DNA from: Escherichia coli
GTDB lineage: Bacteria; Pseudomonadota; Gammaproteobacteria; Enterobacterales; Enterobacteriaceae
NCBI RefSeq assembly: GCF_022846255.1
Contig: NZ_AP025682.1
Length of the DNA stretch: 64,000 nucleotides
Direction: 5' to 3' (one strand)
Shown: piece by piece, positions 1 to 64,000 of the stretch
Layout of the letters: every line of letters starts with the position of its first letter
How positions within the stretch are numbered: position 1 is the first letter of the stretch
Notes under the pieces: model-generated
Told to the model about the DNA's origin: nothing
Databases searched by the model: none
What the model saw: the letters and a program-made list of their open reading frames with translations, nothing else
Translations under genes and position numbers: made by a program

Positions 1-1468
1 TAATGGGGATCACCCGGAACAGCCCATGTTTTTTCGAGCGTTCATACACAATGGTCGGGTCAATCCCGCCAATATCCCAGCAGATACGGGATACCGACAT
101 TTCTGCACCATTCCGGCGGGTATAGGTTTTATTGATGGCCTCATCCACACGCAGCAGCGTCTGTTCATCATCGTGGCGGCCCATAATAATCTGCCGGTCA
201 ATCAGCCAGCTTTCCTCACCCGGCCCCCATCCCCATACGCGCATTTCGTAGCGATCCAGCTGGGAGTCGATACCGGCAGTCAGGTAAGCCACACGGTCAG
301 GAACGGGCGCTGAATAATGCTCTTTCCGCTCTGCCATCACTTCAGCATCCGGACGTTCACCGATTTTCGCTTCCCATGTCTCACCGAGCGTGGTGTTCAC
401 GAAGGTTTTACGTTTTCCCGTATCCCCTTTCGTTTTCATCCAGTCTTTGACAATCTGCACCCAGGTGGTGAACGGGCTGTACGCCGTCCAGATGTGAAAG
501 GTCACGCTGTCCGGCGGCTCAATCTCTTCACCGGATGACGAAAACCAGAGAATGCCATCACGGGTCCAGATCCCGGTCTTTTCGCAGATATAACGGGCAT
601 CAGTGAAGTCCAGCTCCTGCTGGCGGATGACGCAGGCATTATGTTCGCAGAGATAAAACACGCTGGCGGGATCATCCGGCGTCCATTTGAGGCCAAACGG
701 CGTCTCTTTATCGCCAAATTTAAGGTACTGCTCCTCCCCGCAGTGCGGGCAGGCAACATGAAAACGCATAAAATGCGGGGATTCACTGGCTGCACGCTCA
801 ATCTGACAGGTGCCTCTCACTTTGGGCGTGGAGCCACGGATGGACTTTGGCCAGACCGAGCCTTCAATACGCTTGTCACCCAAGAACGTCGGAGAGCCTT
901 CCTGTTCAATATCATCATCAAAGGCAGCAAGTTCATCATAACCCGCCACATCCACCGACTTTTCACGGTAGTTTTTTGCCGCTTTACCGCCCAGGCACCA
1001 GAAACCACGCCCATTGGTGAAACGCTTCATGGTGAGCGTGTTATCCCGGTGCTTTTTGCCATACCACGGGGCCAGCGCCAGCAGCGACGGAATATCGCGG
1101 ATGGTCGGCTCAACGTGGGTTTTCATAAAGTTCTCGGCATCACCATCCGTCGGCAACCAGATAAGGGTGTTGCGCTGCTTATGCTCTATGAAGTAGGCAT
1201 AAACACCCAACAGCATTTTGGAATAACCGACACGGGCAGACTTCACCACATTCACCTCGCGGATGTAGTCGCTGCCCATCGCATTCATGATGGCCCGCTG
1301 AAAGGGCAGTGTTTCCCAGCGCCCTTCCTGGTATGCGGATTCTTTCGGGAGATAGTAATTGGCATCCGCCCATTCAACGGCGGTCTGTGGCTCCGGCCTG
1401 AACAGTGAGCGAAGCCCGGCGCGGACAAAATGCCGCAGCCTGTTAACCTGACTGTTCGATATATTCAC
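1..1468 (-). CDS. A: Terminase large subunit gpA, C-terminal part cut by window edge
   Basis: Minus-strand reading from GTG at 1468 gives MNISNSQVNRLRHF...; frame at window start reads ...TIVYERSKKHGLFRVIPI, matching lambda gpA as recalled; start overlaps Nu1 end. Not in ORF track because it has no stop inside the window. Confidence 0.85.
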   Translation of the reverse strand, partial: MNISNSQVNRLRHFVRAGLRSLFRPEPQTAVEWADANYYLPKESAYQEGRWETLPFQRAIMNAMGSDYIREVNVVKSARVGYSKMLLGVYAYFIEHKQRNTLIWLPTDGDAENFMKTHVEPTIRDIPSLLALAPWYGKKHRDNTLTMKRFTNGRGFWCLGGKAAKNYREKSVDVAGYDELAAFDDDIEQEGSPTFLGDKRIEGSVWPKSIRGSTPKVRGTCQIERAASESPHFMRFHVACPHCGEEQYLKFGDKETPFGLKWTPDDPASVFYLCEHNACVIRQQELDFTDARYICEKTGIWTRDGILWFSSSGEEIEPPDSVTFHIWTAYSPFTTWVQIVKDWMKTKGDTGKRKTFVNTTLGETWEAKIGERPDAEVMAERKEHYSAPVPDRVAYLTAGIDSQLDRYEMRVWGWGPGEESWLIDRQIIMGRHDDEQTLLRVDEAINKTYTRRNGAEMSVSRICWDIGGIDPTIVYERSKKHGLFRVIPI

Positions 1469-1988
1469 TCAGCAACCCCGGTATCAGTTCATCCAGCGCG
1501 GCTGCTTTGTTCATGGCTTTGATGATATCCCGTTTCAGGAAATCAACATGTCGGTTTTCCAGTTCCGGAAAACGCCGCTGCACCGACAGGGGGATCCCGT
1601 CGAGAATACTGGCAATTTCACCTGCGATCCGCGACAGCACGAAAGTACAGAATGCAGTTTCCACCACTTCAGCGGAGTCTCTGGCATTTTTCAGCTCCTG
1701 TGCGTCGGCCTGCGCACGCGTAAGTCGATGGCGTTCGTACTCAATAGTCCCTGGCTGGAGATCTGTCTCGCTGGCCTGCCGCAGTTCTTCAACTTCCCGG
1801 CGCAGCTTTTCGTTCTCAATTTCAGCATCCCTTTCGGCATACCATTTTATGACGGCGGCAGAGTCATAAAGCACCTCATTACCCTTCCCACCGCCTCGCA
1901 GAACGGGCATTCCCTGCTCCTGCCAGTTCTGAATGGTACGGATACTCGCACCGAAAATGTCAGCCAGCTGCTTTTTGTTGACTTCCAT
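1443..1988 (-). CDS. nu1: Terminase small subunit Nu1
   Basis: ORF track 181 aa, MEVNKKQLADIFGASIRTIQNWQEQGMPVLRGGG... essentially identical to lambda Nu1 as recalled. Confidence 0.95.
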   Translation of the reverse strand: MEVNKKQLADIFGASIRTIQNWQEQGMPVLRGGGKGNEVLYDSAAVIKWYAERDAEIENEKLRREVEELRQASETDLQPGTIEYERHRLTRAQADAQELKNARDSAEVVETAFCTFVLSRIAGEIASILDGIPLSVQRRFPELENRHVDFLKRDIIKAMNKAAALDELIPGLLSEYIEQSG

Positions 1989-2149
1989 TGTTCATTCCAC
2001 GGACAAAAACAGAGAAAGGAAACGACAGAGGCTAAAAAGCCCGTTTTCAGCACCTGTCGTTTCCTTTCTTTTCAGGGGGTGTTTTAAATAAAAACATTAG
2101 GTTACGGCGAAGAAGAACGGAAACGCCTTAAACCGGAAAATTTTCATAA

Positions 2150-2190
2150 ATAGCGAAAACCCGCGCGCCTTCCGCCCCGTAGTCTGCCGG
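2150..2190. other. cos region (cosN-like) upstream of Nu1
   Basis: Minus strand reads ACGGGGCGGAAGGCGCGCGGGTTTTCGCTATTTATGAAAATTTTCCGG, colinear with the lambda cos flank except a 6-nt block. Confidence 0.5.
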
Positions 2191-2331
2191 ATTGCCGGAA
2201 AGGACCCGCCAGCCATTCGGGTTTACTTCACAATGGGATTTAATATCTGAACGACCAAAGTTGTGCGACCACGGTCGCACAGACCTGAATACACGTCCTG
2301 TTTCTTCCACCCTCGCACAGGACTGACGAGC

Positions 2332-2514
2332 ATGAGGGACAAACCCGCGCACCATAAACGCGGTAAAAACCCGGTGTGCATCGTTTTTGATTATTCCCGC
2401 ACACTCACGCAGAAGGAATTCCCTGTCGGGCTACGGTCATGGTTAATGCGGGAATACAGCGACGATACAGCGCATGATGTGTCAGGCTTGAATACCCTTA
2501 TCGAATCCCGGTAA
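2332..2514 (+). CDS. Hypothetical small protein between cos and Rha gene
   Basis: In-frame ATG with AGGA upstream inside ORF 2263..2514; protein-like composition; overlaps an alternative minus-strand ORF 2128..2355. Confidence 0.25.
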   Translation: MRDKPAHHKRGKNPVCIVFDYSRTLTQKEFPVGLRSWLMREYSDDTAHDVSGLNTLIESR

Positions 2515-3030
2515 TAAAAACTGTCCCTGTCTCTCCAGGCGTTTCAGCTTTGCAAGCAATTGAGGTTTTTTCGTTCTCCCCCAGCGATTGAGCAGGCGGC
2601 CAGACATACTGGCGACATCCTTCTCTTTCATATACTCCAGCATTATGGCGTTGCGTTCTGCTTCATAACTTTCGCTGTACTTACGGAGTTCTGCTGACAT
2701 CCAGTTAAAGGCATTTATATAGGCCTCTTTAACGGCGTCGGCTTTTGCGCCATTAAATCCCATAACCAGCATAACGAAGCCGCTAAAGTCCATGCGGTAG
2801 TAAGTCTGCTTCTTGTCGAAAATCCCTAAGCCATTGATTTTTTCGGCAACGCAAAAATGCGCTCTCCGGAAATCTTCTGAGCAATGACAATTTTTCAGCG
2901 CCCTCAATACGTCCGCGTGACGCTTACCAAAAGCCTTTGCGATTTGGAAGGTGTCAGTTACCGGCTCACCCTCTGCTGCGGTAACTAACTGGCGAAAGTC
3001 AAAATCAGAAGTCTCAATTAATTCACTCAT
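2482..3030 (-). CDS. Rha-family phage regulatory protein (putative)
   Basis: 182 aa; N-terminal ...TDTFQIAKAFGKRHADVLRALKN... resembles Rha-family DNA-binding region. Confidence 0.55.
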   Translation of the reverse strand: MSELIETSDFDFRQLVTAAEGEPVTDTFQIAKAFGKRHADVLRALKNCHCSEDFRRAHFCVAEKINGLGIFDKKQTYYRMDFSGFVMLVMGFNGAKADAVKEAYINAFNWMSAELRKYSESYEAERNAIMLEYMKEKDVASMSGRLLNRWGRTKKPQLLAKLKRLERQGQFLLPGFDKGIQA

Positions 3031-3181
3031 GTCGTATGCCTACTCTTTGAAATGAACCTTTGCCGCACAGGAAACCAGCCCACCGAGGCTCGCCAGCACT
3101 AACTGGTATCCTCAAAGGCCCATTCCAAAGGGTCAGGTTCGGTGTTTATTGTGCGCTGCGGTGCGCGGTGAAATACCGGTA

Positions 3182-3212
3182 CAAAAATGCCCCGCATCTG
3201 CGAGGCATTTTC
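3182..3212 (-). terminator. Putative intrinsic terminator downstream of Rz
   Basis: Minus strand hairpin ATGCCTCGCA-GA-TGCGGGGCAT followed by TTTTTG. Confidence 0.4.
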
Positions 3213-3248
3213 CTGAAAGTCACTTGTTAAATTTCAGTGAAATTAAAA

Positions 3249-3698
3249 TTATTTTAAGCACTGCGTCCTGATGTACTCCTGCAGGTAGTTAACCTGCGCG
3301 GTTATCCTGTCGATTCCACTTCGGAGACGGTAATAATTGAGTTCAGCATCTGCTGTAAGTCCTGGGCTTTCTCCATCGCCCATGCCGCTGGCTCCGGTCG
3401 TTGACTTTGCACAGGTGGCGGCGACTTGCAGGCGCTTACGCCCAGCAGAAACATCAGCACGGAGACTTTCAATAGTCGCGTTAGCATCAGCAAGCTCCTT
3501 TGTATATCTGGCATCGAGTTCTGCTACGTCACGTTGACGCTTCTGCATGTCAGCGATGATGGATGTGGCTTTGTCGCGCTGTTCTTTGTAGGTCATGGCG
3601 TTATCACGGTAATGATTAACAGCCCATGACAGGCAGACGATGATGCAGATAACCAGAGCGGAGATAATCGCGGTTACTCTGCTCATTGTTGCCCCCAC
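3249..3698 (-). CDS. Rz: Rz i-spanin
   Basis: 149 aa, N-terminal membrane anchor plus coiled-coil-like sequence, overlaps endolysin stop. Confidence 0.8.
3302..3487 (-). CDS. Rz1: Rz1 o-spanin lipoprotein embedded in Rz in another frame
   Basis: Embedded [23 protein letters not shown]..., lipobox VSAC, Pro-rich. Confidence 0.5.
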
Positions 3699-4180
3699 AA
3701 ACAGACTTCACGCTCAATCTCACGGCGAGCCATCAGCCCTTTCCATTGATTACCGCCAGCGTATGTCCAACGCCGTAGCTGATCACATGCGCCTTTGATA
3801 TCGCCCTGGTTTATTTTGCGAAGAAGCGTCGATGTTCTGAAATTGCCAGCGCCCACGTTGTAAACGAATGAGTAAAGAGCGCCGCGCGTTGTTTCCGGTA
3901 TATCGACTTTGATGTACGGGTTAATTTGTCTGGCGACAGTGGCAAGGTCTTTATTCAAGAGTGCTTTGCATTCTGCTTTGGTATACGTTTTACCGAGCAT
4001 GATGTCTTTTCCTGTATGCCCGTGACATACAGTCCATACACCAACAATATCTTTGTATGGTATGTAGCTGACACCTTCCAGACCATCGTTACCACCTGGG
4101 CCAGTGATTAACACTGATGCTATAGCAATTGCTCCGCCACCAATAGCAGCAGCAACGGCTTTTCGTAATGATGGAGGCAT
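3683..4180 (-). CDS. R: SAR endolysin (phage 21 R-type lysozyme)
   Basis: 165 aa; N-terminal Gly/Ala-rich signal-anchor-release segment [23 protein letters not shown] then lysozyme-like domain. Confidence 0.9.
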
Positions 4181-4395
4181 TATTCACCTCTCGCAGCCTT
4201 TCTTCTGTCTTCTCTGATTTTGAAGTACAGATTTGTCAGATAGGTGAGAAAGCCCAACACAAGGCTTCCAAGTACCCCAATCGCAGCCCACTGTGATGGA
4301 CTAACCTGATCCAACCACTGCAAAAACCAGTATCCCGCACTACCAGCGGATGTTCCGTAGGCAATGCCAGTTGAGATTTTGTCCATTGATTTCAT
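4180..4395 (-). CDS. S: Pinholin (phage 21 S-type)
   Basis: 71 aa, [30 protein letters not shown]... with dual-start motif MKSM and two TMDs, matches S21 as recalled. Confidence 0.9.
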
Positions 4396-4513
4396 AGCAA
4401 CGCCTCCGCCAGTAACGGATTGCGTAGTTCTTATATTGGGAAGGGGAAAAAAGAAGGCCGCGGCATAACTATCACTGATGAGTTCAGGATAGCCAGTGGC
4501 TACGGCTCAGTTA

Positions 4514-4589
4514 TGGTGCTGGTTAACGGACTTGAACCGCTACCCATTCGCTTACAAGGCGACTGCTCTACCATTGGAGCTAAACCAGC
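4514..4589 (-). tRNA. tRNA-like gene, anticodon TGT (Thr) by manual folding
   Basis: Cloverleaf: acceptor GCTGGTT/AACCAGC, D-arm GCTC/GAGC, anticodon loop CTTGTAA, T-arm AGCGG-TTCAAGT-CCGTT, encoded CCA; one mismatch atop the anticodon stem. Confidence 0.55.
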
Positions 4590-4594
4590 ATATT

Positions 4595-4669
4595 TGGCGG
4601 GACAGCGTGGACTCGAACCACGATAAGAAGGTTAACAGCCTTCCGTAATGACCTTTATACGACTGACCC
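4595..4669 (-). tRNA. tRNA-like gene, anticodon GTT (Asn) by manual folding
   Basis: Anticodon stem GAAGG/CCTTC, loop CTGTTAA, T-arm CGTGG-TTCGAGT-CCACG, encoded CCA; acceptor and D stems each have one mismatch. Confidence 0.5.
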
Positions 4670-4760
4670 AAATAAAAAAAGCCACCGTTGCAACTTAAGA
4701 GTCACTAACGGCAGCTTATGCCAATAGTGTTGCTCATTTGCTCAATGATGTCAACACGTT

Positions 4761-5249
4761 CTATGCTACATGTTTAATTTTCTCTACACATTTCCGATTT
4801 TTAAACGCACTATCCAGAACCGGGTGAATCATAAACAACGAGGCATTAAGGATTTCGTCAACTTCCCGTCGACAGGTTGCGAGCGATGGTTTTTGAATGC
4901 GCCCGCCGCCACGGCATAACATCTTGCGAGGTCTTGCGACGCGATGATAGTAAGATGCAATGGCGTGCTTGGAAGAGCCATGAGCGTAGTAGCTGAGGAG
5001 GATTCCAAAGGCTTTCTTGTCAATGTACATGACGGAATCGACGACCTGAGAAATCAACATTCCATCATCATCATTACACATTGGCCTTGTCATAACTCTT
5101 CCCGGCTCTACGCTCTCCATGAACTTCGCTATTACGCTGCTCATGCGCTTTTCCAGACGACCTGAATAAACCCATGCGCCCCACAGTTCAAGCCAGCCAT
5201 TCAGCCACTCATGCTGTTCTTTGGTGAGGTTTAGTTCTCTTATGCCCAC
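4761..5249 (-). CDS. Q: Late-gene antiterminator Q (phage 82/21 type, not lambda type)
   Basis: 162 aa; LELWGAWV... and ...[12 protein letters not shown]... resemble QuuD-like Q proteins; sits between nin genes and lysis cassette. Confidence 0.7.
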
Positions 5250-5911
5250 GCGCCTTCTCCCTGTACCTGAATCAATGTGAGATTTCCGCAGAACACTGCC
5301 CCAGTATCGATATACATCTGGTTGGCAAATTTGAGTGGTTTCACTGCTGGCGTATGACCAAAGATAAACGTGTCCGCGCCTTTAATTTCTTTAACGATCC
5401 CGTCTTGTGAGTTGCTGATTCGTTCGCGGTTCCAGATTACCTGCTGATGATCAACTGGCTTTCCAAATTCGTATTCGTCACAAGGATAATCGGCGTGGCA
5501 GATGACATATTTTTTACCTTTGCTCACCAGTTCGATGATTAACGGAAGTTCTTCTGCTTTATGGGCAAGAGCTTTAGCCAGAATTTCTTTGTCGTAATCG
5601 AGATTAAAGAACCAGCCACCGCCATTAAGCAGCCAGTGATTAACGTTTCCACGCTCTGATAAGCCATCAATCATCATTTGCTCATGGTTTCCACGTACAG
5701 CTCTGAACCAGGGGAATGTGATTAATTCCAGGCATTCAACGTTCTCTGCGCCACGATCAACCAAATCGCCCACCGAGATAAGCAGGTCTTTTTTGTTATC
5801 GAATCCAATCGTATCCAGTTTGTTCATCAGGTTCGTGTAGCATCCGTGCAGATCGCCAACTACCCAAATATTTCGGTATTTGCTGCCATCAATTCTTTCG
5901 TAGATATTCAT
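5240..5911 (-). CDS. ninI: NinI Ser/Thr protein phosphatase
   Basis: 223 aa, GDLHG and GNHE metallophosphatase motifs, matches lambda NinI as recalled. Confidence 0.9.
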
Positions 5912-6519
5912 GCAGCCTCACTTCTGCTGTTTCGCAGTTTTTTAAGTTTCTGTTGATACTCCGCCTTGATGGTCCTGCACTCTTCGACAGTCCAGCGATG
6001 GCGGTTATGGTTTGATTCGATTTCGTCTACTGCTTCCTGCCCGATGCGGTTAATCAGTTCGACGCGATACGGAACGAGATTTCCGCTTTTGTGCTGGTTG
6101 CACACCACGCATTGCTTGTGAATATTACGTTCATCAAATCGGAGTTGAGGCGCCGCAGCAGTTGTCCGGTAATGCCCGGCATCCCACTGAGCAGACGTGA
6201 GCGTTCCGCACGAGATACATGGTAAGTCGCGGTCTCTTTCTCTGATGAAGGCGTTTACGGCTTGTTGGGCTTGTTTAATCCAGTAACTGCGGGGCTTTAA
6301 GGCGAGTTTTCGAATCTTAAGTTTATCTTTCTGTTTCTGCTCCTCTCGTCGTCGTTTCTTCTCTGCTGCCTTTTCCGCTTTTTCGCGTTCTTTGCTTCGT
6401 CGTTCGAGTGCTATCTTGGTTCCACACTCTGGAGAGCACCACCACTGATTGGCGAATGCAGGGTGAAACCATTCCCGACATTCATCGTTTTTACATCGTC
6501 TTCGCGCTGGTTTAGCCAT
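5908..6519 (-). CDS. ninG: NinG (Rap) recombination protein
   Basis: 203 aa, [22 protein letters not shown]..., matches lambda NinG as recalled. Confidence 0.9.
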
Positions 6520-6682
6520 CGTCTTCTTCCTCGTGCATCGAGCTATTCGGATCGCTCATCAGTTCTGCGCAGCAGTGCTCACACACGTGAACTTCCAGCA
6601 CATGCAGCTTCTGACCGCAGTTAGCGCACGTTAAAGCTCGCTCGACACTTCCTTGTTCGTAACTTCGATTTTGGTCAATCAC
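6512..6682 (-). CDS. ninF: NinF
   Basis: Manual minus-strand translation from GTG: [56 protein letters not shown]. Confidence 0.7.
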
Positions 6683-6861
6683 CTTGTTTTCCTCGCACGT
6701 TCTCTAAGCCACCGGATATCCCACAGATGAGCCGTGTAGTTGAAGGTTTTTACGTCAGATTCTTTTGGGATTGGCTTGCGTTTATTTCTGGAGCGCTTCG
6801 TTGGAAGGTATTTGCAGTTTTCGCAGATGATGTCGGTGATACTTCGTCGCTGTCGTCTCAT
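6679..6861 (-). CDS. ninE: NinE
   Basis: Internal Met of ORF 6679..6921: [51 protein letters not shown]... Confidence 0.7.
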
Positions 6862-7298
6862 GCCGCCCTGTCTCCCCATCGCGCTTTCCATTCGAGAGCC
6901 AGTCGCGCTTCGTCTGACCACTTAACGCCACGCTCTGTACCGAATGCCTGTATAAGCTCTAATAGCTCCGCAAATTCGCTTACACGCATCCTGCTGGTTG
7001 ACTGGCCTATTACCACAAAGCCATTCCCGGCAAGGTTAGGAACAACGTCCTGCTGCTTTAATGCTGCTGTAAAAACGCACTTCCAGCTTTCTGCATCCAG
7101 CCAGCGACCATGCCATTCAACCTGACGAGAGACGTCACCAAGGCAAGCCCAAAGCTTTCGATTCTGGTCTAAGCTGCGGTTGCGTTCCTGAATGGTTACT
7201 ACGATTGGTTTGGTTGGGTCTGGAAGGATTTGCTGGATAGCTTGAATGGCGTTCTGCTGATGTACTGGAGATCGAATTTCAAAGGTTAGTTTTTTCAT
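6858..7298 (-). CDS. ninB: NinB (Orf) recombination protein
   Basis: [31 protein letters not shown]... matches lambda NinB as recalled. Confidence 0.9.
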
Positions 7299-7371
7299 GA
7301 CTTCCCTCTCCCCCAAATAAAAAGGCCTGCGATTACCAGCAGGCCTGTTATTAGCTCAGTGATGTAGATGG

Positions 7372-7662
7372 TCATCTTTTAACTCCATATACCGCCAATA
7401 CCCGTTTCATCGCGGCACTCTGGCGACACTCCTTAAAAATTAGGTTCGTGCTCATCTTTCCTTCCCGTTCTTCCTTGGTAGCAAACCGGTAATACACCGT
7501 TCGCCAGACCTTACCTTCGATAACCAGAAGACCTGCCCGTGCCATTTTAGCCGCGGCCTGATTTATGCTGGTTACTGTTGCGCCTGTTAGCGCGGCAACG
7601 TCCGGCGCACAGAAGCTATTATGCGTCCCCAGGTAATGAATAATTGCCTCTTTGCCCGTCAT
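7372..7662 (-). CDS. ren: Ren
   Basis: 96 aa, MTGKEAIIHYLGTHNSFCAPDVAALTGATVTSINQAAAKMARAGLL... Confidence 0.85.
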   Translation of the reverse strand: MTGKEAIIHYLGTHNSFCAPDVAALTGATVTSINQAAAKMARAGLLVIEGKVWRTVYYRFATKEEREGKMSTNLIFKECRQSAAMKRVLAVYGVKR

Positions 7663-8360
7663 ACACTTGCTCCTTTCAGTCCGAACTTAGCTTTGAGTTC
7701 TGCGATCTTCGCCAGAGCCTGTGCACGATTTAGAGGTCTACCGCCCATGACAGGAAGTTGTTTTACTGGTTCAGGGATCGCCTCACCACGGTTAATTCTC
7801 GCAGTCATATGGACAAGCTCATCTGCGGCCTTACGGCGTAATTCCGCATCAGTAAGCGCATTGGCCCGCATGTTCTGATACAGGTTGGTAACCAGCCAGT
7901 AGTGCGCGTTTGATTTCCACGGATAAGACTCCGCATCCGGATACAGGCCTCGCTTCCGGCAATACTCGTAAACCATATCAACCAGCTCGCTGACGTTTGG
8001 CAGTCCGGCGATAACGGATGCTTCTTCCCGGCACCATGCAACAAACTGCCCGGGTGATGGCAGAAATGGTCGATTCTGCCGACGGGCTACGCGCATTCCT
8101 GCGTTAACCTGTTCCATTGTGGTGATCCCGTTTTCCCGGAAAGCCAGAACCCACTGGCGGCGGATTTCGTTCAGTTCGTTCTGGTCACGGTTAGCCAGGC
8201 TCGCCGGGAAAGTTGCCAGTAACTGGCTGAACACACCGTTGATGATCTGCGCTACCTGCTGTACCTGAGGCTTTTCGTCGTACTGTTCCGGCATGTTGTT
8301 GGCGATCCGACGCATCTGCTCACGGTCAAAGTTAACCATCTGTGCGGCGATGTTTTTCAT
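7659..8360 (-). CDS. P: Replication protein P (DnaB loader)
   Basis: 233 aa, matches lambda P as recalled. Confidence 0.95.
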   Translation of the reverse strand: MKNIAAQMVNFDREQMRRIANNMPEQYDEKPQVQQVAQIINGVFSQLLATFPASLANRDQNELNEIRRQWVLAFRENGITTMEQVNAGMRVARRQNRPFLPSPGQFVAWCREEASVIAGLPNVSELVDMVYEYCRKRGLYPDAESYPWKSNAHYWLVTNLYQNMRANALTDAELRRKAADELVHMTARINRGEAIPEPVKQLPVMGGRPLNRAQALAKIAELKAKFGLKGASV

Positions 8361-9256
8361 AGATCCACCCCGTAAATCCAGTCAGTGTTCGTCAGGTCGA
8401 GTTTTGGTTTGCCGGCTGTCACGCCAGCCTGTTGCTTGTTTCGGTTGATTTCGAGCTGGGTCCACTTGTCGCGGAGTTTGGCCGGACTCAGCACGTTACC
8501 GGACCAGAAGTTGTCCTGGCATGCCCAGCGGAACAGTACACACATGTCGCGATGGTTGCGTCCGTCACGTTCACGCATCAGGCGGATATCGTTAGCCCAC
8601 CCAGCAAAATTCGGTTTTCTGGCTGATGGTGCGATAGTCTTCACCATGTCAAACATCCACTCTGCGGCGGTCAGGTCTTCTGCTGTCCCCCACTTGCTGC
8701 CGCTCTGAATTGCAGCATCCGGTTTAACCACAGAAAGATCGTTTTCTGGCTGGTCAGAGGATTCGCCAGAATTCTCGGACGAATAATCTTTTCTTTTTTC
8801 TTTTGTAATAGTGTCTTTTGTGTCCCCCTGTTTTGAGGGATAGCAATCCCCCAATTTGAGGGATGTTTTATCCCTCGTTTTAGGGGATTTTCCCTCGTTT
8901 TGAGGGATACACCATTCTGAGATGTTTTTATTTGGTCCAAACATGCCGCCTTGCTGCTTGATAATATTCATTCTGACGAGTTCTAACTTGGCTTCATTGC
9001 ACCGTTTGACAGGTAACTTTGTAATCTCGCTAAGTTGAGAATCGGTGATTCTGTCCATTGGTTTATTCCACCCATAGGTTTTACGCAGAATGGCAAGCAG
9101 CACTTTAAACTGTCGCTTGGTCAGATCTGCGCCTGAATAAGCCTCAAGCAGCATATTTGATAGTCTGGCGTAACCATCATCGAGATCTGCCACATTACGC
9201 TCCTGTCCGGTAAAGTTACCTCTGCCGAAGTTGAGTATTTTTGCTGTATTTGTCAT
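8357..9256 (-). CDS. O: Replication initiator O
   Basis: MTNTAKILNFGRGNFTGQERNVADLDDGYARL... matches lambda O; contains ori iterons. Confidence 0.95.
   Translation of the reverse strand: MTNTAKILNFGRGNFTGQERNVADLDDGYARLSNMLLEAYSGADLTKRQFKVLLAILRKTYGWNKPMDRITDSQLSEITKLPVKRCNEAKLELVRMNIIKQQGGMFGPNKNISEWCIPQNEGKSPKTRDKTSLKLGDCYPSKQGDTKDTITKEKRKDYSSENSGESSDQPENDLSVVKPDAAIQSGSKWGTAEDLTAAEWMFDMVKTIAPSARKPNFAGWANDIRLMRERDGRNHRDMCVLFRWACQDNFWSGNVLSPAKLRDKWTQLEINRNKQQAGVTAGKPKLDLTNTDWIYGVDL
8822..8908. repeat. ori-lambda iterons inside O
   Basis: Four tandem ~18-bp repeats of the form TCCCTCNTTTTGAGGGA followed by AT-rich DNA. Confidence 0.8.
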
Positions 9257-9290
9257 AATGACTCCTGTGGATTGATCCAGTCTTTCTACA

Positions 9291-9569
9291 TCAGGCCTCA
9301 AAACTGTTGCAGCAGTCTTGAGGCTTTTCTTTTGTCAGCACCATGGCTACTTTCTTTGCTAGCTTTGCTAATTCCTCGTCTTCAACACCCCACTCCAGCA
9401 CAGCCAGAAGCATGGCCATCTTTGGGATAAAGCTGTCTTTCCATCGCGAAATTTGCGATTCATTAATCCCTAATGCATCAGCAACCTTTCGCTGACCACG
9501 TACAGCAATTCGATTCAGGATGTTGCTTGTGATTGCATTCGCTTTCTTGCGAGTACTTGTAAGTTGCAT
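9291..9569 (-). CDS. c1: P22 C1-like (cII analogue) transcriptional activator
   Basis: Internal Met of ORF 9291..9656: MQLTSTRKKANAITSNILNRIAVRGQRKVADALGINESQISRW..., HTH. Confidence 0.75.
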   Translation of the reverse strand: MQLTSTRKKANAITSNILNRIAVRGQRKVADALGINESQISRWKDSFIPKMAMLLAVLEWGVEDEELAKLAKKVAMVLTKEKPQDCCNSFEA

Positions 9570-9631
9570 ATGTAAGTATTTCCTTAACAAATAAGAAGTT
9601 ATACGCACCAACTGATGCGCGTTGTATTCCC

Positions 9632-9672
9632 GCATTTCGGCGGGAATAAGGACCATGACTGTTAAAGAGCAA
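9632..9672 (-). promoter_or_regulatory. nutR (boxA + boxB)
   Basis: Minus strand GCTCTTTAACA (boxA) then hairpin CCCGCCGAAATGCGGG (boxB), downstream of cro. Confidence 0.6.
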
Positions 9673-9677
9673 TTTGC

Positions 9678-9863
9678 TTATGCCGCTTTGCGATAAGCAC
9701 TTTCTTGATACTTCAGGGCGCCAGCTGTAACGACTTCCAGTCGATAGGCGTCTTTCTCTGGGATGACTTCCTTCCACTGAGAGACTGCTGCATCGCTAAT
9801 GCCTAACGCTTTAGCTACCGCACGCTGGGTTCCGAAGTGGTCGATAACATCTTTCTTGTACAT
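9678..9863 (-). CDS. cro: Cro (P22 type)
   Basis: 61 aa, MYKKDVIDHFGTQRAVAKALGISDAAVSQWKEVIPEKDAYRLE... Confidence 0.9.
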   Translation of the reverse strand: MYKKDVIDHFGTQRAVAKALGISDAAVSQWKEVIPEKDAYRLEVVTAGALKYQESAYRKAA

Positions 9864-9943
9864 AGACTCGCTCCGAAATTAAAGAATACTTAAATTATCT
9901 ATCAAAGGAATCTTAAGTCAAGTTTATTTAAGATGTCTTAACT
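9864..9943. promoter_or_regulatory. OR operator region with divergent promoters
   Basis: 18-bp sites fitting the P22-type pattern ANTNAAGNNNNCTTNANT at 9878-9895 and 9926-9943, half-fit at 9901-9918. Confidence 0.65.
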
Positions 9944-10594
9944 ATGAATACACAACTGATGGGTGAGCGTATTCGCGCTCGCAGAAAAGAACTTAAGATT
10001 AGGCAGGCTGCCCTTGGCAAGATGGTTGGCGTGTCTAATGTTGCTATTTCCCAATGGGAGCGTTCTGAAACTGAGCCCAATGGCGAAAACCTATTGGCTT
10101 TAGCCAAGGCTTTACAGTGCTCCCCTGATTACTTGTTGAAAGGAGAAGATAGTCTTTCAAACATTGCCTATCACAGCAGGCATGATCCAAGAGGTTCGTA
10201 TCCTCTAATTAGTTGGGTAAGCGCAGGATGTTGGATGGAAGCTGTAGAGCCATATCATAAGCGTGCAATAGATAACTGGTACGATACAACCGTAGATTGT
10301 TCAGAAGATTCGTTTTGGCTGGACGTAAAGGGTGATTCGATGACGGCTCCAGCCGGTCTTAGCATCCCGGAAGGGATGATAATACTAGTCGATCCTGAAG
10401 TAGAACCTCGTAATGGGAAGCTGGTAGTGGCAAAGCTCGAAGGAGAAAACGAGGCAACTTTCAAGAAGTTAGTTATTGATGCTGGCAGAAGGTTTCTAAA
10501 ACCACTTAACCCACAATATCCGATGATTGAGATCAACGGGAACTGCAAAATCATCGGTGTAGTTGTCGATGCAAAAATAGCAAACCTTCCATAA
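9944..10594 (+). CDS. c2: Prophage repressor, P22 C2 type
   Basis: 216 aa, MNTQLMGERIRARRKELKIRQAALGKMVGVSNVAISQWERSE...; N-terminal HTH and C-terminal LexA/S24-like domain. Confidence 0.95.
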   Translation: MNTQLMGERIRARRKELKIRQAALGKMVGVSNVAISQWERSETEPNGENLLALAKALQCSPDYLLKGEDSLSNIAYHSRHDPRGSYPLISWVSAGCWMEAVEPYHKRAIDNWYDTTVDCSEDSFWLDVKGDSMTAPAGLSIPEGMIILVDPEVEPRNGKLVVAKLEGENEATFKKLVIDAGRRFLKPLNPQYPMIEINGNCKIIGVVVDAKIANLP

Positions 10595-10649
10595 GGGGCA
10601 TTCGCCCCTTTTTTTCTTTCCTTTAAAAATCAAAGCAAAACTTAAACTT

Positions 10650-10715
10650 CGCAATAAAATTTAAGTTTTCTTCAAAAACGCCCTTGACCAACAATTAAAG
10701 AAATCTTAAATTTAA
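10650..10715 (+). promoter_or_regulatory. pL promoter with OL operators
   Basis: TTGACC (10684-10689), 17-bp spacer, TAAATT; operator ATTAAAGAAATCTTAAAT (10694-10711) overlaps it. Confidence 0.6.
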
Positions 10716-10756
10716 GTCATCAGCAGGACGCTGGTAGCCAAACGGAACAGATTGGC

Positions 10757-10797
10757 AGGCTCTTTAACATTGATGGGATTGTCCCGCCGAAATGCGG
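10757..10797 (+). promoter_or_regulatory. nutL (boxA + boxB)
   Basis: GCTCTTTAACA then hairpin CCCGCCGAAATGCGGG, identical to the nutR elements. Confidence 0.6.
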
Positions 10798-10906
10798 GAA
10801 CCAAAGAGTAGTTGGCTTTGGGGTGACGTGAAGTGCAGCTGCACGACGGCAACCGGAAGATAAGCACCCGGCGCGTCACCGCCAAAGTCAATCATCGGAG
10901 GTCAAC

Positions 10907-11179
10907 ATGGCAGTAGTCATTACATATCTGGCTGACGATAACGCCAGAAATCGCCGCAGAGCACGCAGACAGGCTCAACGTGAGCAGGCAATGCAAGAAC
11001 AGCGACTGGCGCGAAAAATTGCGCTAAAGCTCTCTGGTTGCGTCAGAGCAGACAAAGCAGCATCACTCGGAAGCCTTCGCTGCAAGAAGGCAGATGAATG
11101 CAGTGGAAGTATTTGCCTGCCAAACGTAGCCATTTACGCGGCAGGCTACCGGAAATCAAAACAACTGACGGCGAGATGA
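10907..11179 (+). CDS. N: N-family antiterminator with arginine-rich motif
   Basis: 90 aa, ...DDNARNRRRARRQAQREQ... just downstream of nutL; segments resemble phage 21 N and P22 gp24 as recalled. Confidence 0.65.
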   Translation: MAVVITYLADDNARNRRRARRQAQREQAMQEQRLARKIALKLSGCVRADKAASLGSLRCKKADECSGSICLPNVAIYAAGYRKSKQLTAR

Positions 11180-11195
11180 TAAATTCATTTGCTAA

Positions 11196-11777
11196 TTACT
11201 TGTTTTTGCCATGCTTATCCTGAGCGATAAGTTCATCCATAAGGCTGTCTGCCTTCCCGGCAAACCTAATGTAGCACTCATGCCTATAGCTTTCAGGGAT
11301 AACGAAACGGTCGGTATCAGGATATCCAACAGCAGGAGGCCTTCGAACGAGGAGTCCTTTTTTGAGCAATGAAATTGATTCATGAGCTCCCTTTTCCGTT
11401 TGTAGCTGGTTATTAGCGGCTACAGCGAATGCCAAATACGCTCTTTCTCCAAGAGTTAATGAATCAAACAAATCTTGCACATATTTTTCTTCTTTAGATT
11501 TGCGCTTCTGAGCAGCGGATACCTCAATTCTTTCAGTCACAGCGTGATAAGCGGAATTAACAACGCCGTTAAGCACATAGCTAACGCAAAACAACAGGAT
11601 GTAATACATCCAGTAATGAGGAAGGATTTCTGGATTATGCAGGTTTATCCATTCTTTTACGCTTACCGGCATAACAATAATCAATATGATCAGGATGATT
11701 AGCATATGAATCAACTGTTTAAGTGTCATTCCTTGCAGGAAAAAATGCATTAGTTCCTGCCACCATGAGTTGTTCAT
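11196..11777 (-). CDS. sieB: Superinfection exclusion protein SieB
   Basis: 193 aa, hydrophobic N-terminal half, matches lambda SieB as recalled. Confidence 0.9.
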   Translation of the reverse strand: MNNSWWQELMHFFLQGMTLKQLIHMLIILIILIIVMPVSVKEWINLHNPEILPHYWMYYILLFCVSYVLNGVVNSAYHAVTERIEVSAAQKRKSKEEKYVQDLFDSLTLGERAYLAFAVAANNQLQTEKGAHESISLLKKGLLVRRPPAVGYPDTDRFVIPESYRHECYIRFAGKADSLMDELIAQDKHGKNK

Positions 11778-11990
11778 CGGCGTTTCTCTTTTGCTCTCTG
11801 TAGGGGTGAATAGAGTTTATCCGATTTCTCGCTGTAGGGGTACATGAGAACCACCGAGCCTGATGTGGTTAAAAGACAGGCACAATCTTTACTACCGCAA
11901 TCCACTATTTAAGGTGATATATGGAAGAAGAATTTGAAGAGTTCGAAGAGCATCCTCAGGATGTGATGGAACAATACCAGGACTATCCGT

Positions 11991-12170
11991 ATGACTACGA
12001 CTATTGATACAAATCAATGGTGTGGACAATTCAAACGATGCAATGGATGCAAGCTGCAATCGGAATGCATGGTTAAGCCTGAAGAAATGTTTCCTGTAAT
12101 GGAAGATGGGAAATATGTCGATAAATGGGCAATACGAACGACGGCAATGATTGCCAGAGAACTTGGTTAA
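11991..12170 (+). CDS. ral: Ral (restriction alleviation)
   Basis: Manual translation MTTTIDTNQWCGQFKRCNGCKLQSECMVKPEEMFPVMEDGKYVDKWAIRTTAMIARELG. Confidence 0.7.
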   Translation: MTTTIDTNQWCGQFKRCNGCKLQSECMVKPEEMFPVMEDGKYVDKWAIRTTAMIARELG

Positions 12171-12373
12171 CAGAACAACAAAGCTGCCTGATAGTGGCCT
12201 TTATTTTTGGCATAAATAACAGAATAAACACTGCACCGTGTATTCATTCCAACGAGTGAATACACGGAGCAATGTCGCTCGTAACTAAACAGGAGCCGAT
12301 TTGTTCTGATTATTGGAAATCTTCTTTGCCCTCCAGTGTGAGGGCGATTTTTTATCTATGAGGATATGAATAG

Positions 12374-12742
12374 GTGTCAAACATCAAAAAATACATCATT
12401 GATTACGACTGGAAAGCATCAATTGAAATTGAAATCGACCATGACGTAATGACAGAGGAAAAACTTCACCAGATTAATAATTTCTGGTCAGACTCTGAAT
12501 ACCGACTCAATAAACACGGCTCTGTATTAAATGCTGTATTAATCATGCTGGCGCAACATGCTCTGCTTATAGCAATTTCAAGCGACTTAAATGCATATGG
12601 TGTTGTGTGTGAGTTCGACTGGAATGATGGAAATGGTCAGGAAGGATGGCCTCCAATGGATGGTAGCGAAGGAATAAGAATTACCGATATCGATACATCA
12701 GGAATATTTGATTCAGATGATATGACTATCAAGGCCGCCTGA
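12374..12742 (+). CDS. ea10: Ea10 (ssDNA-binding protein)
   Basis: 122 aa, MSNIKKYIIDYDWKASIEIEIDHDVMTEEKLHQ... Confidence 0.85.
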   Translation: MSNIKKYIIDYDWKASIEIEIDHDVMTEEKLHQINNFWSDSEYRLNKHGSVLNAVLIMLAQHALLIAISSDLNAYGVVCEFDWNDGNGQEGWPPMDGSEGIRITDIDTSGIFDSDDMTIKAA

Positions 12743-12814
12743 GTGCGGCTTTACCGCATACCAATAACGCTTCACTCGAGGCGTTTTTCGTTATGTATAA
12801 ATAAGGAGCACACC

Positions 12815-12979
12815 ATGCAATATGCCATTGCAGGGTGGCCTGTTGCTGGCTGCCCTTCCGAATCTTTACTTGAACGAATCACCCGTAAATTACGTGACGG
12901 ATGGAAACGCCTTATCGACATACTTAATCAGCCAGGAGTCCCCAAAAATGGATCAAACACTTATGGCTATCCAGACTAA
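12815..12979 (+). CDS. cIII: CIII (FtsH inhibitor)
   Basis: Internal Met of ORF 12743..12979: MQYAIAGWPVAGCPSESLLERITRKLRDGWKRLIDILNQPGVP... Confidence 0.85.
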   Translation: MQYAIAGWPVAGCPSESLLERITRKLRDGWKRLIDILNQPGVPKNGSNTYGYPD

Positions 12980-13091
12980 ATTCACTATCGCCACTTTTAT
13001 TGGCGATGAAAAGATGTTTCGTGAGGCCGTCGACGCTTATAAAAAATGGATATTAATACTGAAACTGAGATCAAGCAAAAGCATTCACTAA
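12948..13091 (+). CDS. kil: Kil
   Basis: [47 protein letters not shown] at the end of ORF 12822..13091. Confidence 0.8.
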
Positions 13092-13462
13092 CCCCCTTTC
13101 CTGTTTTCCTAATCAGCCCGGCATTTCGCGGGCGATATTTTCACAGCTATTTCAGGAGTTCAGCCATGAACGCTTATTACATTCAGGATCGTCTTGAGGC
13201 TCAGAGCTGGACGCGTCACTACCAGCAGATCGCCCGTGAAGAGAAAGAGGCAGAACTGGCAGACGACATGGAAAAAGGCCTGCCCCAGCACCTGTTTGAA
13301 TCGCTATGCATCGATCATTTGCAACGCCACGGGGCCAGCAAAAAAGCCATTACCCGTGCGTTCGATGACGATGTTGAGTTTCAGGAGCGCATGGCAGAAC
13401 ACATCCGGTACATGGTTGAAACTATTGCCCGCCACCAGGTTGATATTGATTCAGAGGTATAA
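13046..13462 (+). CDS. gam: Gam (RecBCD inhibitor)
   Basis: 138 aa, [35 protein letters not shown]... Confidence 0.95.
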
Positions 13463-13467
13463 AACGG

Positions 13468-14253
13468 ATGAGTACAGCACTCGCAACGCTGGCAGGGAAG
13501 CTGGCTGAACGTGTCGGCATGGATTCTGTCGACCCACAGGAACTGATCACCACTCTTCGCCAGACAGCATTTAAAGGCGATGCCAGCGATGCGCAGTTCA
13601 TCGCATTGCTGATCGTCGCCAACCAGTACGGCCTTAATCCGTGGACGAAAGAAATTTACGCCTTCCCTGATAAGCAGAACGGCATCGTTCCGGTGGTGGG
13701 CGTTGATGGCTGGTCCCGTATCATCAATGAAAACCAGCAGTTTGATGGCATGGACTTTGAGCAGGACAATGAATCCTGCACATGCCGGATTTACCGCAAG
13801 GACCGTAATCATCCGATCTGCGTTACCGAGTGGATGGATGAATGCCGCCGCGAACCATTCAAAACCCGCGAAGGCAGAGAAATCACGGGGCCGTGGCAGT
13901 CGCATCCCAAACGGATGTTACGTCATAAAGCCATGATTCAGTGTGCCCGTCTGGCCTTCGGATTTGCTGGTATCTATGACAAGGATGAAGCCGAGCGCAT
14001 TGTCGAAAATACCGCATACACTGTAGAACGTCAGCCGGAACGCGACATCACTCCGGTTAACGATGAAACCATGCAGGAGATTAACACTCTGCTGATCGCC
14101 CTGGATAAAACATGGGATGACGACTTATTGCCGCTCTGTTCCCAGATATTTCGCCGCGACATTCGCGCATCGTCAGAACTGACACAGGCCGAAGCAGTGA
14201 AAGCTCTTGGATTCCTGAAACAGAAAGCCACTGAGCAGAAGGTGGCAGCATGA
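13468..14253 (+). CDS. bet: Bet (Red-beta recombinase)
   Basis: 261 aa, [32 protein letters not shown]... Confidence 0.95.
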
Positions 14254-14930
14254 CACCGGACATTATCCTGCAGCGTACCGGGATCGACGTGAGAGCTGTC
14301 GAACAGGGGGATGATGCGTGGCACAAATTACGGCTCGGCGTCATCACCGCTTCAGAAGTTCACAATGTGATAGCAAAACCCCGCACCGGAAAAAAGTGGC
14401 CTGACATGAAAATGTCCTACTTTCACACCCTGCTGGCTGAGATTTGCACCGGTGTGGCTCCGGAAGTTAACGCTAAGGCGCTGGCCTGGGGAAAACAGTA
14501 CGAGAACGACGCCAGAGCCCTGTTTGAGTTTACTTCCGGCGTGAATGTTACTGAATCCCCGATCATCTATCGCGACGAAAGTATGCGCACCGCCTGCTCT
14601 CCCGATGGTTTATGCAGTGACGGCAATGGCCTTGAGCTGAAATGCCCGTTTACCTCCCGGGATTTCATGAAGTTCCGGCTCGGTGGTTTCGAGGCCATAA
14701 AATCGGCTTACATGGCCCAGGTGCAGTACAGCATGTGGGTGACGCGAAAAGATGCCTGGTACTTTGCCAACTATGACCCGCGTATGAAGCGTGAAGGCCT
14801 GCATTATGTCGTGATTGAGCAGAATGAAAAGTACATGGCGAATTTTGACGAGATGGTGCCGGAGTTCATCGAAAAAATGGACGTGGCACTGGCTGAAATT
14901 GGTTTTGTATTTGGGGAGCAATGGCGATGA
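14250..14930 (+). CDS. exo: Exo (Red-alpha exonuclease)
   Basis: 226 aa, [43 protein letters not shown]... Confidence 0.95.
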
Positions 14931-15109
14931 AGCATCCTCACGATAATATCCGGGTAGGCGCGATCACTTTCGTCTACTCCGTTACAAAGCGAGGCTGGGT
15001 ATTTCCCGGCCTTTCTGTTATCCGAAATCCCCTGAAAGCACAGCGGCTGGCTGAGGAGATAAATAATAAACGGGGAGCTGTATGCACAAAGCATCTCCCG
15101 TTGAGTTAA
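14921..15109 (+). CDS. Lambda orf60a-like small protein
   Basis: [37 protein letters not shown]... Confidence 0.6.
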
Positions 15110-15273
15110 GAACGAGTATCGAGATGGCACATAGCCTCGCTCAAATTGGAGTCAGGTTTGTGCCAATACCAGTAGAAACAGACGAAGAATTTCATACGTT
15201 AGCCGCATCCCTTTCACAAAAGCTGGAAATGATGGTGGCGAAAGCAGAAGCAGATGAGAGAGACCAGGTATGA
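15082..15273 (+). CDS. Lambda orf63-like small protein
   Basis: [38 protein letters not shown]... Confidence 0.6.
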   Translation: MHKASPVELRTSIEMAHSLAQIGVRFVPIPVETDEEFHTLAASLSQKLEMMVAKAEADERDQV

Positions 15274-15349
15274 CAACCACTGAATGCATTTTTCTGGCAG
15301 CGGGCTTCATATTCTGTGTGCTTATGCTTGCCGACATGGGGCTTGTTCA

Positions 15350-15565
15350 GTGACACCTCAGCAAGAAAACGCCCTTCGCAGCATTGCCCGTCAGGCTAAT
15401 TCTGAAATCAAAAAAGCCAGACAGCAGTTTCCGGATAAAAACGTCGATGACATTTGCCGTAGCGTACTGAAGAAGCACCGCGAAACGGTAACGCTGATGG
15501 GATTCACACCGACTCATTTAAGCCTTGCGATCGGCATGTTGAACGGCGTCTTTAAGGAACGGTGA
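15350..15565 (+). CDS. Lambda orf61-like small protein
   Basis: GTG start inside ORF 15284..15565: VTPQQENALRSIARQANSEIKKARQQFPDKNVDDICRSVLKKH... Confidence 0.5.
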   Translation: MTPQQENALRSIARQANSEIKKARQQFPDKNVDDICRSVLKKHRETVTLMGFTPTHLSLAIGMLNGVFKER

Positions 15566-15663
15566 ACATGAAAAGCAAAATCATCAGGGAGCTACAGGCT
15601 CCTTTTTTATTATTCGCATTTACCCTCAAGCGTATTAACCAACAATTCAGGGATTAATGAAAG

Positions 15664-15885
15664 ATGGCGGACATCATTGATTCAGTATCAGAAATTGAAG
15701 AATTACAGCGCAATACAGCAATAAAAATGCGTCGTCTGAACCACCAGACTATATCTGCCACTCATTGTTGTGAGTGTGGCGATCCGATAGATGAACTAAG
15801 ACGTCTGGCCGTTCAGGGTTGTCGGACTTGTGCAAGTTGCCAGGAAGATCTGGAGCTTATCAGTAAACAGAGAGGTTCGAAGTGA
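15664..15885 (+). CDS. TraR/DksA-family C4 zinc-finger protein
   Basis: 73 aa with CCECGDPIDELRR...CRTCASC four-Cys motif. Confidence 0.6.
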   Translation: MADIIDSVSEIEELQRNTAIKMRRLNHQTISATHCCECGDPIDELRRLAVQGCRTCASCQEDLELISKQRGSK

Positions 15886-16091
15886 GCGAAATTAACTCTC
15901 AGGCACTGCGTGAAGCGGCGGAACGTGCAATTCCAGCAATGGAACGCCTGTTAATGTTGCCAGCTGATGATGATTTGTTAAGTGAACAGGAACTTAAAGA
16001 TTACGGTGTGGATATTGATGCGCTCAACGCCTTCAAATTTCTGGCCGGACCAGAAACCGTGCTGGCACTGCGCCGTCAGGAAGTTTTTTAG
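15882..16091 (+). CDS. Hypothetical acidic protein, last gene of the pL operon
   Basis: 69 aa, GTG start overlapping the TraR-like stop, so likely translationally coupled. Confidence 0.5.
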   Translation: MSEINSQALREAAERAIPAMERLLMLPADDDLLSEQELKDYGVDIDALNAFKFLAGPETVLALRRQEVF

Positions 16092-16120
16092 TACGATCAA
16101 TGGTTAACTCAACTCTCATG
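16034..16120 (-). CDS. Candidate 28-aa ORF downstream of the LexA-box promoter
   Basis: Strong SD GAGGAGGG 5 nt before ATG; MRVELTIDRTKKLPDGAVPARFLVRPEI; antisense to the 3' end of gene 15882..16091. Confidence 0.25.
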
Positions 16121-16138
16121 ATTCCCTCCTCATTGATT

Positions 16139-16189
16139 TACTGTGTGAATATACAGTTACTTTATAAACCTCTCATTTGGATTTTGCAA
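16139..16189 (-). promoter_or_regulatory. Putative LexA-repressed promoter
   Basis: Minus strand TTGCAA, 17-bp spacer, TATAAA, then TACTGTGTGAATATACAGTT on + (CTGT-N8-ACAG) covering the predicted start site. Confidence 0.5.
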
Positions 16190-16223
16190 TGTTTTAAGGG
16201 CACGAATTGCGAATAACCCTATA

Positions 16224-16256
16224 CAAAAAAACCCGCCGAAGCGGGTCTTATCTTTC
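16224..16256. terminator. Bidirectional intrinsic terminator
   Basis: AAAAAAA-CCCGC-CGAA-GCGGG-TCTTATCTTTC; strong U-tract for minus-strand transcripts, weaker for the plus-strand pL operon. Confidence 0.6.
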
Positions 16257-16257
16257 A

Positions 16258-16431
16258 TTAATGCTTAGTCCTTACAGGAAAAGACCAGCATTTATATCCG
16301 TATGCGTGTGCATCCAAAACTCGGCGCTCTGAGTCAGGCGTCCCAGCTTTAGCTCGCGCCCTGCGATAACGACATTTTACCCAGCGGAAACCATCCGGAA
16401 GTTTTTTGGTAGGAATTTCTTTCAAAGCCAT
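16258..16431 (-). CDS. Candidate 58-aa basic ORF
   Basis: ATG with GAGG 7 nt upstream; MALKEIPTKKLPDGFRWVKCRYRRARAKAG...; below the ORF-track size cutoff. Confidence 0.2.
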   Translation of the reverse strand: MALKEIPTKKLPDGFRWVKCRYRRARAKAGTPDSERRVLDAHAYGYKCWSFPVRTKH

Positions 16432-16580
16432 AAATAAACCTCGTTCCAGGCGAGCACTTCCCTGAAACTTGATAAAAATATGGGGATCCGCTAATGTACT
16501 GTTGTTGACGCAGTACTGATTGCGGGTGCTCTAACATCCCCAATCCGAGCCCTTCCCCGGCAAAGGAAGGGCTCAAATTC

Positions 16581-17111
16581 TTATGAAGGCTTCACATACG
16601 CCTTCAAAATCGACATAATACGCTCAGCTTCTTCCATCGTGATGTTGGTAGGCAACCCCTGAACTGTAATCATTGCCCCTGTTTCAGGTCGAACAACGAT
16701 CGGTAAATTGAAAGTCTGCACTTTCTCATGTCTTGCAGCTTTAGCTTTCTCCATCTTCTGCTCCACCGCATCAAACCCATCTAAATTTCCTTCGGTGTCT
16801 GCCAAGTTGACTAAAGTCCCCACTCGCGTGTACTCCTCAAACTTATTGACAGCACTTTTAAACCGGCTTCGATAATTATGAATGGTGGATTCACTGGGCT
16901 TGTTTGCCTGAGTTTCAGCATAACGAGTAATGAGGTCTTCAACGTTCAGGTCGCGCACATCATCGTTGTCACTCGTGTCGACCACAGATAACAGCAGCAA
17001 CGCAGAATTTTTTAAGTTGCGAGCTGTTGCTTCGTTGATCAGCCCCAAGTTAGGCAACTTCATAAGAAAATCGAAGAATGCTTGCGTTGAGTAATTATCG
17101 TTCATAAGCAT
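16581..17111 (-). CDS. Hypothetical protein, 176 aa, no recognisable family
   Basis: ORF track; ATG start; hairpin GAGCCCTTCC...GGAAGGGCTC just after the stop. Confidence 0.6.
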   Translation of the reverse strand: MLMNDNYSTQAFFDFLMKLPNLGLINEATARNLKNSALLLLSVVDTSDNDDVRDLNVEDLITRYAETQANKPSESTIHNYRSRFKSAVNKFEEYTRVGTLVNLADTEGNLDGFDAVEQKMEKAKAARHEKVQTFNLPIVVRPETGAMITVQGLPTNITMEEAERIMSILKAYVKPS

Positions 17112-17156
17112 CTCTCATTGTTATCCATAGGTGTAGTGTAGATTCAGAGGTTTTAC

Positions 17157-17196
17157 CGATCAATGTTTTTTTTATCGATCGATCAATCTTTTTTTA
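17157..17196 (-). promoter_or_regulatory. GATC-clustered direct repeats in the leader of the 176-aa gene
   Basis: Three GATC within 27 bp; two copies of CGATCAAT each followed by a T-run, 45-85 bp upstream of the start codon. Confidence 0.35.
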
Positions 17197-17337
17197 AATC
17201 TAACCAATCCCACCCACTTAAAAACACTCAACAACATTTCACCCCCTCAGAAACAAAATAAAATAAACTATATAAAACAACAAAATACACAGATCTATAA
17301 AACAGACAACCGCCCCCGCCTCCCCCACCCCATACTG
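17186..17337 (-). repeat. Strand-asymmetric tract: G-depleted on +, G-rich on -
   Basis: About 6 G in ~150 nt on +; minus strand has GGGGTGGGGGAGGCGGGGGCGG (17310-17331) and further G-runs. Confidence 0.45.
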
Positions 17338-17407
17338 AATTTAGATACAGCCTTAGTTAATCAACCTTCGTTCACCAGAGCAGCACATATGCCTTCGGAC
17401 TTTTTAG

Positions 17408-17995
17408 TTAAGCCACAAATGGCAGTTTGCACAGTTCTGGTAGATTTGCCCTTACCAGAGCCTCCGCGAATTGTGGAGGTACGGCATTTCCGCATCTGGC
17501 GACCTGTTTATCCTTCGCATACTTCACGCCACGATAATCTTGGTCGATGATGTACCAGTCCGGGAAGCCCTGCGCCCGGTACAGTTCACGCGGCTGTAAC
17601 ATGCGCATACCAATATCAACAATGCGATACGTCACGCCATCGATCACCACCAGCCCGGTACAATCCTCGCCACAGTATTTACGCAGGAACGACAGCGTTT
17701 GTTGCGCGCGTTCTTCGTCGTACTCATCTACGGCAAGATGGGTTTCAACGTTCCCTACATGCAGGCCACCAGCCGTGACAGTCGGCATTGGCGCGTCGGT
17801 GCGTTGTCCATCCCGGCAGGTTCCGCGCAATTTAACCAGGTGAGAAGCAACCACAGCATGGTGATCGACGGTGGTCACAGAATGCATCGGCTCATCCATC
17901 CCCACTTCGGCAATAAACCGGTAAAGGTGTTCGCGATAAAGGTGAATATCAATGACTAAATCAGCAGCAGAAAGCAAAAGAATTTTTAGGTACAA
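17408..17995 (-). pseudogene. Remnant of a DNA cytosine-C5 methyltransferase (C-terminal part only)
   Basis: Motif IX-like RMLQPRELYRAQGFPDWY and motif X-like ARCGNAVPP present; no FxGxGG or PCQ motifs; ORF opens only with TTG. Confidence 0.6.
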
Positions 17996-18065
17996 TCAAA
18001 ATCACTTTTTGTTGTTAACTATTTGATGAACTACAAGGATAAGATCATGTATCAGCAAATCATTT

Positions 18066-18356
18066 TTGAAGAAGGAAAAGAACCAAGAGTGCACACAAGC
18101 CACCAAGACATCAAGACATCAAGACATCAAGACATCAAGACATCAAGACATCAAGTCTATCGAAATAAGTGATAACAGTGGAAAAGTTCAAGAGATTTCG
18201 GTTATGGAGTTCAAGGATACCAGAGGAGATGTTTTTTATGCTTACAACTATGCTTATTCTGGTAAAAAACCATCAAATGACGAAATCTATAAGGCTATTG
18301 ATGAGCTAAAGCCAATCGGTGAAAAATTCGAAATGTCTAAGACTATAAGCGATTAG
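18066..18356 (+). CDS. Hypothetical small protein containing an octanucleotide tandem repeat
   Basis: ORF track (TTG start, no SD); upstream ATG at 18047 with AAGGA SD is out of frame by one repeat unit. Confidence 0.4.
   Translation: MKKEKNQECTQATKTSRHQDIKTSRHQDIKSIEISDNSGKVQEISVMEFKDTRGDVFYAYNYAYSGKKPSNDEIYKAIDELKPIGEKFEMSKTISD
18102..18157 (+). repeat. Octanucleotide tandem repeat ATCAAGAC
   Basis: Five perfect units at 18110-18149 flanked by ACCAAGAC and ATCAAGTC; unit length is not a multiple of 3. Confidence 0.9.
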
Positions 18357-18518
18357 ATAAATCTGTTTTCAACATTGCAGCAAAATCATAGGAAGAACGC
18401 GACAAAGTTAACATGCTATCGCGAACAGTCGTTAACATCACCTAAAGTCAGCGAATCGCGATACATGGAAATGTCTGGGAAGAACGCCAAGAAGTAAGCG
18501 CAATTTGAACAAATGCGA

Positions 18519-18545
18519 ACCCGCCGAGTGCGGGTTTTCTTTTAT
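18519..18545 (+). terminator. Intrinsic terminator
   Basis: ACCCGC-CGAGT-GCGGGT followed by TTTCTTTTAT. Confidence 0.6.
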
Positions 18546-18586
18546 CTGAACTCGCTACGGCGGGTTTTGTTTTATGGAGACAAGAA

Positions 18587-18931
18587 ATGTCAGATTTGGC
18601 TATGAAGGTTTTGAAATGGCAATCGACTGGCGATGTTGGCATCAGTAGCGCAACTCTTGCCTCAATCGCATGTGGACTGAAAAAGAATATCTATGGTCAT
18701 AGCTTCGGTGCTCCACATGACGCAGCCGATTTCCGACGATGCGTTGCGCTTGTCGAGCAGATTCCAGAAATCAGGGATTCATTCGACAAGGTTGCAAAGC
18801 GCGTTCCGGCATTCAAAGGCATCCTCAACGAATGGGATTCTCTCGTTGCTCTGTTGAAGTCTGAAATGAAGATACACGGAAACAAAGCACCAGAGACTTA
18901 CAGAAGAATTAGCGAGTTACGCAAGGACTAA
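18587..18931 (+). CDS. Hypothetical protein, 114 aa, no recognisable family
   Basis: ORF track; ATG with GGAGA SD; MSDLAMKVLKWQSTGDVGISSATLASIACGLKK... Confidence 0.55.
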   Translation: MSDLAMKVLKWQSTGDVGISSATLASIACGLKKNIYGHSFGAPHDAADFRRCVALVEQIPEIRDSFDKVAKRVPAFKGILNEWDSLVALLKSEMKIHGNKAPETYRRISELRKD

Positions 18932-18989
18932 CCACAGCCTCACACTCGATGAGGCCCGTTCATTTCTCAAGATATCCAGACCTACCATT

Positions 18990-19012
18990 GCCGCATCAAT
19001 GCGGCTTTTCTT
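18990..19012 (+). terminator. Putative terminator before xis
   Basis: GCCGCA-TCAA-TGCGGC followed by TTTTCTT. Confidence 0.45.
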
Positions 19013-19036
19013 GCGTGTAATTGCGGAGACTTTGCG

Positions 19037-19255
19037 ATGTACTTGACACTTCAGGAGTGGAACGCACGCCAGCGACGCCCAAGAAGCCTTGAAACAGTTC
19101 GTCGATGGGTGCGCGAATGCAGGATATTCCCTCCTCCGGTTAAGGATGGAAGAGAGTATCTGTTCCACGAATCAGCGGTAAAGGTTGACTTAAATCGACC
19201 AGTAACAGGTAGCCTTTTGAAGAGGATCAGAAATGGGAAGAAGGCGAAGTCATGA
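19037..19255 (+). CDS. xis: Excisionase Xis
   Basis: 72 aa, MYLTLQEWNARQRRPRSLETVRRWVRECRIFPPPVKDGREYLFHESAVKVDL... near-identical to lambda Xis as recalled. Confidence 0.9.
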   Translation: MYLTLQEWNARQRRPRSLETVRRWVRECRIFPPPVKDGREYLFHESAVKVDLNRPVTGSLLKRIRNGKKAKS

Positions 19256-20306
19256 GCGCCGGGATTTACCCCCTAACCTTTATATAAGAAACAATGGATA
19301 TTACTGCTACAGGGACCCAAGGACGGGTAAAGAGTTCGGATTAGGCAGAGACAGGAGGATAGCAATTACTGAAGCAATACAGGCCAATATTGAGTTACTC
19401 TCAGACAGCGGACGCAAATCACTAATAGACAGAATTAAAGGCGGTGACGCAATCACTCTTCATGTGTGGCTTGACCGATATGAAACAATCCTCACCGAAA
19501 GGGGGATCAGGCCGAAAACTCTACTCGACTACGCCAGCAAAATCAGGGCAATCCGAAGAAAATTGCCGGACAAACCGCTCACTGACATATCAACGAAAGA
19601 AGTGGCAGCAATGCTAAACACCTACGTAGCAGAAGGTAAAGCAGCTTCCGCAAAATTAATCAGGTCAACCCTTGTTGACGTTTTTCGTGAAGCAATAGCC
19701 GAGGGGCATGTGGCAACGAATCCGGTAACAGCAACCCGTACAGCAAAGTCAGAAGTAAGGCGCTCAAGGCTGACAGCTAATGAGTATGTCGAGATTTACC
19801 ATGCAGCCGAACCTCTCCCTATCTGGCTAAGGCTGGCGATGGATTTGGCCGTCGTTACAGGGCAGAGAGTCGGCGATTTGTGCAGAATGAAATGGTCAGA
19901 CATAAACGACAACCATCTTCACATTGAACAGAGTAAAACAGGGGCTAAACTCGCCATTCCGCTAACGCTAACGATTGACGCGCTCAATATCTCATTGGCT
20001 GATACACTACAGAAATGCAGGGAGGCCAGCAGCAGTGAAACTATAATCGCATCAAAGCATCACGATCCGCTTTCCCCGAAAACAGTATCAAAGTATTTTA
20101 CAAAGGCGAGAAATGCATCTGGACTCTCATTTGATGGAAACCCGCCAACATTCCATGAACTGCGTAGCCTGTCAGCGAGGCTATACCGGAACCAGATTGG
20201 CGATAAGTTTGCTCAACGTCTTCTCGGGCATAAATCAGACTCAATGGCGGCGCGGTATAGGGACAGCCGTGGACGGGAATGGGACAAAATTGAAATCGAC
20301 AAATGA
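19233..20306 (+). CDS. int: Tyrosine integrase, lambda family, HK022-like
   Basis: 357 aa; N-terminal arm-binding domain identical to lambda Int, central and catalytic domains diverged; RSLSARLY and HKSD motifs. Confidence 0.95.
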   Translation: MGRRRSHERRDLPPNLYIRNNGYYCYRDPRTGKEFGLGRDRRIAITEAIQANIELLSDSGRKSLIDRIKGGDAITLHVWLDRYETILTERGIRPKTLLDYASKIRAIRRKLPDKPLTDISTKEVAAMLNTYVAEGKAASAKLIRSTLVDVFREAIAEGHVATNPVTATRTAKSEVRRSRLTANEYVEIYHAAEPLPIWLRLAMDLAVVTGQRVGDLCRMKWSDINDNHLHIEQSKTGAKLAIPLTLTIDALNISLADTLQKCREASSSETIIASKHHDPLSPKTVSKYFTKARNASGLSFDGNPPTFHELRSLSARLYRNQIGDKFAQRLLGHKSDSMAARYRDSRGREWDKIEIDK

Positions 20307-20400
20307 TTTTATTTTGACTAATAATGACCTGCCTACATTAATTCATTGATAATAAAAGAGATTTTAAATATACAACTTATTCACCTAAAGTGCACCGACC
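20307..20400. other. Approximate prophage-chromosome junction (attL)
   Basis: AT-rich 94 bp between int stop and torS start; core not located at nucleotide resolution. Confidence 0.35.
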
Positions 20401-23133
20401 GTGAATTTAACCCTGACCCGAAGACTCTGGATGGGCTTTGCCCTGATGGCGCTGTTAACCCTGACCAGTACCCTGGTGGGATGGTACAACCTGCGCTTTA
20501 TCAGCCTGGTGGAAAAAGACAACACTCAGGCATTGATTCCTACCATGAATATGGCGCGCCAGTTGAGCGAAGCCAGCGCCTGGGAACTTTTCGCCGCGCA
20601 GAACCTGACCAGTGCCGATAACGAAAAGATGTGGCAGGCGCAGGGGCGAATGCTCACCGCACAAAGCCTGAAGATTAATGCGTTGCTGCAAGCGTTACGG
20701 GAACAAGGTTTTGACACCACCGCTATTGAACAACAGGAGCAGGAGATCTCCCGTTCGTTACGTCAGCAAGGGGAACTGGTGGGACAGCGTTTGCAACTGC
20801 GCCAGCAACAACAGCAACTCAGTCAGCAGATAGTCGCCGCCGCCGATGAGATCGCACGCCTGGCGCAAGGTCAGGCGAATAATGCGGCAACCTCCGCCGG
20901 AGCGACCCAGGCCGGGATTTACGATTTGATCGAACAACATCAGCGTCAGGCCGCAGAAAGTGCACTCGATCGGCTGATTGATATCGATCTTGAGTATGTT
21001 AACCAGATGAATGAACTGCGCCTTAGCGCCCTACGGGTGCAGCAAATGGTGATGAATCTGGGGCTGGAACAGATCCAGAAAAATGCGCCAACGCTGGAAA
21101 AGCAGCTCAATAATGCGGTGAAAATTCTGCAACGTCGGCAAATACGCATTGAAGATCCGGGTGTTCGTACTCAGGTAGCAACAACGTTAACTACCGTTAG
21201 CCAATATAGCGATTTGCTGGCGCTGTATCAGCAGGACAGTGAAATCAGCAATCACCTGCAAACTCTCGCCCAAAATAACATCGCCCAATTCGCGCAGTTT
21301 AGTAGCGAAGTCAGTCAGCTGGTCGACACCATTGAGCTGCGTAATCAGCACGGACTGGCGCATCTGGAAAAAGCCAGTGCACGCGGGCAATACAGCCTGT
21401 TATTGCTGGGGATGGTTTCACTTTGCGCACTGATACTGATCCTCTGGCGCGTGGTTTATCGCTCAGTCACGCGTCCACTTGCCGAACAAACGCAGGCACT
21501 GCAACGACTGCTGGACGGTGATATTGACTCCCCTTTCCCGGAAACCGCTGGCGTACGGGAACTGGACACCATCGGGCGGCTGATGGATGCGTTTCGCAGC
21601 AGTGTTCATGCACTGAATCGCCACCGTGAACAGTTGGCGGCGCAGGTCAAAGCGCGTACAGCTGAATTGCAGGAACTGGTGATAGAACACCGACAGGCAC
21701 GGGCGGAAGCAGAAAAAGCCAACCAGGCAAAATCAGCGTTTCTGGCGGCGATGAGCCATGAGATCCGCACACCGCTGTACGGTATTCTCGGTACCGCACA
21801 GCTACTGGCAGATAACCCCGCACTTAACGCTCAGCGTGATGATTTGCGGGCAATTACCGACTCTGGCGAATCGTTGCTGACCATCCTCAACGATATTCTC
21901 GATTATTCGGCTATCGAAGCAGGCGGCAAGAATGTTTCGGTCAGCGATGAACCCTTTGAACCGCGCCCGTTGCTGGAAAGTACCCTGCAATTAATGAGCG
22001 GACGGGTGAAAGGTCGCCCGATTCGCCTGGCAACGGCAATTGCCGACGATGTACCGACTGCGTTAATGGGCGATCCGCGGCGTATTCGTCAGGTCATTAC
22101 CAACCTGTTGAGCAACGCCCTGCGTTTCACCGACGAAGGGCACATTATCCTGCGTAGTCGCACTGATGGCGAACAATGGCTGGTCGAAGTGGAAGACAGC
22201 GGTTGCGGTATTGATCCCGCGAAACTGGCAGAAATCTTCCAGCCATTTGTTCAGGTAAGCAGCAAACGCGGCGGAACCGGGCTGGGGCTGACTATCAGTA
22301 GCCGTCTGGCCCAGGCGATGGGCGGCGAACTGAGCGCCACCAGCACGCCGGAGGTTGGAAGCTGTTTTTGTTTACGCTTGCCGTTACGTATTGCCACTGC
22401 ACCCGTGCCAAAAACAGTCAATCAGGCGGTACGTCTGGACGATTTGCGTTTGCTGTTAATTGAAGATAACCCGCTCACCCAGCGAATTACTGTCGAAATG
22501 CTGAACACCAGTGGTGCGCAGGTCGTTGCAGTAGGAAATGCCGCGCAGGCTTTAGAGACACTGCAAAATAGTGAACCATTTGCTGTCGCACTGGTGGATT
22601 TTGATCTGCCGGATATCGACGGCATTACGCTTGCCCGGCAACTGGCACAGCAATATCCGTCGCTGGTTTTGATTGGCTTTAGCGCTCATGTCATCGACGA
22701 AACACTGCGCCAGCGTACCAGTTCGCTATTTCGCGGGATTATCCCTAAACCGGTGCCGCGTGAAGTGCTCGCTCAATTACTGGCGCACTATCTCCAACTG
22801 CAAGTCAAAAATGATCAACCGCTGGATGTATCGCAACTCAATGAAGATGCTCATTTAATGGGGGCGGAGAAGATCCACGAATGGCTGATATTATTTAAAC
22901 AACATGCCCTGCCGCTTCTCGATGAAATCGACATTGCCCGCGCCAGTCAGGATAACGAGAAAATAAAGCGTGCCGCACATCAGCTAAAAAGCAGTTGCTC
23001 GAGTCTGGGAATGCGTAGCGCCAGCCAGCAATGCGCACAACTGGAGCAGCAGCCATTATCTGCCCCCCTTCCACACGAAGAAATTACACGCAGTGTTGCC
23101 GCTCTGGAAGCATGGTTAATAAGAAAGACCTGA
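20401..23133 (+). CDS. torS: TorS hybrid sensor kinase
   Basis: 910 aa, [33 protein letters not shown]..., HisKA/HATPase/receiver/HPt; GTG start. Confidence 0.95.
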
Positions 23134-23215
23134 ACGCGATTTGAATCAATATCAGCCAGTTAAGAACAACTAGAATAGTGGCATTTGGTATGCAACTTAA
23201 CGGACTGGCAAAATC

Positions 23216-24289
23216 ATGGCAGAGAAAAAAAGAACCCGCTGGCAGCGGCGGCCAGGCACGACGGGCGGCAAATTACCGTGGAATGACTGGCGCAATGCCA
23301 CGACCTGGCGTAAAGCGACGCAATTATTACTGTTGGCAATTAATATTTATATTGCCATCACGTTCTGGTATTGGGTGCGCTATTACGAAACGGCAGGTAG
23401 TACGACATTTGTCGCCAGACCGGGAGGTATCGAAGGCTGGCTACCGATTGCCGGTCTGATGAATCTGAAATATAGCCTTGCAACAGGTCAGTTACCGTCC
23501 GTCCACGCCGCCGCGATGCTGTTATTGGTCGCTTTTATCGTCATCAGTCTATTACTCAAAAAGGCCTTTTGTTCATGGTTATGCCCGGTTGGTACGCTTT
23601 CGGAATTAATCGGCGATCTCGGTAACAAACTGTTTGGTCGGCAATTTGTCCTTCCCCGCTGGCTGGATATTCCTCTGCGCGGCGTGAAGTATTTGCTGTT
23701 GAGTTTTTTTCTCTATATCGCGTTATTGATGCCCGCTCAGGCGATTCACTATTTTATGTTGTCGCCCTACAGCGTGGTGATGGACGTTAAAATGCTCGAT
23801 TTCTTTCGTCATATGGGGACCGCGACATTAATCAGCATGATCGTTTTGCTGATTGCCAGCCTGATTATTCGCCATGCCTGGTGTCGTTATCTTTGCCCAT
23901 ATGGCGCGCTGATGAGCGTGGTTTCGCTATTATCGCCGTTTAAGATTCGTCGCAATGCCGAAAGTTGTATCGATTGTGGCAAATGCGCAAAAAGTTGCCC
24001 ATCACGGATCCCGGTCGATAAATTAATTCAGGTACGAACAGTGGAATGTACCGGCTGTATGACTTGCGTAGAGTCATGTCCGGTAGCCTCAACATTGACC
24101 TTTTCACTGCAAAAACCTGCGGCAAATAAAAAAGCCTTTGCGTTGTCTGGCTGGTTAATGACGCTACTGGTTATGGGGATTATGTTTGCGGCGATTGGTT
24201 ACGCAATGTATGCGGGAGTATGGCAAAGCCCGGTGCCGGAGGAATTGTACCAACGCTTAATTCCGCAATCGCCAATGATTGGTCACTAA
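23216..24289 (+). CDS. yccM: YccM, 4Fe-4S membrane protein
   Basis: 357 aa, polytopic, CxxCxxCxxxCP ferredoxin motifs. Confidence 0.9.
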   Translation: MAEKKRTRWQRRPGTTGGKLPWNDWRNATTWRKATQLLLLAINIYIAITFWYWVRYYETAGSTTFVARPGGIEGWLPIAGLMNLKYSLATGQLPSVHAAAMLLLVAFIVISLLLKKAFCSWLCPVGTLSELIGDLGNKLFGRQFVLPRWLDIPLRGVKYLLLSFFLYIALLMPAQAIHYFMLSPYSVVMDVKMLDFFRHMGTATLISMIVLLIASLIIRHAWCRYLCPYGALMSVVSLLSPFKIRRNAESCIDCGKCAKSCPSRIPVDKLIQVRTVECTGCMTCVESCPVASTLTFSLQKPAANKKAFALSGWLMTLLVMGIMFAAIGYAMYAGVWQSPVPEELYQRLIPQSPMIGH

Positions 24290-24337
24290 ATTAGCAACAA
24301 GCGGAACATCACCTCGCACGGGGTGATGTTCACAAAA

Positions 24338-24511
24338 TCACATTATTTTGATTTTGACATCATAACTTTCAAGCCCGGTCATTTTTTCTCGTGCGGTGAA
24401 GCGAATTTCAGAGACTTCTTTCCCTGTATTCTTGTTCAGCTCGGCGATTTTTTGCGCGATAAAGTCGGCGATTTCCGTTTCGGCTTGTTTTTTTAACTCT
24501 TCAATATTCAC
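24338..24511 (-). CDS. gnsA: GnsA
   Basis: Manual translation from GTG: MNIEELKKQAETEIADFIAQKIAELNKNTGKEVSEIRFTAREKMTGLESYDVKIKIM. Confidence 0.75.
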   Translation of the reverse strand: MNIEELKKQAETEIADFIAQKIAELNKNTGKEVSEIRFTAREKMTGLESYDVKIKIM

Positions 24512-24731
24512 TGTTAACCTCTTCTGGTCTTAAAAGACAGCAACACGCCAGTAAGGTGTTGGTTCCCGGTACCCTGGTCAGGTAAGAAATGTTATAAGCC
24601 ATCTCCCCGAAAGATTCAATAATCAACAGGTTATCGCTTACTATACATACAGCGTTGAAGAAAAATAAGGCAGATATAAAAAAGGCTCCACGAGGGAGCC
24701 TGATATTATTTTGTGAAATCCAGCGGCGCAT
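24501..24731 (-). CDS. ymcE: YmcE
   Basis: Internal Met of ORF 24501..24764: MRRWISQNNIRLPRGAFFISALFFFNAVCIV... Confidence 0.65.
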   Translation of the reverse strand: MRRWISQNNIRLPRGAFFISALFFFNAVCIVSDNLLIIESFGEMAYNISYLTRVPGTNTLLACCCLLRPEEVNSEY

Positions 24732-24904
24732 GGTCAGTGCGTATTTGCAGCGCAACGTTATCAAAGGTGATCATCGTCGATTTACAAAAAATGCACTTTG
24801 CACCCAAAGGATTTCGCTCCGTCACATCGAATGCCGATGTGCGGTACTGTGAACCATGGCAACATGGACAGCGGAAATGGAGATGTTGAGTAATAACGGC
24901 AACC

Positions 24905-25117
24905 TTAGAGTGTAACAACGTTCGCTGCCGCGGGACCACGTTGCCCCTGCTCAATAGAAAATTCAACTTTCTGATTTTCGTTCAGCGTGCGGAATTCATT
25001 GCTCTGGATGGCAGTGAAATGGACGAAAACGTCTTTGCTGCCATCATCAGGAGTGATAAAGCCAAAACCTTTATCTGCGTTAAACCATTTTACTAAACCA
25101 GTCATTTTATTAGACAT
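24905..25117 (-). CDS. cspG: Cold-shock protein CspG
   Basis: 70 aa, [34 protein letters not shown]... Confidence 0.9.
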
Positions 25118-25402
25118 ATTTTACTTCCTTCATTTTGGGCCTTTCGGCAAACAGGGCTTTAATACAGAAACTACTTAGTGTTCAGGAGAGAGACTCAAAA
25201 GAAGGGGATAATGCCTGATAATGAGAACTGCTTTAGTAAACTACTTTGTATGCTGTCTGTCTTTCAAACCGACGCAGCTATTAACGCATGATAATTGAGA
25301 TTAAGCAAATTTTATTTTAGCCGTCCGGCGGTCTTAAATATCGCTGGCTTTATTTTATTAACCCCGTATAGTGCAGCGCAGTATTTTCAGTAAGGAATTT
25401 GT

Positions 25403-25615
25403 TTGTCCCGTAAAATGACAGGAATTGTCAAAACCTTTGATCGCAAAAGCGGCAAAGGATTCATTATCCCCTCCGACGGTCGTAAAGAAGTCCAGGTCCA
25501 TATTTCCGCATTCACTCCCCGCGACGCAGAAGTGCTTATACCAGGATTACGCGTGGAATTTTGCCGCGTAAATGGCCTGCGTGGACCAACAGCGGCAAAT
25601 GTTTATTTGTCTTGA
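25403..25615 (+). CDS. cspH: CspH-like cold-shock-domain protein
   Basis: 70 aa, [33 protein letters not shown]... Confidence 0.8.
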
Positions 25616-26913
25616 TGGAGAGCGCACGCTGGTATGCGTGCTTCATTCACGATTTGCGTAAAACCGGCCAACGAACACATGCCCTGCGCATTTCGCTCTT
25701 CACATCCTGCCAGGGTCAGTTTCACCTCTCCGGGCGGCGTATTTAATGATAGCGGCGTTTTATCACGCATCTGCTGTAAAGTCTGGAAGACCAGCGAAAC
25801 CTGAATCCACTGGCTGTTATCGCTGAGCCGACGCCAGCGTTCAAACACCAGTTCACCACCTGGCGGCGTGTTATCCGGCTGACCTGGAAGTGTCCAGTTG
25901 AGCTCCAGTGCGCCGCCGAGATTTGCCAGATTAGTATCGTGTCCGGCAATAAACAGCACTGAAGTGGGTAATGTCACACCATACGCCTGTTTTTGCGATG
26001 GATGGGGCGTCAACGCTGCCATGATCAAATCCAATAACGGGGTGGCGCGACTGCGGGCAACCTCTGGCGTGCGTTGTAGTAAATAAAATTGCGCGTTATG
26101 TAGACTTAGCAAGGTGTTCCACTGGTGTGAATCGGTGATCCTTCCCCACCCCGGCTCCGGCATTCCCTGTGCTTGTTGCAGGAGAAATATCTCCGTCAGC
26201 ATTGATGCGAGGCTTACCGCACCGGTTAATGAGACATTGTCGGCGCTCACCTTGAGTTCCGATGGTAATGCCTGCGTTAATGAACAGCTTTCGTCCTGTT
26301 TCTTACGGTTAAGGCACAAGTTTGATTGCGGGAAATTAAGCACCCGTTCCAGTTCGCGAAACGCCGTTTGCCGATGCCCGGCAAAGTCAGCAATTGCCCC
26401 TCCTGCCCTACTGAGGATCGCGTCAGTCACGTTCGCGTTATCCAGTTGGCAAACGCCAGTTTTTAGAGGATTAAATAACGGATCGGGACTGGACGTATCT
26501 GCCTGGGTATGTACGGTTATTGCACAGTCAGGTTCCAGCCCGGCGGCGAAGGCTTCGCCTGTTTTACGGGTACGTTCGTCGACATCAGCAATAACCGCGA
26601 CCTGACCTGGCTGCGGGCAGCCCTTTTTTGCCAGCAATCCGTCGGCCACCAGACGCTGGCGTTGGTAATGTCCGAGATAAGCGATTAACTCACCACCGCG
26701 CGGTGTCAGCCAACCCAGTTTTACCGGCCAGGTTGGCCATGCGTCAGGGGTGACATCCTGCATCAGTTGCGTGGCCTTGGTTGGTGCACGCACACCGTGA
26801 CGACTGACAATCACCACACTTTCCAGCTTCAGCTCCGGCTCACTCTGAGCGAATGCAGATTTCGGTGTTAACGGAATCAGAAGAGATAAGAATGGGATCA
26901 AGATCGCTTTCAT
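25603..26913 (-). CDS. appA: AppA periplasmic acid phosphatase/phytase
   Basis: [46 protein letters not shown]..., RHGxRxP motif. Confidence 0.95.
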
Positions 26914-26992
26914 CGATATGTTTCCGCTTTTCATATCCGACATTATTGATTGCCTGATGCGACGCTAATGCGCCTCATCAGGCTTACCTTCG

Positions 26993-27085
26993 TTAACTTT
27001 TCAATCGCGGGTCCAGCCATACCAACACAAGGGTGGAGAGCGAACACATCAACAAAATGCCGACGAACCAAAGTAAATACCACAT
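26993..27085 (-). CDS. appX: AppX (cytochrome bd-II small subunit)
   Basis: Manual translation MWYLLWFVGILLMCSLSTLVLVWLDPRLKS, 30 aa, between appB and appA. Confidence 0.7.
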   Translation of the reverse strand: MWYLLWFVGILLMCSLSTLVLVWLDPRLKS

Positions 27086-27097
27086 TGTTCCTGCTCC

Positions 27098-28234
27098 TTA
27101 GTACAGCTCGTTTTCGTTACGGCGGAGAGTTTCTGTCGTCATGCGCCCCCACATTTTGTAGTAGCTCCAGAGAGTGTAGAGCAACACAATGGGCAAAAAT
27201 ATCAGCACGATTACCAACATAATGCTCAGCGTCAGCTGACTGGAAGTGCTGTCCCACAACGTCAGGCTGGAGATCGGACTCACGCTTGACGGCATGACAA
27301 AGGGGAACAGCGTGATGCCTGCCGTGAAAATCACGCCAAATTGCATCAATGACGCCATCAAAAATCCCCAACCCGGGCGACCACGATAAATCGCCATCAC
27401 CGTCAGCAATGGGCAGAAGAACCCCAGCAGCGGGAAGATCCACAAAACGGGCGATTCGACGAAATTATTCATCCAGACACCAGGTAGCACTGCCACCAGT
27501 TTCATTAACGGATTGGAAGGACCGTTAGCATCCTGGGCGAGCAGTACAAAGCCATCAATACCAACCCACAGCCAGTAACCCGCCAGCAAAAAGCACAGCA
27601 TCACCAGTAGTGCGGCGCGTTTGGTCGCCAGCTGTGAACGCAGATGAATCACACCAACAGTTTTCAGTTGTAACCAGACGCCACCTTGCAAAATCACCAT
27701 CCCAAGACTGAGCAATCCACACAATAAAGGGAATGGCGTCAGCAGTTGCCAGAAGCTGCCGAGATATTCCACGCGTAATTGCGGTGTGAAAGCAAACGGC
27801 ACGCCGAGCAGCAAGTTGCCGAATGCAATACCGAAGACTACCGGCGGCACCAGACTGCCGATGACCAGTCCGGCATCCCACATTTTACGCCAGCGTGCAT
27901 CGGCGATTTTTCCGCGATAATCAAAGGCCAGCGGGCGGAAGAACAGCGAGCACAGCACCAGAATCATCGCCACATAAAAGCCGGAAAACGCCGCTGCATA
28001 CACTCTGGGCCAGGCGGCAAATAATGCCCCACCTGCGAGGATCAACCAGACCTGATTACCTTCCCAGTGCGCGCCAACGCTGTTTATCACTATCCGACGT
28101 TCATCATCATTACGCGCCACCAGCGGCAGCAGACAGCCGATCCCCATGTCAAATCCGTCGGAGATCATAAAGACCACCAGGATCACGCCAATAAGCAGCC
28201 ACCAGATGAAGCGCAATGTTTCATAATCAAACAT
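27098..28234 (-). CDS. appB: Cytochrome bd-II oxidase subunit II
   Basis: 378 aa polytopic membrane protein. Confidence 0.95.
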
Positions 28235-28245
28235 GATTTTCTCCT

Positions 28246-29790
28246 TTACCCCTGTTGCTGCGTCGGTTGTTCACTCTGCATCGCGCTCGGACCCAGACGG
28301 GCATATTTCTGCATCAGGTAGACTTCGGCGATTAAGAACAGGGTGTAAAGCCCTACGATCATGATCAGTGAGAAAGCCAGTTGTCCTGTGGTTAAGGCGG
28401 AGTGCGCGGAGTATGTCGGTAAGATGTCTTGTATCGCCCACGGCTGACGACCAAACTCGGTCATAAACCATCCGGCTTCAATCGCAATCCACGGCAGCGG
28501 CAAACTCCAGAGCGCCATTTTCAGCACCCAGCGATGCTGGTCGATTTTGCCACGCAGCGTCTGGACAAGCGCAATCAGCATCACCAGTAGCAGCAGGGAA
28601 CCACAGCCCACCATGATGCGGAAACTCCAGAATACCGGCGCAACCTGAGGTATCGCGCCACGCATCGCCGCCTGGTACTGTGCGGCTGTGACATGATTCA
28701 TATCCGGCGCATAGCGGGAGAGCAACATGCCGTAACCCAGGTCACCTTCCAGCTCCCGGAATGCCTGCAACACATGCGGCTCACGATTGCCTTGCGATAT
28801 TTCCTGCATTAACAGCCACGCCATACGTCCGCGTTGCAAGCGTGGGTAGGTTTCAGCCATCAAATTCTTCAGACCCGGCACGGGTTTATCTAATGAATGA
28901 GTGGCGAGGATCCCTAGCAGCGCGGGAATTTTGATGGCAAAGGCGTTACGCTCTTGATCCTGTTCCGGCCAGGCAACCACATGGAACGGTGCAGGTGCAG
29001 GTTCCGTTTGCCACTCCCCTTCCATCGCCGCCAGTTTTACCGGTTGTACTTGCGCGACTTCATACGCAGAACTGTCTCCGAGTTGCAGCGTACCGATAAT
29101 CGCCAGAGTACCGAAGACGGAACCGATGGCAAACGAGCGTAATGCGACATCGCGCTCCCGTCCGCGCAGTAAATACCAGGCGCTGATCGCCATAATAAAC
29201 ATAGCCCCGGTCACGTATCCCGCCATTACGGTGTGCACAAATTTCACCTGGCTGACCGGGTTAAAGACCAACTCGCTGAAACTGGTCATCTCCATACGCA
29301 GGGTGTCGATATCAAAATGCGCACCGGTCGGGTATTGCATCCAACCGTTGGCATTCAATATCCACAACGCAGAGAGATTTGAACCGAACGCCACCAGCCA
29401 CGTCACCAGCAGGTGCTGGTATTTATTCAGCCGCTGCCAGCCGAAGAAGAACAGCCCGACAAAGGTGGATTCGAGGAAGAAGGCCATTAATGCTTCCATC
29501 GCCAGCGGTGCGCCAAAAATATCGCCCACATAGTTGGAATAGAATGACCAGTTAGTACCAAACTGAAACTCCATGGTCAGGCCGGTAGCCACGCCAAGAG
29601 CAAAGTTGATACCGAAGAGCTTACCCCAGAAGCGCGTCATATCGCGGTAGATTGTTTTGCCGGTGACCACGTAAATGGTTTCCATGATAGCCAGCAAAAA
29701 AATCAGCCCCAGGGTAAGGGGTACAAATAAAAAGTGATACAGCGCGGTCAGAGCAAACTGCCAGCGCGATAAATCAATGACATCCCACAT
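28246..29790 (-). CDS. appC: Cytochrome bd-II oxidase subunit I
   Basis: [29 protein letters not shown]... Confidence 0.95.
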
Positions 29791-29923
29791 GCGCACTCCT
29801 GTAGGCGAAGAGAGAAAAATAACCCGTTAATGGTAGATCTCCCTCTTTATCCTGAAACTCTACGACCAGAGGTATTCGCCGATTGCGATATTCATAAGCC
29901 TGAAAGCGATACTTACCGTCTTT

Positions 29924-30781
29924 TTACGTCGGTGCACCTTCCGCCAGCCACTGGCATACCTCGCTAAGCCGCTGCGCAGAGTCGACCAAATCTTCTGGCG
30001 CTGCCAGCACCACTTCCGGTATTGGGCAGATTTCATAACTTTCCAGTAACGGGCCTTTTAAGGTGTCCGTACAGCGTAAATGCCAGACATGGCGTAACCC
30101 CGTGGCGTTGATATAGCTCTCGCCATAGCCAATGGTACGAATCTGAATATTTCCCGGCCCACAGAGACGTGAGAGAAAAAGCCGGTCAGCTTCGCTGATG
30201 GGTAATTGCGTCAGATTAATGCTGTGCGGCTGCGCGTCGGGGTTACGTACATGTGCCAGTAATTCATGGGCCAACGGTAGGCCATTCATCAGGCCATCAA
30301 TGGGCGGCGGTAGCAACGAGTCTGTTGGCAAGACGTTTTGCGTTGCCGCCTGCCACAACGCCAGCGGTGCGCAGCCAGCCTCCAGTTTGTCTTCCAGCAA
30401 CTGTTCGCCGTGACGTCTGCGCACCCGCCATAATCCGCAGAAGATCGCCTCCTGAATTTCACTTTCACTGTCGTCAGCCTGCTGAATGCGCACTGACACT
30501 TCCCCTTCCCCGAGAAGCGTATTGATAAAGTGACGATCGTCGGCGTTGAGATTTAACAGATCGACTGCCAGCACCTCGCCCAACGGCGGTTGGCGTTCGC
30601 TTAGTTGATGTTGTAACTCGTTTAACAGCGCAATCACCTGCGGGCTGTGAGCACATTGCTCCAGGGCCGCCATACTCGGTTCACCATTCACCCGACAGGT
30701 GATCGGCAGTGGATTCATGCTGAAACTGTCATCGTTCGGTTGCGTTCCTGGCCCCAGCAGATGGAAAAAAGTTTCGCTCAT
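29924..30781 (-). CDS. hyaF: Hydrogenase-1 operon protein HyaF
   Basis: Internal Met [20 protein letters not shown]... Confidence 0.9.
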
Positions 30782-31176
30782 GAAGCACGCTCCTGTTGCG
30801 GTTCGACAAGCCCGCGCATCAGGTTTATCAGTTCCGCCCACGGGTGAATACCATTCAGCACGCCGCGATAGTTTCCGCCGGTAAACACTAATGTGGCGGG
30901 AAAGCGAAAGACGCCAAAGCGATCGCCGATGGCTTCGCTCTGCTCAAGATCAGCAATCGCTACCTGCCATGTATAGTCGGGAAATTCGCGCAGTAATTCG
31001 CCAATCATTACCGGGTTATCGCTGACTTCTGGCGTGCGTTTCGGGTCACTGCTTAATAACACCACGCCGTCTGGCGCTTGCGTAAGCCAGTCGTCAAGAC
31101 GGCATTCACTGACCGGCGTCCAGCCACGTGCCAGCATTCGTTGCCACAACGCATTAAATGGTGTGCCGTTGCTCAT
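30778..31176 (-). CDS. hyaE: Hydrogenase-1 chaperone HyaE
   Basis: 132 aa, hya operon position. Confidence 0.9.
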
Positions 31177-31760
31177 CCCTGTTCCTCCAGCCTCATCCTG
31201 TACTGACGCAAGCGAACGCCTTCGTAATTTTCCATCGACAGACAGTCATAATTGAGACAGCGCGATTCATTAGCCGGTTGCGGCACAATTCCCCACGCAG
31301 CCAGCTGCGCCAGCGCCGCCTGTTCCGCAGCGGGCAGTTGCTCCCGCGCCAGTTCGCTCAGGCTGCCGCCGTAGTCGTCGAGCATCGCGGGTTGCAGACC
31401 GACGAGGGCAATATGTGCTGGCAGATGTCCGCGGATATCTGCCAGCGCCAGCACTTCGGAGAAACTGTTCTGGTGCAGGCTCATTTTCTTCGCGCTGAGA
31501 TAAGCCGGAATGCGTTCTCCGGCATACGTTCGTAGCGTTCCGGGTTCCAGCCCGTAATCAATGGCATCGAGAATCAACAGATGACCGGCGCTTTCGACAT
31601 ACCCCAGCAAGTTCAGTCCTTGGGTGCCGCCATCGACAATCTCCACATCCTCGGGCCAGTGGTAATGGGCATACAGCCGTTCCGCCACCCGCACGCCGAA
31701 GCCTTCATCGGCCCACAGCAGGTTGCCCAGCCCCATTACCACCACGCGTTGCTCGCTCAT
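31173..31760 (-). CDS. hyaD: Hydrogenase-1 maturation protease HyaD
   Basis: 195 aa, [22 protein letters not shown]... Confidence 0.9.
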
Positions 31761-32464
31761 GAACGCTCCTTGTTACTTATTTTGCCAAATTTGTGGCTAC
31801 GGTAGCCGTTGACCATAGTGGAGATCACCGTGTCGTCGGACATGATGTCTTCACGCAGCGCCATGTAGACATGACCGATCACAAACGCGCCAATCAGCCA
31901 CATCCCCAGCCGATGCCAGCTGTGAATGTCCATTGAGTTGCCGCCCGTCCAGTAGAAAAATTCCACCACATAACGGAACGGCGCAAAAATAGCGTACTGG
32001 CTGTGTTCGCTGTACAGCGCAAAGCCGGTGATGATCATAAAAACTGACATCAGGAAATAGCCGAACATCGCCGCCTGGGCGATGGGGTTATGGCCTATAT
32101 CGGCACTCGGACGTTTTGCCAGAAACAGATACCAGCGGATTTCATACCACACGCCCTGCCACCAGCTTTTACGCCATACCGGCACGATAAACAGCTCGCG
32201 GGAGTAATGATTGCCAACAAAAGCCCAGTAGATCCGCATCAGCAAGACCACGGTAAAAATCATCCCGGCGCTGAAGTGAATTAACCTGATGTAGCCCATA
32301 TAGAACAGATACGTCGCCTCGCCGCTGACGGAAGGTAGCGGCTTGCCGATAAAGTAACCGGTGACCATCAACACCGCCATGCATAACACTGTCAGCCAGT
32401 GCCATATCCGCACGGGTGCTTCAAAGACATAGTGACTGACAACGTTGTCGCTTTTCTGTTGCAT
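31757..32464 (-). CDS. hyaC: Hydrogenase-1 cytochrome b subunit HyaC
   Basis: 235 aa polytopic. Confidence 0.95.
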
Positions 32465-32482
32465 GATGATTCTCCTTCGCTG

Positions 32483-34276
32483 TTAACGCACCTGCACGGA
32501 GATAAGCTCGCTACCGTCATCGCCCAGCACGTGTGTTGAACAGGCGAGGCACGGATCAAAGCTGTGCAGAGTACGCAGGATCTCCAGCGGTTGCTCGGGG
32601 ATCGCCATTTTGGTGTTCATCAGCGCCGCTTCATAAGCGCCAATCTGCCCTTTGGGATCGCGCGGGCTGGCGTTCCAGGTGGTCGGCACCACGCACTGGT
32701 AGAGATCAATCTTGCCATCGCGAATGGCAGCCCAGTGGCCTAACGCCCCGCGCGGCGCTTCGGTAAAACCGACACCACGGCACTCTGTCGGCCAGGTTGC
32801 TGGTTCCCATTTTTCCGTGGAAGCGGTGGCAAGATTGCCGTTTTTCAGGTTGGTCATCAGTTTATCGAAGAAATACTGCAACTTACCTGCGGCCCACTGC
32901 GCTTCGTGCGCGCGACACAAAATGCGGCCCAACGTTGACTGGATGCCGGAAAGCGGCAGTTTCAACGCCGACATCATGCGATCGACCGACTCAACGGTCG
33001 CAGCATCGCCTTTGTGATAAGCGATTAACGTGCGTGCCAGCGGCCCCACTTCCATCGCATTACCGCGCCAACGTGGCGCTTTGATCCACGAGTAGCGTTC
33101 CTGTTCATTCAGCTGCTGAATGTTGGTATCGCTGCCTTTGACATCGCCGGGGTTGTACCACGGGTCGGTAATGCCATCGAACGGATGACGCCCAACCTGA
33201 TCGTTGGGATAACGATACCAGGCATGGTCAACAAACTCCTGCACCTGCTGCGGATCAACTAAATCCACTGGCAGCACATTTTTGAAGTCGCCGTTAATCA
33301 CCGCGCCGCCAGGCATCAGCAGACTTTTCTCGCCAAAGTCGTTGGCAATATCCGGGAATGCGCCGTAGCTGAGAACGCATTTATCCGAAAGGCCAGTGCC
33401 GATTTCGCTCCACGGCTTGTTGAACTGACCGATGGCTAAGGCGTCGGGGATCATCACGTTGTTAATGAAATCCGCCGTACGGGTAATGATTGACTGCACC
33501 AGGTTCAGGCGTTCCATATTGACCGCCCCGACCGCGCCGCTTTCGTCAATGTTAATGGCACAAGGCATCCCGCCGACAATCCAGTTTGGATGCGGGTTTT
33601 TACCGCCAAAGACCGCGTGGATTTTGACAATTTCACGTTGGAAATCGAGAGCTTCAAGATAGTGGGCAAAGCCCATCAGGTTGGCTTCTGGCGGCAGTTT
33701 GTACTGCGGGTGCCCCCAGTAGCCATTGCGGAAGATCCCCAACTGCCCACCTTCAACGAATTTCTTCAGGCGGTTTTGTACGTCGAAGAAATAGCCAGGG
33801 GATGATTTCGGCCAAGAGGAGAGACTTTGCGCCAGTTCGGAGGTTTTCCGCGGATCGGCTTTCAGCGCATCTAACACATCGATCCAGTCCATCCCGGCAA
33901 GCTGATAGAAGTGCACCAGATGATCGTGGCACCAGAGCGTTGCCAGCATAATGTTGCGGATGATATTAGCGTTGTCCGGCACTTTAATACCGATGGCATC
34001 TTCGATGGCGTAAACCGAAGCCAGAGCGTGTACGCCAGTACAGACGCCGCAGATACGTTCAACGAACGCCCACGCATCGCGCGGGTCGCGCCCTTGCAGG
34101 ATGATCTCCAGCCCGCGAAACATGGTGCCGCAGGAGACGGCATTGGTGATCACATTCTGATCGTTAATATTCACTTCGCAGCGCATGTGGCCTTCAATGC
34201 GCGTAATCGGGTCGACCACCAGGCGGCGTCCGGCATTATTGATGGTGTATCCCTGAGTTTCGTACTGAGTGCTCAT
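32483..34276 (-). CDS. hyaB: Hydrogenase-1 large subunit HyaB
   Basis: 597 aa, RIEGH and C-terminal DPCxxC NiFe motifs. Confidence 0.95.
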
Positions 34277-35391
34277 GCCTGTTTATCCTCATTGCCTGGC
34301 TGATGTTCGGTTTCTGTAGGTTGCTGGTTATGGCGTCTGCGCTGGTCAACGGCGCTGGCGACTGCGTGCACACCAACAGCCGCTGCCACCACGCCAAGTG
34401 CGGTTAAACCGACGGTATCGGCGGTGGAATGGGTACCCATTTGCGGAATATCGACCACGCGGCTGTAGAACGAACCGCGATCCCAGAAACCATTTTCCGC
34501 ACAACCCAGGCAGCCGTGACCTGACTGGATCGGGAAGGAAACGCCATCGTTCCAGCGTGTGGAGGAACAGGCGTTATAGGTGGTAGGCCCTTTGCAGCCC
34601 ATTTTGTACAGGCAGTAACCTTTGCGAGCAGCGTCATCATCCCAACTCTGGACGAACTCTCCGGCGTCGAAGTGAGCGCGGCGATAGCATTTATCGTGGA
34701 TACGCTGACCATAGAACATCAACGGACGGCCCATTCTGTCGACATCTGGCAAGCGATCAAAGGTCACCATGTAAGTAATGATGGCGCTCATCACATCCGG
34801 GATCGGCGGGCAGCCAGGTACTTTGATAATAGGTTTGTCGGTGATGACTTTGTCGATAGGCGTTGCCTGCGTCGGATTGGGTCGCGCGGCCTGCACGCAG
34901 CCCCAGGACGCGCAGGTTCCCCAGGCGATAATCGCACTGGCTCCGGCAGCGGCACGTTTGAGTTTCTCAATAAACGGTCGTCCGCTGCTGATACAGAACA
35001 TCCCCTGCTCGCCCAGCGGCGGATTACCTTCTACTGCGAGGATATATTTGCCATTGTATTGCGTGATGATGTCTTCAAAGACTTCTTCCGCCTGGGTTCC
35101 GGCGGCAGCCATCAAAGTATCGTCATAATCGAGGGAAATCAGGGAAAGGATGACGTCCTTCGCCAGTGGGTGAGCGGAGCGGATAAAAGATTCGGTACAG
35201 CAGGTGCATTCCAGACCGTGGATCCATACCACCGGAATGCGCGGTTTGTTCTCCAGCGCCCAGGCAATCTTTGGTGCCATTCCCGCGCCTAATCCCAGCG
35301 ACGTGGCAGCCAGACTACAATATTTGAGAAAGCTGCGCCGGGTAACGCCCTGACGCCGCATGGCCTGGTAAAATGTTTCCTCGTTATTCAT
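34273..35391 (-). CDS. hyaA: Hydrogenase-1 small subunit HyaA
   Basis: Tat signal RRSFLK; internal Met [24 protein letters not shown]... Confidence 0.95.
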
Positions 35392-35807
35392 ATCGCACGT
35401 CTCTTCTCCTTGCGACACCGGCAGGACACCGGGCGCTTATGGTCGGCAAGCGACGTCCCTGTAGCAAGGCAAACCATCGCTTCACGTGAGATGCTGAAAA
35501 CGAAAGCTCATCCTTCTGCACTGGCGCACGTCGCCAGAAAGTAATGTTAATAAAGCGTAGTGAAACTTTTGCACAAAACAATACAAACTGTGTGGATTTA
35601 TCTTTTAGCGATAAAAATGGACCTATTTTTCTTTTTGCCGGGCAGTGGGGATGTTTAGCCGGTTGCTAAACGAGTAAAAGAGAAGGAATTCATGGTGATG
35701 AAATGATCAATCTGCTGTTATTTCACGCTATCAATGCACTTTTGACTGTTTTTCAGGCAAACAAACAAATTAGGGGTTTACACGCCGCATCGGGATGTTT
35801 ATAGTGC

Positions 35808-35895
35808 GCGTCATTCCGGAAGTGTGGCCGAGCGGTTGAAGGCACCGGTCTTGAAAACCGGCGACCCGAAAGGGTTCCAGAGTTCGAATCTCTGC
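35808..35895 (+). tRNA. serT: tRNA-Ser (anticodon TGA)
   Basis: GGAAGTGTGGCCGAGCGGTTGAAGGCACCGGTCTTGAAAACCGGCGACCCGAAAGGGTTCCAGAGTTCGAATCTCTGCGCTTCCGCCA, long variable arm. Confidence 0.95.
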
Positions 35896-36113
35896 GCTTC
35901 CGCCAAATAAGATAAGGGGTTAGCTAAATGCTAACCCCTTTTTCTTTTGCCTGTCGAAATTCTCAGGGCGTTATATCACTGCCTAATGACCTGAGACTCC
36001 GCTGTGAAACTTGTTTCAGATCAAATGCGTAAAGATGGGTAAAACTTCTGTGTACCTTCCCACATTATCATTATGCTGCTTCATTAATAACATCTGTCAT
36101 AGAGAGTGACTCA

Positions 36114-36773
36114 ATGGATCGTATAGTTAGTTCTTCACATGACCGTACATCGTTGCTTAGCACCCATAAGGTGCTGCGTAATACCTATTTTCTGCTGAGC
36201 CTGACGCTGGCCTTTTCGGCGATTACCGCAACTGCCAGTACGGTGCTGATGCTGCCATCTCCGGGTCTGATTCTGACGCTGGTGGGTATGTATGGTTTGA
36301 TGTTCCTGACCTATAAAACGGCGAATAAGCCGACCGGGATTATCTCCGCATTCGCCTTTACCGGTTTTCTGGGTTATATCCTCGGACCAATTCTGAATAC
36401 CTATCTGTCTGCCGGAATGGGTGACGTAATCGCTATGGCACTGGGCGGAACGGCGTTAGTGTTCTTCTGCTGCTCCGCATATGTGCTGACCACCCGCAAA
36501 GATATGTCGTTCCTCGGCGGTATGCTGATGGCGGGTATTGTGGTGGTGCTGATTGGTATGGTTGCTAATATCTTCCTGCAACTGCCTGCTCTGCATCTGG
36601 CGATCAGCGCGGTCTTCATTCTGATCTCCTCTGGCGCTATTTTGTTTGAAACCAGCAACATCATTCATGGCGGTGAAACGAACTATATTCGTGCCACGGT
36701 TAGCCTGTATGTTTCGCTGTACAACATCTTCGTCAGCCTGCTGAGCATTCTGGGCTTCGCCAGCCGCGATTAA
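36114..36773 (+). CDS. yccA: YccA (Bax-inhibitor family, FtsH modulator)
   Basis: 219 aa polytopic. Confidence 0.95.
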
Positions 36774-36864
36774 TCTCGCCCAGGGTTACTTACCGAGCCT
36801 CGCTTTATGCGGGGCTTTGTTTTTTGTTACACTGCCGCCAGTCTGATTAAGGTAGTAAAGAATT

Positions 36865-37194
36865 ATGCTGATCTTCGAAGGTAAAGAGATAGAAACGGAT
36901 ACCGAAGGCTATCTCAAAGAAAGCAGCCAGTGGAGTGAACCACTGGCGGTGGTGATTGCAGAGAACGAAGGGATTGCGCTGTCGCCAGAACACTGGGAAG
37001 TGGTGCGTTTTGTGCGTGATTTCTATCTGGAATTCAATACTTCTCCGGCGATTCGTATGCTGGTAAAAGCGATGGCGAATAAATTTGGCGAAGAAAAAGG
37101 TAACAGCCGCTATCTGTACCGACTGTTCCCGAAAGGTCCGGCAAAGCAAGCCACCAAAATTGCTGGCCTGCCTAAACCGGTAAAATGCATTTAA
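36865..37194 (+). CDS. tusE: Sulfurtransferase TusE
   Basis: 109 aa, [23 protein letters not shown]... Confidence 0.9.
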
Positions 37195-37469
37195 CGGATA
37201 CGAAAATCCGTTAACTCCCCGGAGGGATGATGCGGCTCGCTAAGCACCCGTTCCACACGCGCTGAACGCGGGCCGCCACTTTTTAACCACTGTATTAATT
37301 TTTCCACCTGCCCTTCGTCACCGCAGGCAACCACTTCCACGCTGCCATCGTCAAGATTTTTGGCGTACCCGGTTAGTCCCAGTTTTTTCGCTTCGTACTG
37401 CGTGGTGTAGCGGAATCCTACGCCCTGAACTCGCCCGTAAACCCAGGCAATTATGCAGACTTTCGACAT
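37191..37469 (-). CDS. yccX: Acylphosphatase
   Basis: Internal Met [38 protein letters not shown]... Confidence 0.85.
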
Positions 37470-37563
37470 TGCTGCTCTCCTTATCCTTAATGGACGCGTT
37501 GCAAATCCATGGAAAACTCCGGACAATGACGCCCATTTCTTTGCATCGACAGAAAAGTAAATT

Positions 37564-38754
37564 ATGAGTGTACGTTTAGTGTTAGCCAAAGGGCGCGAAA
37601 AATCATTACTTCGTCGCCATCCGTGGGTCTTTTCCGGGGCCGTTGCCCGCATGGAAGGTAAAGCCAGCCTCGGTGAAACCATCGATATTGTTGATCATCA
37701 GGGAAAATGGTTAGCACGCGGCGCTTATTCGCCAGCTTCGCAAATCCGGGCGCGAGTCTGGACGTTTGACCCGTCTGAGTCTATCGACATTGCTTTTTTT
37801 ACCCGCCGTTTGCAGCAAGCACAAAAATGGCGTGACTGGCTGGCGCAAAAAGATGGCCTCGACAGCTATCGTTTAATCGCCGGAGAATCTGATGGCCTGC
37901 CGGGTATTACTATCGATCGTTTCGGTAATTTTCTGGTGCTGCAACTGCTGAGTGCTGGCGCAGAGTATCAGCGCGCGGCATTAATTAGCGCCCTGCAAAC
38001 GCTGTACCCGGAATGTGCCATTTACGATCGCAGCGACGTCGCGGTACGTAAAAAAGAAGGGATGGAGCTGACTCAGGGCCCCATCACCGGCGAGTTGCCG
38101 CCTGCCCTGCTGCCGATTGAAGAACACGGCATGAAACTGCTGGTGGATATTCAGCACGGACACAAAACGGGCTACTACCTGGACCAGCGTGACAGCCGCC
38201 TGGCTACCCGCCGCTACGTCGAAAATAAACGCGTACTTAACTGTTTCTCCTATACCGGTGGTTTCGCCGTATCGGCATTGATGGGCGGTTGCAGCCAGGT
38301 TGTCAGCGTTGATACCTCCCACGAAGCGCTGGATATTGCACGGCAGAACGTTGAGCTGAACAAACTGGATCTGAGCAAGGCAGAGTTTGTCCGTGATGAT
38401 GTCTTTAAATTGCTGCGTACTTATCGCGATCGCGGTGAAAAATTTGATGTTATCGTGATGGACCCGCCGAAGTTTGTTGAGAATAAAAGCCAGTTGATGG
38501 GCGCGTGTCGTGGTTATAAAGACATCAACATGCTGGCGATTCAGTTGCTGAATGAAGGCGGTATTCTCCTGACTTTCTCCTGTTCCGGTCTGATGACCAG
38601 CGATTTATTTCAGAAAATCATCGCGGATGCCGCAATTGATGCCGGTCGTGATGTACAATTTATAGAGCAGTTCCGTCAGGCAGCCGATCATCCGGTGATC
38701 GCTACCTACCCGGAAGGGCTATATCTGAAAGGGTTTGCCTGTCGCGTCATGTAA
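37564..38754 (+). CDS. rlmI: 23S rRNA m5C1962 methyltransferase RlmI
   Basis: 396 aa. Confidence 0.9.
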
Positions 38755-39129
<375 letters not shown>

Positions 39130-39173
39130 TCCCTGAACAAATCCCCGGAAGGTTTTTGCCTTCCGGGGATTTT

Positions 39174-39587
39174 TTATTTGGCCAGGCCCAGGCGAGGGAT
39201 CTCAATAGCCGGGCAGCGATCCATCACTACATTTAATCCGGCATCCCGAGCCAGTACTGCCGCTTGCTCATTAATCACCCCCAGTTGCATCCAGAGGGTT
39301 TTCGCGCCGATGGCGATCGCTTCCTGCGCTACGCCCCACGCCGCTTCTGAATTCCGGAAAACATCGACCATATCGACTTTTTCAGGAACTTCTGCCAGCG
39401 TGCCATACCCCTGCTGGCCCAGCAGTGTTTTGCCAGCAACTTTTGGCGAAACCGGAATGACGTGATACCCCTGGTCGAGTAGATATTTCATCACGCGATA
39501 GCTGGGACGATCGGGTTTGTCGCTTGCCCCCACCAGCGCAATGGTGTGAGTGGACGTTAAAATGCCTGCAATATCGGTTTCTTTCAT
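39174..39587 (-). CDS. yccU: CoA-binding protein YccU
   Basis: Internal Met [30 protein letters not shown]... Confidence 0.85.
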
Positions 39588-39759
39588 TATTTCCTCCAGA
39601 CTGTTTAACAAAGTGTACGACAAAGCCGACATGCCAACCATGCAGCTAATACGAATGAATGAGAGCAAAAGCGGGAAATATGTCTATATGTTAGTAAGTA
39701 TGATTAAAGAAAAATTTTGACACATTATTATTCGGGCGGTCTTTTGACAGGAGCTACCT

Positions 39760-40422
39760 ATGAAAACCGGCATCGTGACCACCTTGATTGCATTATGTTT
39801 GCCGGTATCCGTTTTTGCCACCACGCTGCGGCTTTCAACCGATGTCGATCTTCTGGTACTCGACGGCAAGAAGGTTTCCAGCTCTCTGCTGCGCGGTGCG
39901 GACAGCATTGAACTGGATAACGGACCGCATCAGTTAGTGTTTCGCGTTGAGAAGACGATTCATCTTTCCAATAGTGAAGAACGGCTGTATATCTCCCCAC
40001 CGCTGGTGGTCAGTTTTAATACCCAGCTCATCAACCAGGTCAATTTTCGCCTGCCTCGTCTGGAGAATGAGCGGGAAGCTAACCATTTTGATGCCGCGCC
40101 GCGCCTTGAATTGTTGGATGGCGATGCGACGCCGATTCCGGTAAAGCTGGATATTCTCTCCATTACCTCAACGGCAAAAACGATTGATTATGAGGTCGAG
40201 GTTGAACGCTATAACAAATCCGCGAAACGCGCTTCACTACCGCAATTTGCCACGATGATGGCAGATGACAGTACGCTGCTTTCGGGTGTTTCCGAGCTGG
40301 ATGCTATTCCACCGCAGTCTCAGGTGCTCACAGAACAACGGCTGAAGTATTGGTTTAAACTGGCTGACCCACAAACGCGAAATACTTTTCTGCAATGGGC
40401 GGAAAAACAACCATCTTCCTGA
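39760..40422 (+). CDS. yccT: YccT (DUF2057, secreted)
   Basis: 220 aa with signal peptide. Confidence 0.85.
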
Positions 40423-40517
40423 GATTTTTGTGCCTGTGCGCAGGCTTTTTCGGTCTTTCTCTTGCAGCGATAAGTGCTTACAGTAATCTGTAGGAAAGTT
40501 AACTACGGATGTACATT

Positions 40518-40976
40518 ATGGAACTGACGACACGCACTTTACCTGCGCGGAAACATATTGCGCTGGTGGCACACGATCACTGCAAACAAATGCTGATGAG
40601 CTGGGTGGAACGACATCAACCGTTACTGGAACAACACGTACTGTATGCAACAGGCACTACCGGTAACTTGATTTCTCGTGCAACCGGCATGAACGTCAAC
40701 GCGATGTTGAGTGGCCCAATGGGGGGTGACCAGCAGGTTGGCGCATTGATCTCAGAAGGGAAAATTGATGTATTGATTTTCTTCTGGGACCCACTAAACG
40801 CCGTGCCGCACGACCCTGACGTGAAAGCCTTGCTGCGTCTGGCGACGGTATGGAACATTCCGGTTGCCACCAACGTGGCAACGGCAGACTTCATTATCCA
40901 GTCGCCGCATTTCAACGACGCGGTCGATATTCTGATCCCCGATTATCAGCGTTATCTCGCGGACCGTCTGAAGTAA
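40518..40976 (+). CDS. mgsA: Methylglyoxal synthase
   Basis: [34 protein letters not shown]... Confidence 0.95.
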
Positions 40977-41007
40977 TATTGCACAGGTGGCAAACGCCAC
41001 CTGTTTC

Positions 41008-43062
41008 TTACGGTTTTCTCGCCACCGGCACATCCAGATTTTTCAGTATTTCGACAAATGGAGAGGGATTCTCTTTGTTAAACAGTGCCCATACCCGATG
41101 GCGTGCCCGGGTCAGCGCCACGTACATTAACCGCCGTTCTTCAGCGTCCGGGAAATCCTCAACCGGTGGCAGTAGCGCCTCTTCCATAATCGACTCCCGC
41201 GCCGCAGCCGGAAAACCATCACTCCCCTCCTGCAAGCCAACGATGATGACGTAATCCGCCTGTTGCCCTTTGCTGGCATGAATGGTCATAAAGTCGATTT
41301 GCAACTTCGGCCAGCGTGTTGCCGCTTTTTCCAGGCTGGCAGGCCTCATGTGATGGTAACGCGCCAGGATCAGAATGCGCTCTTCCGGTTTGGCATAACC
41401 AGAGAGCTTATCCAGCAAAGCGTCAAGATGGCTCTCATCCAATAACGTGACGGCTTTTTTGTCTCCATTGGTTAAGCTGTTTAGCGGCTTTTTCAGCTGG
41501 CCTGGGTTCTGCTGAATAAACCGGTTTGCCACCTCACCGATACGACTGTTAAAACGGTAAGTCGTGTCTAAATCGCAGCGATCACCTTCACCAAAGTTTT
41601 CATGGAAAGCGGTGGTGAGCGACATTTGCGCACCGCTGAAGCGATAAATCGCCTGCCAGTCATCACCAACGGCGAACAACGTCGTCTGACTGTTTTGCTT
41701 GCGTAATGCCACTAACAACGCTGCGCGCTGCGGCGAGATATCCTGAAATTCATCAACCAGAATATGCTTCCACGGGCTGATAAAGCGACCTTTCTCTAGA
41801 ATCACAATCGCCTGGTGAATAAGGCCCGAAAAATCGACAGCGTTTTCTGCCTTCAGCGCACCTTTCCAGGCTTTTAATAACGGGGCCATCAACTTGATAC
41901 GTTTACTGAACAGATCGCGAATCACTTCGGGTGCACTGGCAATCATTTCTGCCTGTGCACCACCGTGCATCCGCATCAGACTTACCCAGCGATCGAGGCG
42001 AGAGGCAAGACGACGCTGTAATTTTTCATCATCCCAGAAATTACCTTCTGGCACTGACCACTGCATTTCTTCCGTCAGCCATTGCCGCCAGCCCTTCGCC
42101 TGCGCTTTCTTTTCGCTGCATTGCTTGCACCACTCAGCAATAAAAAGTTCATGACGGGCAGCGGTATCATTTTCCAGTTTGCTGACTATCGGAACTTTTT
42201 TGCTACCCTGCTGAATAATATGCAGCGCCAGCGCATGAAATGTGCGTGCGGTAATGTCTTCGGTATGTAGTCGTTCTCGAATACGCTCGTCCATCTCTTC
42301 AGCGGCTTTGCGACCAAACGCCAGCAATAAAATTTGCTCAGGGGACGCTTCACCACGCGCCAGCAACCAGCCTGCACGGGCCACCAGCACCGACGTTTTT
42401 CCGCTTCCTGCACCAGCCAGCACTAACAAAGAATGCTCGCCATTAACGACTGCCCGGGCCTGCGCCGGATTCAGCGGTGAAGACTCGACCTGGCGGAAAA
42501 AATCCGCATACTCGGTAAGCATGGCTTCGGTATACGCCTGATTATGCTGCAACCGAGCGCCTTCAATGTCTTTCAACCAGGCCTGACATTTACGCCACGC
42601 CTCACGGCAGTTATCGAATTCTTCCAGTCGGTTAACCGGCAATGGTAACGCCGACAAAGCCTGGCGGATTTGTTGCTGCATACCAGAGGTTTGCTCACGC
42701 GTCAGCCATTTATTTTCTCCGGTGCGCGTGGCAATCAAATCCAGTTGCTGACGTAAAACGCCAGACGCAATTTCGCTCATCTCGCCACTCCACCGCCGCC
42801 AGTGAGCATCAAGATGATGGTAAAAACGCTGCGTCTCGCCCCATTCGGTACCGTGCAGACGCACCACTTTTTCGTCCGGCAGTACAAACTCCAGTTCGCC
42901 CCATACCAGACCGCGCTTACAGTGAATCGCCAGTAATTGATTGAAAGGAATAAGGTATTCGTGGCGATCGCCGGAGACTTTAATCCCGGCATTGAGGATC
43001 ACCGCCCGATCGTAAGGGTGCTGTGCCAGACGTTTTCCAAGCGTTGTCGCTTTCAGTTCCAT
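41008..43062 (-). CDS. helD: DNA helicase IV
   Basis: Internal Met MELKATTLGKRLAQHPYDRAVILNAG...; UvrD-like helicase motifs. Confidence 0.95.
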   Translation of the reverse strand: MELKATTLGKRLAQHPYDRAVILNAGIKVSGDRHEYLIPFNQLLAIHCKRGLVWGELEFVLPDEKVVRLHGTEWGETQRFYHHLDAHWRRWSGEMSEIASGVLRQQLDLIATRTGENKWLTREQTSGMQQQIRQALSALPLPVNRLEEFDNCREAWRKCQAWLKDIEGARLQHNQAYTEAMLTEYADFFRQVESSPLNPAQARAVVNGEHSLLVLAGAGSGKTSVLVARAGWLLARGEASPEQILLLAFGRKAAEEMDERIRERLHTEDITARTFHALALHIIQQGSKKVPIVSKLENDTAARHELFIAEWCKQCSEKKAQAKGWRQWLTEEMQWSVPEGNFWDDEKLQRRLASRLDRWVSLMRMHGGAQAEMIASAPEVIRDLFSKRIKLMAPLLKAWKGALKAENAVDFSGLIHQAIVILEKGRFISPWKHILVDEFQDISPQRAALLVALRKQNSQTTLFAVGDDWQAIYRFSGAQMSLTTAFHENFGEGDRCDLDTTYRFNSRIGEVANRFIQQNPGQLKKPLNSLTNGDKKAVTLLDESHLDALLDKLSGYAKPEERILILARYHHMRPASLEKAATRWPKLQIDFMTIHASKGQQADYVIIVGLQEGSDGFPAAARESIMEEALLPPVEDFPDAEERRLMYVALTRARHRVWALFNKENPSPFVEILKNLDVPVARKP

Positions 43063-43184
43063 GACTCTGTAGATCCACACGAAATTATTTCTTATCAGTG
43101 TAACCGTCAGAGAAAACGTGCTCCAGCCCAAAAAAACGTTACAATTGCCGCCCATTACTGAAAACCACAGTAAAGCGAGGTTTT

Positions 43185-43631
43185 ATGCGTACCGTTTTGA
43201 ACATTCTGAACTTTGTGCTTGGCGGATTTGCCACCACTCTGGGCTGGCTGTTGGCGACTCTGGTCAGTATTGTGCTGATTTTTACCTTACCGCTGACACG
43301 ATCCTGCTGGGAGATCACTAAACTGTCTCTGGTGCCTTATGGCAATGAAGCTATTCATGTCGATGAACTGAACCCGGCTGGCAAAAATGTGCTGCTGAAT
43401 ACTGGCGGTACGGTATTGAATATTTTCTGGCTGATTTTCTTTGGCTGGTGGTTATGCCTGATGCACATTGCAACGGGCATCGCACAATGTATTTCCATCA
43501 TTGGCATTCCTGTCGGTATTGCGAACTTTAAAATTGCCGCTATTGCACTATGGCCGGTCGGTCGTCGCGTGGTATCGGTAGAAACAGCGCAAGCTGCGCG
43601 CGAAGCCAATGCACGTCGTCGTTTTGAATAA
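43185..43631 (+). CDS. yccF: Inner membrane protein YccF
   Basis: 148 aa. Confidence 0.9.
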   Translation: MRTVLNILNFVLGGFATTLGWLLATLVSIVLIFTLPLTRSCWEITKLSLVPYGNEAIHVDELNPAGKNVLLNTGGTVLNIFWLIFFGWWLCLMHIATGIAQCISIIGIPVGIANFKIAAIALWPVGRRVVSVETAQAAREANARRRFE

Positions 43632-43640
43632 TCCACTAAT

Positions 43641-45803
43641 ATGGCCTTTATGCTAAATCCTTTGCTCAAACGCTATACCTGGAACAGCGCCTGGCTGTAT
43701 TACGCGCGTATTTTTATTGCGCTTTGTGGAACCACAGCGTTTCCGTGGTGGCTGGGTGATGTAAAACTGACGATTCCGCTGACGCTTGGGATGGTGGCAG
43801 CGGCGCTGACCGATCTCGATGACCGACTGGCGGGACGTTTGCGTAACCTCATCATTACGCTGTTCTGCTTTTTTATCGCCTCAGCCTCAGTAGAATTGCT
43901 GTTTCCCTGGCCCTGGCTATTTGCGATTGGCTTAACGCTCTCTACCAGCGGCTTCATTTTGCTCGGTGGTCTGGGTCAACGCTATGCAACAATTGCCTTC
44001 GGTGCATTGCTGATCGCCATTTACACTATGTTGGGAACATCACTGTATGAGCACTGGTATCAGCAGCCGATGTATCTTCTGGCCGGTGCCGTCTGGTACA
44101 ACGTCCTGACACTTATTGGTCATCTGCTGTTCCCGGTCCGCCCGCTGCAGGACAACCTGGCGCGTTGCTATGAACAACTGGCGCGTTATCTTGAGCTCAA
44201 GTCGCGCATGTTTGATCCTGATATTGAAGATGAAAGCCAGGCACCGCTGTACGATTTGGCTCTCGCCAACGGTCAGCTGATGGCGACATTGAATCAGACG
44301 AAACTCTCGCTGCTAACCCGCTTACGTGGCGATCGTGGTCAACGGGGAACGCGTCGCACACTGCATTATTACTTTGTCGCGCAGGATATTCACGAGCGTG
44401 CCAGCTCTTCTCATATTCAATATCAAACATTGCGTGAACATTTTCGCCACAGCGACGTGCTGTTCCGTTTTCAGCGGCTGATGTCGATGCAGGGCCAGGC
44501 GTGCCAGCAACTGTCACGCTGTATTTTGCTGCGTCAGCCTTATCAACATGATCCGCATTTTGAGCGCGCTTTTACGCATATTGATGCTGCGCTGGAGCGG
44601 ATGCGCGATAACGGCGCTCCTGCTGATTTACTCAAAACACTGGGATTTTTACTGAACAATTTACGTGCCATTGATGCCCAACTGGCAACAATTGAATCAG
44701 AACAGGCCCAGGCACTGCCCCATAATAATGACGAAAATGAGCTCGCTGATGACAGCCCGCACGGATTGAGTGATATCTGGCTGCGTCTTAGCCGTCACTT
44801 CACGCCGGAATCCGCCCTCTTCCGTCATGCGGTAAGAATGTCGCTGGTGTTGTGCTTCGGCTACGCCATCATTCAGATAACCGGAATGCATCACGGGTAT
44901 TGGATCTTGCTGACAAGTTTGTTTGTCTGCCAGCCAAACTATAACGCCACGCGCCACCGGCTGAAGTTAAGGATTATTGGTACGCTGGTAGGTATCGCAA
45001 TTGGTATTCCTGTGCTGTGGTTTGTGCCATCACTGGAAGGGCAGCTGGTGCTGCTGGTTATTACCGGCGTGCTCTTTTTTGCCTTCCGTAACGTGCAATA
45101 CGCCCATGCAACGATGTTCATCACACTTTTGGTGCTACTGTGTTTCAACTTGCTGGGTGAAGGTTTTGAAGTGGCGTTACCTCGCGTAATCGATACGCTG
45201 ATTGGTTGTGCCATTGCGTGGGCGGCAGTGAGCTATATCTGGCCTGACTGGAAGTTTCGCAATCTGCCGCGAATGCTCGAACGCGCCACAGAGGCCAACT
45301 GCCGGTATCTCGATGCCATACTGGAACAATACCATCAGGGGCGTGATAACCGTCTGGCGTATCGTATTGCCCGCCGCGATGCACACAACCGTGATGCTGA
45401 ACTGGCGTCGGTGGTATCAAATATGTCCAGCGAACCGAACGTTACCCCGCAAATTCGCGAAGCCGCGTTTCGGTTGCTGTGCCTTAACCATACGTTTACC
45501 AGCTATATCTCAGCCCTCGGTGCTCACCGGGAGCAGTTAACTAATCCTGAAATTCTGGCGTTTCTTGATGACGCCGTTTGCTATGTTGATGACGCGCTAC
45601 ATCATCAACCTGCTGATGAAGAACGCGTCAATCAGGCATTAGCTGGCCTGAAACAGCGGATGCAGCAACTTGAACCACGGGCAGACAGCAAAGAACCTCT
45701 GGTCGTACAACAAGTTGGGTTATTGATTGCATTACTGCCAGAGATTGGTCGTCTGCAACGCCAGATTACTCAAGTTCCGCAGGAAACTCCTGTTTCGGCG
45801 TAA
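43641..45803 (+). CDS. yccS: Inner membrane protein YccS (start codon uncertain)
   Basis: 720-aa ORF. Confidence 0.9.
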   Translation: MAFMLNPLLKRYTWNSAWLYYARIFIALCGTTAFPWWLGDVKLTIPLTLGMVAAALTDLDDRLAGRLRNLIITLFCFFIASASVELLFPWPWLFAIGLTLSTSGFILLGGLGQRYATIAFGALLIAIYTMLGTSLYEHWYQQPMYLLAGAVWYNVLTLIGHLLFPVRPLQDNLARCYEQLARYLELKSRMFDPDIEDESQAPLYDLALANGQLMATLNQTKLSLLTRLRGDRGQRGTRRTLHYYFVAQDIHERASSSHIQYQTLREHFRHSDVLFRFQRLMSMQGQACQQLSRCILLRQPYQHDPHFERAFTHIDAALERMRDNGAPADLLKTLGFLLNNLRAIDAQLATIESEQAQALPHNNDENELADDSPHGLSDIWLRLSRHFTPESALFRHAVRMSLVLCFGYAIIQITGMHHGYWILLTSLFVCQPNYNATRHRLKLRIIGTLVGIAIGIPVLWFVPSLEGQLVLLVITGVLFFAFRNVQYAHATMFITLLVLLCFNLLGEGFEVALPRVIDTLIGCAIAWAAVSYIWPDWKFRNLPRMLERATEANCRYLDAILEQYHQGRDNRLAYRIARRDAHNRDAELASVVSNMSSEPNVTPQIREAAFRLLCLNHTFTSYISALGAHREQLTNPEILAFLDDAVCYVDDALHHQPADEERVNQALAGLKQRMQQLEPRADSKEPLVVQQVGLLIALLPEIGRLQRQITQVPQETPVSA

Positions 45804-46395
45804 GAGAGTCAGCCCATTCTGCAAGCTCCTGGCGGCGTGCCACCGGGAGCGCAGCTTCATGAATGCCGATAATGGCCCCTTCAAGCATAAACAGAATCTT
45901 TTCTGTCACCAGACTGTTTTGCTGCCGCAGTCGCAACCAACACATTTTTGCCCCAAGTATACGTAACGCCCGTACATCCTTAATCCCCACCTCCCCGAGA
46001 ATCGCTTCCAGATGAAAAGACATATTGGGCAAATCTTTCAGTCTTTCCCGAATATTGCGCGTGCTTTTCTCTTTCAGCGCTGCATCGAGAGAATATTTCG
46101 ACAGACGCACCAGCTTCAGTTGATTTCGCCATAGACTTTCATCAACCCGATAGTAATTGAGGGTAACGGATCGGCCACACTTTTTATATGTCAGCCAGAC
46201 AGGCGGATGTTTTACACAGTACGGTGCACTTTGCTCACAAGCCCGAAGATACAACTCACCATCAGAAACCATCGCAAACACCGTGTCGTCAACGGTTAGG
46301 CTGTAACTACCAAACAATGATCGGTATTCAATTGTGCCCAACGTTGCCAGGTATTCTTGTGATTTATAGATCCGCTTATAGGAGAGGCTTTTCAT
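45766..46395 (-). CDS. sxy: Competence regulator Sxy/TfoX
   Basis: 209 aa, MKSLSYKRIYKSQEYLATLGTIEYRSLFGSY... Confidence 0.9.
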   Translation of the reverse strand: MKSLSYKRIYKSQEYLATLGTIEYRSLFGSYSLTVDDTVFAMVSDGELYLRACEQSAPYCVKHPPVWLTYKKCGRSVTLNYYRVDESLWRNQLKLVRLSKYSLDAALKEKSTRNIRERLKDLPNMSFHLEAILGEVGIKDVRALRILGAKMCWLRLRQQNSLVTEKILFMLEGAIIGIHEAALPVARRQELAEWADSLTPKQEFPAELE

Positions 46396-46571
46396 AAAAT
46401 TCCTTTTAAAATCATAACATAAAAGAATGATTCACATTAACGGATCCGTTAACTACGAAAATAGGCAACTTATTCTTAAGGGGCAAGATTAATTTATGTT
46501 TTCCCGTCACCAACGACAAAATTTGCGAGGCTCTTTCCGAAAATAGAGTTGATCTTTGTCGTCACTGGATG

Positions 46572-46591
46572 TACTGTACATCCATACAGTA
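46572..46591 (+). promoter_or_regulatory. LexA box of sulA
   Basis: TACTGTACATCCATACAGTA just upstream of sulA. Confidence 0.85.
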
Positions 46592-46613
46592 ACTCACAGG
46601 GGCTGGATTGATT

Positions 46614-47123
46614 ATGTACACTTCAGGCTATGCACATCGTTCTTCGTCGTTCTCATCCACAGCAAGTAAAATTGCGCGTGTCTCTACGGAAAACACTACA
46701 GCCGGGCTTATCAGTGAAGTTGTCTATCGCGAAGATCAGCCCATGATGACGCAACTTCTACTGTTGCCATTGTTACAGCAACTCGGTCAGCAATCGCGCT
46801 GGCAACTCTGGTTAACACCGCAACAAAAACTGAGTCGCGAATGGGTTCAGGCATCTGGGCTACCCTTAACGAAAGTAATGCAGATTAGCCAGCTCTCCCC
46901 TTGCCACACCGTGGAGTCAATGGTTCGCGCTTTACGCACGGGCAATTACAGTGTGGTGATCGGTTGGTTGGCAGATGATTTGACTGAAGAAGAGCATGCT
47001 GAACTTGTTGATGCGGCAAATGAAGGTAACGCTATGGGGTTTATTATGCGTCCGGTAAGCGCTTCCTCTCACGCAACGAGACAACTTTCCGGGCTAAAAA
47101 TTCACTCTAATTTGTATCATTAA
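46614..47123 (+). CDS. sulA: SOS cell-division inhibitor SulA
   Basis: Internal Met [31 protein letters not shown]... Confidence 0.95.
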
Positions 47124-47479
47124 GTAAATTTAGGATTAATCCTGGAACTTTTTTTGTCGCCCAGCCAATGCTTTCAGTCGTGACTAATTTTCCTTGCGGA
47201 GGCTTGTCTGAAGCGGTTTCCGCGATTTTTTTCTGTAAATTGTCGCTGACAAAAAAGATTAAACGTACCTTATACAAGACTTTTTTTTCATATGCCTGAC
47301 GGAGTTCACACTTGTAAGTTTTCAACTACGTTGTAGACTTTACATCGCCAGGGGTGCTCGGCATAAGCCGAAGATATCGGTAGAGTTAATATTGAGCAGA
47401 TCCCCCGGTGAAGGATTTAACCGTGTTATCTCGTTGGAGATATTCATGGCGTATTTTGGATGATAACGAGGCGCAAAAA

Positions 47480-48532
47480 ATGAAAAAGACAGCTATCGCG
47501 ATTGCAGTGGCACTGGCTGGTTTCGCTACCGTAGCGCAGGCCGCTCCGAAAGATAACACCTGGTACACTGGTGCTAAACTGGGCTGGTCCCAGTACCATG
47601 ACACTGGTTTTATTCCTAACAATGGTCCGACCCACGAAAACCAACTGGGTGCAGGTGCTTTTGGTGGTTACCAGGTTAACCCGTATGTTGGCTTTGAAAT
47701 GGGTTACGACTGGTTAGGTCGTATGCCGTACAAAGGCGACAACATCAACGGCGCATACAAAGCTCAGGGCGTTCAGCTGACCGCTAAACTGGGTTACCCA
47801 ATCACTGACGATCTGGACGTTTACACTCGTCTGGGTGGTATGGTATGGCGTGCAGACACCAAGTCTAACGTACCTGGTGGCGCATCCACTAAAGACCACG
47901 ACACCGGCGTTTCTCCGGTCTTCGCTGGCGGTGTTGAGTACGCGATCACTCCTGAAATCGCTACCCGTCTGGAATACCAGTGGACCAACAACATCGGTGA
48001 CGCACACACCATCGGTACTCGTCCGGACAACGGCATGCTGAGCCTGGGTGTTTCCTACCGTTTCGGTCAGGGCGAAGCAGCTCCAGTAGTTGCTCCGGCT
48101 CCAGCTCCGGCACCGGAAGTACAGACCAAGCACTTCACTCTGAAGTCTGACGTTCTGTTCAACTTCAACAAAGCAACCCTGAAACCGGAAGGTCAGGCTG
48201 CTCTGGATCAGCTGTACAGCCAGCTGAGCAACCTGGATCCGAAAGACGGTTCCGTAGTTGTTCTGGGTTACACCGACCGCATCGGTTCTGACGCTTACAA
48301 CCAGGCTCTGTCCGAGCGTCGTGCTCAGTCCGTTGTTGATTACCTGATCTCTAAAGGTATCCCGGCAGACAAAATCTCCGCACGTGGTATGGGCGAATCC
48401 AACCCGGTTACTGGCAACACCTGTGACAACGTGAAACAGCGTGCTGCACTGATCGACTGCCTGGCTCCGGATCGTCGCGTAGAGATCGAAGTTAAAGGTA
48501 TCAAAGACGTTGTAACTCAGCCGCAGGCTTAA
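47480..48532 (+). CDS. ompA: Outer membrane protein A
   Basis: [36 protein letters not shown]...; APAPAPAP hinge; OmpA-C domain. Confidence 0.95.
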
Positions 48533-48545
48533 GTTCTCGTCTGGT

Positions 48546-48576
48546 AAAAAACCCCGCAGCTGCGGGGTTTTTTTTC
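48546..48576 (+). terminator. ompA intrinsic terminator
   Basis: CCCCGCAGCTGCGGGG followed by TTTTTTTTT. Confidence 0.8.
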
Positions 48577-48607
48577 GCCTTTAGTAAATTGAAGTGACTT
48601 TTGACAG

Positions 48608-49060
48608 TTATTCCTTACCCAGCAATGCCTGCAGATCCTGCTTCAGAGAAGACATTTTATTCGCGTATTTCTCTTTGTTTTCCGCATCTTCAATCAGCTG
48701 AACAATCGTTTCAGAAAGCGTTTTACCGCGACGCTGCGCAAGACCAGCCAGACGTTGCCAGACAATAAATTCCAGATCGATCGATTTTTTGCGCGTATGC
48801 TGGTGTTCCGCATTAAAATGGCGCTTCCGTCTGGCCCGAATGGTCTGCTTCATGCGATTGACCAGTTCCGGATTCATATGCTTATCAATCCAGTTATTTA
48901 CCAGCACGGGTTCATTTTCCAGCGAGAGCAACACATCGACGGCTTCCTGGGCGGCACTGGCTTCTATGTAACGGGTGATTAACTCCCCTTCGCGATGCTT
49001 CTTCACCAGATACTTCCATTTCCAACCGCTTTCAAGATTTTCAAGTTGTTGATATTTCAT
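48608..49060 (-). CDS. matP: Ter macrodomain organiser MatP
   Basis: 150 aa, [31 protein letters not shown]... Confidence 0.9.
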
Positions 49061-49245
49061 AGCGATCTCAATGTTACCGTGTAACTCTTTACAGAATATC
49101 AGCTTTTTGGGCCAGTGAAGAAAAGAATCTCCATCCTGTGAGCTTTAACGCCCATGCCAGGAGTATTGTCGGTGCTTTCTACGTGTGCTGTAGTGCCGGT
49201 TACGGTATAATCGCGGCTTTGACAACAGACTAAAAAACATCAACT

Positions 49246-51006
49246 TTGACCATTACGAAACTTGCATGGCGTGACCTGGTTCCTGATACCGATAGCTATC
49301 AGGAAATATTTGCTCAGCCACATTTAATTGACGAAAACGATCCTTTATTCAGTGATACTCAACCGCGACTGCAATTTGCGCTGGAGCAGTTGCTGCATAC
49401 GCGAGCATCCTCCTCTTTTATGCTGGCGAAGGCCCCGGAAGAGTCTGAGTATCTGAATCTTATTGCCGATGCCGCGCGTGCGCTACAAAGCGATGCAGGC
49501 CAACTGGTGGGCGGTCACTATGAGGTTTCCGGGCACACCATCCGTTTACGTAACGCAGTGAGTGCAGATGATAATTTTGCGACTTTAACGCAAGTTGTCG
49601 CTGCCGACTGGGTAGAAGCGGAACAACTCTTTGGCTGCCTGCGCCAGTTTAATGGCGACATTACCCTGCAGCCAGGTCTGGTGCATCAGGCAAATGGCGG
49701 TATTCTCATCATCTCTTTGCGTACACTGCTGGCGCAACCTCTGCTGTGGATGCGGCTGAAAAATATCGTTAACCGCGAGCGTTTTGACTGGGTTGCGTTT
49801 GATGAGTCGCGCCCTCTCCCCGTCTCTGTGCCTTCGATGCCATTGAAGCTGAAAGTCATTCTGGTAGGCGAACGTGAATCATTGGCTGATTTCCAGGAGA
49901 TGGAACCAGAGCTTTCAGAGCAGGCTATTTATAGCGAATTTGAAGATACTCTGCAGATTGTCGATGCGGAGTCAGTAAGCCAGTGGTGTCGCTGGGTAAC
50001 ATTGACCGCAAGACATAATCACTTACCTGCACCGGGAGCGGATGCCTGGCCGGTACTTATCCGCGAAGCAGCCCGCTACACCGGTGAACAAGAAACACTT
50101 CCGCTTAGCCCGCAGTGGATCCTCCGCCAGTGTAAAGAGGTCGCCTCCCTGTGCGATGGCGACACCTTCTCCGACGAGCAGCTAAACTTAATGCTGCAGC
50201 AGCGTGAATGGCGTGAAGGTTTCCTCGCTGAACGCATGCAGGATGAGATCCTTCAGGAGCAAATCCTGATTGAAACCGAAGGCGAACGCATCGGGCAAAT
50301 TAACGCCCTTTCGGTCATTGAATTTCCGGGTCATCCACGCGCTTTTGGCGAACCTTCTCGCATTAGCTGCGTTGTGCATATTGGCGATGGTGAATTCACC
50401 GACATCGAACGCAAAGCGGAGCTTGGCGGCAATATCCATGCGAAAGGGATGATGATCATGCAAGCGTTCCTGATGTCGGAACTACAGCTTGAGCAACAGA
50501 TCCCCTTCTCAGCATCGCTGACATTTGAGCAGTCATACAGTGAAGTGGATGGCGATAGTGCCTCGATGGCTGAACTCTGCGCCCTGATCAGCGCCCTCGC
50601 CGATGTGCCGGTGAATCAGAGTATCGCTATCACAGGTTCAGTCGATCAGTTCGGTCGCGCCCAGCCAGTCGGTGGTTTAAATGAGAAAATCGAAGGCTTC
50701 TTTGCTATTTGCCAGCAACGTGAGTTAACGGGGAAACAAGGTGTCATTATCCCCACTGCTAACGTTCGCCATTTAAGTCTTCACAGTGAACTGGTGAAAG
50801 CGGTAGAAGAAGGCAAATTCACCATCTGGGCAGTAGACGATGTGACTGACGCACTGCCGTTATTATTAAATCTGGTGTGGGATGGCGAAGGCCAAACGAC
50901 GCTGATGCAAACCATCCAGGAACGTATCGCACAAGCATCGCAACAGGAAGGACGTCACCGTTTTCCATGGCCATTACGTTGGCTGAACTGGTTTATTCCG
51001 AACTGA
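49246..51006 (+). CDS. ycbZ: Lon-like protease homologue YcbZ
   Basis: 586 aa, Lon protease S16 C-terminal domain. Confidence 0.9.
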
Positions 51007-51074
51007 TCGGACTTGTTCAGCGTACACGTGTTAGCTATCCTGCGTGCTTCAATAAAATAAGGCTTACAGAGAAC

Positions 51075-51593
51075 ATGGTAGATAAACGCGAATCCTATAC
51101 AAAAGAAGACCTTCTTGCCTCTGGTCGCGGTGAACTGTTTGGCGCTAAAGGCCCGCAATTGCCAGCACCGAACATGCTGATGATGGACCGTGTGGTCAAA
51201 ATGACCGAAACGGGTGGTAACTTCGACAAAGGGTATGTTGAAGCAGAGCTGGATATCAATCCGGATCTGTGGTTCTTCGGATGCCACTTTATCGGCGATC
51301 CGGTTATGCCGGGATGCCTGGGCCTGGACGCAATGTGGCAGCTGGTAGGGTTCTACCTCGGCTGGCTGGGCGGCGAAGGTAAAGGCCGCGCGCTGGGCGT
51401 TGGCGAAGTGAAATTCACTGGTCAGGTACTGCCGACAGCGAAAAAAGTGACCTACCGTATTCACTTTAAACGCATTGTTAATCGTCGTCTGATTATGGGT
51501 CTGGCAGATGGCGAAGTGCTGGTTGATGGTCGTCTGATCTATACCGCCAGCGACCTGAAAGTCGGTCTGTTCCAGGATACGTCTGCCTTCTGA
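51075..51593 (+). CDS. fabA: 3-hydroxydecanoyl-ACP dehydratase/isomerase FabA
   Basis: Internal Met [40 protein letters not shown]... Confidence 0.95.
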
Positions 51594-51619
51594 TAATAAT
51601 CAGACAGAGTATAAAAAGG

Positions 51620-51650
51620 CGAAACCTCCGCAATGCGGAGGTTTCTTTTT
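51620..51650. terminator. Bidirectional terminator between fabA and rmf
   Basis: CCTCCGCAATGCGGAGG flanked by A-run and T-run. Confidence 0.6.
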
Positions 51651-51662
51651 AAAGAGACAGAA

Positions 51663-51830
51663 TCAGGCCATTACTACCCTGTCCGCCATGGCTTCTCGCC
51701 AGCCTCCCAGCCATTGTGACCTTTGATTCAGCGTCTGATAGGGACACATTTCTTTTGAGCGTCCGGCGATGCCGGCCTGATAACCACGTTGATGTGCCCG
51801 TTCCAGGCGATCTCGTTTTTGTCTCTTCAT
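51663..51830 (-). CDS. rmf: Ribosome modulation factor
   Basis: Manual translation MKRQKRDRLERAHQRGYQAG..., 55 aa; below ORF-track size cutoff. Confidence 0.9.
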   Translation of the reverse strand: MKRQKRDRLERAHQRGYQAGIAGRSKEMCPYQTLNQRSQWLGGWREAMADRVVMA

Positions 51831-52085
51831 GCCTCGTTTCCCTCATACTGGTTTCTGGTGGAAAAGAAAACAGTGATTACTAAATGTGCAATCACAGTTA
51901 AGCAATACCGCGAATCATAACTGCCGTCAATGCGCAAAATTCACGCCACTGTCATATTTGTGAGCTACACGGGCATGTCAGTTGTACAAAAAATGTGAAG
52001 AGGAACAACTTTTTCCGCACGTTAGAGACAAAAAAACCGCCTCAGGCAACATACCGGAGGCGGTTATATTTACAAATCTTTATAA

Positions 52086-52649
52086 TTAAGGTAGACGCTT
52101 TATCTCTTGCGCAATAGAAGCGGCTTCCTGACTCCAGACACTGGCCAGTACTTTAACCATCTCATCGTAACCATCCTGAGTTTGCACCCCTTCCAGACGG
52201 AACGGACGTTTGATCAGTTGTCCCTGGTGGTTCAACAGCCATTCACCACTGACAATGACCTTGCCATCATAGCGGCCGTTAAACTCCGTTACGGTAACAT
52301 TGAGCGTGTCCTGGGCGCTTCCCAGAGGCTGGGAGGCAACCACCCAGCCGGGCAGTTGCGTGCTCAGGTTGGCAACCAGGGTGTTGCGTAACTGTTGATC
52401 CAATGGGCTGGCCCACAAGTTGTTGTTGGCAATCACATACTTCACATCACTGGTTTGATAAACCACACCATTTCCCGCCAGATAGTCAGGAACAGTGACC
52501 TGCTCTACCCATAACAGGCGATTACCCTGGCTGGCGGTACTTTGTGTACCGCTCTGCACCACAGGTAACTGGTAATAGTTTTTATTAATTTCGCCGGAGC
52601 TGCATCCGGCCAGCCACAGTGCTGCAATCGTCACTAGCCACTTTTTCAT
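52086..52649 (-). CDS. pqiC: Lipoprotein PqiC
   Basis: 187 aa, lipobox LAGC. Confidence 0.85.
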   Translation of the reverse strand: MKKWLVTIAALWLAGCSSGEINKNYYQLPVVQSGTQSTASQGNRLLWVEQVTVPDYLAGNGVVYQTSDVKYVIANNNLWASPLDQQLRNTLVANLSTQLPGWVVASQPLGSAQDTLNVTVTEFNGRYDGKVIVSGEWLLNHQGQLIKRPFRLEGVQTQDGYDEMVKVLASVWSQEAASIAQEIKRLP

Positions 52650-54286
52650 TGTTTCGCCCTCTTCGGCTCTGGATCTTTTTTGTCCTTCGCTTCAAATACC
52701 AGCGCGTTACTCTTCTCGTTGAGCGTTTTCAGCACCGGTTGCAGTTCTCGCAACACCTGATCAAGTCGCTGCATATCCGCCACCATCTTGTTGTAGGCTG
52801 CGGAGCCAGGCTGGAAGCCCTGCATACTGCGATTCAATTCACGCAACGTTGACTGCATATCCGTCGGTAACTGCTGCATCGACTGGCTGGCAAGGATCTT
52901 GTTCATGCTATCCAGCGTCGTTTGCAGGTTTTTCATTGTGCGCTGACTTTCAGAAAGCGTACTGGTTGCCAGTTCAATCATCGGATTCAGTGGCAGTTTG
53001 TTGATCTTATCCAACGCTTCCATCAGTCGTTGCTGGATTTGCGCCAGGCCGCCGCTGACGGTCGGGATAATCTGATAACCATTAAATTCACGAATACCGG
53101 TTATTGCAGGCGTATTTGGATAGAAATCGAGATCAACATACAGTGCGCCAGTGACCAGGTTTCCGGTTTTCAGCGATCCGCGTAAACCACGTTTCAACAA
53201 TTCGCCAAGGTGCTCAACAACATCCGCATTTTCGCCAAGCTGCATTTTCAGCCGCTCTGGCTCGATACGAATCAGTACCGGAATACGGTAATCATCGTTA
53301 AATGTCTGACGCATATTCGGCGCAAAGAATGGCACTTTGCTTACGGTACCCAGGCGAATACCCCGGAATTCTACCGGAGCTCCCGGTTGCAGACCGCGTA
53401 CCGAATCTTTAAAGAACATCAGATAATCAATGTGATCGGTGTACAACGAATCCTGAATGCTCTTCTGATCATCATACAAAACGAAAGCTGTTTTCGGTGC
53501 CACTGGCTGCCCTAAATCCAGACCTTCCGGCACATCAAAGCTGACACCGCCACTAAGCAGCGTTGTCAATGAGCCCATCTCCACACGCATTCCCGCTGAC
53601 GTCAGATCAACCGCAATGCCACTATCTTTCCAGAAACGAACATTGCTGGTCACCAGTCGGTCATAAGGTGCATTGATGAACAGTTGATAGCTGATATTGC
53701 GTTTTTGCGTATCGAAAGTGCTGGTTTCAACCGAACCTACCCGATAGCCACGGAACAGCACCGGATCTCCTGGCGAGAGCTGCCCGGCTTTTTTGCTATC
53801 GAGAAGCACACGGATACCTTTCGCATCAGGCGGGGCCAACGGTGGCGAGTCCAGCAAATCGTATTTATCCATTTTGCTGCCTTTCGCGCCTGGCTGCAGT
53901 TCGATATAAACCCCAGACAGCAGCGTTCCCAGGCCGCTAATCCCTTCTCGACCAATCTGCGGTTTCACCACCCAAAAGACGGTATCTTTATGCAGCAATT
54001 TTTCCATACCGGAATTCAGCCGCGCTTTGATTTCAACGTGTGTCAAATCATCAGCCAGTGTGGCGCTTTCAACCACGCCGACGTCAACGCTACGGCTTTT
54101 AATGGTGGTTTTGCCACCTTCAATTCCTTCCGCATTCGCGGTGATCAGGGTCACTTCCGGTCCCTGATGGCTGTAATGATAAAAAAGAACCCAGGCCCCA
54201 ATGAGCGCCGTGACGATAGGAAATATCCACACGGGAGACCAGTTCTTCACTTTCTGGATTTTGGCTTCCCCATTATTAGATTCCAT
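52646..54286 (-). CDS. pqiB: Paraquat-inducible protein B (MCE domains)
   Basis: Internal Met MESNNGEAKIQKVKNWSPVWIFPIV... Confidence 0.9.
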   Translation of the reverse strand: MESNNGEAKIQKVKNWSPVWIFPIVTALIGAWVLFYHYSHQGPEVTLITANAEGIEGGKTTIKSRSVDVGVVESATLADDLTHVEIKARLNSGMEKLLHKDTVFWVVKPQIGREGISGLGTLLSGVYIELQPGAKGSKMDKYDLLDSPPLAPPDAKGIRVLLDSKKAGQLSPGDPVLFRGYRVGSVETSTFDTQKRNISYQLFINAPYDRLVTSNVRFWKDSGIAVDLTSAGMRVEMGSLTTLLSGGVSFDVPEGLDLGQPVAPKTAFVLYDDQKSIQDSLYTDHIDYLMFFKDSVRGLQPGAPVEFRGIRLGTVSKVPFFAPNMRQTFNDDYRIPVLIRIEPERLKMQLGENADVVEHLGELLKRGLRGSLKTGNLVTGALYVDLDFYPNTPAITGIREFNGYQIIPTVSGGLAQIQQRLMEALDKINKLPLNPMIELATSTLSESQRTMKNLQTTLDSMNKILASQSMQQLPTDMQSTLRELNRSMQGFQPGSAAYNKMVADMQRLDQVLRELQPVLKTLNEKSNALVFEAKDKKDPEPKRAKQ

Positions 54287-54290
54287 ACTG

Positions 54291-55544
54291 TCAGGACTCC
54301 TCATGCTCTGATTCAGGTTGACGATCCCACGACAAACGCGGGTCAAACGTCATAGCAGAAAACATTGTCATTATGACGACTAAAGCAAACATTAATGCAC
54401 CCATTGCCGGATAAATACTCATTAAACCTCCCATACGCACCAGCGCCGAGAGCACCGCGATAACGAAAACGTCAATCATCGACCAGCGGCCTACAAACTC
54501 AACAACTTCATAAATCAAATGCATTCTTTCACTGTCGCGCTTGCCGTGTCCTTTGGCATCCCAACACAGCCACGCAATGGCGATCATCTTTAACGTTGGC
54601 ACCATAATACTGGCCAGAAAAATCACCGCAGCGACGGGATAAGAGCCTTCGCTCCATAACAGAATGACCCCAGCGAGAATCGTCGACGGCATCTTCGAGC
54701 CTAATAAATCCGTCACCATGATGGGCAAAATATTAGCCGGAAGATACAGCATGATGGACGTTACAAGCAGCGCGAGTGTCCACTGCAGGCTGTTTCTACG
54801 CCGAACGTACCCTTTGGTACTACAACGCGGGCACACGGGTTCATCAGCAGGAAGGATTGCCGTACAACAGGAGCACGAACGCAGCCCCTGACGTATCCCC
54901 GTGACACCTGGTTTTAGCGGCTGGCGCAGTTCTGGCATCGGGGCGATGTCGTCCCATAACCAGCGACGATCAACGCACTGAAAAGCGCGCAGTTGCAGGA
55001 CACAAAATAAACACCAGGGGAGAAAGCTGCTGCCTACCCCAATGCTGCCGTAAGCCATCAGTTTAACGAAACTGACCAGCACACCCGCGAGGAAAATCTC
55101 CGCCATTCCCCAGGTTTTGAGTTGAAAAAGCACCCGTGCCAGTTGCTCTTTTAAACGGACCGGTAATTCCGCGCGATTCACCAGTAACAGAATGGTTATC
55201 AGACAAAACGCGGGAACCAGTTGCACAAACAACAGGAAAAAGGTGCCGAGGCTGGCGTAGTCCTCAGAAAAAAGCACGCCGGGAATTTCCAGTAATGTAA
55301 TTTCACTGGTAACTCCTGCAACGTTCATATTCACAAAAGGAAACAAGTTGGACAGCAACAGCATGAACAGTGCAGCCAACGCATAGGCGGTGGGACGCTG
55401 CCGAGGGGCATCCCACGCCACGGTTAACGTTGTGCCACACCGGGGACATGCCGCTTTCTGACCATGCTCAAGGCGCGGTAACGCCACCAGCATGTCACAC
55501 TGCGAGCACAGGATGTGCTTCGCGGCATGATGATGTTCGCACAT
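54291..55544 (-). CDS. pqiA: Paraquat-inducible protein A
   Basis: 417 aa polytopic with Cys clusters. Confidence 0.9.
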   Translation of the reverse strand: MCEHHHAAKHILCSQCDMLVALPRLEHGQKAACPRCGTTLTVAWDAPRQRPTAYALAALFMLLLSNLFPFVNMNVAGVTSEITLLEIPGVLFSEDYASLGTFFLLFVQLVPAFCLITILLLVNRAELPVRLKEQLARVLFQLKTWGMAEIFLAGVLVSFVKLMAYGSIGVGSSFLPWCLFCVLQLRAFQCVDRRWLWDDIAPMPELRQPLKPGVTGIRQGLRSCSCCTAILPADEPVCPRCSTKGYVRRRNSLQWTLALLVTSIMLYLPANILPIMVTDLLGSKMPSTILAGVILLWSEGSYPVAAVIFLASIMVPTLKMIAIAWLCWDAKGHGKRDSERMHLIYEVVEFVGRWSMIDVFVIAVLSALVRMGGLMSIYPAMGALMFALVVIMTMFSAMTFDPRLSWDRQPESEHEES

Positions 55545-55673
55545 TGGTACTCCTTAATGATGCGCTATTTTGCAGATGACTAACAAAGTGTTGGTTTTCA
55601 TGCCTGATAAACCCAGTACATCAGGCACTTTTACCGTTGTCAGCAGTCTCTGTTTAAATCGACTATTTTGCGA

Positions 55674-57581
55674 TCAGCCACCATTTTTTAACGCTTCAAG
55701 ATACTCCCAGCGTTCAAAGGCTTGCTCCAGCTCCTGCTCTGCAGCAGCCATATCAGCGAGCACTTTTTGCGTCTGCTCATGCGGCTGACTGAAGAAGGAA
55801 GCATCCGCCACTTGCGTCTGTAAAGCTTCCAGCTTCGCCTCCAGATCTTCAAGCAATTGCGGTAGCTGCTCCAGTTCGCGCTGCAATTTATAGCTTAGTT
55901 TGCTACTGCTGCGTTTTACAGTTTCTGCTTTTGGCGCAGCGGCTTCTTCGATTTTTTTCACCGCAGGCTGTTTGAGCGCCACATACTGTTCTTGCTGACC
56001 ACGGGCATCATGATAACCGCCGACATAACGACCAATTTTACCGCCGCCTTCGAAGATCCAGCATTCTGTAACGGTGTTATCGACAAACTGACGATCGTGG
56101 CTAACCAGCAATACCGTGCCCTGATAGCTGTCGATCAGTTCTTCCAGCAGTTCCAGCGTTTCGACATCAAGATCGTTGGTCGGTTCGTCAAGAATCAATA
56201 AGTTGCTTGGTTTGAGGAACAAACGCGCCAACAACAAGCGGTTACGCTCACCGCCAGAAAGCGCACGTACCGGCGTCATCGCCCGTTTTGGATGGAACAG
56301 GAAGTCCTGCAAATAGCCCAATACGTGGCGTGGCTTGCCGTTAACCATCACCTCTTGCTTACCTTCGGCAAGGTTATCCATCACCGTTTTATCGGGATCC
56401 AGTTCCGCGCGGTGCTGATCGAAATAAGCCACTTCCAGTTTGGTGCCAACATGAATACGCCCGCTGTCTGCTTGAAGCTGACCGAGCATTAGTTTCAGCA
56501 GCGTGGTTTTGCCGCACCCATTCGGACCAATCAGGGCAATTTTGTCGCCGCGTAGAACCTGGGCAGAAAAATCTTTCACCAGTTGCTTACCGTCAACCTG
56601 GTAGCAAACGTCCTCCATTTCGAAAACGATCTTACCGGAGCGGCTGGCTTCTTCCACCTGCATCTTTGCGGTACCCATCACTTCGCGACGTTCACCACGC
56701 TCGCGACGCATTGCTTTCAGGGCGCGTACGCGGCCTTCATTACGGGTACGACGTGCTTTGATCCCCTGGCGGATCCACACCTCTTCCTGCGCCAGTTTGC
56801 GATCGAACTCGGCATTTTGTAATTCTTCCACGCGCAGGGCTTCTTCTTTTTCCAGCAGGTACTGGTCGTAATTCCCTGGATAGGTCACCAGCTTGCCGCG
56901 ATCGAGATCAACAATGCGCGTCGCCATATTGCGGATAAACGAACGGTCGTGGGAAATGAAAATAATTGTCCCATTGAAGGTTTTGAGGAACCCTTCCAGC
57001 CAGTCGATGGTTTCAATATCCAGGTGGTTAGTCGGTTCGTCGAGCAGCAATACGCGCGGATTGCTCACCAGCGCGCGTCCTAATGCCGCTTTACGCAACC
57101 AGCCGCCGGAAAGCGACGACAGCGCAACATTAGGATCTAATCCCAGTTGCGCCAGCACTTCGTTGATGCGGTTTTCCAGCTGCCACAGGTTGTGGTGATC
57201 CAGCTGTTCCTGAACCTTCGCCAGTTCGTTGAGATTTTTCTCGCTCGGGTCGTTCATCACCAGGCGCGAAATATCGTGATAGCGTTTCAGGTATTCCGCT
57301 TGTTCTTCAATGCCTTCGGCAACGAAATCATAAACGCTACCCTCAACGTTACGCGGCGGATCCTGTTGCAGACGAGCTACAATCAAATCTTGCTCGTAAA
57401 TAATGCGACCGTCATCCAGCCCCTGTTCACGGTTGAGGATCTTCATTAACGTCGATTTGCCTGCGCCGTTACGACCTACCAGACAAACACGTTCGTTATC
57501 TTCGATATGCAGTTCTGCGTTATCGAGAAGCGGCGCGTCGCTGAACGACAGCCATGCGCCATGCATACTGATTAATGACAT
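55674..57581 (-). CDS. uup: ABC-F ATPase Uup
   Basis: 635 aa, two ABC cassettes. Confidence 0.95.
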   Translation of the reverse strand: MSLISMHGAWLSFSDAPLLDNAELHIEDNERVCLVGRNGAGKSTLMKILNREQGLDDGRIIYEQDLIVARLQQDPPRNVEGSVYDFVAEGIEEQAEYLKRYHDISRLVMNDPSEKNLNELAKVQEQLDHHNLWQLENRINEVLAQLGLDPNVALSSLSGGWLRKAALGRALVSNPRVLLLDEPTNHLDIETIDWLEGFLKTFNGTIIFISHDRSFIRNMATRIVDLDRGKLVTYPGNYDQYLLEKEEALRVEELQNAEFDRKLAQEEVWIRQGIKARRTRNEGRVRALKAMRRERGERREVMGTAKMQVEEASRSGKIVFEMEDVCYQVDGKQLVKDFSAQVLRGDKIALIGPNGCGKTTLLKLMLGQLQADSGRIHVGTKLEVAYFDQHRAELDPDKTVMDNLAEGKQEVMVNGKPRHVLGYLQDFLFHPKRAMTPVRALSGGERNRLLLARLFLKPSNLLILDEPTNDLDVETLELLEELIDSYQGTVLLVSHDRQFVDNTVTECWIFEGGGKIGRYVGGYHDARGQQEQYVALKQPAVKKIEEAAAPKAETVKRSSSKLSYKLQRELEQLPQLLEDLEAKLEALQTQVADASFFSQPHEQTQKVLADMAAAEQELEQAFERWEYLEALKNGG

Positions 57582-57592
57582 TACTATTCCTT

Positions 57593-59701
57593 TCAGGCTG
57601 CGGTAATCAGCCAGCAGTTGTGGATCTGGCGGTTACGGGCGAAATCCTGGGAGAGCGTTTTTTGCGTAATTTCTTGTGCTTTCAGTCCCAGTTTCGCCAG
57701 GCCGTCGAGATCCATACGGAAGCCGCGTTTGTTGTTCGAGAACATGATCGTCCCACCTGCACGCAGCAGACGTTTCAAATCTTTCATCAGCGCCAGATGA
57801 TCGCGCTGAACATCAAACGCATCTTCCATTCGTTTTGAGTTAGAAAAGGTTGGCGGATCGATAAAGATCAGATCGAACTGTTCATTTGCCTCACGCAGCC
57901 ACGCCAGGCAATCGGCCTGAATCAGGCGATGCGCACGCCCGGTTAAGCCATTCAGACGCAGGTTGCGTTCTGCCCACTCCAGATAAGTACGCGACATATC
58001 CACGGTGGTGGTGCTGCGCGCGCCGCCTAATCCCGCATGCACGGTGGCGCTACCGGTATAGGAGAACAGGTTGAGGAAATCTTTGCCTTTGCTCATCTGA
58101 CCGAGCATACGACGGGCGATACGGTGATCGAGGAACAGACCGGTATCGAGGTAATCCGTCAGGTTCACCCACAAGTGAGCGTTATATTCGGTGACTTCGA
58201 GAAACTCGCCCTTCTCGCCCAGTTTCTGGTACTGATTTTTGCCCTTCTGGCGTTCACGGGTTTTCAGCACCAGTTTGTTTGGCGCAATCCCCAGTACCGA
58301 AATGGTTGCAGCGATAATATCGACCAGACGCTGACGCGCTTTGTGCGCATCAATAGTTTTTGGCGGCGCATACTCCTGCACCACCACCCAGTCGGCATAA
58401 CGATCAACGGCAACGTTATATTCCGGCAGATCGGCGTCATACAGGCGGTAACATTCAATTCCTTCCTGGCGAGCCCACTTCTCGAATTTTTTGAGATTCT
58501 TACGCAGACGGTTGGCGTAGTCTTCCGCTGCCATTACCGGTTTGCTGTCTGGTGTGCTTTCGGCAACATGGTAGTTTTTCTGTACGCAGTCCAGCGGGCC
58601 GTTTTTCGCCTTGTACTGTTTGTCTGCACGCAGCTGCAGGCAGCTTAGCAGATCCGGCGAGGCACTAAACAAAGAGAGATTCCAGCCACCGAACTGGTTT
58701 TTCATGATTCGGCCCAGCAGACTATGCAGCGCAATCAGCGCCGGTTCGCTGTCCAGACGTTCACCGTATGGCGGGTTGCTCAACACTGTACCGTACGGCC
58801 CTTTCGGCAGCGGATTGGCCAGTTGCGCGACATCGTTCACCTCAAAGGTGATCAGTTCACCAATCCCCGCAAGACGGGCGTTAGTGCGCGCACGTTGAAT
58901 CACCCGTGCGTCACTGTCCGAACCGTAGAAATGGGAGCTATACTCCGCTAGGCCTTTACGGGCACGAGTTTGCGCTTCCGCTTTCACTTCCTGCCAGATA
59001 GCTTCATCATGCTGCGTCCAGCCGCTAAAGCCCCAACGCCCACGGTGCAAGCCCGGTGCGCGGTCGGTCGCCAGCATCGCTGCTTCAATCAGCAACGTAC
59101 CGGAACCACACATTGGATCGAGCAGTGGTGTTCCTGGCTGCCAGCCGGATCGCATCACAATAGCGGCTGCCAGGGTTTCTTTGATCGGCGCAATGCCAGC
59201 ACGATCGCGATAGCCACGCAGATGTAAACCATCACCACTGAGATCAAGGGCGATACTGGCGGTTTCTTTATGCAGCCAGACGTTAACGCGGATATCCGGC
59301 GCATCGCGATCAACATTTGGACGCGGCAGATTTTTCCGCGTGAAAGCATCGACGATCGCGTCTTTCACTTTCATCGCACCGTACTGACTGTTGCGTATGG
59401 TGTCATTCAAACCACTGAAGTGGACAGCGAAGGTCGCGCCAGGATTAAACATCTCTGTCCAGTTGATCGCCTGAACACCGAGATAGAGGTCTAAATCGCT
59501 GTAAACCTTACACTCGCCCAGCGGCAACATAATACGCGAGGCCAGGCGGCTCCACATCAGGCTCTGGTAAACAAGCCGTGTGTCGCCCTTGAAATGGACC
59601 CCACCCTGAACCACCTGGCATTCAACGGCCCCCAGGTTTTCCAGTTCAGTTTTTAACAGCTCTTCCAGCCCACGGGCCGTACTGGCAAACAGAGAATTCA
59701 T
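57593..59701 (-). CDS. rlmL: Bifunctional 23S rRNA methyltransferase RlmKL
   Basis: 702 aa. Confidence 0.95.
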
Positions 59702-59798
59702 ATTGTCACTTTTACTCTAAGAAAATTGTTGCGCATTATAGCTAATAAGCGCGTCATGTCATAAAGTTGAGGGCTTATTTTCATTTGAGGACCGCACC

Positions 59799-60908
59799 GT
59801 GGCGACATTAACCCGGCTTTTTATTCATCCTGTTAAATCGATGCGCGGCATTGGTCTTACACATACCCTGGCAGATGTCAGTGGTCTGGCCTTCGATCGC
59901 ATCTTTATGATCACGGAACCTGACGGTACGTTTATTACCGCTCGCCAGTTTCCGCTAATGGTACGGTTTACTCCTTCACCCGTGCATGATGGCTTGCATC
60001 TCACCGCACCAGATGGCAGTAGTGCATATGTTCGTTTTGCTGATTTCGCCACACAAGACGCACCAACCGAAGTTTGGGGCACACATTTTACCGCGCGAAT
60101 TGCGCCAGACGCGATCAACAAATGGCTAAGTGGATTTTTCTCCCGCGAAGTGCAATTACGCTGGGTGGGGCCACAAATGACCCGGCGCGTGAAACGCCAC
60201 AACACTGTACCCCTGTCATTTGCTGATGGCTATCCTTACCTTCTTGCTAACGAGGCCTCGTTACGTGATCTCCAACAACGTTGTCCGGCCAGTGTAAAAA
60301 TGGAGCAATTCCGCCCCAATCTGGTGGTTTCCGGTGCTTCGGCCTGGGAAGAAGATAGCTGGAAAGTGATTCGCATTGGTGATGTCGTGTTTGATGTGGT
60401 TAAGCCTTGTAGCCGCTGTATTTTCACCACCGTCAGCCCAGAAAAAGGGCAAAAACATCCGGCAGGCGAACCATTAAAAACACTGCAATCTTTCCGTACT
60501 GCCCAGGATAACGGCGATGTCGATTTTGGTCAGAATTTAATTGCCCGTAATAGCGGCGTGATTCGCGTTGGCGATGAGGTGGAAATTCTGGCAACGGCTC
60601 CAGCTAAAATTTACGGCGCAGGTGCCGCTGATGATACTGCCAACATCACGCAACAACCGGACGCAAACGTAGATATTGACTGGCAGGGACAGGCATTTCG
60701 TGGAAATAACCAACAGGTGCTGCTGGAGCAATTAGAAAATCAGGGAATTCGTATCCCTTATTCTTGCCGCGCAGGCATTTGTGGAAGTTGCCGTGTTCAG
60801 CTTTTAGAAGGCGAAGTCACGCCGCTAAAAAAATCAGCAATAGGCGATGATGGCACTATTCTTTGCTGTAGTTGTGTACCGAAGACTGCGCTTAAGCTGG
60901 CGCGTTAG
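59799..60908 (+). CDS. ycbX: MOSC-domain 2Fe-2S protein YcbX
   Basis: 369 aa, C-terminal ferredoxin-like Cys motif. Confidence 0.9.
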
Positions 60909-61447
60909 ACTGCCTGTTCGAGGCTGAAGCTGTCAACATTAACCTGCGGTTTCAGCCTGTCGTTCATGATTTTAATGGCGTCGCCCAACTGCATCGCGCG
61001 ACCCGCAATAACAACGCAGGGTTGTGCCAGTAGACATAGCGCGGCATTCTCGCCAGATTCAACGACCAGTAAATTCACTTGCTCATGAGTGTCGCTCAAC
61101 CAAACGTAGGCCGCATCGCCCGGCATGGGCATCCACATTTCACCATGAGATACAAAATGCCAGCTTTTCGGCATTTGCGGTTTGAGATAACGAATTGCTA
61201 CCAGTGCATTCAGCACCAGTTCGGCTTTTTGTTCTTTAGATAAATTAAAATCGCGGCACTTTTCTTCAAAAGAGAAATAGAGCGCGGCGTCATCAACGCA
61301 AAAACCTGCGGGAGAAAAGGCATCTGGAGTCAACATTTTGCGCGCAAAACGTGAGCGAAATAGCATACCATTGGCTAAATCGAGCATCATTCGATCGTGC
61401 TCTTCATCGTAATACCAACGCCAGTTATCGTCTGGTTTAATTCGCAT
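60905..61447 (-). CDS. zapC: Cell division protein ZapC
   Basis: Internal Met [24 protein letters not shown]... Confidence 0.85.
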
Positions 61448-61620
61448 CTGCCACTCCCCAACCTTATAAAACCGCAGCGACACAATCCATTGTCGCTTCG
61501 CTTAATAACCTCAACAATAAAAGTACAAAATGTCTAAATAAGCAACAGCGATGAATATAAAACAACCAGGGCTGAAAATAAAGCCCTGATTATCTTATAA
61601 AGAGGAATTTGAAGAAATAA

Positions 61621-62631
61621 TTAGATATGGGTAACGATTTCTTTAATCAGCGGCGGACCTTTAAAAATAAAACCAGAATAAATTTGCACCAGTGAGGCAC
61701 CCGCAGCAATCTTTTCACGCGCAGCGATAACCGAGTCAATGCCGCCAACACCAATAATCGGCAAGCGTCCGTTTAATTCCTGTGACAAGCGGCGAATAAT
61801 TTCGGTGCTTTTTAACTGAAGCGGACGACCACTTAAGCCACCGGTTTGATCGCAATTTTTCATTCCCTGAACCAGAGAACGATCGAGTGTGGTATTGGTT
61901 GCAATAACGCCATCAATATTATGGCGAACTAAACTATCGGCAACCTGGATCAATTCTTCTTCAGAAAGATCCGGCGCGATCTTCACTGCGATCGGCACAT
62001 ATTTATGGTGCATCACTTGCAAATCATTTTGTTTATTTTTAATCGCAGTTAAGAGATCATCCAGCGCTTCACCATATTGCAGTGTGCGTAATCCTGGGGT
62101 ATTTGGCGATGAAATATTGATGGCGATATATCCCGCATAGGCATAGATTTTTTCCATACAAATCAGATAGTCATCTTTACCCTGCTCCACCGGCGTATCT
62201 TTATTTTTGCCGATGTTAATACCCAGAACGCCGTCATAATGGGCTTTTTTTACGTTCTCTACGAGGTTATCAACGCCAAGATTATTAAAGCCCATACGGT
62301 TGATCAAACCTTCGGCATCTACCAAACGAAAGAGACGCGGCTTGTCATTACCTGGCTGGGGACGTGGCGTGACGGTACCGATCTCGATCGATCCAAATCC
62401 CATCGCGCCTAACGCGTCAATGCACTCCCCGTCTTTATCAAGACCGGCTGCCAGACCAAGCGGATTTTTAAACGTCAGGCCCATGCAGTTAACAGGTTTC
62501 GCAGGCACTTTCTGCCGCACCAGTGCTTCAAACGGCGTTCCTGTAATACGGCGTAATTGCTGAAAAGTAAACTCATGAGCGCGCTCTGGATCGAGCTGGA
62601 AAAGGGCTTTACGAACGAAGGGGTAGTACAT
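61621..62631 (-). CDS. pyrD: Dihydroorotate dehydrogenase (quinone)
   Basis: Internal Met [26 protein letters not shown]... Confidence 0.95.
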
Positions 62632-62867
62632 GAACTCTCCTGGATTCCCGGTGTGCAAACCGGGGGCGTATTATGTGCGAGTTCGGACCAAAAGGGAATT
62701 GACCTGCGGCAATAAATAGCAAACGTTTTCTTATTGCGCTTTTTTTATGCTTTTTTTGGCTTTTCTTCCTCAGATAAATCATTTCGACTCGCGGACGCCC
62801 TCTGTCAGACTGACCGAATTGTTATCAATGTTAACAAAACAAGAACAATTGGTTATAAGGAGAGAGT

Positions 62868-63443
62868 ATGCGTGTCATCACCCTGGCGGGTAGTCCTCGC
62901 TTTCCTTCTCGCTCCAGCTCCTTGCTGGAATATGCGCGGGAAAAACTAAATGGCCTGGATGTAGAGGTTTATCACTGGAATTTGCAAAACTTCGTCCCGG
63001 AAGATCTGCTTTATGCTCGTTTCGATAGTCCGGCACTCAAGACCTTCACCGAACAACTGCAACAGGCCGATGGGCTGATTGTCGCCACGCCTGTGTATAA
63101 AGCCGCCTATTCCGGTGCACTGAAAACCCTGCTCGACCTGCTGCCAGAACGTGCGTTGCAAGGCAAAGTGGTGCTGCCGCTGGCGACAGGCGGCACCGTG
63201 GCCCATCTGCTGGCGGTCGATTATGCCCTTAAGCCAGTTTTAAGTACGCTGAAAGCCCAGGAGATCCTGCACGGCGTGTTTGCCGATGACTCGCAAGTAA
63301 TTGATTACCAACACAAACCCCAGTTTACGCCAAATCTGCAAACTCGTCTTGATACCGCGCTAGAAACTTTCTGGCAGGCGTTGCACCGCCGCGATGTTCA
63401 GGTTCCTGACCTTCTGTCTCTGCGAGGTAATGCCCATGCGTAA
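62868..63443 (+). CDS. ssuE: NADPH-dependent FMN reductase SsuE
   Basis: 191 aa. Confidence 0.9.
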   Translation: MRVITLAGSPRFPSRSSSLLEYAREKLNGLDVEVYHWNLQNFVPEDLLYARFDSPALKTFTEQLQQADGLIVATPVYKAAYSGALKTLLDLLPERALQGKVVLPLATGGTVAHLLAVDYALKPVLSTLKAQEILHGVFADDSQVIDYQHKPQFTPNLQTRLDTALETFWQALHRRDVQVPDLLSLRGNAHA

Positions 63444-64000
63444 GATCATTAAACTGGCGCTGGCGGGTTTACTTAGCGTCTCTACACTTGCTGTTGCCGC
63501 GGAGTCTTCGCCAGAGGCGTTACGTATAGGCTATCAAAAAGGCAGTATTGGTATGGTGCTGGCAAAAAGCCACCAGTTACTGGAAAAACGCTATCCGCAA
63601 ACAAAAATCTCCTGGGTGGAGTTCCCCGCTGGCCCACAGATGCTGGAGGCGTTAAACGTTGGCAGTATCGATCTCGGCAGTACCGGGGATATTCCGCCAA
63701 TCTTTGCCCAGGCTGCCGGGGCTGATTTGGTATACGTGGGCGTCGAGCCACCGAAGCCCAAAGCCGAAGTGATTCTGGTGGCAGAAAACAGCCCGATCAA
63801 AACCGTAGCCGATCTTAAAGGTCACAAAGTTGCCTTTCAGAAAGGTTCCAGTTCGCACAATCTTTTACTGCGAGCCCTTCGCCAGGCCGGGCTTAAATTC
63901 ACGGATATTCAGCCCACTTACCTGACGCCTGCCGATGCCCGCGCCGCGTTCCAGCAAGGTAACGTTGACGCCTGGGCTATCTGGGATCCCTACTACTCCG
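63436..64000 (+). CDS. ssuA: Sulfonate-binding protein SsuA, N-terminal part (runs off window end)
   Basis: MRKIIKLALAGLLSVSTLAVAAESSPEALRIGYQKGS..., signal peptide. Confidence 0.9.
   Translation, partial: MRKIIKLALAGLLSVSTLAVAAESSPEALRIGYQKGSIGMVLAKSHQLLEKRYPQTKISWVEFPAGPQMLEALNVGSIDLGSTGDIPPIFAQAAGADLVYVGVEPPKPKAEVILVAENSPIKTVADLKGHKVAFQKGSSSHNLLLRALRQAGLKFTDIQPTYLTPADARAAFQQGNVDAWAIWDPYYS

Follow-up and report, generated by a model that had tools for sequence, protein, structure and literature searches.

The cosN element is defined as a 12-bp cohesive end with 2 bp on each side (PMC9026076). In lambda-like cos sites the CG flanks, the left half of cosN and cosQ are conserved, the left half being the half under selection (PMC4669245). 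Lambda-like phages commonly vary at bp 7-12; for example, N15 and phiD326 differ at bp 9 and 12, and Gifsy-1 differs at bp 8, 9 and 11 (PMC4669245). Mutations in the right half have minimal phenotypes and do not measurably affect cos cleavage, whereas the symmetric mutations in the left half are severe (PMC4669245, Feiss et al. 2015). Lambda carrying the N15 cosN produced 132 pfu per cell versus 120 for lambda with its own cosN, and lambda terminase uses the N15 site at full efficiency (PMC4669245). TerS bound at R3 of cosB anchors TerL for the bottom-strand nick, so that this nick is insensitive to local sequence (PMC4669245, PMC9026076). The published data on right-half tolerance cover one to three substitutions, and the allele described here, AAGGCG, changes five of the six positions.

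Right-half variation in cosN is thus already known as a phenomenon. The survey of Vahanian et al. 2017 (Virology 509:140) is said to be devoted to cosN variation. In the literature searched, outside of which that survey lies, the exact 12-mer of the present site, GGGCGGAAGGCG, and its complement were absent, and only unrelated plant and Streptomyces papers matched.

The cos site and its closest relatives

The window, which is the whole stretch of 64,000 nucleotides of Escherichia coli DNA that was analysed, was aligned to circularised lambda (J02459) for a position-by-position comparison of cosN. The features of the site and of the adjoining terminase genes are as follows.

1-1468, minus strand: A (TerL, gpA), N-terminal 489 codons, truncated by the window start; an open frame with no stop, 486 of 489 residues identical to lambda gpA
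1443-1988, minus strand: Nu1 (TerS), 181 aa; 179 of 181 residues identical to lambda Nu1
2012-2027, minus strand: cosB R1, homologous to lambda bp 152-167; lambda-identical, limits by analogy with R3
2055-2070, minus strand: cosB R2, an inverted R repeat homologous to lambda bp 108-123; lambda-identical, limits by analogy with the R3 core CGTTTCC
2071-2112, minus strand: R3-R2 interval, the site of IHF site I1 in lambda; contains SNPs at bp 71 and 97 that are linked to AAGGCG
2113-2128, minus strand: cosB R3, the critical TerS binding site, lambda bp 50-65; lambda-identical, extent from PMC9026076
2164-2179, minus strand: cosN, the 12-bp cohesive end with a 2-bp CG flank on each side; colinear with lambda cos, no gaps
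2166-2171, minus strand: variant block, cohesive-end bp 7-12, AAGGCG (CGACCT in lambda), from the alignment with lambda
2172-2177, minus strand: left half of cosN, GGGCGG, cohesive-end bp 1-6; same as lambda
2178/2177 on the minus strand and 2166/2165 on the plus strand: predicted nicks, positions by homology with lambda
2201-2207, minus strand: cosQ (GGGTCCT), the packaging-termination element; lambda-identical, 23 nt upstream of the predicted top-strand nick, as in lambda

On the minus (Nu1) strand the sequence across cosN reads ...GGGTCCTTTCCGGCAATCCGGCAGACTACG/GGGCGGAAGGCG/CGCGGGTTTTCGCTATTTATG..., where slashes mark the predicted nicks. The lambda reference begins with GGGCGGCGACCTCGCGGG and ends with ...GGGTCCTTTCCGGTGATCCGACAGGTTACG (cohesive end GGGCGGCGACCT), and the lambda sequence that the initial annotation had given for the centre of cosN was correct. 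Its observation that the centre of cosN differs from lambda by a 6-nt block also holds, since the alignment to the lambda cos reference confirmed that the difference is real. Within cosN the changes are confined to cohesive-end bp 7, 8, 9, 10 and 12 (CGACCT to AAGGCG). The C at bp 11 is kept, so that the change consists of five substitutions inside a 6-nt block, and 7 of the 12 positions of the cohesive end (bp 1-6 and 11) are the same as in lambda. The sequence GGGCGGAAGGCGCGCGGG occurs a single time in the window, at 2160-2177 on the minus (Nu1) strand, where the chance expectation for a match with three or fewer mismatches is 0.07. Inversion of the block as its origin was rejected, as the reverse complement of CGACCT is AGGTCG and matches AAGGCG at only four of six positions.

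The rest of the site is that of lambda. The alignment is free of gaps from cosQ through R2, and cosQ, the left half of cosN, the CG dinucleotides at both nick sites, R3, R2 and R1 are all lambda-identical. The nick contexts on the minus strand are ACG/GGGCGG....../CGCGGG, with the CG flanks as in lambda. The order R3, I1, R2, R1 is as in lambda, and the spacing from cosN to R3 is unchanged. The differences from lambda outside cosN are a few SNPs between R3 and R2 and a 1-nt deletion between R2 and R1, the latter common to most wild relatives; cosQ is invariant among all relatives aligned. The number of rotationally symmetric pairs in cosN, counted from the sequence, is five in lambda and four in the variant. 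Taken on its sequence, the site is very probably an intact lambda-specificity cos (cosQ-cosN-cosB) that carries a naturally circulating right-half allele of cosN and would be cleaved normally at the lambda positions.

The cosN of N15 and phiD326 (GGGCGGCGTCCG) is also a natural right-half variant and has G at bp 12 in common with the window. However, it differs from lambda at only two positions, and in N15 cosB is simple, with R3 alone, and TerL is 64.9% identical to that of lambda (PMC4669245, PMC9026076), whereas the window combines a complex lambda cosB with a lambda terminase. The N15-type simple cosB (a single R3 and rR2, without I1, R2 and R1) was not found in the window, which has three R repeats, and the N15 sequence downstream of cosN is unrelated to it.

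An identical cosN, a nearly identical cosB and a lambda-type terminase are found in PhiR46_1, YDC107_1 and pEC21Z151-46K. The last of these (NZ_CP101200.1, about 46 kb) encodes a protelomerase, a CyRepA1-family RepA and SopA/ParB (SopAB), which identify it as a linear phage-plasmid of the N15 kind. The annotation of its terminase is nohD/large terminase, and the head and tail genes are arranged in a lambda-like way. PhiR46_1 has the size of pEC21Z151-46K and the same layout in the stretch compared, outside of which the protelomerase region lies. Its gpA is identical to that of lambda at 638 of 641 residues (about 99.5%), compared with about 65% for the N15 TerL. YDC107_1 is classified in Ravinvirus. 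The element in the window, in contrast, is an integrated lambdoid prophage beside torS.

Other right-half alleles were CGCGCT in mEp213 and LLS, TGACCT in 2B8 and CGACCG in FDAARGOS_1295 (NZ_CP069890.1), together with CAGGCG, CAGACG and CTGACG in IMG/VR. In all of these bp 1-6 and the CG flanks are conserved, and the variation is confined to bp 7-12. All are rarer than AAGGCG, and most are one or two positions away from lambda, CAGGCG, CAGACG and CTGACG being four away. CAGACG and CTGACG adjoin a different cosB, and the record of phage 2B8 is linearised within the cohesive end.

Distribution of the allele and the terminases beside it

Two GenBank phage records carry the AAGGCG cosN, PhiR46_1 (PV340565) and YDC107_1 (CP025712). 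PhiR46_1, for which GenBank gives ECOR13 (a laboratory host) as the host, is an isolated, infectious temperate phage. The original description of this phage, PhiR46.1, is reportedly that of Brenes & Laub 2025. In these two, the sole GenBank phage carriers, the site is internal, and no GenBank phage record has an AAGGCG cos at either end.

In a first scan of IMG/VR the six positions bp 7-12 were left free, and among the 120 matches listed there were 102 with CGACCT, 16 with AAGGCG and 2 with CAGGCG. The second scan accepted any base other than T at bp 12 and only sites with a genuine cosQ context, and it identified AAGGCG in 68 contigs, with CAGGCG 4 times, CAGACG 3 times and CTGACG once. A flank-free scan identified the same 68 AAGGCG contigs again. 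Among these 68 there was none with the AAGGCG site at a contig end. One metagenomic contig (IMGVR_UViG_3300045988_113976, 56 kb) contains two AAGGCG cos sites and could represent two prophages or a concatemeric assembly.

Among 5,426 complete E. coli genomes, 178 had matches to a 61-nt query with the variant at its centre, at 193 places in all, 16 of them on plasmid records. The corresponding query for the lambda allele matched 8,426 places in 4,491 genomes. These counts derive from megablast seeding rather than from exact pattern matching and are rough frequencies. Seven of the 178 records fell in the 80-90% identity band, and the one inspected has CGACCG. In the spot check as a whole, AAGGCG was present in two of three records, the CGACCG record being the third and of the lowest identity band, and the number of complete E. 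coli genomes that carry AAGGCG is about 170 of 5,426. The carriers include both integrated lambdoid prophages and N15-like phage-plasmids. Sequencing error was rejected as a source of the block because the block is identical in the two GenBank phages, the 68 IMG/VR contigs and the approximately 170 E. coli genomes.

Although in the minority, AAGGCG recurs with exact conservation; it ranks second in overall frequency and is the most diverged allele found beside a lambda-specificity cosB. It occurs on several different upstream flanks, including the commonest lambda-type flank in five contigs, and its linkage with the cosB SNPs at bp 71, 97 and 137 is strong and incomplete. AAGGCG, CAGGCG, CAGACG and CTGACG form a graded series, the rarer members of which occur partly with a different cosB. 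This has the look of an old cos haplotype reshuffled through the mosaic recombination usual in lambdoid phages, and not of a recent mutation in this prophage.

The terminase genes do not follow the allele. Nu1 and the visible part of A are nearly identical to those of lambda, as the initial annotation had reported. The only differences in Nu1 are at residues 75 and 132, both outside the N-terminal winged-helix domain, the recognition-helix and wing residues of TerS being located according to PMC9026076. The window stops within A, and the late genes of the prophage beyond A are outside it. At the IMG/VR loci the same Nu1 protein adjoins both cosN alleles, and a comparison of 37 gpA proteins from lambda-allele loci with 9 full-length ones from AAGGCG loci identified no residue that tracks the allele. 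Evidently one terminase type serves both alleles, since an identical Nu1 occurs with both and gpA has no allele-specific residue. A changed nuclease specificity of the terminase was rejected for this lack of co-variation in Nu1 and full-length gpA.

Predicted cleavage and alternative readings

At the variant site, TerS (Nu1) would bind R3, R2 and R1 of cosB and so place TerL (gpA), which would cut at the lambda positions, with the top-strand nick between G(-1) and G1 and the bottom-strand nick between bp 12 and 13. The GGGCGG left half and the CG flanks, both important for nicking, are unchanged, and the bottom-strand nick adjoining cosB should depend little on sequence because TerL would be anchored there. 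The packaged chromosome would then have 12-nt 5' ends, 5'-GGGCGGAAGGCG and the complement 5'-CGCCTTCCGCCC. These ends would be complementary to each other within the phage and as stable as those of lambda, and they would not be complementary to lambda ends. Normal cleavage at the homologous positions, giving 5'-GGGCGGAAGGCG, is the most likely outcome, since the nick contexts, cosQ, cosB and the spacings equal those of lambda, from which we infer both the nick positions and the efficiency.

The G at bp 12 and the resulting G/CG nick context are compatible with a defined 12-nt end because N15 has both; the N15 GenBank record annotates the physical 12-nt end GGGCGGCGTCCG, which is followed by CG. 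The predicted stability of the cohesive-end duplex is -19.0 kcal/mol for lambda and -18.6 kcal/mol for the variant, with 10 of 12 positions GC in both. In a heteroduplex of lambda and variant ends only bp 1-6 would pair, with a predicted stability of -9.5 kcal/mol.

The initial annotation had suggested that the prophage would either make a different cohesive end or have impaired cos cleavage, in keeping with prophage decay. The first part is probably right, given the nick contexts, cosQ, cosB and spacings of lambda. The second part, in which the block is a lesion that damages cosN, could draw on the five of six right-half bases unlike lambda, on the partial dyad of lambda, of which one symmetric pair (G3/C10) and the central one (G6/C7) are lost, and on the position of the late genes beyond A, outside the window. 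However, the same cosN is present in a functional relative, the isolated temperate phage PhiR46.1, with a lambda-type terminase, and damage would not be expected to be as conserved and widespread as this allele, which is found in 68 IMG/VR contigs and about 170 complete genomes on several flanking backgrounds. Right-half changes were also silent in experiments, bp 7-12 being tolerant (PMC4669245), and neither Nu1 nor the part of A in the window is disrupted. Conversely, DLP12 of K-12, which is truly and long since defective, retains the lambda allele, and this indicates that AAGGCG is no marker of decay. A lesion is for these reasons extremely improbable, and the block is ordinary natural variation. 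A shift in the register of the cut is a different concern, since the variant sequence GGCG/CGCGGG repeats CG every 2 nt and the resulting GCGCGCG run offers alternative CG/CG contexts, from which overhangs of 10 or 14 nt, or heterogeneous ones, could arise. TerL is not highly sequence-specific (PMC9026076), which would allow this. Against it, the bottom nick is set by the distance to the TerS-bound R3, where a 3-bp change in spacing is already deleterious (PMC9026076) and where the spacing is unchanged in the window, and N15, in which G12 is followed by CGC, still has a defined 12-nt end. We therefore regard a shifted register as very unlikely.

It can also be asked whether the allele is maintained by its incompatibility with the lambda end, so that CGACCT and AAGGCG would be mutually non-annealing end types that partially isolate co-infecting lambda-like phages sharing the lambda terminase. 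The predicted heteroduplex, paired at bp 1-6 only (-9.5 versus about -19 kcal/mol for matched ends), fits such a role, as does the roughly 4-fold cost in yield of a 2-bp mismatch (PMC4669245). In addition, two haplotypes dominate with few intermediates, and the allele is in linkage disequilibrium with the cosB SNPs at bp 71, 97 and 137. If this were so, a hybrid concatemer in which one cos is CGACCT and the other AAGGCG would yield chromosomes that cannot cyclise, and cosN would be a cheap partial barrier to single-crossover recombination, or to rescue of a resident prophage or satellite, between otherwise inter-fertile lambda-like phages. However, Nu1 is identical and gpA nearly identical with both alleles, and AAGGCG occurs on the commonest lambda-type upstream flank in five contigs, which together imply that exchange around cos is frequent. 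Old neutral divergence with mosaic recombination explains the haplotypes equally well. Of the observations made here, only the two-haplotype pattern speaks for maintenance through incompatibility, which is a very unlikely explanation.

As a probably intact cos with a circulating right-half allele, the site is of limited importance, and it provides a natural experiment in support of the published model of functional asymmetry in cosN. All right-half positions except C11 are replaced while the terminase is still about 99.5% identical to that of lambda, and the carriers include at least one phage that has been isolated and is infectious. There are also some practical consequences. Tools for annotation or terminus prediction that rely on the exact lambda 12-mer would overlook about 13% of the sites among the 120 IMG/VR matches listed and, in complete E. 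coli genomes, about 2% of the cos sites of lambda type. The DNA of AAGGCG phages is not expected to anneal to lambda arms, and AAGGCG should not be taken as a sign of a defective prophage.

Surroundings of the prophage

The integration site of the prophage is next to torS/yccM (window 12000-24000 and beyond). None of the 5,426 complete E. coli genomes is more than about 98% identical to the torS-side chromosome or more than about 97% to the cos region. The best matches to the former are soil and pond isolates. The host may belong to a divergent or environmental Escherichia lineage.

A syntenic AAGGCG prophage is present at torS in strain VCSW7 (NZ_CP082357.1). At 14436-26682 of that record, an insertion of about 11 kb interrupts the major capsid gene, which is of the lambda type. 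The insertion has integrase, primase, SSB, capsid and decoration genes of its own as well as an abortive-infection gene, and it resembles a satellite or PICI-like element that has entered gene E.

The window has two further features of note. At 4514-4669, tRNA-Thr(TGT) and tRNA-Asn(GTT) are located between the Q antiterminator and holin genes, and the same arrangement is found in VCSW7. In lambda the position between Rz and cos is occupied by bor and other genes. In the window this position contains an ORF of 182 aa (2482-3030), whose homologue in related E. coli prophages bears the annotation Rha family transcriptional regulator.

What the first reader, a model, noticed from the sequence alone, without database searches (positions are those of the whole stretch)
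3249..4395. Lysis cassette is phage-21 type (pinholin plus SAR endolysin) joined to lambda-type terminase and a Q of the phage 82/21 type
The holin has the MKSM dual-start and two-TMD layout of a pinholin. The endolysin starts with a Gly/Ala-rich signal-anchor-release segment rather than being a cytoplasmic lambda R transglycosylase. Rz and Rz1 are embedded as expected. This is a known system; the only point of interest is the mosaic junctions.
Basis: partly seen in the sequence, partly recalled or inferred. Interest (0 to 1): 0.2.

Follow-up and report, generated by a model that had tools for sequence, protein, structure and literature searches.

The report
Phage-21-type pinholin lysis cassette, mosaic prophage
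This is an ordinary, already well-understood cell-bursting gene set of a lambda-like virus resident in an E. coli chromosome, made of the phage 21 membrane-depolarising holin and membrane-tethered lysozyme, with outer-membrane-disrupting genes borrowed from a P22-like phage and DNA-packaging genes of the lambda type.

Summary
Window 3249-4395 holds four genes:
- S (4180-4395) is 71/71 identical to the phage 21 pinholin/antiholin.
- R (3683-4180) is 160/165 identical to the SAR endolysin R21, whose structure is solved.
- Rz is at 3249-3686.
- Rz1 (3302-3487) is embedded in the +1 frame of Rz.

Upstream is a phage 21 late-control module. It comprises Q (160/162 to Q21), the pR'/Q-binding element/terminator (1 nt different) and tRNA-Asn and tRNA-Thr. 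Downstream, Nu1 (179/181) and gpA (486/489 of the part in the window) are lambda-type with lambda-type cosB.

Three corrections apply:
- Rz/Rz1 are not the phage 21 allele. A crossover inside Rz (3609-3583) joins a 21-type membrane anchor to a P22-type periplasmic domain with its cognate Rz1. A P22-type rha gene follows.
- Q belongs to the Q21 family only. Q82 is an unrelated family.
- The cassette is separated from the terminase by about 1.26 kb, and the cohesive-end site is a natural variant.

The same arrangement occurs in other E. coli prophages, and the exact proteins are already in GenBank. Already known; low interest.

The parts
4761..5249 (-). Q antiterminator, Q21 family, 162 aa, GTG start
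   Evidence: 160/162 identical to Q21 (PDB 6JNX, 6P18). Pfam PF06530 8.6e-25. The GTG start is seen.
4670..4754 (-). Late promoter pR' of phage 21 type. Contains -35 TTGACA (4754-4749), QBE ATTGAGCAAATGAGCA (4746-4731), TSS (~4719), sigma-dependent pause element (4718-4712) and terminator tR' (4717-4670).
   Evidence: Identical to the annotated phage 21 elements except one C->G at 4722. Coordinates were transferred from the phage 21 annotation through alignment A1.
4595..4669 (-). tRNA-Asn (GUU)
   Evidence: ARAGORN; Rfam tRNA. Same gene and position as in phage 21.
4514..4589 (-). tRNA-Thr (UGU)
   Evidence: ARAGORN; Rfam tRNA. Same as phage 21.
4180..4395 (-). S: the antiholin S71 starts at Met1 (4395). 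The pinholin S68 starts at Met4 (4386).
   Evidence: 71/71 identical to S21. PF04971 8.6e-36. Hydropathy. The upstream 70 nt is identical to phage 21.
3683..4180 (-). R: SAR endolysin (GH24 lysozyme), 165 aa. Its start overlaps the S stop by 1 nt (TAATG).
   Evidence: 160/165 identical to R21 (3HDE/3HDF) and 162/165 to RrrD (4ZPU). E35, D44 and T50 are present and there is no Cys in the SAR segment.
3249..3686 (-). Rz i-spanin, 145 aa. It is a chimera: 21/lambda-type N-terminal TMD joined to a P22-type periplasmic domain. It has an ATGA overlap with R.
   Evidence: PF03245 4.6e-35. 55% identical to 21 Rz and 132/145 to P22 gp15. The crossover is mapped.
3302..3487 (-). Rz1 o-spanin lipoprotein, 61 aa, embedded in the +1 frame of Rz
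   Evidence: PF06085 4e-20. 58/61 identical to P22 Rz1, with the mature part identical. SD AAGGAG and lipobox VSAC read from the sequence.
3583..3609 (-). Crossover zone from phage 21-type to P22-type sequence, inside Rz
   Evidence: The last 21-specific informative site is 3609 and the first P22-specific site is 3583.
5247..5262 (-). Junction from lambda-type ninI to the Q21 module, in the shared sequence AGGGAGAAGGCGC(A/G)TG
   Evidence: The lambda record marks a recombination point at the same place.
2482..3030 (-). rha-like gene (Rha + ORF11CD3 domains) in the position where lambda and phage 21 carry bor
   Evidence: Pfam; TIGR02681. Shares 157 identical residues with P22 Rha. DNA is 94.6% identical to P22 over 3652-2561.
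2166..2177 (-). cosN cohesive-end position; reads GGGCGGAAGGCG instead of GGGCGGCGACCT
   Evidence: Alignment to lambda, phage 21 and the prophage of strain 82.0311.
1989..2165 (-). cosB of lambda type (R3-I1-R2-R1 region)
   Evidence: 97.7% identical to lambda from lambda position 13 onward and unlike phage 21.
1443..1988 (-). Nu1 small terminase, lambda type
   Evidence: 179/181 identical to lambda Nu1 and 52% to phage 21 gp1. PF07471 3.9e-101.
1..1468 (-). gpA large terminase, first 489 codons (runs off the window)
   Evidence: 486/489 identical to lambda gpA. DNA is 70% identical to the phage 21 gene.

Best explanation
This is the late-lysis module of a lambdoid prophage in an E. coli chromosome. 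It works by the pinholin/SAR-endolysin pathway established for phage 21.

Q21-type antiterminator loads onto RNA polymerase paused at the pR' Q-binding element. The polymerase then reads through tR' and the two tRNA genes into S-R-Rz/Rz1 and on into the packaging genes.

S is translated from two starts. Met4 gives the pinholin S68. Met1 gives the antiholin S71, whose extra Lys2 holds TMD1 in the membrane.

R is exported by Sec and stays tethered, inactive, by its weakly hydrophobic N-terminal signal-anchor-release segment.

At a programmed time TMD1 of the pinholin leaves the bilayer and TMD2 oligomerises into small pinholes. These collapse the proton-motive force. The SAR segment of R is then released and R refolds into an active lysozyme (E35/D44/T50) that degrades the murein.

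The Rz/Rz1 spanin complex then disrupts the outer membrane.

Shown here: the gene identities, their order and overlaps, and the conservation of the regulatory DNA. Inferred from work on phage 21, lambda and P22: the mechanism itself.

Evolutionarily the locus is a patchwork:
- A phage 21-like backbone (exo..ral, O..ninG, Q..R).
- A lambda-type ninI.
- A P22-type distal Rz/Rz1/rha.
- A lambda-type cosB/Nu1/A.

The pieces are joined at short conserved sequences at or inside gene boundaries.
For: - S is 71/71 identical to S21, R 160/165 to R21, and Q 160/162 to Q21.
- Pfam assigns P21 holin S, Phage_lysozyme, Rz, Rz1, antitermQ and Nu1.
- The pR'/QBE/SDPE/tR'/tRNA region differs from annotated phage 21 at 1 nt up to tRNA-Asn.
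- The hydropathy layout shows a weak uncharged TMD1, a strong TMD2 with a glycine zipper, and a Gly/Ala-rich SAR segment in R. The catalytic triad is present and the SAR segment has no Cys.
- Rz1 is embedded in the +1 frame at 0.45-0.88 of Rz with an SD and a lipobox. This matches the typical geometry in the spanin survey (PMC6139136).
- The mechanism is described in PMC9636201 and the Q families in PMC9388147.
- Mosaic blocks and junctions are mapped.
- The same arrangement occurs at 97.5% identity in E. coli 82.0311, and 22 complete E. coli genomes cover at least 80% of window 1-6000.
- Free phage IdasGreatGrand is collinear with window 4426-1 (S to gpA) at 91.5% identity, though its cosB is 21-type.
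- The exact proteins are deposited as BDH33952-BDH33955.
Against: - Nothing contradicts the assignment.
- No experiment was done here, and no dedicated topology predictor (TMHMM/Phobius) was available. Topology rests on hydropathy and identity to studied proteins.
- R has five substitutions relative to R21 (S29G, M98T, K144N, T150A, I160V) whose effect is untested.
- Q starts with GTG, and there is one substitution (4722) between the QBE and the transcription start.
- Whether the prophage as a whole is inducible is unknown, because the window ends inside gene A.
Confidence: 0.95

Rival explanations
1. The cassette is a decaying or domesticated remnant like DLP12 essD-rrrD-rzpD of E. coli K-12. 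It would be retained in a defective prophage and would no longer serve phage release.
For: R is slightly closer to the DLP12 lysozyme RrrD (162/165) than to R21 (160/165). PGAP names homologues 'lysozyme RrrD'. Q has a GTG start, and the window does not show the whole prophage.
Against: Every gene from exo to gpA that was examined is intact and collinear with functional phages. The regulatory DNA is conserved to the base. Integrase and excisionase genes are annotated in the 97.4% identical collinear prophage of strain SCU-301 at its torS-proximal end. This part of the window itself was not annotated. The GTG start is shared with another strain. This rival would not change what the cassette is, only whether it is still used.
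Confidence: 0.12
2. A canonical lambda-type lysis system: a large-hole class I holin plus a soluble cytoplasmic endolysin.
For: It lies in a lambda-like genome context with a lambda-type terminase.
Against: S is 20% and R 21% identical to lambda S and R in forced global alignments. S has two hydrophobic or uncharged segments, not three. R has an N-terminal hydrophobic segment that lambda R lacks. R belongs to the GH24 lysozyme family, not the lambda transglycosylase family.
Confidence: 0.01
3. The endolysin is a SAR endolysin of the P1 Lyz type. In that type, activation depends on a disulfide exchange involving a cysteine in the SAR segment, not on R21-type refolding.
For: Both belong to the same lysozyme family. 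P1 Lyz (1XJT/1XJU) is a distant PDB hit.
Against: There is no cysteine in residues 1-51, so none in the SAR segment (Cys at 52, 71, 132 and 160 only). R is 97% identical to R21 but matches P1 Lyz only at E about 1e-7.
Confidence: 0.02

Closest known systems
Phage 21 late module (Q21, pR', tRNA-Asn/Thr, S21 pinholin/antiholin, R21 SAR endolysin; GenBank OL657228)
   Same: Same genes, order, overlaps and regulatory elements. S is 100% identical, R 97% and Q 98.8%. DNA is about 96.6% identical from Q to the first ~100 nt of Rz.
   Different: - The Rz periplasmic domain and Rz1 belong to another spanin family (55% and ~33% identity).
- Phage 21 has bor and a TonB-like gene downstream, whereas this locus has rha.
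- Phage 21 has its own terminase/cosB specificity (Nu1 52% identical).
- Phage 21 lacks ninI and keeps a ninH stub.
- Phage 21 integrates in icd, this prophage next to torS.
DLP12 cryptic prophage lysis genes of E. coli K-12 (essD, rrrD, rzpD/rzoD); RrrD structure 4ZPU
   Same: R is 162/165 identical to RrrD. It is the same pinholin-type cassette.
   Different: DLP12 is a defective remnant (my own knowledge). Here the cassette sits in an apparently complete late region with Q21 and a terminase.
Salmonella phage P22 genes 15 (Rz), Rz1 and rha
   Same: Rz is 132/145 identical and Rz1 58/61, with the mature lipoprotein identical. The rha gene is adjacent. DNA is 94.6% identical over window 3652-2561. 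P22 Rz1 belongs to the HK97 o-spanin family, distinct from the Lambda family (PMC6139136).
   Different: - P22 pairs these genes with a lambda-S-like class I holin (gp13) and a soluble lysozyme (gp19), and with a pac-type terminase.
- The first ~26 codons of Rz here follow phage 21, not P22.
Shigella phage SfI and Escherichia phage IdasGreatGrand; prophage of E. coli 82.0311
   Same: - SfI shares Q21-tRNAs-S-R and the same 5' crossover in Rz (96.9% identical, no gaps, to window 3423).
- IdasGreatGrand is collinear with window 4426-1 (S to gpA) at 91.5%.
- The 82.0311 prophage is collinear at 97-98%.
   Different: - SfI diverges in distal Rz and has an HNH/other packaging region.
- IdasGreatGrand has 21-type cosB and canonical cosN.
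- 82.0311 carries an extra TonB-like segment and canonical cosN.
Lambda terminase/cos (Nu1, A, cosB)
   Same: Nu1 is 179/181 identical and gpA 486/489. cosB and cosQ are lambda-like. DNA is 97.7% identical from lambda position 13.
   Different: The 12-nt cohesive-end sequence differs at 5 of its last 6 bases.

Membership tests
Pinholin, phage 21 S type (class II holin, Pfam PF04971) | Sequence membership in the P21 holin S family | tested here: met
   PF04971 at 8.6e-36 against a cut-off of 26 bits. 71/71 identical to S21.
Pinholin, phage 21 S type (class II holin, Pfam PF04971) | Two transmembrane segments. TMD1 is weakly hydrophobic and SAR-like. TMD2 is strongly hydrophobic and carries the GxxxSxxxG zipper. 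| tested here: met
   Residues 8-28 are uncharged, KD 0.33, 57% G/A/S/T. Residues 36-57 have KD 1.44 and contain G40, S44 and G48. This is hydropathy only; no dedicated topology predictor was available.
Pinholin, phage 21 S type (class II holin, Pfam PF04971) | Dual-start motif that gives an antiholin with an extra N-terminal positive charge | tested here: met
   Met1-Lys2-Ser3-Met4. The start region and the 70 nt upstream are identical to phage 21.
Pinholin, phage 21 S type (class II holin, Pfam PF04971) | Forms small (~2 nm, heptameric) holes that depolarise the membrane but do not pass folded endolysin | not testable with these tools
   Inferred from 100% identity to S21, for which this is reported (PMC9636201).
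SAR endolysin, R21 type (GH24 lysozyme) | Lysozyme domain with the catalytic Glu-8aa-Asp-5aa-Thr triad | tested here: met
   PF00959 at 4e-45. E35, D44 and T50 are present.
SAR endolysin, R21 type (GH24 lysozyme) | N-terminal signal-anchor-release segment: a short basic N-terminus followed by about 19 weakly hydrophobic Gly/Ala-rich residues, with no cleavage site | tested here: met
   MPPSLRK followed by [21 protein letters not shown] 2.11, 63% G/A/S/T, Wimley-White dG +0.3 kcal/mol. Residues 1-28 are identical to R21, whose full-length inactive and released active forms are solved (3HDE, 3HDF).
SAR endolysin, R21 type (GH24 lysozyme) | No cysteine in the SAR segment, which distinguishes R21-type refolding from P1 Lyz-type disulfide caging | tested here: met
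   Cys only at positions 52, 71, 132 and 160.
Phage 21/lambda Rz-Rz1 spanin allele | Close identity of the Rz periplasmic domain and Rz1 to the phage 21 proteins | tested here: not met
   Rz is 55% and the Rz1 ORF 23/70 identical to phage 21, and there is a 21-nt deletion. Only the TMD-coding part is 21-type.
Embedded two-component spanin, P22/HK97 family | i-spanin with an N-terminal TMD. The o-spanin lipoprotein lies wholly inside the i-spanin gene in another frame. High identity to P22 gp15/Rz1. | tested here: met
   Rz TMD at residues 4-20, KD 2.88. Rz1 is in the +1 frame at 0.45-0.88 L, with lipobox VSA|C and a Pro-rich mature part. 132/145 and 58/61 identical to the P22 proteins.
Q21 family of late antiterminators (Pfam PF06530) | Sequence membership and a cognate QBE/pause element at pR' | tested here: met
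   PF06530 at 8.6e-25. 160/162 identical to Q21 structures. QBE ATTGAGCA/AATGAGCA and the SDPE are conserved.
Q82 family (Pfam PF06323) | Sequence membership | tested here: not met
   No PF06323 hit at E<=0.01. The three Q families show no sequence similarity to each other (PMC9388147).
Lambda-specificity terminase/cos | Lambda-type Nu1 and gpA with lambda-type cosB | tested here: met
   Nu1 is 179/181 identical to lambda and 52% to phage 21. gpA is 486/489. The cosB alignment is lambda-like.
Lambda-specificity terminase/cos | Canonical cosN GGGCGGCGACCT | tested here: not met
   The window has GGGCGGAAGGCG. The variant recurs in 68 IMG/VR contigs and in the deposited complete genome of phage PhiR46_1.

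The most novel reading that the evidence does not exclude
The least ordinary reading still open has two parts.

First, the intragenic 21/P22 crossover in Rz may be a natural experiment. It would show that the spanin membrane anchor is freely exchangeable while the periplasmic domain and its embedded Rz1 partner travel as one unit.

Second, a terminase 99% identical to lambda's may here serve a cosN whose right half differs at 5 of 6 bases. That would imply relaxed or asymmetric sequence requirements for nicking.

Both features are real in the sequence. Both are widespread in other genomes and probably already described, since cosN natural variation was surveyed by Vahanian et al. 2017, which I could not read.
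Probability: 0.15. Interest if true: 0.25.

Novelty: already known. Interest (0 to 1): 0.08.

Why it matters
It matters little beyond correct annotation. It confirms that the prophage carries a textbook pinholin/SAR-endolysin system. It also gives base-level positions for four module junctions: ninG/ninI, ninI/Q, inside Rz, and rha-to-cos. These illustrate the standard picture of lambdoid mosaicism, with exchange at short conserved linkers and with interacting partners (Rz periplasmic domain plus Rz1; Q plus its QBE; Nu1 plus cosB) kept together.

Tried and rejected
- The simple sigma-70/terminator consensus scan did not pick up pR' or tR'. I relied instead on base-level identity to the curated phage 21 annotation.
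- A Kyte-Doolittle threshold of 1.0 missed TMD1 of S. This fits its known weak hydrophobicity. A direct segment calculation was used instead. No TMHMM-type predictor was available.
- NCBIfam has no models hitting S, Rz, Rz1 or Q, so it was uninformative.
- Rfam found only the two tRNAs and the cIII thermoregulator, with no other RNA in the cassette.
- Searching for lambda cosN with one mismatch found no cos. This led to reading the region directly and finding the variant.
- A literature string search for the variant cosN returned only an unrelated plant paper. The relevant cosN survey (PMID 28646648) is not held.
- I looked for gpA/Nu1 residues that co-vary with the cosN variant and found none in the 489 residues available.
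- + strand ORFs inside 3249-4395 (30-67 aa) are antisense to conserved genes. They were not examined beyond the ORF list and are assumed to be non-genes.
- The GTG at 3698 was rejected as the Rz start in favour of the ATG at 3686.

Full report
**What is at the coordinates**

The interval 3249-4395 contains four overlapping genes, all on the minus strand.
- S is at 4180-4395 (71 aa).
- R is at 3683-4180 (165 aa). Its ATG shares one base with the S stop (TAATG).
- Rz is at 3249-3686 (145 aa). It overlaps R by ATGA.
- Rz1 is at 3302-3487 (61 aa). It lies wholly inside Rz in the +1 frame.

Pfam assigns these to 'Bacteriophage P21 holin S' (8.6e-36), Phage_lysozyme (4e-45), Rz (4.6e-35) and Rz1 (4e-20). 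The ORF finder extends Rz to a GTG at 3698. Homologues and the RefSeq annotation of a near-identical prophage start at the ATG.

**The holin**

S is 71/71 identical to phage 21 S.
- It starts Met-Lys-Ser-Met. This is the dual-start motif that gives the antiholin S71 and the pinholin S68.
- Residues 8-28 form an uncharged stretch that is only weakly hydrophobic (mean Kyte-Doolittle 0.33, 57% Gly/Ala/Ser/Thr).
- Residues 36-57 are clearly hydrophobic (1.44) and carry G40xxxS44xxxG48.
- The C-terminal tail is highly charged.
- The 70 nt before the start codon are identical to phage 21.

The pinhole mechanism is taken from the literature (PMC9636201). It involves heptameric channels of about 2 nm that collapse the proton-motive force.

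**The endolysin**

R is 160/165 identical to R21. The membrane-tethered inactive form (3HDE) and the released active form (3HDF) of R21 are both solved. R is also 162/165 identical to the DLP12 lysozyme RrrD (4ZPU).
- Residues 1-28 are identical to R21.
- A basic MPPSLRK is followed by [19 protein letters not shown] (63% Gly/Ala/Ser/Thr). The Wimley-White transfer energy is about zero, so the segment is marginal for stable membrane insertion.
- The catalytic residues E35, D44 and T50 are present.
- There is no cysteine before position 52, so this is the R21 type and not the P1 Lyz disulfide-caged type.
- Lambda R shows no hydrophobic span and is 21% identical in a forced alignment.

**The spanins are not the phage 21 allele**

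Rz is only 55% identical to the Rz of phage 21 or lambda. The N-terminal membrane anchor is identical, but the periplasmic domain has diverged and lacks 7 codons. The Rz1 ORF shares 23 of 70 aligned positions.

Against P22, Rz is 132/145 identical to gp15 and Rz1 is 58/61 identical. The mature lipoprotein is identical.

At the DNA level, P22 homology (94.6%) runs from 3652 to 2561 and includes the next gene, rha. Informative sites put the switch from phage 21-type to P22-type sequence between 3609 and 3583. This is just after the anchor-coding segment.

The published spanin survey places P22 Rz1 in the HK97 o-spanin family and lambda Rz1 in a separate Lambda family (PMC6139136). Phage 21 Rz1 is near-identical to lambda Rz1. 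The window's Rz1 has these features:
- It starts at 0.45 and ends at 0.88 of Rz, the typical geometry in that survey.
- AAGGAG lies 7 nt before its ATG.
- Its lipobox is GVSA|C.

**Upstream: a complete phage 21 late-control module**

Q (4761-5249) is 160/162 identical to Q21 (PDB 6JNX, 6P18) and hits PF06530. According to PMC9388147, Q21 (PF06530), Q-lambda (PF03589) and Q82 (PF06323) are three families without sequence similarity. 'Phage 82/21 type' should therefore read 'phage 21 type'.

Between Q and S, the following elements all match the curated phage 21 annotation:
- the -35 element
- the bipartite Q-binding element ATTGAGCA/AATGAGCA
- the transcription start
- the sigma-dependent pause element
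- tR'
- tRNA-Asn
- tRNA-Thr

The only difference before tRNA-Asn is one C->G change at 4722.

**Downstream: lambda-type packaging, reached indirectly**

After Rz comes the P22-type rha gene (2482-3030; Rha plus ORF11CD3 domains). Lambda and phage 21 carry bor in this position. About 300 nt of poorly conserved spacer follows, then cos.

From lambda position 13 onward the window is 97.7% identical to lambda.
- cosB is lambda-like and unlike phage 21.
- Nu1 is 179/181 identical to lambda and 52% to the phage 21 small subunit.
- The 489 codons of gpA in the window are 486/489 identical to lambda.

**Other junctions**

The lambda-type ninI (5240-5911) is absent from phage 21. It joins the Q21 module in a shared 15-nt sequence, AGGGAGAAGGCGC, at 5247-5262. 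The lambda record marks a recombination point at the same spot.

ninH is absent, and ninG and ninI overlap by ATGA.

Further left in phage orientation, several regions can be compared with phage 21:
- exo-to-ral is 96.7% identical.
- O-to-ninG is 97.9% identical.
- The immunity region is only 86% identical.

The backbone is therefore phage 21-like, with lambda-type and P22-type patches.

The prophage ends next to torS at about window 20,300-20,400.

**How common it is**

- The exact R, Rz and Q proteins are deposited from an E. coli chromosome of 4.94 Mb as BDH33953, BDH33952 and BDH33955.
- The exact S sequence occurs on at least 1000 contigs and is UniProt HOLIN_BPP21.
- 342 phage records match the cassette.
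- 22 complete E. coli genomes carry at least 80% of window 1-6000 in one place. The best is strain 82.0311, at 97.5%.
- Free phage IdasGreatGrand is collinear with window 4426-1 (S to gpA) at 91.5% identity.

**Verdict**

- The genes are on the minus strand.
- Rz/Rz1/rha are P22-type.
- Q belongs to the Q21 family, not Q82.
- The join to the terminase is indirect.

The system is already known. Its mechanism is inferred with high confidence from near-identity to experimentally dissected proteins. Interest is low.

The only mildly unusual by-product is the cosN variant, described under things noticed in passing.

Noticed in passing
window 2166-2177 (minus strand), with flanks 2178-2196: The cohesive-end site reads GGGCGGAAGGCG instead of the GGGCGGCGACCT shared by lambda, phage 21 and the 82.0311 prophage (5 of the last 6 bases differ). 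cosQ, cosB, Nu1 and gpA remain lambda-type. The exact 28-mer occurs in 68 IMG/VR contigs. Most of these have a lambda-like Nu1, and some have other Nu1 types. It also occurs in the deposited complete genome of phage PhiR46_1. No gpA or Nu1 residue in the visible part co-varies with it. Natural cosN variation was surveyed by Vahanian et al. 2017, which I could not read.
   Followed up: partly
window 5247-5249 and 5240-5249: An A->G change turns the Q start codon from ATG to GTG. The same change turns the ninI stop TGA into TGG, extending NinI by two residues (..GEGAWA). The identical sequence is present in E. coli 82.0311, so this is a shared allele and not an error. A weaker start might lower Q synthesis.
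   Followed up: partly
window 5902-5911: ninH is absent. ninG and a lambda-type ninI (Ser/Thr phosphatase) are joined by an ATGA overlap. Lambda has ninH between them. Phage 21 has only a 10-codon ninH stub and no ninI.
   Followed up: yes
window 4722: A single C->G difference from phage 21 and SfI lies between the Q-binding element and the late transcription start. All annotated elements themselves are unchanged.
   Followed up: no
window 2482-3030 (minus strand): A Rha-family regulator gene with a C-terminal ORF11CD3 domain sits between the lysis genes and cos, where lambda and phage 21 carry bor. It shares 157 identical residues with P22 Rha but has a different C-terminal tail. P22 homology stops at 2561.
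   Followed up: partly
window 9648-11098 and 11897-15875: The immunity region (N, cI, cro) is only about 86% identical to imm21, while the flanking Red/ral region is 96.7% identical to phage 21. This may be a related but distinct immunity specificity.
   Followed up: no
window about 20,306-20,400: The prophage integrase end abuts torS, as in E. coli SCU-301, where torS is annotated as frameshifted. The rest of the window (hya, app, csp, gfc/etk, tRNA-Ser at 35818-35905) is E. coli chromosome, about 97-98% identical to the reference genomes.
   Followed up: partly
window 12802-12860 (+ strand): Rfam finds the lambda cIII thermoregulator RNA element (88.5 bits). This fits a leftward early operon on the + strand.
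   Followed up: no
window 3683-4180 (R protein positions 29, 98, 144, 150, 160): R differs from R21 by S29G, M98T, K144N, T150A and I160V. T98 and V160 are shared with RrrD. G29 lies just after the SAR segment. This exact sequence was seen on a single contig in the protein collection.
   Followed up: no

Follow-up and report, generated by a model that had tools for sequence, protein, structure and literature searches.

Conserved tRNA-Asn and tRNA-Thr genes in the late leader of a phage 21-like prophage of Escherichia coli

The window, that is the whole stretch of 64,000 nucleotides of Escherichia coli DNA that was analyzed (contig NZ_AP025682.1 of assembly GCF_022846255.1), contains two tandem tRNA genes, tRNA-Asn(GUU) and then tRNA-Thr(UGU), on the strand from which the late genes of a prophage are read. 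They lie between the gene of the antiterminator Q, upstream, and the lysis genes S21, R21, and Rz, downstream (Table 1). Much of this arrangement had been proposed in a sequence-only reading, and it stands: ARAGORN returned exactly the coordinates given there, both genes encode their CCA ends, the T-run assigned to a tR'-like terminator is present upstream of the pair, and the stem mismatches reappear in the Rfam alignment. Both genes were also called in a whole-window search with Rfam RF00005, in which model positions 1–71 were matched end to end at 61.5 bits (E 7e-11) for tRNA-Thr and 55.3 bits (E 3e-9) for tRNA-Asn. These scores are well over the gathering score of 29 and fall in the range of genuine host tRNAs under the same model (57.5 bits for the tRNA-Ser of the window and 53.4, 73.8, and 72.6 bits for K-12 tyrU, thrU, and asnT, respectively). 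Both genes are bacterial elongator tRNAs by these measures. The host tRNA-Ser is the only other tRNA that ARAGORN finds in the window, and a tRNA-Lys is absent from its calls.

Table 1. Features of the late leader, the prophage, and the rest of the window; positions are those of the window
Feature	Position	Strand	Evidence and remarks
Rha-like regulator/anti-repressor ORF, 182 aa	2482-3030	minus	PHROG 518, E 4.5e-83
Rz with embedded Rz1	3249-3698	minus	ORF; phage 21 annotation
SAR endolysin R21	3683-4180	minus	ORF; PHROG endolysin match; phage 21 annotation
Pinholin S21	4180-4395	minus	ORF; PHROG holin match; phage 21 annotation
Second terminator-like hairpin	4457-4506, U-rich run 4443-4456	minus	dG -23.4 kcal/mol, z -3.9
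tRNA-Thr(UGU)	4514-4589	minus	ARAGORN and Rfam; 76 nt, CCA encoded, G1-C72, C2-G71, A73
Spacer AAUAU, 5 nt	4590-4594	minus	separates tRNA-Asn from tRNA-Thr; AACAU in phage 21 and Sf6
tRNA-Asn(GUU)	4595-4669	minus	ARAGORN and Rfam; 75 nt, CCA encoded, discriminator G73
tR' intrinsic terminator	4670-4717	minus	hairpin 4679-4717 and U-run 4670-4680; dG -20.2 kcal/mol, z -4.3 to -4.4; annotated in phage 21 and Sf6
Sigma-dependent pause element TAAGCTG	4712-4718	minus	phage 21 annotation; window sequence identical
Late transcript start	4719	minus	carried over from phage 21 annotation
Late promoter pR' region	4731-4754	minus	-35 box and QBE
Q-binding element (QBE) ATTGAGCAAATGAGCA	4731-4746	minus	identical to phage 21; coordinates from phage 21 annotation
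pR' -35 box TTGACA	4749-4754	minus	identical to phage 21; coordinates carried over from curated phage 21 annotation
Q antiterminator, phage 21 type	4761-5249	minus	160/162 aa identical to phage 21 Q; PHROG 943, E 8e-89
Lambda cIII thermoregulator	12802-12860	plus	Rfam, 88.5 bits
Gam, RecBCD inhibitor	13046-13462	plus	94/98 aa identical to phage 21 Gam
ORF, 195 aa	17408-17995	minus	PHROG 23072, 214-393 of 400
Integrase	19233-20306		prophage end, abuts torS
cspA-type thermoregulator	24851-25273	minus	Rfam, 160 bits
Host tRNA-Ser	35818-35905		ARAGORN
PyrD leader	62626-62699	minus	Rfam, 97.9 bits

The mismatch of tRNA-Thr is G27.A43, the topmost position of its anticodon stem (GUCGC/GCGAA), which leaves four pairs; tRNA-Asn has one mismatch in the acceptor stem, U4.U69, and one in the D stem, U13.U22, and its anticodon stem is GAAGG/CCUUC. 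U8, A14, G18G19, U33, G53-T54-T55-C56, and the 3' CCA are all present in both molecules. The E. coli identity set for Asn consists of G34, U35, U36, and G73 and that for Thr of G1-C72, C2-G71, G35, and U36; as read off the sequence, the nucleotides recognized by the cognate synthetase are complete in both genes. For tRNA-Thr, the rescue experiments on the identical sequence that are described below imply that a mature, aminoacylated molecule is made.

The pair occupies the slot that follows a Q21-type qut site and tR' and precedes the lysis genes, and the Q protein encoded there is 99% identical to Q21. On the late strand the T-run of tR' reads TTTTTTTATTT, and its last base directly abuts G1 of tRNA-Asn. 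Immediately 3' of tRNA-Thr there is a second hairpin, trailed by CUUCUUUUUU, which is conserved with phage 21 and Sf6 as far as the module edge at about 4452. It is unannotated in phage 21, and the phage L record has a terminator downstream of its tRNAs; judged from its predicted fold, this hairpin may act as another terminator or stabilize the 3' end. A simple consensus terminator scan of 4150–5300 found no terminator, missing tR' because its stem contains a bulge, and folding recovered both hairpins.

The genes on either side of the pair belong to a phage 21-like prophage that is integrated beside torS. On the late strand NinG and then a NinI-like phosphatase precede Q, and Rz/Rz1 is followed by the Rha-like ORF, cos, Nu1, and the terminase large subunit, whose gene extends past the window edge. 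The Rha-like ORF occupies the Rz-cos interval, where phage 21 carries bor. The prophage encodes Gam, Bet, and Exo. When six prophage ORFs were submitted to PADLOC, neither a tRNA nuclease nor a complete defense system was found among them, only a truncated cytosine methyltransferase and SieB. The 195-aa ORF of Table 1 matches DNA cytosine methyltransferase profiles in their C-terminal part only and is probably a truncated methylase in the accessory region of the prophage. Rfam gave three further matches along the window (Table 1); in a related genome cspG lies beyond yccM in the corresponding region, and the cspA-type match may belong to cspG.

The gene pair is already known, being annotated in phage 21, Sf6, SfI, BTP1, and around a fifth of complete E. 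coli genomes, and the sequence-only reading had missed both this long-known phage 21/Sf6 pair and the published resistance role of the Thr stem mismatch that is discussed below. The phage 21, SfI, and Sf6 records all annotate both tRNAs, with the Sf6 entry reading "similar to phage 21." Over the full 401 bases around the tRNAs the window is 97.8% identical to phage 21 (OL657228) and 97.0% identical to SfI, and Sf6 is 97.4% identical over the central 267 of the 401 bases; within the alignment of the window with phage 21 and Sf6 the two tRNAs are invariant at every base. A segment of HK446 (JQ086372 35087-35261) is 100% identical to window positions 4505–4679, so that HK446 carries the tRNA-Asn too. 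No tRNA is annotated in the GenBank record of HK446, and a preprint of 2026 (10.64898/2026.07.10.737580) credits this phage with a single tRNA (Thr). The tRNA-Asn is also identical in JLK-2012 and in phage L. In all, 92 phage records contain this DNA, as do 987 of the 5,426 complete E. coli genomes searched, and in those genomes the PGAP annotation lists tRNA-Thr and tRNA-Asn. The SfI paper placed the pair downstream of Q and stated that Sf6, ST64T, PS3, and p21 carry one or both genes, and the phage L paper treats the same late-leader slot. In JLK-2012 the pair is followed by a third tRNA (Gly). In Salmonella phage L a gene labeled tRNA-Leu(UAA) can be aligned to the Thr gene if a gap of 4 nt is placed in the anticodon arm; it scores only 42.1 bits with Rfam, and it may be a degraded or repurposed Thr copy rather than a true Leu tRNA.

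The sequence-only reading had left undecided whether the two genes are diverged functional tRNAs or decaying copies. IMG/VR was scanned with patterns that held each tRNA constant in its 5' half, its anticodon loop, and GTTC but allowed any anticodon stem. Among the matches listed, the exact window sequence accounts for 115 of 139 copies of tRNA-Thr and 132 of 161 copies of tRNA-Asn, and both genes occur together at almost all loci. Ascertainment bias was avoided by measuring Asn in loci found with Thr and Thr in loci found with Asn. Among the loci in the matches listed, the mean difference per site, relative to the window, is 0.9% in tRNA-Asn and 5.0% in tRNA-Thr, as compared with 10–14% in tR', the spacer, and the downstream hairpin and 34–65% in the flanks that lie beyond the module in both directions. 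Within this mobile module of approximately 267 bp (about 4452–4718), constraint is strongest on the tRNAs, and the fact that their per-site difference is far below that of the flanks indicates purifying selection on them. Two variants were seen: a rare Asn form in at least two IMG/VR contigs has the anticodon stem GCAGG/CCUGC, in which A28-U42 is changed to C28-G42 in a compensatory manner, and a JLK-2012-type Thr form in at least 12 contigs combines a 5' half of the phage 21 type with a 3' half near host thrU.

These data bear directly on the notion that the genes are non-functional relics whose stem mismatches are accumulated damage. The Rfam scores of 55–61 bits, as compared with 73–74 bits for host thrU and asnT, and the three non-Watson-Crick pairs over the two genes could be taken to support it. 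However, tRNA-Ser and tyrU, both genuine host tRNAs, score in the same range, neither gene has lost its universal bases, encoded CCA, or identity nucleotides, and the sequence is identical in phage 21, in Sf6, and in most of the viral-contig copies listed. Neither gene shows the flank-like variation and the loss of key bases by which a pseudogene would be recognized, and an identical tRNA-Thr is published to work in cells. With copies conserved across viral contigs well above their flanks, we reject the pseudogene reading, to which we now attach almost no credence and which for tRNA-Thr is effectively refuted; functional genes are favored.

The work on tRNA-Thr in vivo and in vitro concerns P2 OLD, the nuclease of classic P2-lambda interference, which kills through cleavage of host tRNA-Thr(UGU) and from which phage tRNA-Thr(UGU) genes rescue the cell (PMC12445682). 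Its trigger is Gam, and expression of E. coli thrU gave little or no protection, unlike the phage versions (PMC12445682; 10.64898/2026.07.10.737580). The tRNA-Thr of phage 21 (tRNA-Thr21) protected cells and resisted cleavage in vitro, which was ascribed to the combination of a shortened anticodon stem with altered bases close to the two cut sites, neither being sufficient alone (PMC12445682). The tRNA-Thr of HK446 likewise provided strong counter-defense against OLD, although in the same preprint one Thr tRNA failed to rescue lambda and did not relieve recB cells of OLD toxicity; the authors propose that the HK446 tRNA may rather reflect a temperate lifestyle (10.64898/2026.07.10.737580).

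Comparison with the host molecule shows where the window gene departs from it. Host thrU has CUG at positions 28–30, CAG at 40–42, and five anticodon-stem pairs, whereas the window tRNA-Thr has UCG, CGA, and four pairs. The motifs C28-N-G30, C40-N-G42, and U36-A-A-U39-C40 are present in both host thrU and asnT and absent from both window tRNAs, with positions 36–40 of the window tRNA-Thr reading UAAGC. The window gene consequently has the UGU anticodon, the altered paired CNG (28–30/40–42), and the shortened stem of an OLD-resistant tRNA-Thr, and it shares UGU, C28U/G42A relative to thrU, and the unpaired 27:43 with the rescue tRNAs tRNA-Thr21 and tRNA-Thr6 and with those of HK446, T4, and T5-like phages. 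As its sequence matches the genome records of phage 21 and HK446 at every base, it would be expected to resist OLD as published. On the analogy of these identical genes, with which the effect was demonstrated, the G27.A43 "defect" is a selected resistance feature of tRNA-Thr, and it provides a useful example of an apparent stem defect being a selected trait that lets a phage tRNA escape the nuclease of a rival prophage. In the JLK-2012-type form G42U and U43C break two anticodon-stem pairs and abolish the 3' CNG, and this looks like an independent route to nuclease escape. The tRNA-Thr genes of phages P1 and Cyrano retain CNG on both strands, which counts against nuclease evasion.

For tRNA-Asn the significance was "not clear" to the authors of the SfI paper, and in the literature searched we found no link between a lambdoid tRNA-Asn and defense. 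Host tRNA-Asn(GUU) is a lesser target, though one that matters biologically, of AriB of PARIS, which cuts at 40|41, after U36-A-A-U39-C40, and the tRNA-Lys of T5 owes its AriB resistance to substitutions of nucleotides 39 and 41. OLD, too, cuts host tRNA-Asn, at a slower rate (PMC12445682). Host asnT has CGG at 28–30, CCG at 40–42, and UAAUCC at 36–41, where the window tRNA-Asn has AAG, CUU, and UAACCU; the corresponding 36–41 segments are UAAUCA in host thrU and UAAGCG in the window tRNA-Thr. Both window tRNAs thus carry substitutions around 40|41, from which AriB resistance may follow. A cleavage-resistant tRNA-Lys(UUU) was not found beside them, and because tRNA-Lys(UUU) is the main AriB target, the cassette would be unable to defeat B185 PARIS alone.

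Since its anticodon stem lacks the OLD and AriB motifs on both strands, the phage tRNA-Asn is predicted to be nuclease-resistant as the tRNA-Thr is. The rare Asn form with GCAGG/CCUGC recreates CNG on both strands in a stem that is still paired, and this counts against nuclease evasion. The tRNA-Asn stands out, as it is more conserved than tRNA-Thr, is unexplained by codon usage (see below), and has a stem that avoids the OLD and AriB motifs. We tentatively suggest, at a little short of even chances and from sequence comparison, that tRNA-Asn is a nuclease-resistant replacement and that the Asn-Thr tandem is a two-gene counter-defense cassette, switched on by Q when the late proteins are needed. 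If this is true, temperate lambdoid phages carry a two-tRNA counter-defense cassette.

The explanation that best accounts for all of these observations, and that we regard as likely, is that the pair is a functional elongator Asn/Thr cassette, the one shared by phage 21, Sf6, and numerous phages of the lambdoid and P22-like kinds, with Q-dependent expression, a part in the supply of decoding, counter-defense by tRNA-Thr, and, by inference, a like role for tRNA-Asn. From the anatomy of the leader, RNA polymerase would start at pR' and would normally halt at tR', and polymerase modified by Q21 would read through tR', so that the tRNAs are made at the front of the late transcript. They would then be freed by RNase P and host 3' exonucleases, the CCA being already encoded, and the pair would supply decoding of ACA and AAC/AAU in late growth. 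In a cell with a P2 prophage, Gam would trigger the Toprim nuclease OLD, leading to a cut in the anticodon stem of host tRNA-Thr(UGU), the sole reader of ACA, and the phage tRNA-Thr would evade OLD by virtue of its changed paired CNG and an anticodon stem that is one pair shorter. The tRNA-Asn may play the same kind of role against AriB or OLD. Because Gam is made early and the tRNAs are made after Q, protection would come late unless tR' leaks.

The simplest alternative is that the tRNAs just top up the pool for codons that are heavy in the late genes, with no evasion of a nuclease. Comparison of codon usage with the host, which the sequence-only reading had advised, fits this in part for Thr and not for Asn. 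ACA is used at 13.0 per 1000 codons in phage 21 late genes, 14.0 in phage 21 early genes, and 14.4 in the prophage ORFs of the window, as against 8.0 in the host ORFs of the window (odds ratio of phage versus host genes 1.6–1.8, p ≤ 0.002), and the lysis genes S21, R21, and Rz contain 10 ACA in 385 codons. The same ACA bias was reported in the SfI paper, and the phage L paper notes that the Asn codons of a capsid gene are AAC in 24 of 25 cases. As ACA is enriched in phage genes, plain supply explains a part of the Thr case, and it is compatible with the main explanation, to which it may contribute. AAC and AAU, in contrast, show no significant enrichment in phage genes (odds ratio 1.0–1.2), and the SfI authors were unable to account for tRNA-Asn. 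Moreover, AUA, AGA, and AGG are 3–10 times commoner in the prophage ORFs (1400–21600) than in the neighboring host genes (21700–64000), with AGA at 14.1 versus 1.4 per 1000, yet the prophage, unlike the Stx phages, has no tRNA for any of these codons. Nor does topping up account for the failure of thrU to protect as the phage versions do, or for anticodon stems whose departures from the host fall precisely on the cleavage motifs. Supply does not explain tRNA-Asn or the specific stem changes, and as a complete account it appears rather unlikely.

Two other roles depend on where the genes are placed. The tRNAs could serve mainly as RNase P signals that remove the pR' leader and set a stable 5' end of the lysis and late mRNA, which would fit with their beginning at +51 of the late transcript right after tR', with the second conserved hairpin after them, and with the whole block moving as a single module. 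Many lambdoid phages, including lambda and P22, however, have no tRNA at this slot, the conservation of anticodons, identity elements, and CCA goes beyond the needs of processing, and the function of tRNA-Thr depends on decoding, so a role chiefly in RNA processing is improbable. Still less probable, to the point of being remote, is compensation for a host tRNA gene broken by integration of the prophage, an idea raised for HK446 in the preprint (10.64898/2026.07.10.737580); some relatives (SfI and P22-like phages) do integrate into thrW. But thrW encodes the CGU isoacceptor, which is neither UGU nor Asn, phage 21 uses the icd site, and genes behind tR' would be poorly placed for expression in a lysogen. 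This reading was rejected, since the integrase abuts torS and no tRNA was found by ARAGORN at that junction. The functional Asn/Thr cassette, with decoding and nuclease evasion combined, remains our preferred explanation.

Among known systems, the cassette of the Stx phages is the one to which the sequence-only reading had pointed, with the proviso, which proved correct, that its set of tRNAs is a different one. There ileZ-argN-argO fills the corresponding slot, with Q and the late promoter before it and the lysis genes after it. In 933W and the Sakai prophages these are rare-codon tRNAs, for Ile AUA and Arg AGA/AGG, and their sequence is unrelated to that of the window pair, whose anticodons are GUU and UGU. 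For the Stx-phage tRNA slot the SfI paper refers to Schmidt et al. (1997). The tRNA-Lys/Thr/Asn genes of T5 that act against PARIS (PMC11464382, PMC12409363) share two of their three anticodons with the window (Thr UGU and Asn GUU), and at positions 39 and 41 each of the window tRNAs departs from its host counterpart; the T5 genes are, however, not close relatives, and the window lacks the tRNA-Lys(UUU). The published studies of OLD rescue tRNAs covered Thr, and the window pairs that Thr with a tRNA-Asn that lies outside those studies.

The same order of genes is found beyond the lambdoid phages. In phage P1 trnA-trnT is a tandem of tRNA-Asn and then tRNA-Thr with the same anticodons, a 2-nt spacer, and a Thr gene that is about 80% identical, but its genomic context is another one, and the P1 tRNA-Thr has the full five-pair stem. 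Phage Cyrano (108 kb) has tRNA-Asn(GUU) and then tRNA-Thr(UGU), also with a 2-nt spacer; a search with this pair that was aimed at a link to T5 proper returned mostly generic tRNA similarity. As P1 and Cyrano carry it too, the Asn-Thr tandem recurs in unrelated phage groups. The closest likeness is with phage 21 and Sf6, which have the same gene order, the same spacer length of 5 nt, Q21-type pR', QBE, and tR' before the pair, and the hairpin after it, and in phage 21 the S21-R21-Rz lysis genes also follow. The differences amount to C rather than U in the spacer, a few bases of the flanks, and the site of integration, which is icd for phage 21 and adjoins torS for the prophage of the window.

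Follow-up and report, generated by a model that had tools for sequence, protein, structure and literature searches.

A mosaic immunity and early-regulation region of a probable phage 21/lambda-like prophage in Escherichia coli

Gene order and boundaries of the block

The window, i.e., the whole 64-kb stretch of E. coli DNA that was analysed, contains a block of early phage genes in the order c1, nutR, cro, OR, c2, OL/PL, nutL and a gene for a 90-aa N protein, followed by sieB. The features of the block, together with a promoter next to its left end, are as follows.

9231-9259, plus strand: pO-like promoter, TTGAGT-17-CATAAT with TG (promoter scan)
9291-9569, minus strand: c1 (analogue of lambda cII), 92 aa, P22/HK620 type; Pfam Phage_CII (PF05269), E = 2.5e-44
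9523-9536, plus strand: TTGC-N6-TTGC site TTGCTTGTGATTGC, the expected c1/CII binding site of PRE, directed toward cro and c2, inside the 5′ end of c1 (pattern search)
9629-9670, minus strand: nutR; boxA GCTCTTTAACA at 9660-9670, 15-nt spacer, boxB CCCGCCGAAATGCGGG at 9629-9644
9678-9863, minus strand: cro, 61 aa, P22/21 type; Pfam P22_Cro, E = 9e-28
9878-9943: right operator region with OR3 (9878-9895), OR2 (9900-9918) and OR1 (9926-9943), mapped from the annotated phage 21 operators
9921-9894, leftward: promoter PR; -35 TTGACT at 9921-9916, -10 GATAAT at 9899-9894 (promoter scan, 10/12)
9944-10594, plus strand: c2 prophage repressor, 216 aa; Pfam HTH_3 and Peptidase_S24 (DNA-binding and self-cleavage domains)
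10593-10620, plus strand: intrinsic terminator after c2, tIMM-like; 7-bp stem with 5 GC pairs, then a T-run (terminator scan)
10659-10712, plus strand: left operator/promoter region with OL2 (10659-10676) and OL1 (10694-10711), from pattern search, phage 21 mapping and alignment
10684-10712: promoter PL; -35 TTGACC at 10684-10689, -10 TAAATT at 10707-10712 (promoter scan)
10759-10798, plus strand: nutL; boxA GCTCTTTAACA at 10759-10769, 13-nt spacer, boxB CCCGCCGAAATGCGGG at 10783-10798
10811-10892, plus strand: long hairpin of the N leader, downstream of nutL and ahead of the ribosome-binding site of N
10907-11179, plus strand: N antiterminator, 90 aa, HK620 type; Pfam N_peptide (PF25694), residues 11-90, 57.5 bits against a cut-off of 27.9, E = 2.1e-15
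11196-11777, minus strand: sieB superinfection exclusion gene, P22 type; Pfam SieB (PF14163), E = 2.5e-22

The left flank consists of O and P genes of lambda/phage 21 type (99% aa identity), and the O protein is 99.3% identical to that of both phages. The first-pass annotation had described this flank as lambda-type and the alignments agree, with 97-98% DNA identity up to position 9281. The lambda genome aligns with positions 6858-9281 at 97.7% and with positions 11798-15931 at 97.5% nt identity; phage 21 aligns with the flanks at 5908-9281 and 11897-15803 at 96.9-97.9%, and its Q gene at 98%. The left junction with the lambda/phage 21 homology is at 9281/9282, within a conserved oop/pO segment in which homology to the oop region of HK629 covers 9249-9281. 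The right junction is at 11797/11798, just past the start of sieB, and lambda homology resumes at 11798.

On the right side, ral, exo, bet and gam are of lambda type (97% nt identity), as had been proposed. However sieB, which had been grouped with them, displays 82% aa identity to SieB of P22 and 19% to that of lambda, and the DNA identity to P22 sieB varies between 72 and 98% in 50-bp windows. Thus sieB belongs to the substituted block, whose right-hand end it forms, and not to the lambda-type flank. It adjoins N on the opposite strand, and the two genes are convergent as in P22. Its product would be expected to abort superinfecting phages.

The mosaicism extends below the gene level. At a mapping resolution of 50 bp, at least seven junctions are found in 2.5 kb, and two of these are within N. 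At the left end, the pO-like promoter would precede an oop-type antisense RNA that overlaps the 3′ end of c1, at ~9266-9340 if the extent of lambda oop is taken as a guide. An Rfam search of positions 8800-12400 at a permissive threshold gave only chance sub-threshold matches (snoR126 and the RpsF leader), and neither the nut sites nor oop were recovered as families.

Beyond the block, a phage 21-type Q gene with tRNAs is present, and the late region extends past the left edge of the window. The holin, endolysin and Nu1 open reading frames are probably phage 21-like, and their best DNA matches are other lambdoid coliphages. At the other end, an HK022-type int is followed by long, chromosomal-looking open reading frames and a tRNA-Ser. 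The ral gene is interrupted by a nonsense codon, which is a sign of some decay of the prophage.

Repressor, operators and c1

The activities considered below are those expected from homology and from the lambda/P22 circuit. The c2 protein is closest to the full-length open reading frame of phage 21 and to HK629 (213/216 identical, 98.6%), followed by N7 and CUS-3 (96.8%) and P22 (93.1%). Its N-terminal domain is identical to the solved P22 c2 domain (PDB 1ADR, 2R1J, 3JXB) at 65 of 68 positions. The three differences, K16E, S54A and D68E, are all outside of the helix SNVAISQWERSE, and the recognition helix is identical. The Cro protein is 100% identical to Cro of N7 and CUS-3, with 59/61 identities to phage 21 and 58/61 (95%) to P22 Cro (PDB 1RZS).

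Sites that resemble TTAAG-N4-CTTAA cluster in the operator regions, at 9880-9893 and 9928-9941 in OR and at 10661-10674 and 10696-10709 in OL, with five matches found against 1.5 expected. Compared to the phage 21 operators, OR1 is identical (18/18), and OR2 (17/19), OR3 (17/18) and OL2 (17/18) are nearly so. Compared to those of P22, OR1 and OR3 each show 17/18 identities and OL2 is identical, which confirms the P22-type 18-bp operator pattern that was noticed at first reading. OL1 is a variant site, ATTAAAGAAATCTTAAAT. A weak OL3, placed by alignment only, is probably located near 10631-10648; with this weak site included, three 18-bp operators with TTAAG-type half-sites are found at both OR and OL. 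The OR alignment is near-invariant among the window, N7, CUS-3, HK629, phage 21 and P22. The terminator after c2 also has annotated counterparts, one in the corresponding position of phage 21 and another, tIMM, between cI and OL in HK620.

By analogy with lambda and P22, c2 dimers would bind the three operators at OR and OL and turn off PR and PL, which would confer immunity. Self-cleavage of the S24 domain, stimulated by RecA, may then lead to prophage induction, and Cro may act on the same operators to commit the phage to lytic growth. On the basis of sequence, homoimmunity with both phage 21 and P22 is predicted for the prophage. These two phages are reportedly of one immunity specificity (Botstein & Herskowitz 1974; Campbell 1994), but a literature search for a statement that P22 and phage 21 immunity are the same found nothing specific. 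As a rule of thumb, homoimmunity is expected at 92% identity or more (PMC2629481).

The c1 protein shows 88% aa identity to P22 c1 and 82/92 identities to HK620 cII. Identity to phage 21 cII is only ~23%, thus the cII of that phage is of another type. By analogy with cII, c1 is a putative activator for lysogeny establishment and may act on the TTGC-N6-TTGC site at PRE to establish repression. The position of TTGCTTGTGATTGC agrees with the annotated PRE/cII sites of HK620, phage 21 and mEp213. It should be noted that the TTGC-N6-TTGC pattern is not above chance in the window as a whole (6 occurrences with 5.3 expected), and therefore only the canonical positions were used as evidence.

A longer c1 open reading frame of 121 aa that begins at 9656 was rejected as a read-through of nutR. 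The gene actually begins with the ATG at 9569, in agreement with P22, HK620 and RefSeq, whose annotation of strain TL20 gives the same c1 coordinates. The same 121-aa artefact is present in the annotations of N7 and CUS-3.

The N protein and its boxB

Both nut sites have the same boxA and boxB, as was originally observed. The combination of GCTCTTTAACA, a gap of 10-22 nt and CCCGCCGAAATGCGGG is found exactly twice in the 64-kb window, and not once in 100 shuffled sequences. The boxB is predicted to fold into a hairpin of 6-9 bp with a 6-nt loop; the nutR hairpin has a predicted energy of -13.7 kcal/mol (z = -2.6). Both sites lie where nut sites are annotated in phage 21 and HK620. In the 2001 GenBank record of HK620 the annotated nutL is identical to that of the window, and the annotated nutR differs at one base of the spacer. 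The nutL string is invariant in 76 of 77 relatives from IMG/VR.

The hairpin downstream of nutL was modeled with RNAalifold on leaders of HK620, 21 and P22 types. The predicted structure contains 29 base pairs, 6 of which show compensatory changes. Its role may be akin to that of the RNase III site of the lambda N leader.

The N protein is almost identical over its whole length to JEP4 N (89/90) and HK620 N (87/90), with 97-98% identity to N of mEp213, HK140 and HK630. Three parts can be distinguished. The arginine-rich end (aa ~8-32) includes the motif NARNRRRARRQAQR (aa 12-25), which has seven arginines and can be aligned with the corresponding ends of N from phage 21 and P22. The middle part (aa 33-62) is common to phage 21. 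The C-terminus (aa 63-90) is common to HK629/VT1-Sakai and resembles P22 gp24 in its last ~20 residues. Residues 1-32, on which nut specificity depends, are not a match to either phage 21 or P22. The proposal that N is a chimera of phage 21 N and P22 gp24 is thus not upheld, as the whole protein is 97-99% identical to N of HK620, JEP4 and mEp213, and the arginine-rich end is of neither parental type.

Two marks define the HK620 type, an arginine-rich end of the form M[TA]VVITYLADDNARNRRRARRQAQREQAMQEQ and, in nutL as well as nutR, boxB CCCGCCGAAATGCGGG; both are found in the window. The same boxB and arginine-rich end are found in N7, CUS-3, HK620, JEP4, HF4s and phi296. At least 80 IMG/VR contigs contain the N/nut pair, and the repressor encoded between their nut sites is of several different kinds; 74 of 80 IMG/VR loci with an HK620-type N carry both copies of boxB. 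In phage 21 and HK629, the phage 21 arginine-rich end is paired with the phage 21 boxB. The matching of N and nut first suggested for this locus is supported by the agreement of its two nut sites and by the co-occurrence of arginine-rich end and boxB, in these 74 loci as in the named phages. The exception is mEp213, which has an HK620-type N without the cognate nut, beside a lambda-type nutL. Two natural C-termini of N are seen, …RIYYRKPRSEMGVTC… and …LPNVAIYAAGYRKSKQLTAR.

In analogy with lambda, the arginine-rich N-terminus of N would bind boxB, whose hairpin is the same in the transcripts from PL and from PR, and N together with Nus factors on the rrn-like boxA may then allow RNA polymerase to read through the early terminators. 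N proteins are described in general terms as mosaic, with new boxB specificities to be expected (PMC2629481, PMC8022706). It seems reasonably probable that the HK620-type arginine-rich end and its boxB, with a 5-bp CCCGC/GCGGG stem and a CGAAAU loop that may in fact form a GAAA tetraloop over a C·U mismatch, constitute a distinct peptide-RNA recognition pair alongside those of lambda, P22, phage 21 and H-19B. Such a pair would be invariant across hundreds of prophages and would combine freely with the two alternative N C-termini and with several repressors; the window would be an ordinary carrier of the pair and not its discovery.

The alternative is that HK620-type N has no separate specificity, and that its arginine-rich end reads a GNRA-like fold and is interchangeable with the lambda N/boxB pair. 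The A-x-x-RRR-x-RR spacing of arginines does align with residues 3-11 of lambda N, the loop contains GAAA, and mEp213 has its HK620-type N beside a lambda-type nutL. However, the boxB differs from that of lambda in stem sequence and in loop length (predicted 6 nt, as against 5 nt), the position of lambda Trp18 is Ala in HK620-type N, and arginine-rich end and boxB stay together in the 74 IMG/VR loci and the six named phages given above, with a swap seen only in mEp213. Interchangeability is thus rather unlikely. A PDB sequence search with N returned no N peptide and only spurious matches to RNF168 (E > 0.3), so the arginine-rich end is not informed by any structure. A literature search on the boxB or nutL of CUS-3 or HK620 found nothing specific, and no biochemical study of the HK620-type N–boxB pair was found.

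HK620-type N antiterminator is a suitable annotation of the gene; in most genomes RefSeq names it "hypothetical protein". If its specificity were measured, the N–boxB pair would be a naturally orthogonal candidate for peptide-RNA tethering tools.

Relationship to sequenced phages and distribution of the block

HK620 shares with the window its N, nutL, nutR and c1/cII as well as the order nutR-cro-OR-cI-OL-nutL-N. Its record is said to be that of Clark and co-workers from 2001. The record (GenBank AF335538) differs from the window in a 434/L-like cI (41% identity to c2), another cro, 17-bp operators, an extra gene, hkaS, after cI, non-lambda O/P genes and a P22-like virion.

Phage 21 (OL657228), whose immunity region is also present in lambda imm21 and DE3, has the same type of repressor and Cro, an identical OR1 with the other operators at most a few bases off, the same boxA, the same N middle, and O, P, ren, nin, Q, tRNA and exo-bet-gam flanks at 97-98%. 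It differs in its cII, in having its own N arginine-rich end and boxB, in a lambda-like N C-terminus and in the absence of sieB.

The best DNA matches over c2-cro-nut-N (91-93%) are the E. coli P22-like phages JEP4, N7, CUS-3 and IME10, which have podovirus backbones and other replication genes. JEP4 shares the nut sites and N, and its c2 is identical at 209 of 216 positions; N7 shares the c1 type. Unlike in the window, the C-terminus of N is lambda/21-like in N7 and CUS-3, the cII is of lambda type in CUS-3 and JEP4, and the CUS-3 N leader has a 0.2-kb insertion.

P22 itself, a Salmonella phage, shares protein families and the operator pattern with the window, but it has replication genes 18/12 instead of O/P, a different host, and a gp24 arginine-rich end and boxB (GCGCTGACAAAGCGC) that are not those of the window. 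The description of c2, cro and c1 as P22 immunity proteins is right at the level of the aa family (93, 95 and 88% identity, respectively) but not as to the nearest relatives, which are E. coli phages: DNA identity over the immunity region is 92% with CUS-3, 90.8% with N7, 87% with HK629, 86% with phage 21 and only 82% with P22.

These comparisons bear on the idea that a lambda backbone acquired its immunity module straight from P22, with a novel hybrid of 21 N and gp24 and co-adapted nut sites. The aa identities to P22, the P22-like sieB, the phage 21-like middle of N and its gp24-like last residues would fit such a transfer. It is nevertheless very improbable, given the lower DNA identity to P22 than to the E. 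coli phages (87-92%), the 94-100% identity of the N-terminal half of c2 to phage 21/HK629 in 50-bp windows, an N arginine-rich end and boxB of HK620/CUS-3 type, and the near identity of the complete N to known N proteins. The two outcomes that the first-pass annotation had named as counting against its reading, an immunity region closer to another lambdoid phage and an N uniformly similar to a single known N, are both what the alignments display.

An origin from a laboratory hybrid (examples are lambda imm21, DE3 and lambda immP22) was also considered, since lambda-type flanks around a 21/P22-group repressor resemble the classic hybrids, and DE3 and lambda imm21 are among the matches. This origin was rejected and has practically no likelihood. 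DE3 and lambda imm21 show only 87% identity at 75% coverage, and the window differs from phage 21 in its cII, its nut sites and the arginine-rich end of its N, and also in that it has sieB. The phage 21-type Q, the HK022-type int and the adjoining chromosomal-looking genes also argue for a natural prophage, as does the 99.8% identity of the block in clinical, animal and wastewater isolates.

The region is thus very probably the immunity and early-regulation module of a natural phage 21/lambda-like prophage in the E. coli chromosome, a fine-scale mosaic of segments that are all present in sequenced lambdoid phages. On sequence grounds, the c2-OR-cro core falls into the P22/phage 21 repressor group, the HK620 type accounts for c1, N and both nut sites, and sieB is of P22 type. 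Since all of the modules are found in sequenced phages, this is textbook mosaicism and not a new system; the region is already known in kind. The repressor/cro cassette has been exchanged independently of the flanking nut-N-c1 segments. The value of the locus is mainly in its correct annotation and as a clean, well-resolved example of mosaicism below the gene level.

Three points weigh against this interpretation, the position of the late region outside of the window, the nonsense codon in ral and the weakness of OL3. The first two would also suit an inactive relic of a cryptic prophage, whose parts are recognisable but whose switch no longer works, as would the several pseudogenes in the distal early-left region of the related prophage of strain TL20. 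Such a relic is improbable, as none of the genes c1, cro, c2, N and sieB is truncated, and no damage is seen in the operators, in PR and PL, in either nut site or in the N-leader hairpin. Conservation across strains and contigs likewise argues for a natural, maintained module. With a criterion of at least 80% of the block covered and both junctions included, the whole block is present in 74 of 5,426 complete E. coli genomes, which makes an assembly chimera unlikely. It is 99.6-99.8% identical in unrelated strains, and the module also occurs in several UViG contigs of 37-42 kb. The RefSeq annotation of the TL20 prophage lists the same genes.

Gene order and boundaries of the immunity block

The window is inverted with respect to the usual lambda map. 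Genes in and around the immunity block are listed below.

Early-region genes with their Pfam families
7659-8360, -, P (Phage_lambda_P)
8357-9256, -, O (Phage_rep_O)
9291-9569, -, c1 (Phage_CII)
9678-9863, -, cro (P22_Cro)
9944-10594, +, c2 (HTH_3 and Peptidase_S24)
10907-11179, +, N, 90 aa (N_peptide)
11196-11777, -, sieB, 193-aa ORF (SieB)
after sieB, +, in order, ral (Ral), ea10 (DUF2528), cIII, kil, gam, bet and exo

A matching gene set is annotated by RefSeq in relatives, where N is mostly labelled "hypothetical protein". The ral gene (11991-12170, +) ends in a nonsense codon at 12168-12170, leaving 59 aa; codon 60 is TAA in the window but AAA (Lys60) in E. coli strain TL20, which has a related prophage, and in lambda, both of which have a Ral of 66 aa.

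In BLASTN searches against reference loci, lambda and phage 21 homology (97-98%) continues up to position 9281 and resumes at 11798 (lambda) or 11897 (phage 21). The best matches within 9282-11797 are E. coli phages: N7 (90.8%), CUS-3 (92-98%), HK629 (87%) and phage 21 (86%). DNA identity to P22 amounts to 82% across c1-c2 and to 86% across the stretch with the N C-terminus, sieB and ral. Thus the P22-type label given to the region in the first-pass annotation is right for the family, but other lambdoid phages are closer relatives than P22. A scan of identity in 50-bp steps resolves the mosaic into the following segments.

Segments of the block and their best matches
c1: N7 / P22 / HK620 type
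nutR boxB: N7 / CUS-3 type
boxA-R, cro and OR: found throughout the P22/21 group
c2 N-terminal half: phage 21 / HK629 (94-100%)
c2 C-terminal half and OL: N7 / CUS-3
nutL boxB, leader and N arginine-rich end: N7 / CUS-3 (98-100%)
N middle: all E. coli types
N C-terminus: HK629 (100%)
sieB: P22 (72-98%)

At the protein level, Cro is identical to that of N7 and CUS-3 (100%) and 95% identical to that of P22, and c1 shows 89% identity to HK620 and 88% to P22. Phage 21, in contrast, has a different cII type, only ~23% identical to the window c1. SieB, previously described as lambda-type, shows 82% identity to the P22 protein and 19% to the lambda one, and sieB is therefore part of the substituted block and lies outside the lambda-type flank. 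Laboratory hybrids were also considered as a source, and are ruled out, since identity to lambda imm21 and DE3 is 87% and the modules differ.

Public records contain some inconsistent annotations. The cII/c1 genes of N7 (L001, 4092-4457) and CUS-3 (L004, 2710-3090) carry a 29-aa 5′ extension reading through nutR. For the phage 21 repressor (L002, 4771-5421), the annotated start is an internal Met, which gives 190 aa; the open frame extends to 216 aa and translates to the same protein as the HK629 repressor.

Repressor, operators and early control sites

The c2 protein is 98.6% identical to HK629 c2 and to the full-length phage 21 ORF, 96.8% to N7/CUS-3 and 93.1% to P22. Within its first 68 residues there are three differences from the P22 c2 DNA-binding domain of the crystal structure (K16E, S54A and D68E), all outside the recognition helix. 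Sites of the form TTAAG-N4-CTTAA are grouped at OR and OL in a pattern search; the coordinates below are carried over from the curated phage 21 operator annotation.

Operators
9878-9895, OR3
9900-9918, OR2
9926-9943, OR1
10659-10676, OL2
10694-10711, OL1

In alignment the OR region is nearly invariant among the window, N7, CUS-3, HK629, phage 21 and P22. Because of this, and of the closeness of the c2 DNA-binding domain to that of P22, the prophage is predicted to share one immunity group with P22 and phage 21. P22 and phage 21 are reportedly homoimmune, as Botstein & Herskowitz (1974) and Campbell (1994) are said to have described.

PR, PL and a terminator after c2 are predicted at the expected positions. 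A pattern search places a PRE c1 site, TTGCTTGTGATTGC, at 9523-9536, and a promoter scan places pO, for an oop-type antisense RNA, at 9231-9259. Further TTGC-N6-TTGC sites are found at 4924-4937 (+), the canonical paQ position inside Q, and at 19011-19024 (+), the pI position upstream of int (19233-20306). These would fit a complete CII/c1 regulon, though the number of such sites in the window is not above chance.

By analogy with the canonical lambda/P22 circuit, c2 would repress PR and PL via OR1-3 and OL1-3 until inactivated by RecA-stimulated self-cleavage, and Cro would compete for the same operators. c1 would activate PRE, opposed by the antisense RNA from pO. N would bind boxB in both early transcripts and, with Nus factors on the rrn-like boxA, suppress early terminators, and SieB would abort superinfecting phage.

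A long hairpin with 29 predicted pairs (10811-10892, +) lies between nutL and the N ribosome-binding site. It is kept across HK620-, 21- and P22-type leaders, with compensatory changes in six pairs, and is probably the counterpart of the N-leader processing/translational-control structure of lambda. The CUS-3 leader has an insertion of ~0.2 kb just downstream of this hairpin, before N.

The N protein and its nut sites

The 64 kb contain exactly two copies of the composite of boxA GCTCTTTAACA, boxB CCCGCCGAAATGCGGG and a gap of 10-22 nt between them, at 10759-10798 (+) downstream of PL and at 9629-9670 (-) downstream of cro; 100 shuffles gave none. The reading of two nut sites with the same boxA and boxB is thus borne out. 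Both boxB sequences are predicted to fold into a stable hairpin with a 6-nt loop.

N had been described as looking like a chimera of phage 21 N and P22 gp24. Compared with these two only, residues 33-62 correspond to phage 21 N and the last ~20 are gp24-like, while the arginine-rich part that binds RNA (residues 1-32) matches neither of them. A protein search of a phage collection finds the whole N in single known proteins: 89/90 residues are identical in JEP4 and 87/90 in HK620, with 97-98% identity in mEp213, HK140, HK630 and ECP1. From residue 37 to residue 90 the protein is 100% identical to N of the Stx1 phage VT1-Sakai. The complete 90-aa N is an established allele, and the chimeric look arises only against phage 21 and P22. 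The features first described are confirmed as real, with the sieB type the one descriptive error. The interpretation holds in part: the family labels and N/nut matching stand, but it was wrong on the closest relatives, on where N comes from and on the sieB type.

Two alternative C-termini are found joined to the arginine-rich end of the HK620-type N. In phages L and P22, the N C-terminus is known to have been exchanged in nature with function kept (PMC8022706), and mosaic N proteins whose boxB specificities are predicted to be new have been discussed for epsilon34 (PMC2629481).

The matching of N and nut is upheld by co-occurrence: N7, CUS-3, HK620, JEP4, HF4s and phi296 have the window-type arginine-rich end and the window boxB at both nut sites, whereas phage 21 and HK629 pair the phage 21 arginine-rich end with the phage 21 boxB, and P22 and lambda have their own boxB hairpins at nutL. 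In the HK620 record of 2001 (GenBank AF335538) both sites are annotated; its nutL is that of the window and its nutR differs by one spacer base. Both boxB copies are present in 74 of the 80 IMG/VR loci with an N at least 96% identical, and boxB is invariant in 77/77 nutL and 74/74 nutR copies. The repressors between the nut sites of these loci are P22/21-type c2 (~35), HK620/434-like (41% identical, ~30) and others. Because varied repressors lie between nut sites with an invariant boxB, exchange of the repressor/cro cassette is independent of the nut-N-c1 frame. The searchable literature yielded no biochemical study of the HK620-type N–boxB pair, and the remaining interest of the region lies in this pair only.

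Two IMG/VR loci, L014 and L086, have the window-type N and nutL and lack an HK620-type nutR across the repressor; in L014, c2 is identical and cro and c1 were not detected. A deletion or a mismatch of nut sites could account for this. Phage mEp213 (L090) has two N genes, at 2016-2348 and 3501-3773. The upstream one is preceded by a lambda-type nutL, GCCCTGAAGAAGGGC (see also locus L045, position 718), and the downstream one, of HK620 type, has 97.8% identity to the window N. Since no HK620-type boxB occurs anywhere in the mEp213 locus, the downstream N is an orphan without a cognate nut.

Prophage context and prevalence

Several clinical E. coli chromosomes carry a 99.8% identical copy of the block together with its two lambda-type junctions (9150-11950), which is present at ≥80% coverage in 74 of 5,426 complete E. 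coli genomes. Nothing in it is new in kind: all modules and nut sites were sequenced and annotated earlier, and the complete arrangement is found again in public genomes.

The backbone is closer to phage 21 than to lambda. Q (4761-5249) is phage 21-type (98% nt), as are tRNA-Asn and tRNA-Thr (4514-4669, 98% identical). ORFs 4180-4395, 3683-4180, 3249-3698 and 1443-1988 are presumably the S21 holin, SAR endolysin, nested Rz/Rz1 and Nu1; the best DNA matches of the lysis/terminase region are other lambdoid coliphages (~95%), in a comparison that did not include phage 21 itself. The integrase and excisionase (18560-20620) are HK022-type (95% nt), unlike those of phage 21 or lambda. The boundary between prophage and chromosome is expected at about 20.4-20.6 kb, and the long ORFs and tRNA-Ser past it we take to be chromosomal. 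Strain TL20 combines this prophage's early region with a Q, lysis and packaging module unlike that of the window. An extra anti-repressor/KilA-N-like ORF (2482-3030) lies between lysis and terminase.

Follow-up and report, generated by a model that had tools for sequence, protein, structure and literature searches.

A LexA-box promoter in a lambda-like Escherichia coli prophage as the probable front end of a severed dinI-family gene

The 64,000-nucleotide stretch of Escherichia coli DNA analysed here (the window) is E. coli-type chromosome, with sulA, ompA and appA and a torS-yccM segment that is 98.8% identical to that of strain E2348/69, and a lambda-like prophage adjoins torS. On the plus strand the prophage is ordered CI-type repressor, N, sieB, gam/bet/exo, a TraR-like gene and a truncated, 69-codon ea22-like gene (ea22', 15882-16091), then an inverted cassette, two small genes, xis, int (19233-20306) and torS. 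Read on its own (minus) strand, the cassette begins with the C-terminal fragment of a C5 DNA methylase gene (17408-17995, N-terminal part lost) and continues with a 176-aa gene (16581-17111, phrog_2602), a 57-aa gene (16258-16431, phrog_33859), an intrinsic terminator and finally a promoter followed by an open reading frame (ORF) of 28 codons. Transcripts from pL must traverse all of this before they reach xis-int (~19000-20306). Lambda-type phage records match the window only to ~15931 (the lambda orf61/TraR region and the start of ea22), and canonical lambda has no equivalent of the promoter at this place, in line with the preliminary description of this DNA, which had stated that canonical lambda has no LexA-controlled promoter.

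The promoter is of sigma-70 type and lies on the minus strand at 16161-16189, with TTGCAA as the -35 element (16189-16184), a 17-nt spacer and TATAAA as the -10 element (16166-16161). Two nucleotides separate the -10 hexamer from the LexA operator AACTGTATATTCACACAGTA (16139-16158, minus strand), the CTGT-N8-ACAG core of which occupies 16141-16156 on the plus strand and which, by its position, covers the predicted transcription start, where bound LexA would block RNA polymerase. A Shine-Dalgarno sequence, GAGGAGGG (16124-16131), begins 7 nt past the operator and stands 4 nt 5' of the ATG at 16119, from which the 28-codon ORF runs to a TGA at 16035-16033 and encodes MRVELTIDRTKKLPDGAVPARFLVRPEI. 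Each of these motifs is where the preliminary description had placed it, as is the overlap of the ORF, in antisense, with the 3' end of the gene at 15882-16091, and the promoter does point antisense into the distal part of the pL operon. Two of its details needed adjustment. The promoter had been called near-consensus, and both elements are present, but they agree with consensus at 10 of 12 positions and the usual conserved T at the last -10 position is lacking, so that the wording was slightly generous; a stricter promoter scan omits the pair from its output because it demands that T. The Shine-Dalgarno sequence and the ATG, said to follow 18 bp after the box, do follow it, but at 7 nt for the former and with a gap of 19 nt for the latter.

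The preliminary description had proposed scoring the LexA box with a position weight matrix. The matrix used here was trained on 20 known E. coli operators, and its absolute scores are approximate. At about 24.6 bits the 20-mer at 16139-16158 is the top LexA site of the 64-kb window and ranks third-highest when set against the 20 training operators, so the claim of a LexA box over the start site holds with an operator of high quality. It is a 20-bp palindromic site resembling the consensus TACTGT(AT)4ACAGTA, from which it departs at four positions, none of them within CTGT or ACAG. The runner-up, at 22.9 bits, is the operator of chromosomal sulA at 46572, and the third-best LexA-like site of the window reaches only 14.4 bits. 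The bare CTGT-N8-ACAG pattern has no statistical weight by itself in 64 kb: it occurs twice against 0.7 sites expected, and at least two occurrences were found in 20 of 100 shuffles. The only other occurrence is TACTGTACATCCATACAGTA at 46572-46591, just 5' of sulA (46608-47123, plus strand), a gene confirmed by NF007892 with 275 bits and adjoined by ompA, and this site served as an internal positive control for operator scoring.

The first 20 codons of the ORF (MRVELTIDRTKKLPDGAVPA, 16060-16119, minus strand) are derived from dinI. The NCBIfam DinI model NF007893 aligns residues 1-20 with profile positions 1-20 of 81 (E = 7e-4); the score of 19.9 bits is far under the curated cutoff of 111, in keeping with a fragment in which profile positions 21-81 are missing. 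The DinI N-terminal strand-turn motif is thus present in residues 1-20, while the remainder of the ~77-81-aa domain is absent, and with it the acidic helix at the C-terminus (..WESADDWF) through which DinI contacts RecA; the binding of RecA by this helix is cited in PMC3121763 (its ref. 28). A DinI family search with an artificial composite query, used only to gather members, returned 937 DinI proteins. Many intact 77-aa DinI proteins of Citrobacter, Enterobacter, Klebsiella and Salmonella start MKVELTIDRTKKLPDGAVPA-LEKELLKRL, and the stub shares 19 of its 20 residues with them, diverging at residue 21. Twenty of ~77 residues are therefore kept and the last ~57 codons lost. Judged from its sequence, such a stub can neither adopt the DinI fold nor bind RecA. 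The 28-aa ORF itself has never been predicted as a protein among ~15 billion predicted proteins and matches no PHROG, and exact-pattern scans for the operator/Shine-Dalgarno region gave no match in viral contigs or species-representative genomes.

The likeness to dinI extends into the regulatory region. The only distant phage match over 16059-16246 is to an annotated gene for DNA-damage-inducible protein I in Citrobacter phage Chris1, with which the terminator, operator, Shine-Dalgarno sequence, ATG and first 20 codons are collinear before the similarity stops. The same elements, together with the promoter, align with five intact dinI loci, and in this comparison the alignment ends abruptly at 16059. 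The operators of the intact relatives score 23.0-27.6 bits, as against about 24.6 for that of the stub, and their operator-to-start gaps are 18-20 nt, counted to the annotated M(K/R)VE start. The closest intact relative (L011) has TTGCAA-17-AATAAT at the aligned position, followed by the operator CTGTATATTCATACAG, a Shine-Dalgarno sequence and an ATG, all likewise at aligned positions. The terminator in the window is a hairpin, AAGACCCGCTTCGGCGGGTTTT, with a T-run (16228-16249, minus strand; 9-bp stem with 5 GC pairs) and is kept at the aligned position 5' of intact dinI genes; it closes the upstream 176-aa and 57-aa genes and insulates the dinI promoter.

The point at which dinI was cut can be placed within a few nucleotides. 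Intact ea22 from an E. coli relative (L002) is identical to the window up to 16066 and again at 16068-16071, and intact dinI (L012 and L013) is identical, from the other side, down to 16059, so that the crossover must lie inside the 8-bp microhomology GCCAGCAC (minus strand, 16059-16066), which extends to 12 of 13 bases across 16059-16071. Where the dinI genes of C. koseri continue from GCAGTGCCAGCAC into TGGAAAAAG, the window continues from GCAGTGCCAGCAC into GGTTTCTGG; the reverse complement of intact ea22 runs from CAGCGCCAGCAC into GGTTTC. The tail of the 28-codon ORF, RFLVRPEI and its TGA (16033-16059, minus strand), is accordingly ea22 read in antisense, by accident of the fusion.

On the plus strand the mirror image of this is seen. 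Up to 16071, but not beyond it, the ea22 stub has 97-99% identity with the 5' portion of intact ea22 genes of E. coli, and PHROG Ea22-type families match its residues 1-63. Residues 1 to ~62 are the Ea22 N-terminus, the final 6-7 residues and the stop being antisense dinI, and the product (WP_249941950.1) has 69 residues in place of the 128 of the intact relative. On this sequence evidence the fusion is what shortened both genes, each reading frame entering the antisense strand of the other for a few codons. At the end of the ea22 stub the fusion has also made a terminator-like hairpin with a T-run (CTGGCACTGCGCCGTCAG GAAGTTTTTT, 16062-16079, plus strand), which is weak (5-bp stem) and probably fortuitous. 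A further observation concerns position 16047, which is G in the window and T in two other copies (L005 and L020), where codon 56 of the ea22 stub becomes TGA. This gives the 55-aa form of Ea22 annotated in E. albertii, whereas the 28-codon frame undergoes only a silent change (CGG to AGG); as a single change it permits no conclusion on selection, and a nonsense mutation in some lineages would fit decaying DNA, as expected.

Exact-protein look-ups found the same block, with an identical junction, in the torS context (L005, L016 and L020) and also in a second, different phage context, where it lies between a small terminase gene and replication genes (L003, L004, L006-L010 and L017-L019). E. 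coli TRECRb50 (proteins BDH33978-80) is one of the carriers. The shared mobile block corresponds to 15881-17978 of the window and its copies are 99.4-99.7% identical; the 10 other copies examined all have the same promoter sequence (16161-16189) as the window, and the operator does not vary among the copies either. Because the junction is the same in both contexts, the truncation must predate the spread of the block. The stub and its intact promoter are found unchanged in the two phage backgrounds and in a few hundred assemblies (drafts of E. coli and E. albertii). This retention could be a hint of selection, but recent spread would explain it equally well, and with identity above 99% across the entire block the retention is uninformative.

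The cassette to the right of 16072 (16072-17978) was not found in any of 5,426 complete E. coli genomes, in 72,556 plasmids or, even at low stringency, in 50,697 phage records. DNA searching did not find a direct parent sequence, the closest intact dinI regulatory region being only ~79% identical, and the parent layout was reached only via look-ups of neighbouring proteins, in particular slightly diverged homologues of the 176-aa protein, and the DinI protein search with the composite query. In an Atlantibacter subterranea prophage (L021) the nin region encodes, on one strand, a full-length 658-aa methylase and a 175-aa protein, after which come a terminator, a LexA box (TACTGTTTGTTTATACAGTA) and an intact 74-aa dinI, with a 96-aa gene, DUF1367, NinG, YlcG and Q downstream; it is 79.8% identical to 17899-16226 of the window. 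Prophages of Citrobacter sedlakii (L022 and L023) are 84% identical and have in the same slot a LexA box before a 63-aa gene. The remainder of the inverted fragment (16258-17995, minus strand) is syntenic with prophage nin regions of these two species at 80-84% identity, and in the nin regions of other prophages an intact dinI or another small gene with a LexA box is present. From these comparisons the Atlantibacter arrangement is evidently the ancestral layout.

LexA-controlled dinI genes in prophages have already been described. The Gifsy-1, -2 and -3 prophages of Salmonella have dinI-antirepressor-irsA operons, LexA-regulated and with dinI as the first gene (Lemire et al. 2011, PMC3121763), in which a Rho-independent terminator is followed by a promoter with a LexA box and then by the dinI start (PMC3121763). 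The distance from box to ATG is 19 bp for the chromosomal dinI and all three Gifsy dinI genes of Salmonella, and these genes are induced 4.6- to 23-fold by nalidixic acid (PMC8072944, on the Salmonella SOS regulon). The unit in the window has the same succession of terminator, LexA box and dinI start, with ~19 bp from box to ATG, and its ancestral place is likewise the nin region 3' of the replication genes. It differs from the Gifsy operons in that only the first 20 dinI codons remain, no antirepressor or irsA-like gene follows them, and the unit now sits, relocated and in inverted orientation, between ea22 and xis; moreover, the repressor here is of the cleavable CI type, whereas that of Gifsy is non-cleavable and depends on an antirepressor. 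With the chromosomal dinI of E. coli and Salmonella (NF007893 / PF06183) the stub shares the N-terminal pattern MR[IV]E[VL]TI...LP.GA, a LexA operator 19 bp 5' of the ATG and, by that operator, membership of the SOS regulon, but as a fragment it scores 19.9 bits against the family cutoff of 111. The regulatory unit is that of a typical prophage dinI promoter. What remains here is part of an SOS-regulated prophage moron of a familiar type, and so has little novelty.

These comparisons establish the homology to dinI, the site of the junction, the ancestral arrangement and the high quality of the operator, and they lead to one reading, to which we give a probability of about 0.88: promoter, operator and 20 codons are the orphaned front end of a prophage dinI-family gene cut by recombination. 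In the nin region of related lambdoid prophages, between the replication genes and Q, genes for a DNA methylase, a 175-aa and a 57-aa protein are followed on one strand by a terminator, then by dinI behind its LexA-repressed promoter, and by further nin genes. A piece of ~1.9 kb of such a region now lies, inverted, in the distal pL operon of the torS-adjacent prophage, between ea22 and xis-int. Its ends cut the methylase gene, with loss of the N-terminal part, and dinI, with loss of the last ~57 codons and hence the RecA-contacting helix, and the dinI end was joined to ea22 by recombination over the 8-bp microhomology. Since the 28-codon ORF is the front end of a severed prophage dinI gene, it is best regarded as a gene stub and not as a new SOS peptide or RNA. 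The suggestion in the preliminary description of a dedicated SOS-controlled small peptide or antisense-RNA gene is therefore not supported, what is found being a dinI 5' end fused to antisense ea22.

Promoter and operator are intact and LexA should therefore still bind the site and repress it in the lysogen. DNA damage would relieve the repression, and the SOS response probably still activates the orphan promoter. Transcription would start near 16153-16155, the 28-codon hybrid ORF would be translated from its strong Shine-Dalgarno sequence into a non-functional peptide, and the RNA would run on antisense to ea22' and the TraR-like gene. Rho terminates untranslated RNA, and since a search 3' of the ORF on the minus strand gave no convincing intrinsic terminator, the candidates all being weak (for instance, a stem of 5 bp at 15434-15417), Rho-dependent termination is the probable end of the transcript. 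The idea that the promoter drives a downstream gene was rejected: the minus-strand ORFs of 14000-16033 are all short overlaps of plus-strand phage genes. The prophage repressor (9944-10594) is of CI type with a UmuD/S24-like C-terminal domain and, by analogy with lambda CI, should answer RecA directly, which makes a separate LexA-controlled induction switch unneeded.

A different view would be that the promoter was co-opted as a cis-antisense regulator which fires convergently against pL on DNA damage, the RNA or transcriptional collision dampening ea22' and the TraR-like gene or delaying read-through into xis-int. An intact promoter and operator aimed against the pL operon, the need for pL transcripts to cross the inverted cassette on the way to xis-int, and the keeping of the stub in two phage backgrounds speak for such a view. 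Yet the copies are near-identical and so provide no signal of selection, the supposed target ea22' is itself a decaying fragment, and the arrangement is fully accounted for as a by-product of rearrangement. Nor does the predicted RNA look like a regulator: its 5' 194 nt have ordinary folding (z = +0.73) and it matches no Rfam family, giving sub-threshold matches only. We therefore regard co-option as unlikely. In its more specific form, that the stranded dinI promoter has been exapted so that SOS-driven convergent transcription opposes N-antiterminated transcription from pL, tuning excision or silencing the TraR-like gene, it is quite unlikely. Were it true, the timing or level of excision would be set independently of repressor cleavage and the retention of the stub would reflect selection. 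We judge the orphan promoter and stub instead to be evolutionary debris that serves no selected function.

E. coli does have small toxins that are induced by the SOS response, and another reading would be that the 28-codon ORF encodes a functional small protein, such as a regulator or a toxin of the TisB or DinQ kind. With tisB/istR and dinQ/agrB it has in common a short ORF behind a LexA-controlled promoter, and the strong Shine-Dalgarno sequence 4 nt before the ATG would favour translation; tisB is among the LexA-regulated genes in PMC8072944. The peptide, however, is 20 DinI N-terminal residues with eight residues of antisense ea22 attached; DinI breaks off after its first strand and turn, so that the C-terminal helix that binds RecA is missing with all the rest. 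Ten of the 28 residues of MRVELTIDRTKKLPDGAVPARFLVRPEI are charged and a hydrophobic stretch is absent; the peptide is hydrophilic and thus not toxin-like. The SOS-controlled type I toxins are hydrophobic membrane peptides paired with an antisense sRNA antitoxin, whereas here there is neither a partner sRNA nor conservation as a family (no entry in the 15-billion-protein collection, no PHROG match), and the origin as a gene stub has been demonstrated. A functional small protein is thus very unlikely. That the motifs co-occur by chance, with no promoter or operator at all, is extremely improbable: the bare operator pattern is not statistically rare in 64 kb and the TTGCAA/TATAAA pair goes unlisted in the strict promoter scan, but the operator scores above that of sulA, and the whole unit, from terminator to codon 20, is collinear with intact LexA-regulated dinI genes.

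With an orphaned dinI front end as the preferred reading, the finding serves mostly as a correction. Lambdoid prophages commonly carry dinI morons under LexA control, and the 5' stubs of these can be mistaken for new SOS peptides or antisense RNAs; for this reason a striking combination of LexA box, Shine-Dalgarno sequence and short ORF in a prophage should be compared with dinI first. The junction is a clean example of mosaicism mediated by microhomology (8 bp), by which a nin fragment was relocated to the accessory region distal to pL. Orphan operators of this type may bring lysogens SOS-responsive antisense transcription and additional LexA-binding sites, with no evident benefit.

Several minor observations were made in the rest of the cassette. 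The 57-aa ORF (16258-16431, minus strand) and the dinI stub (16060-16119, minus strand) have 'TKKLPDG' in common (20 of 24 nt), with an alignment score reached by none of 500 shuffles; the 57-aa ORF could be an older dinI-derived fragment, or the likeness a coincidence. Two Rfam matches below threshold lie on the minus strand at 16226-16375, across the terminator and the 3' portion of the 57-aa ORF. RsmY reaches 22.1 bits against a gathering score of 57, and isrK, an sRNA family of Gifsy-1, reaches 20.7 bits against one of 50; the terminator hairpin is the most likely cause of both.

A weaker LexA-like site, GGCTGTATCTAAATTCAGTA (17333-17352, minus strand, 14.4 bits), lies ~220 nt 5' of the 176-aa gene. 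At the matching position one of the C. sedlakii prophages (L022) has AACTGTATCTAAAATCAGTA (16.8 bits), and the Atlantibacter prophage (L021) has no such site. Going by this site, the 176-aa and 57-aa genes might also be SOS-responsive. The 63-aa gene behind the LexA box in the C. sedlakii prophages (L022 and L023, 4442-4672) has a faint match to Pfam 'Rem', and in L011 a 109-aa gene (2487-2855) follows a LexA box of 25.1 bits. This pattern suggests that the slot after the conserved nin terminator is a place for interchangeable LexA-controlled cargo.
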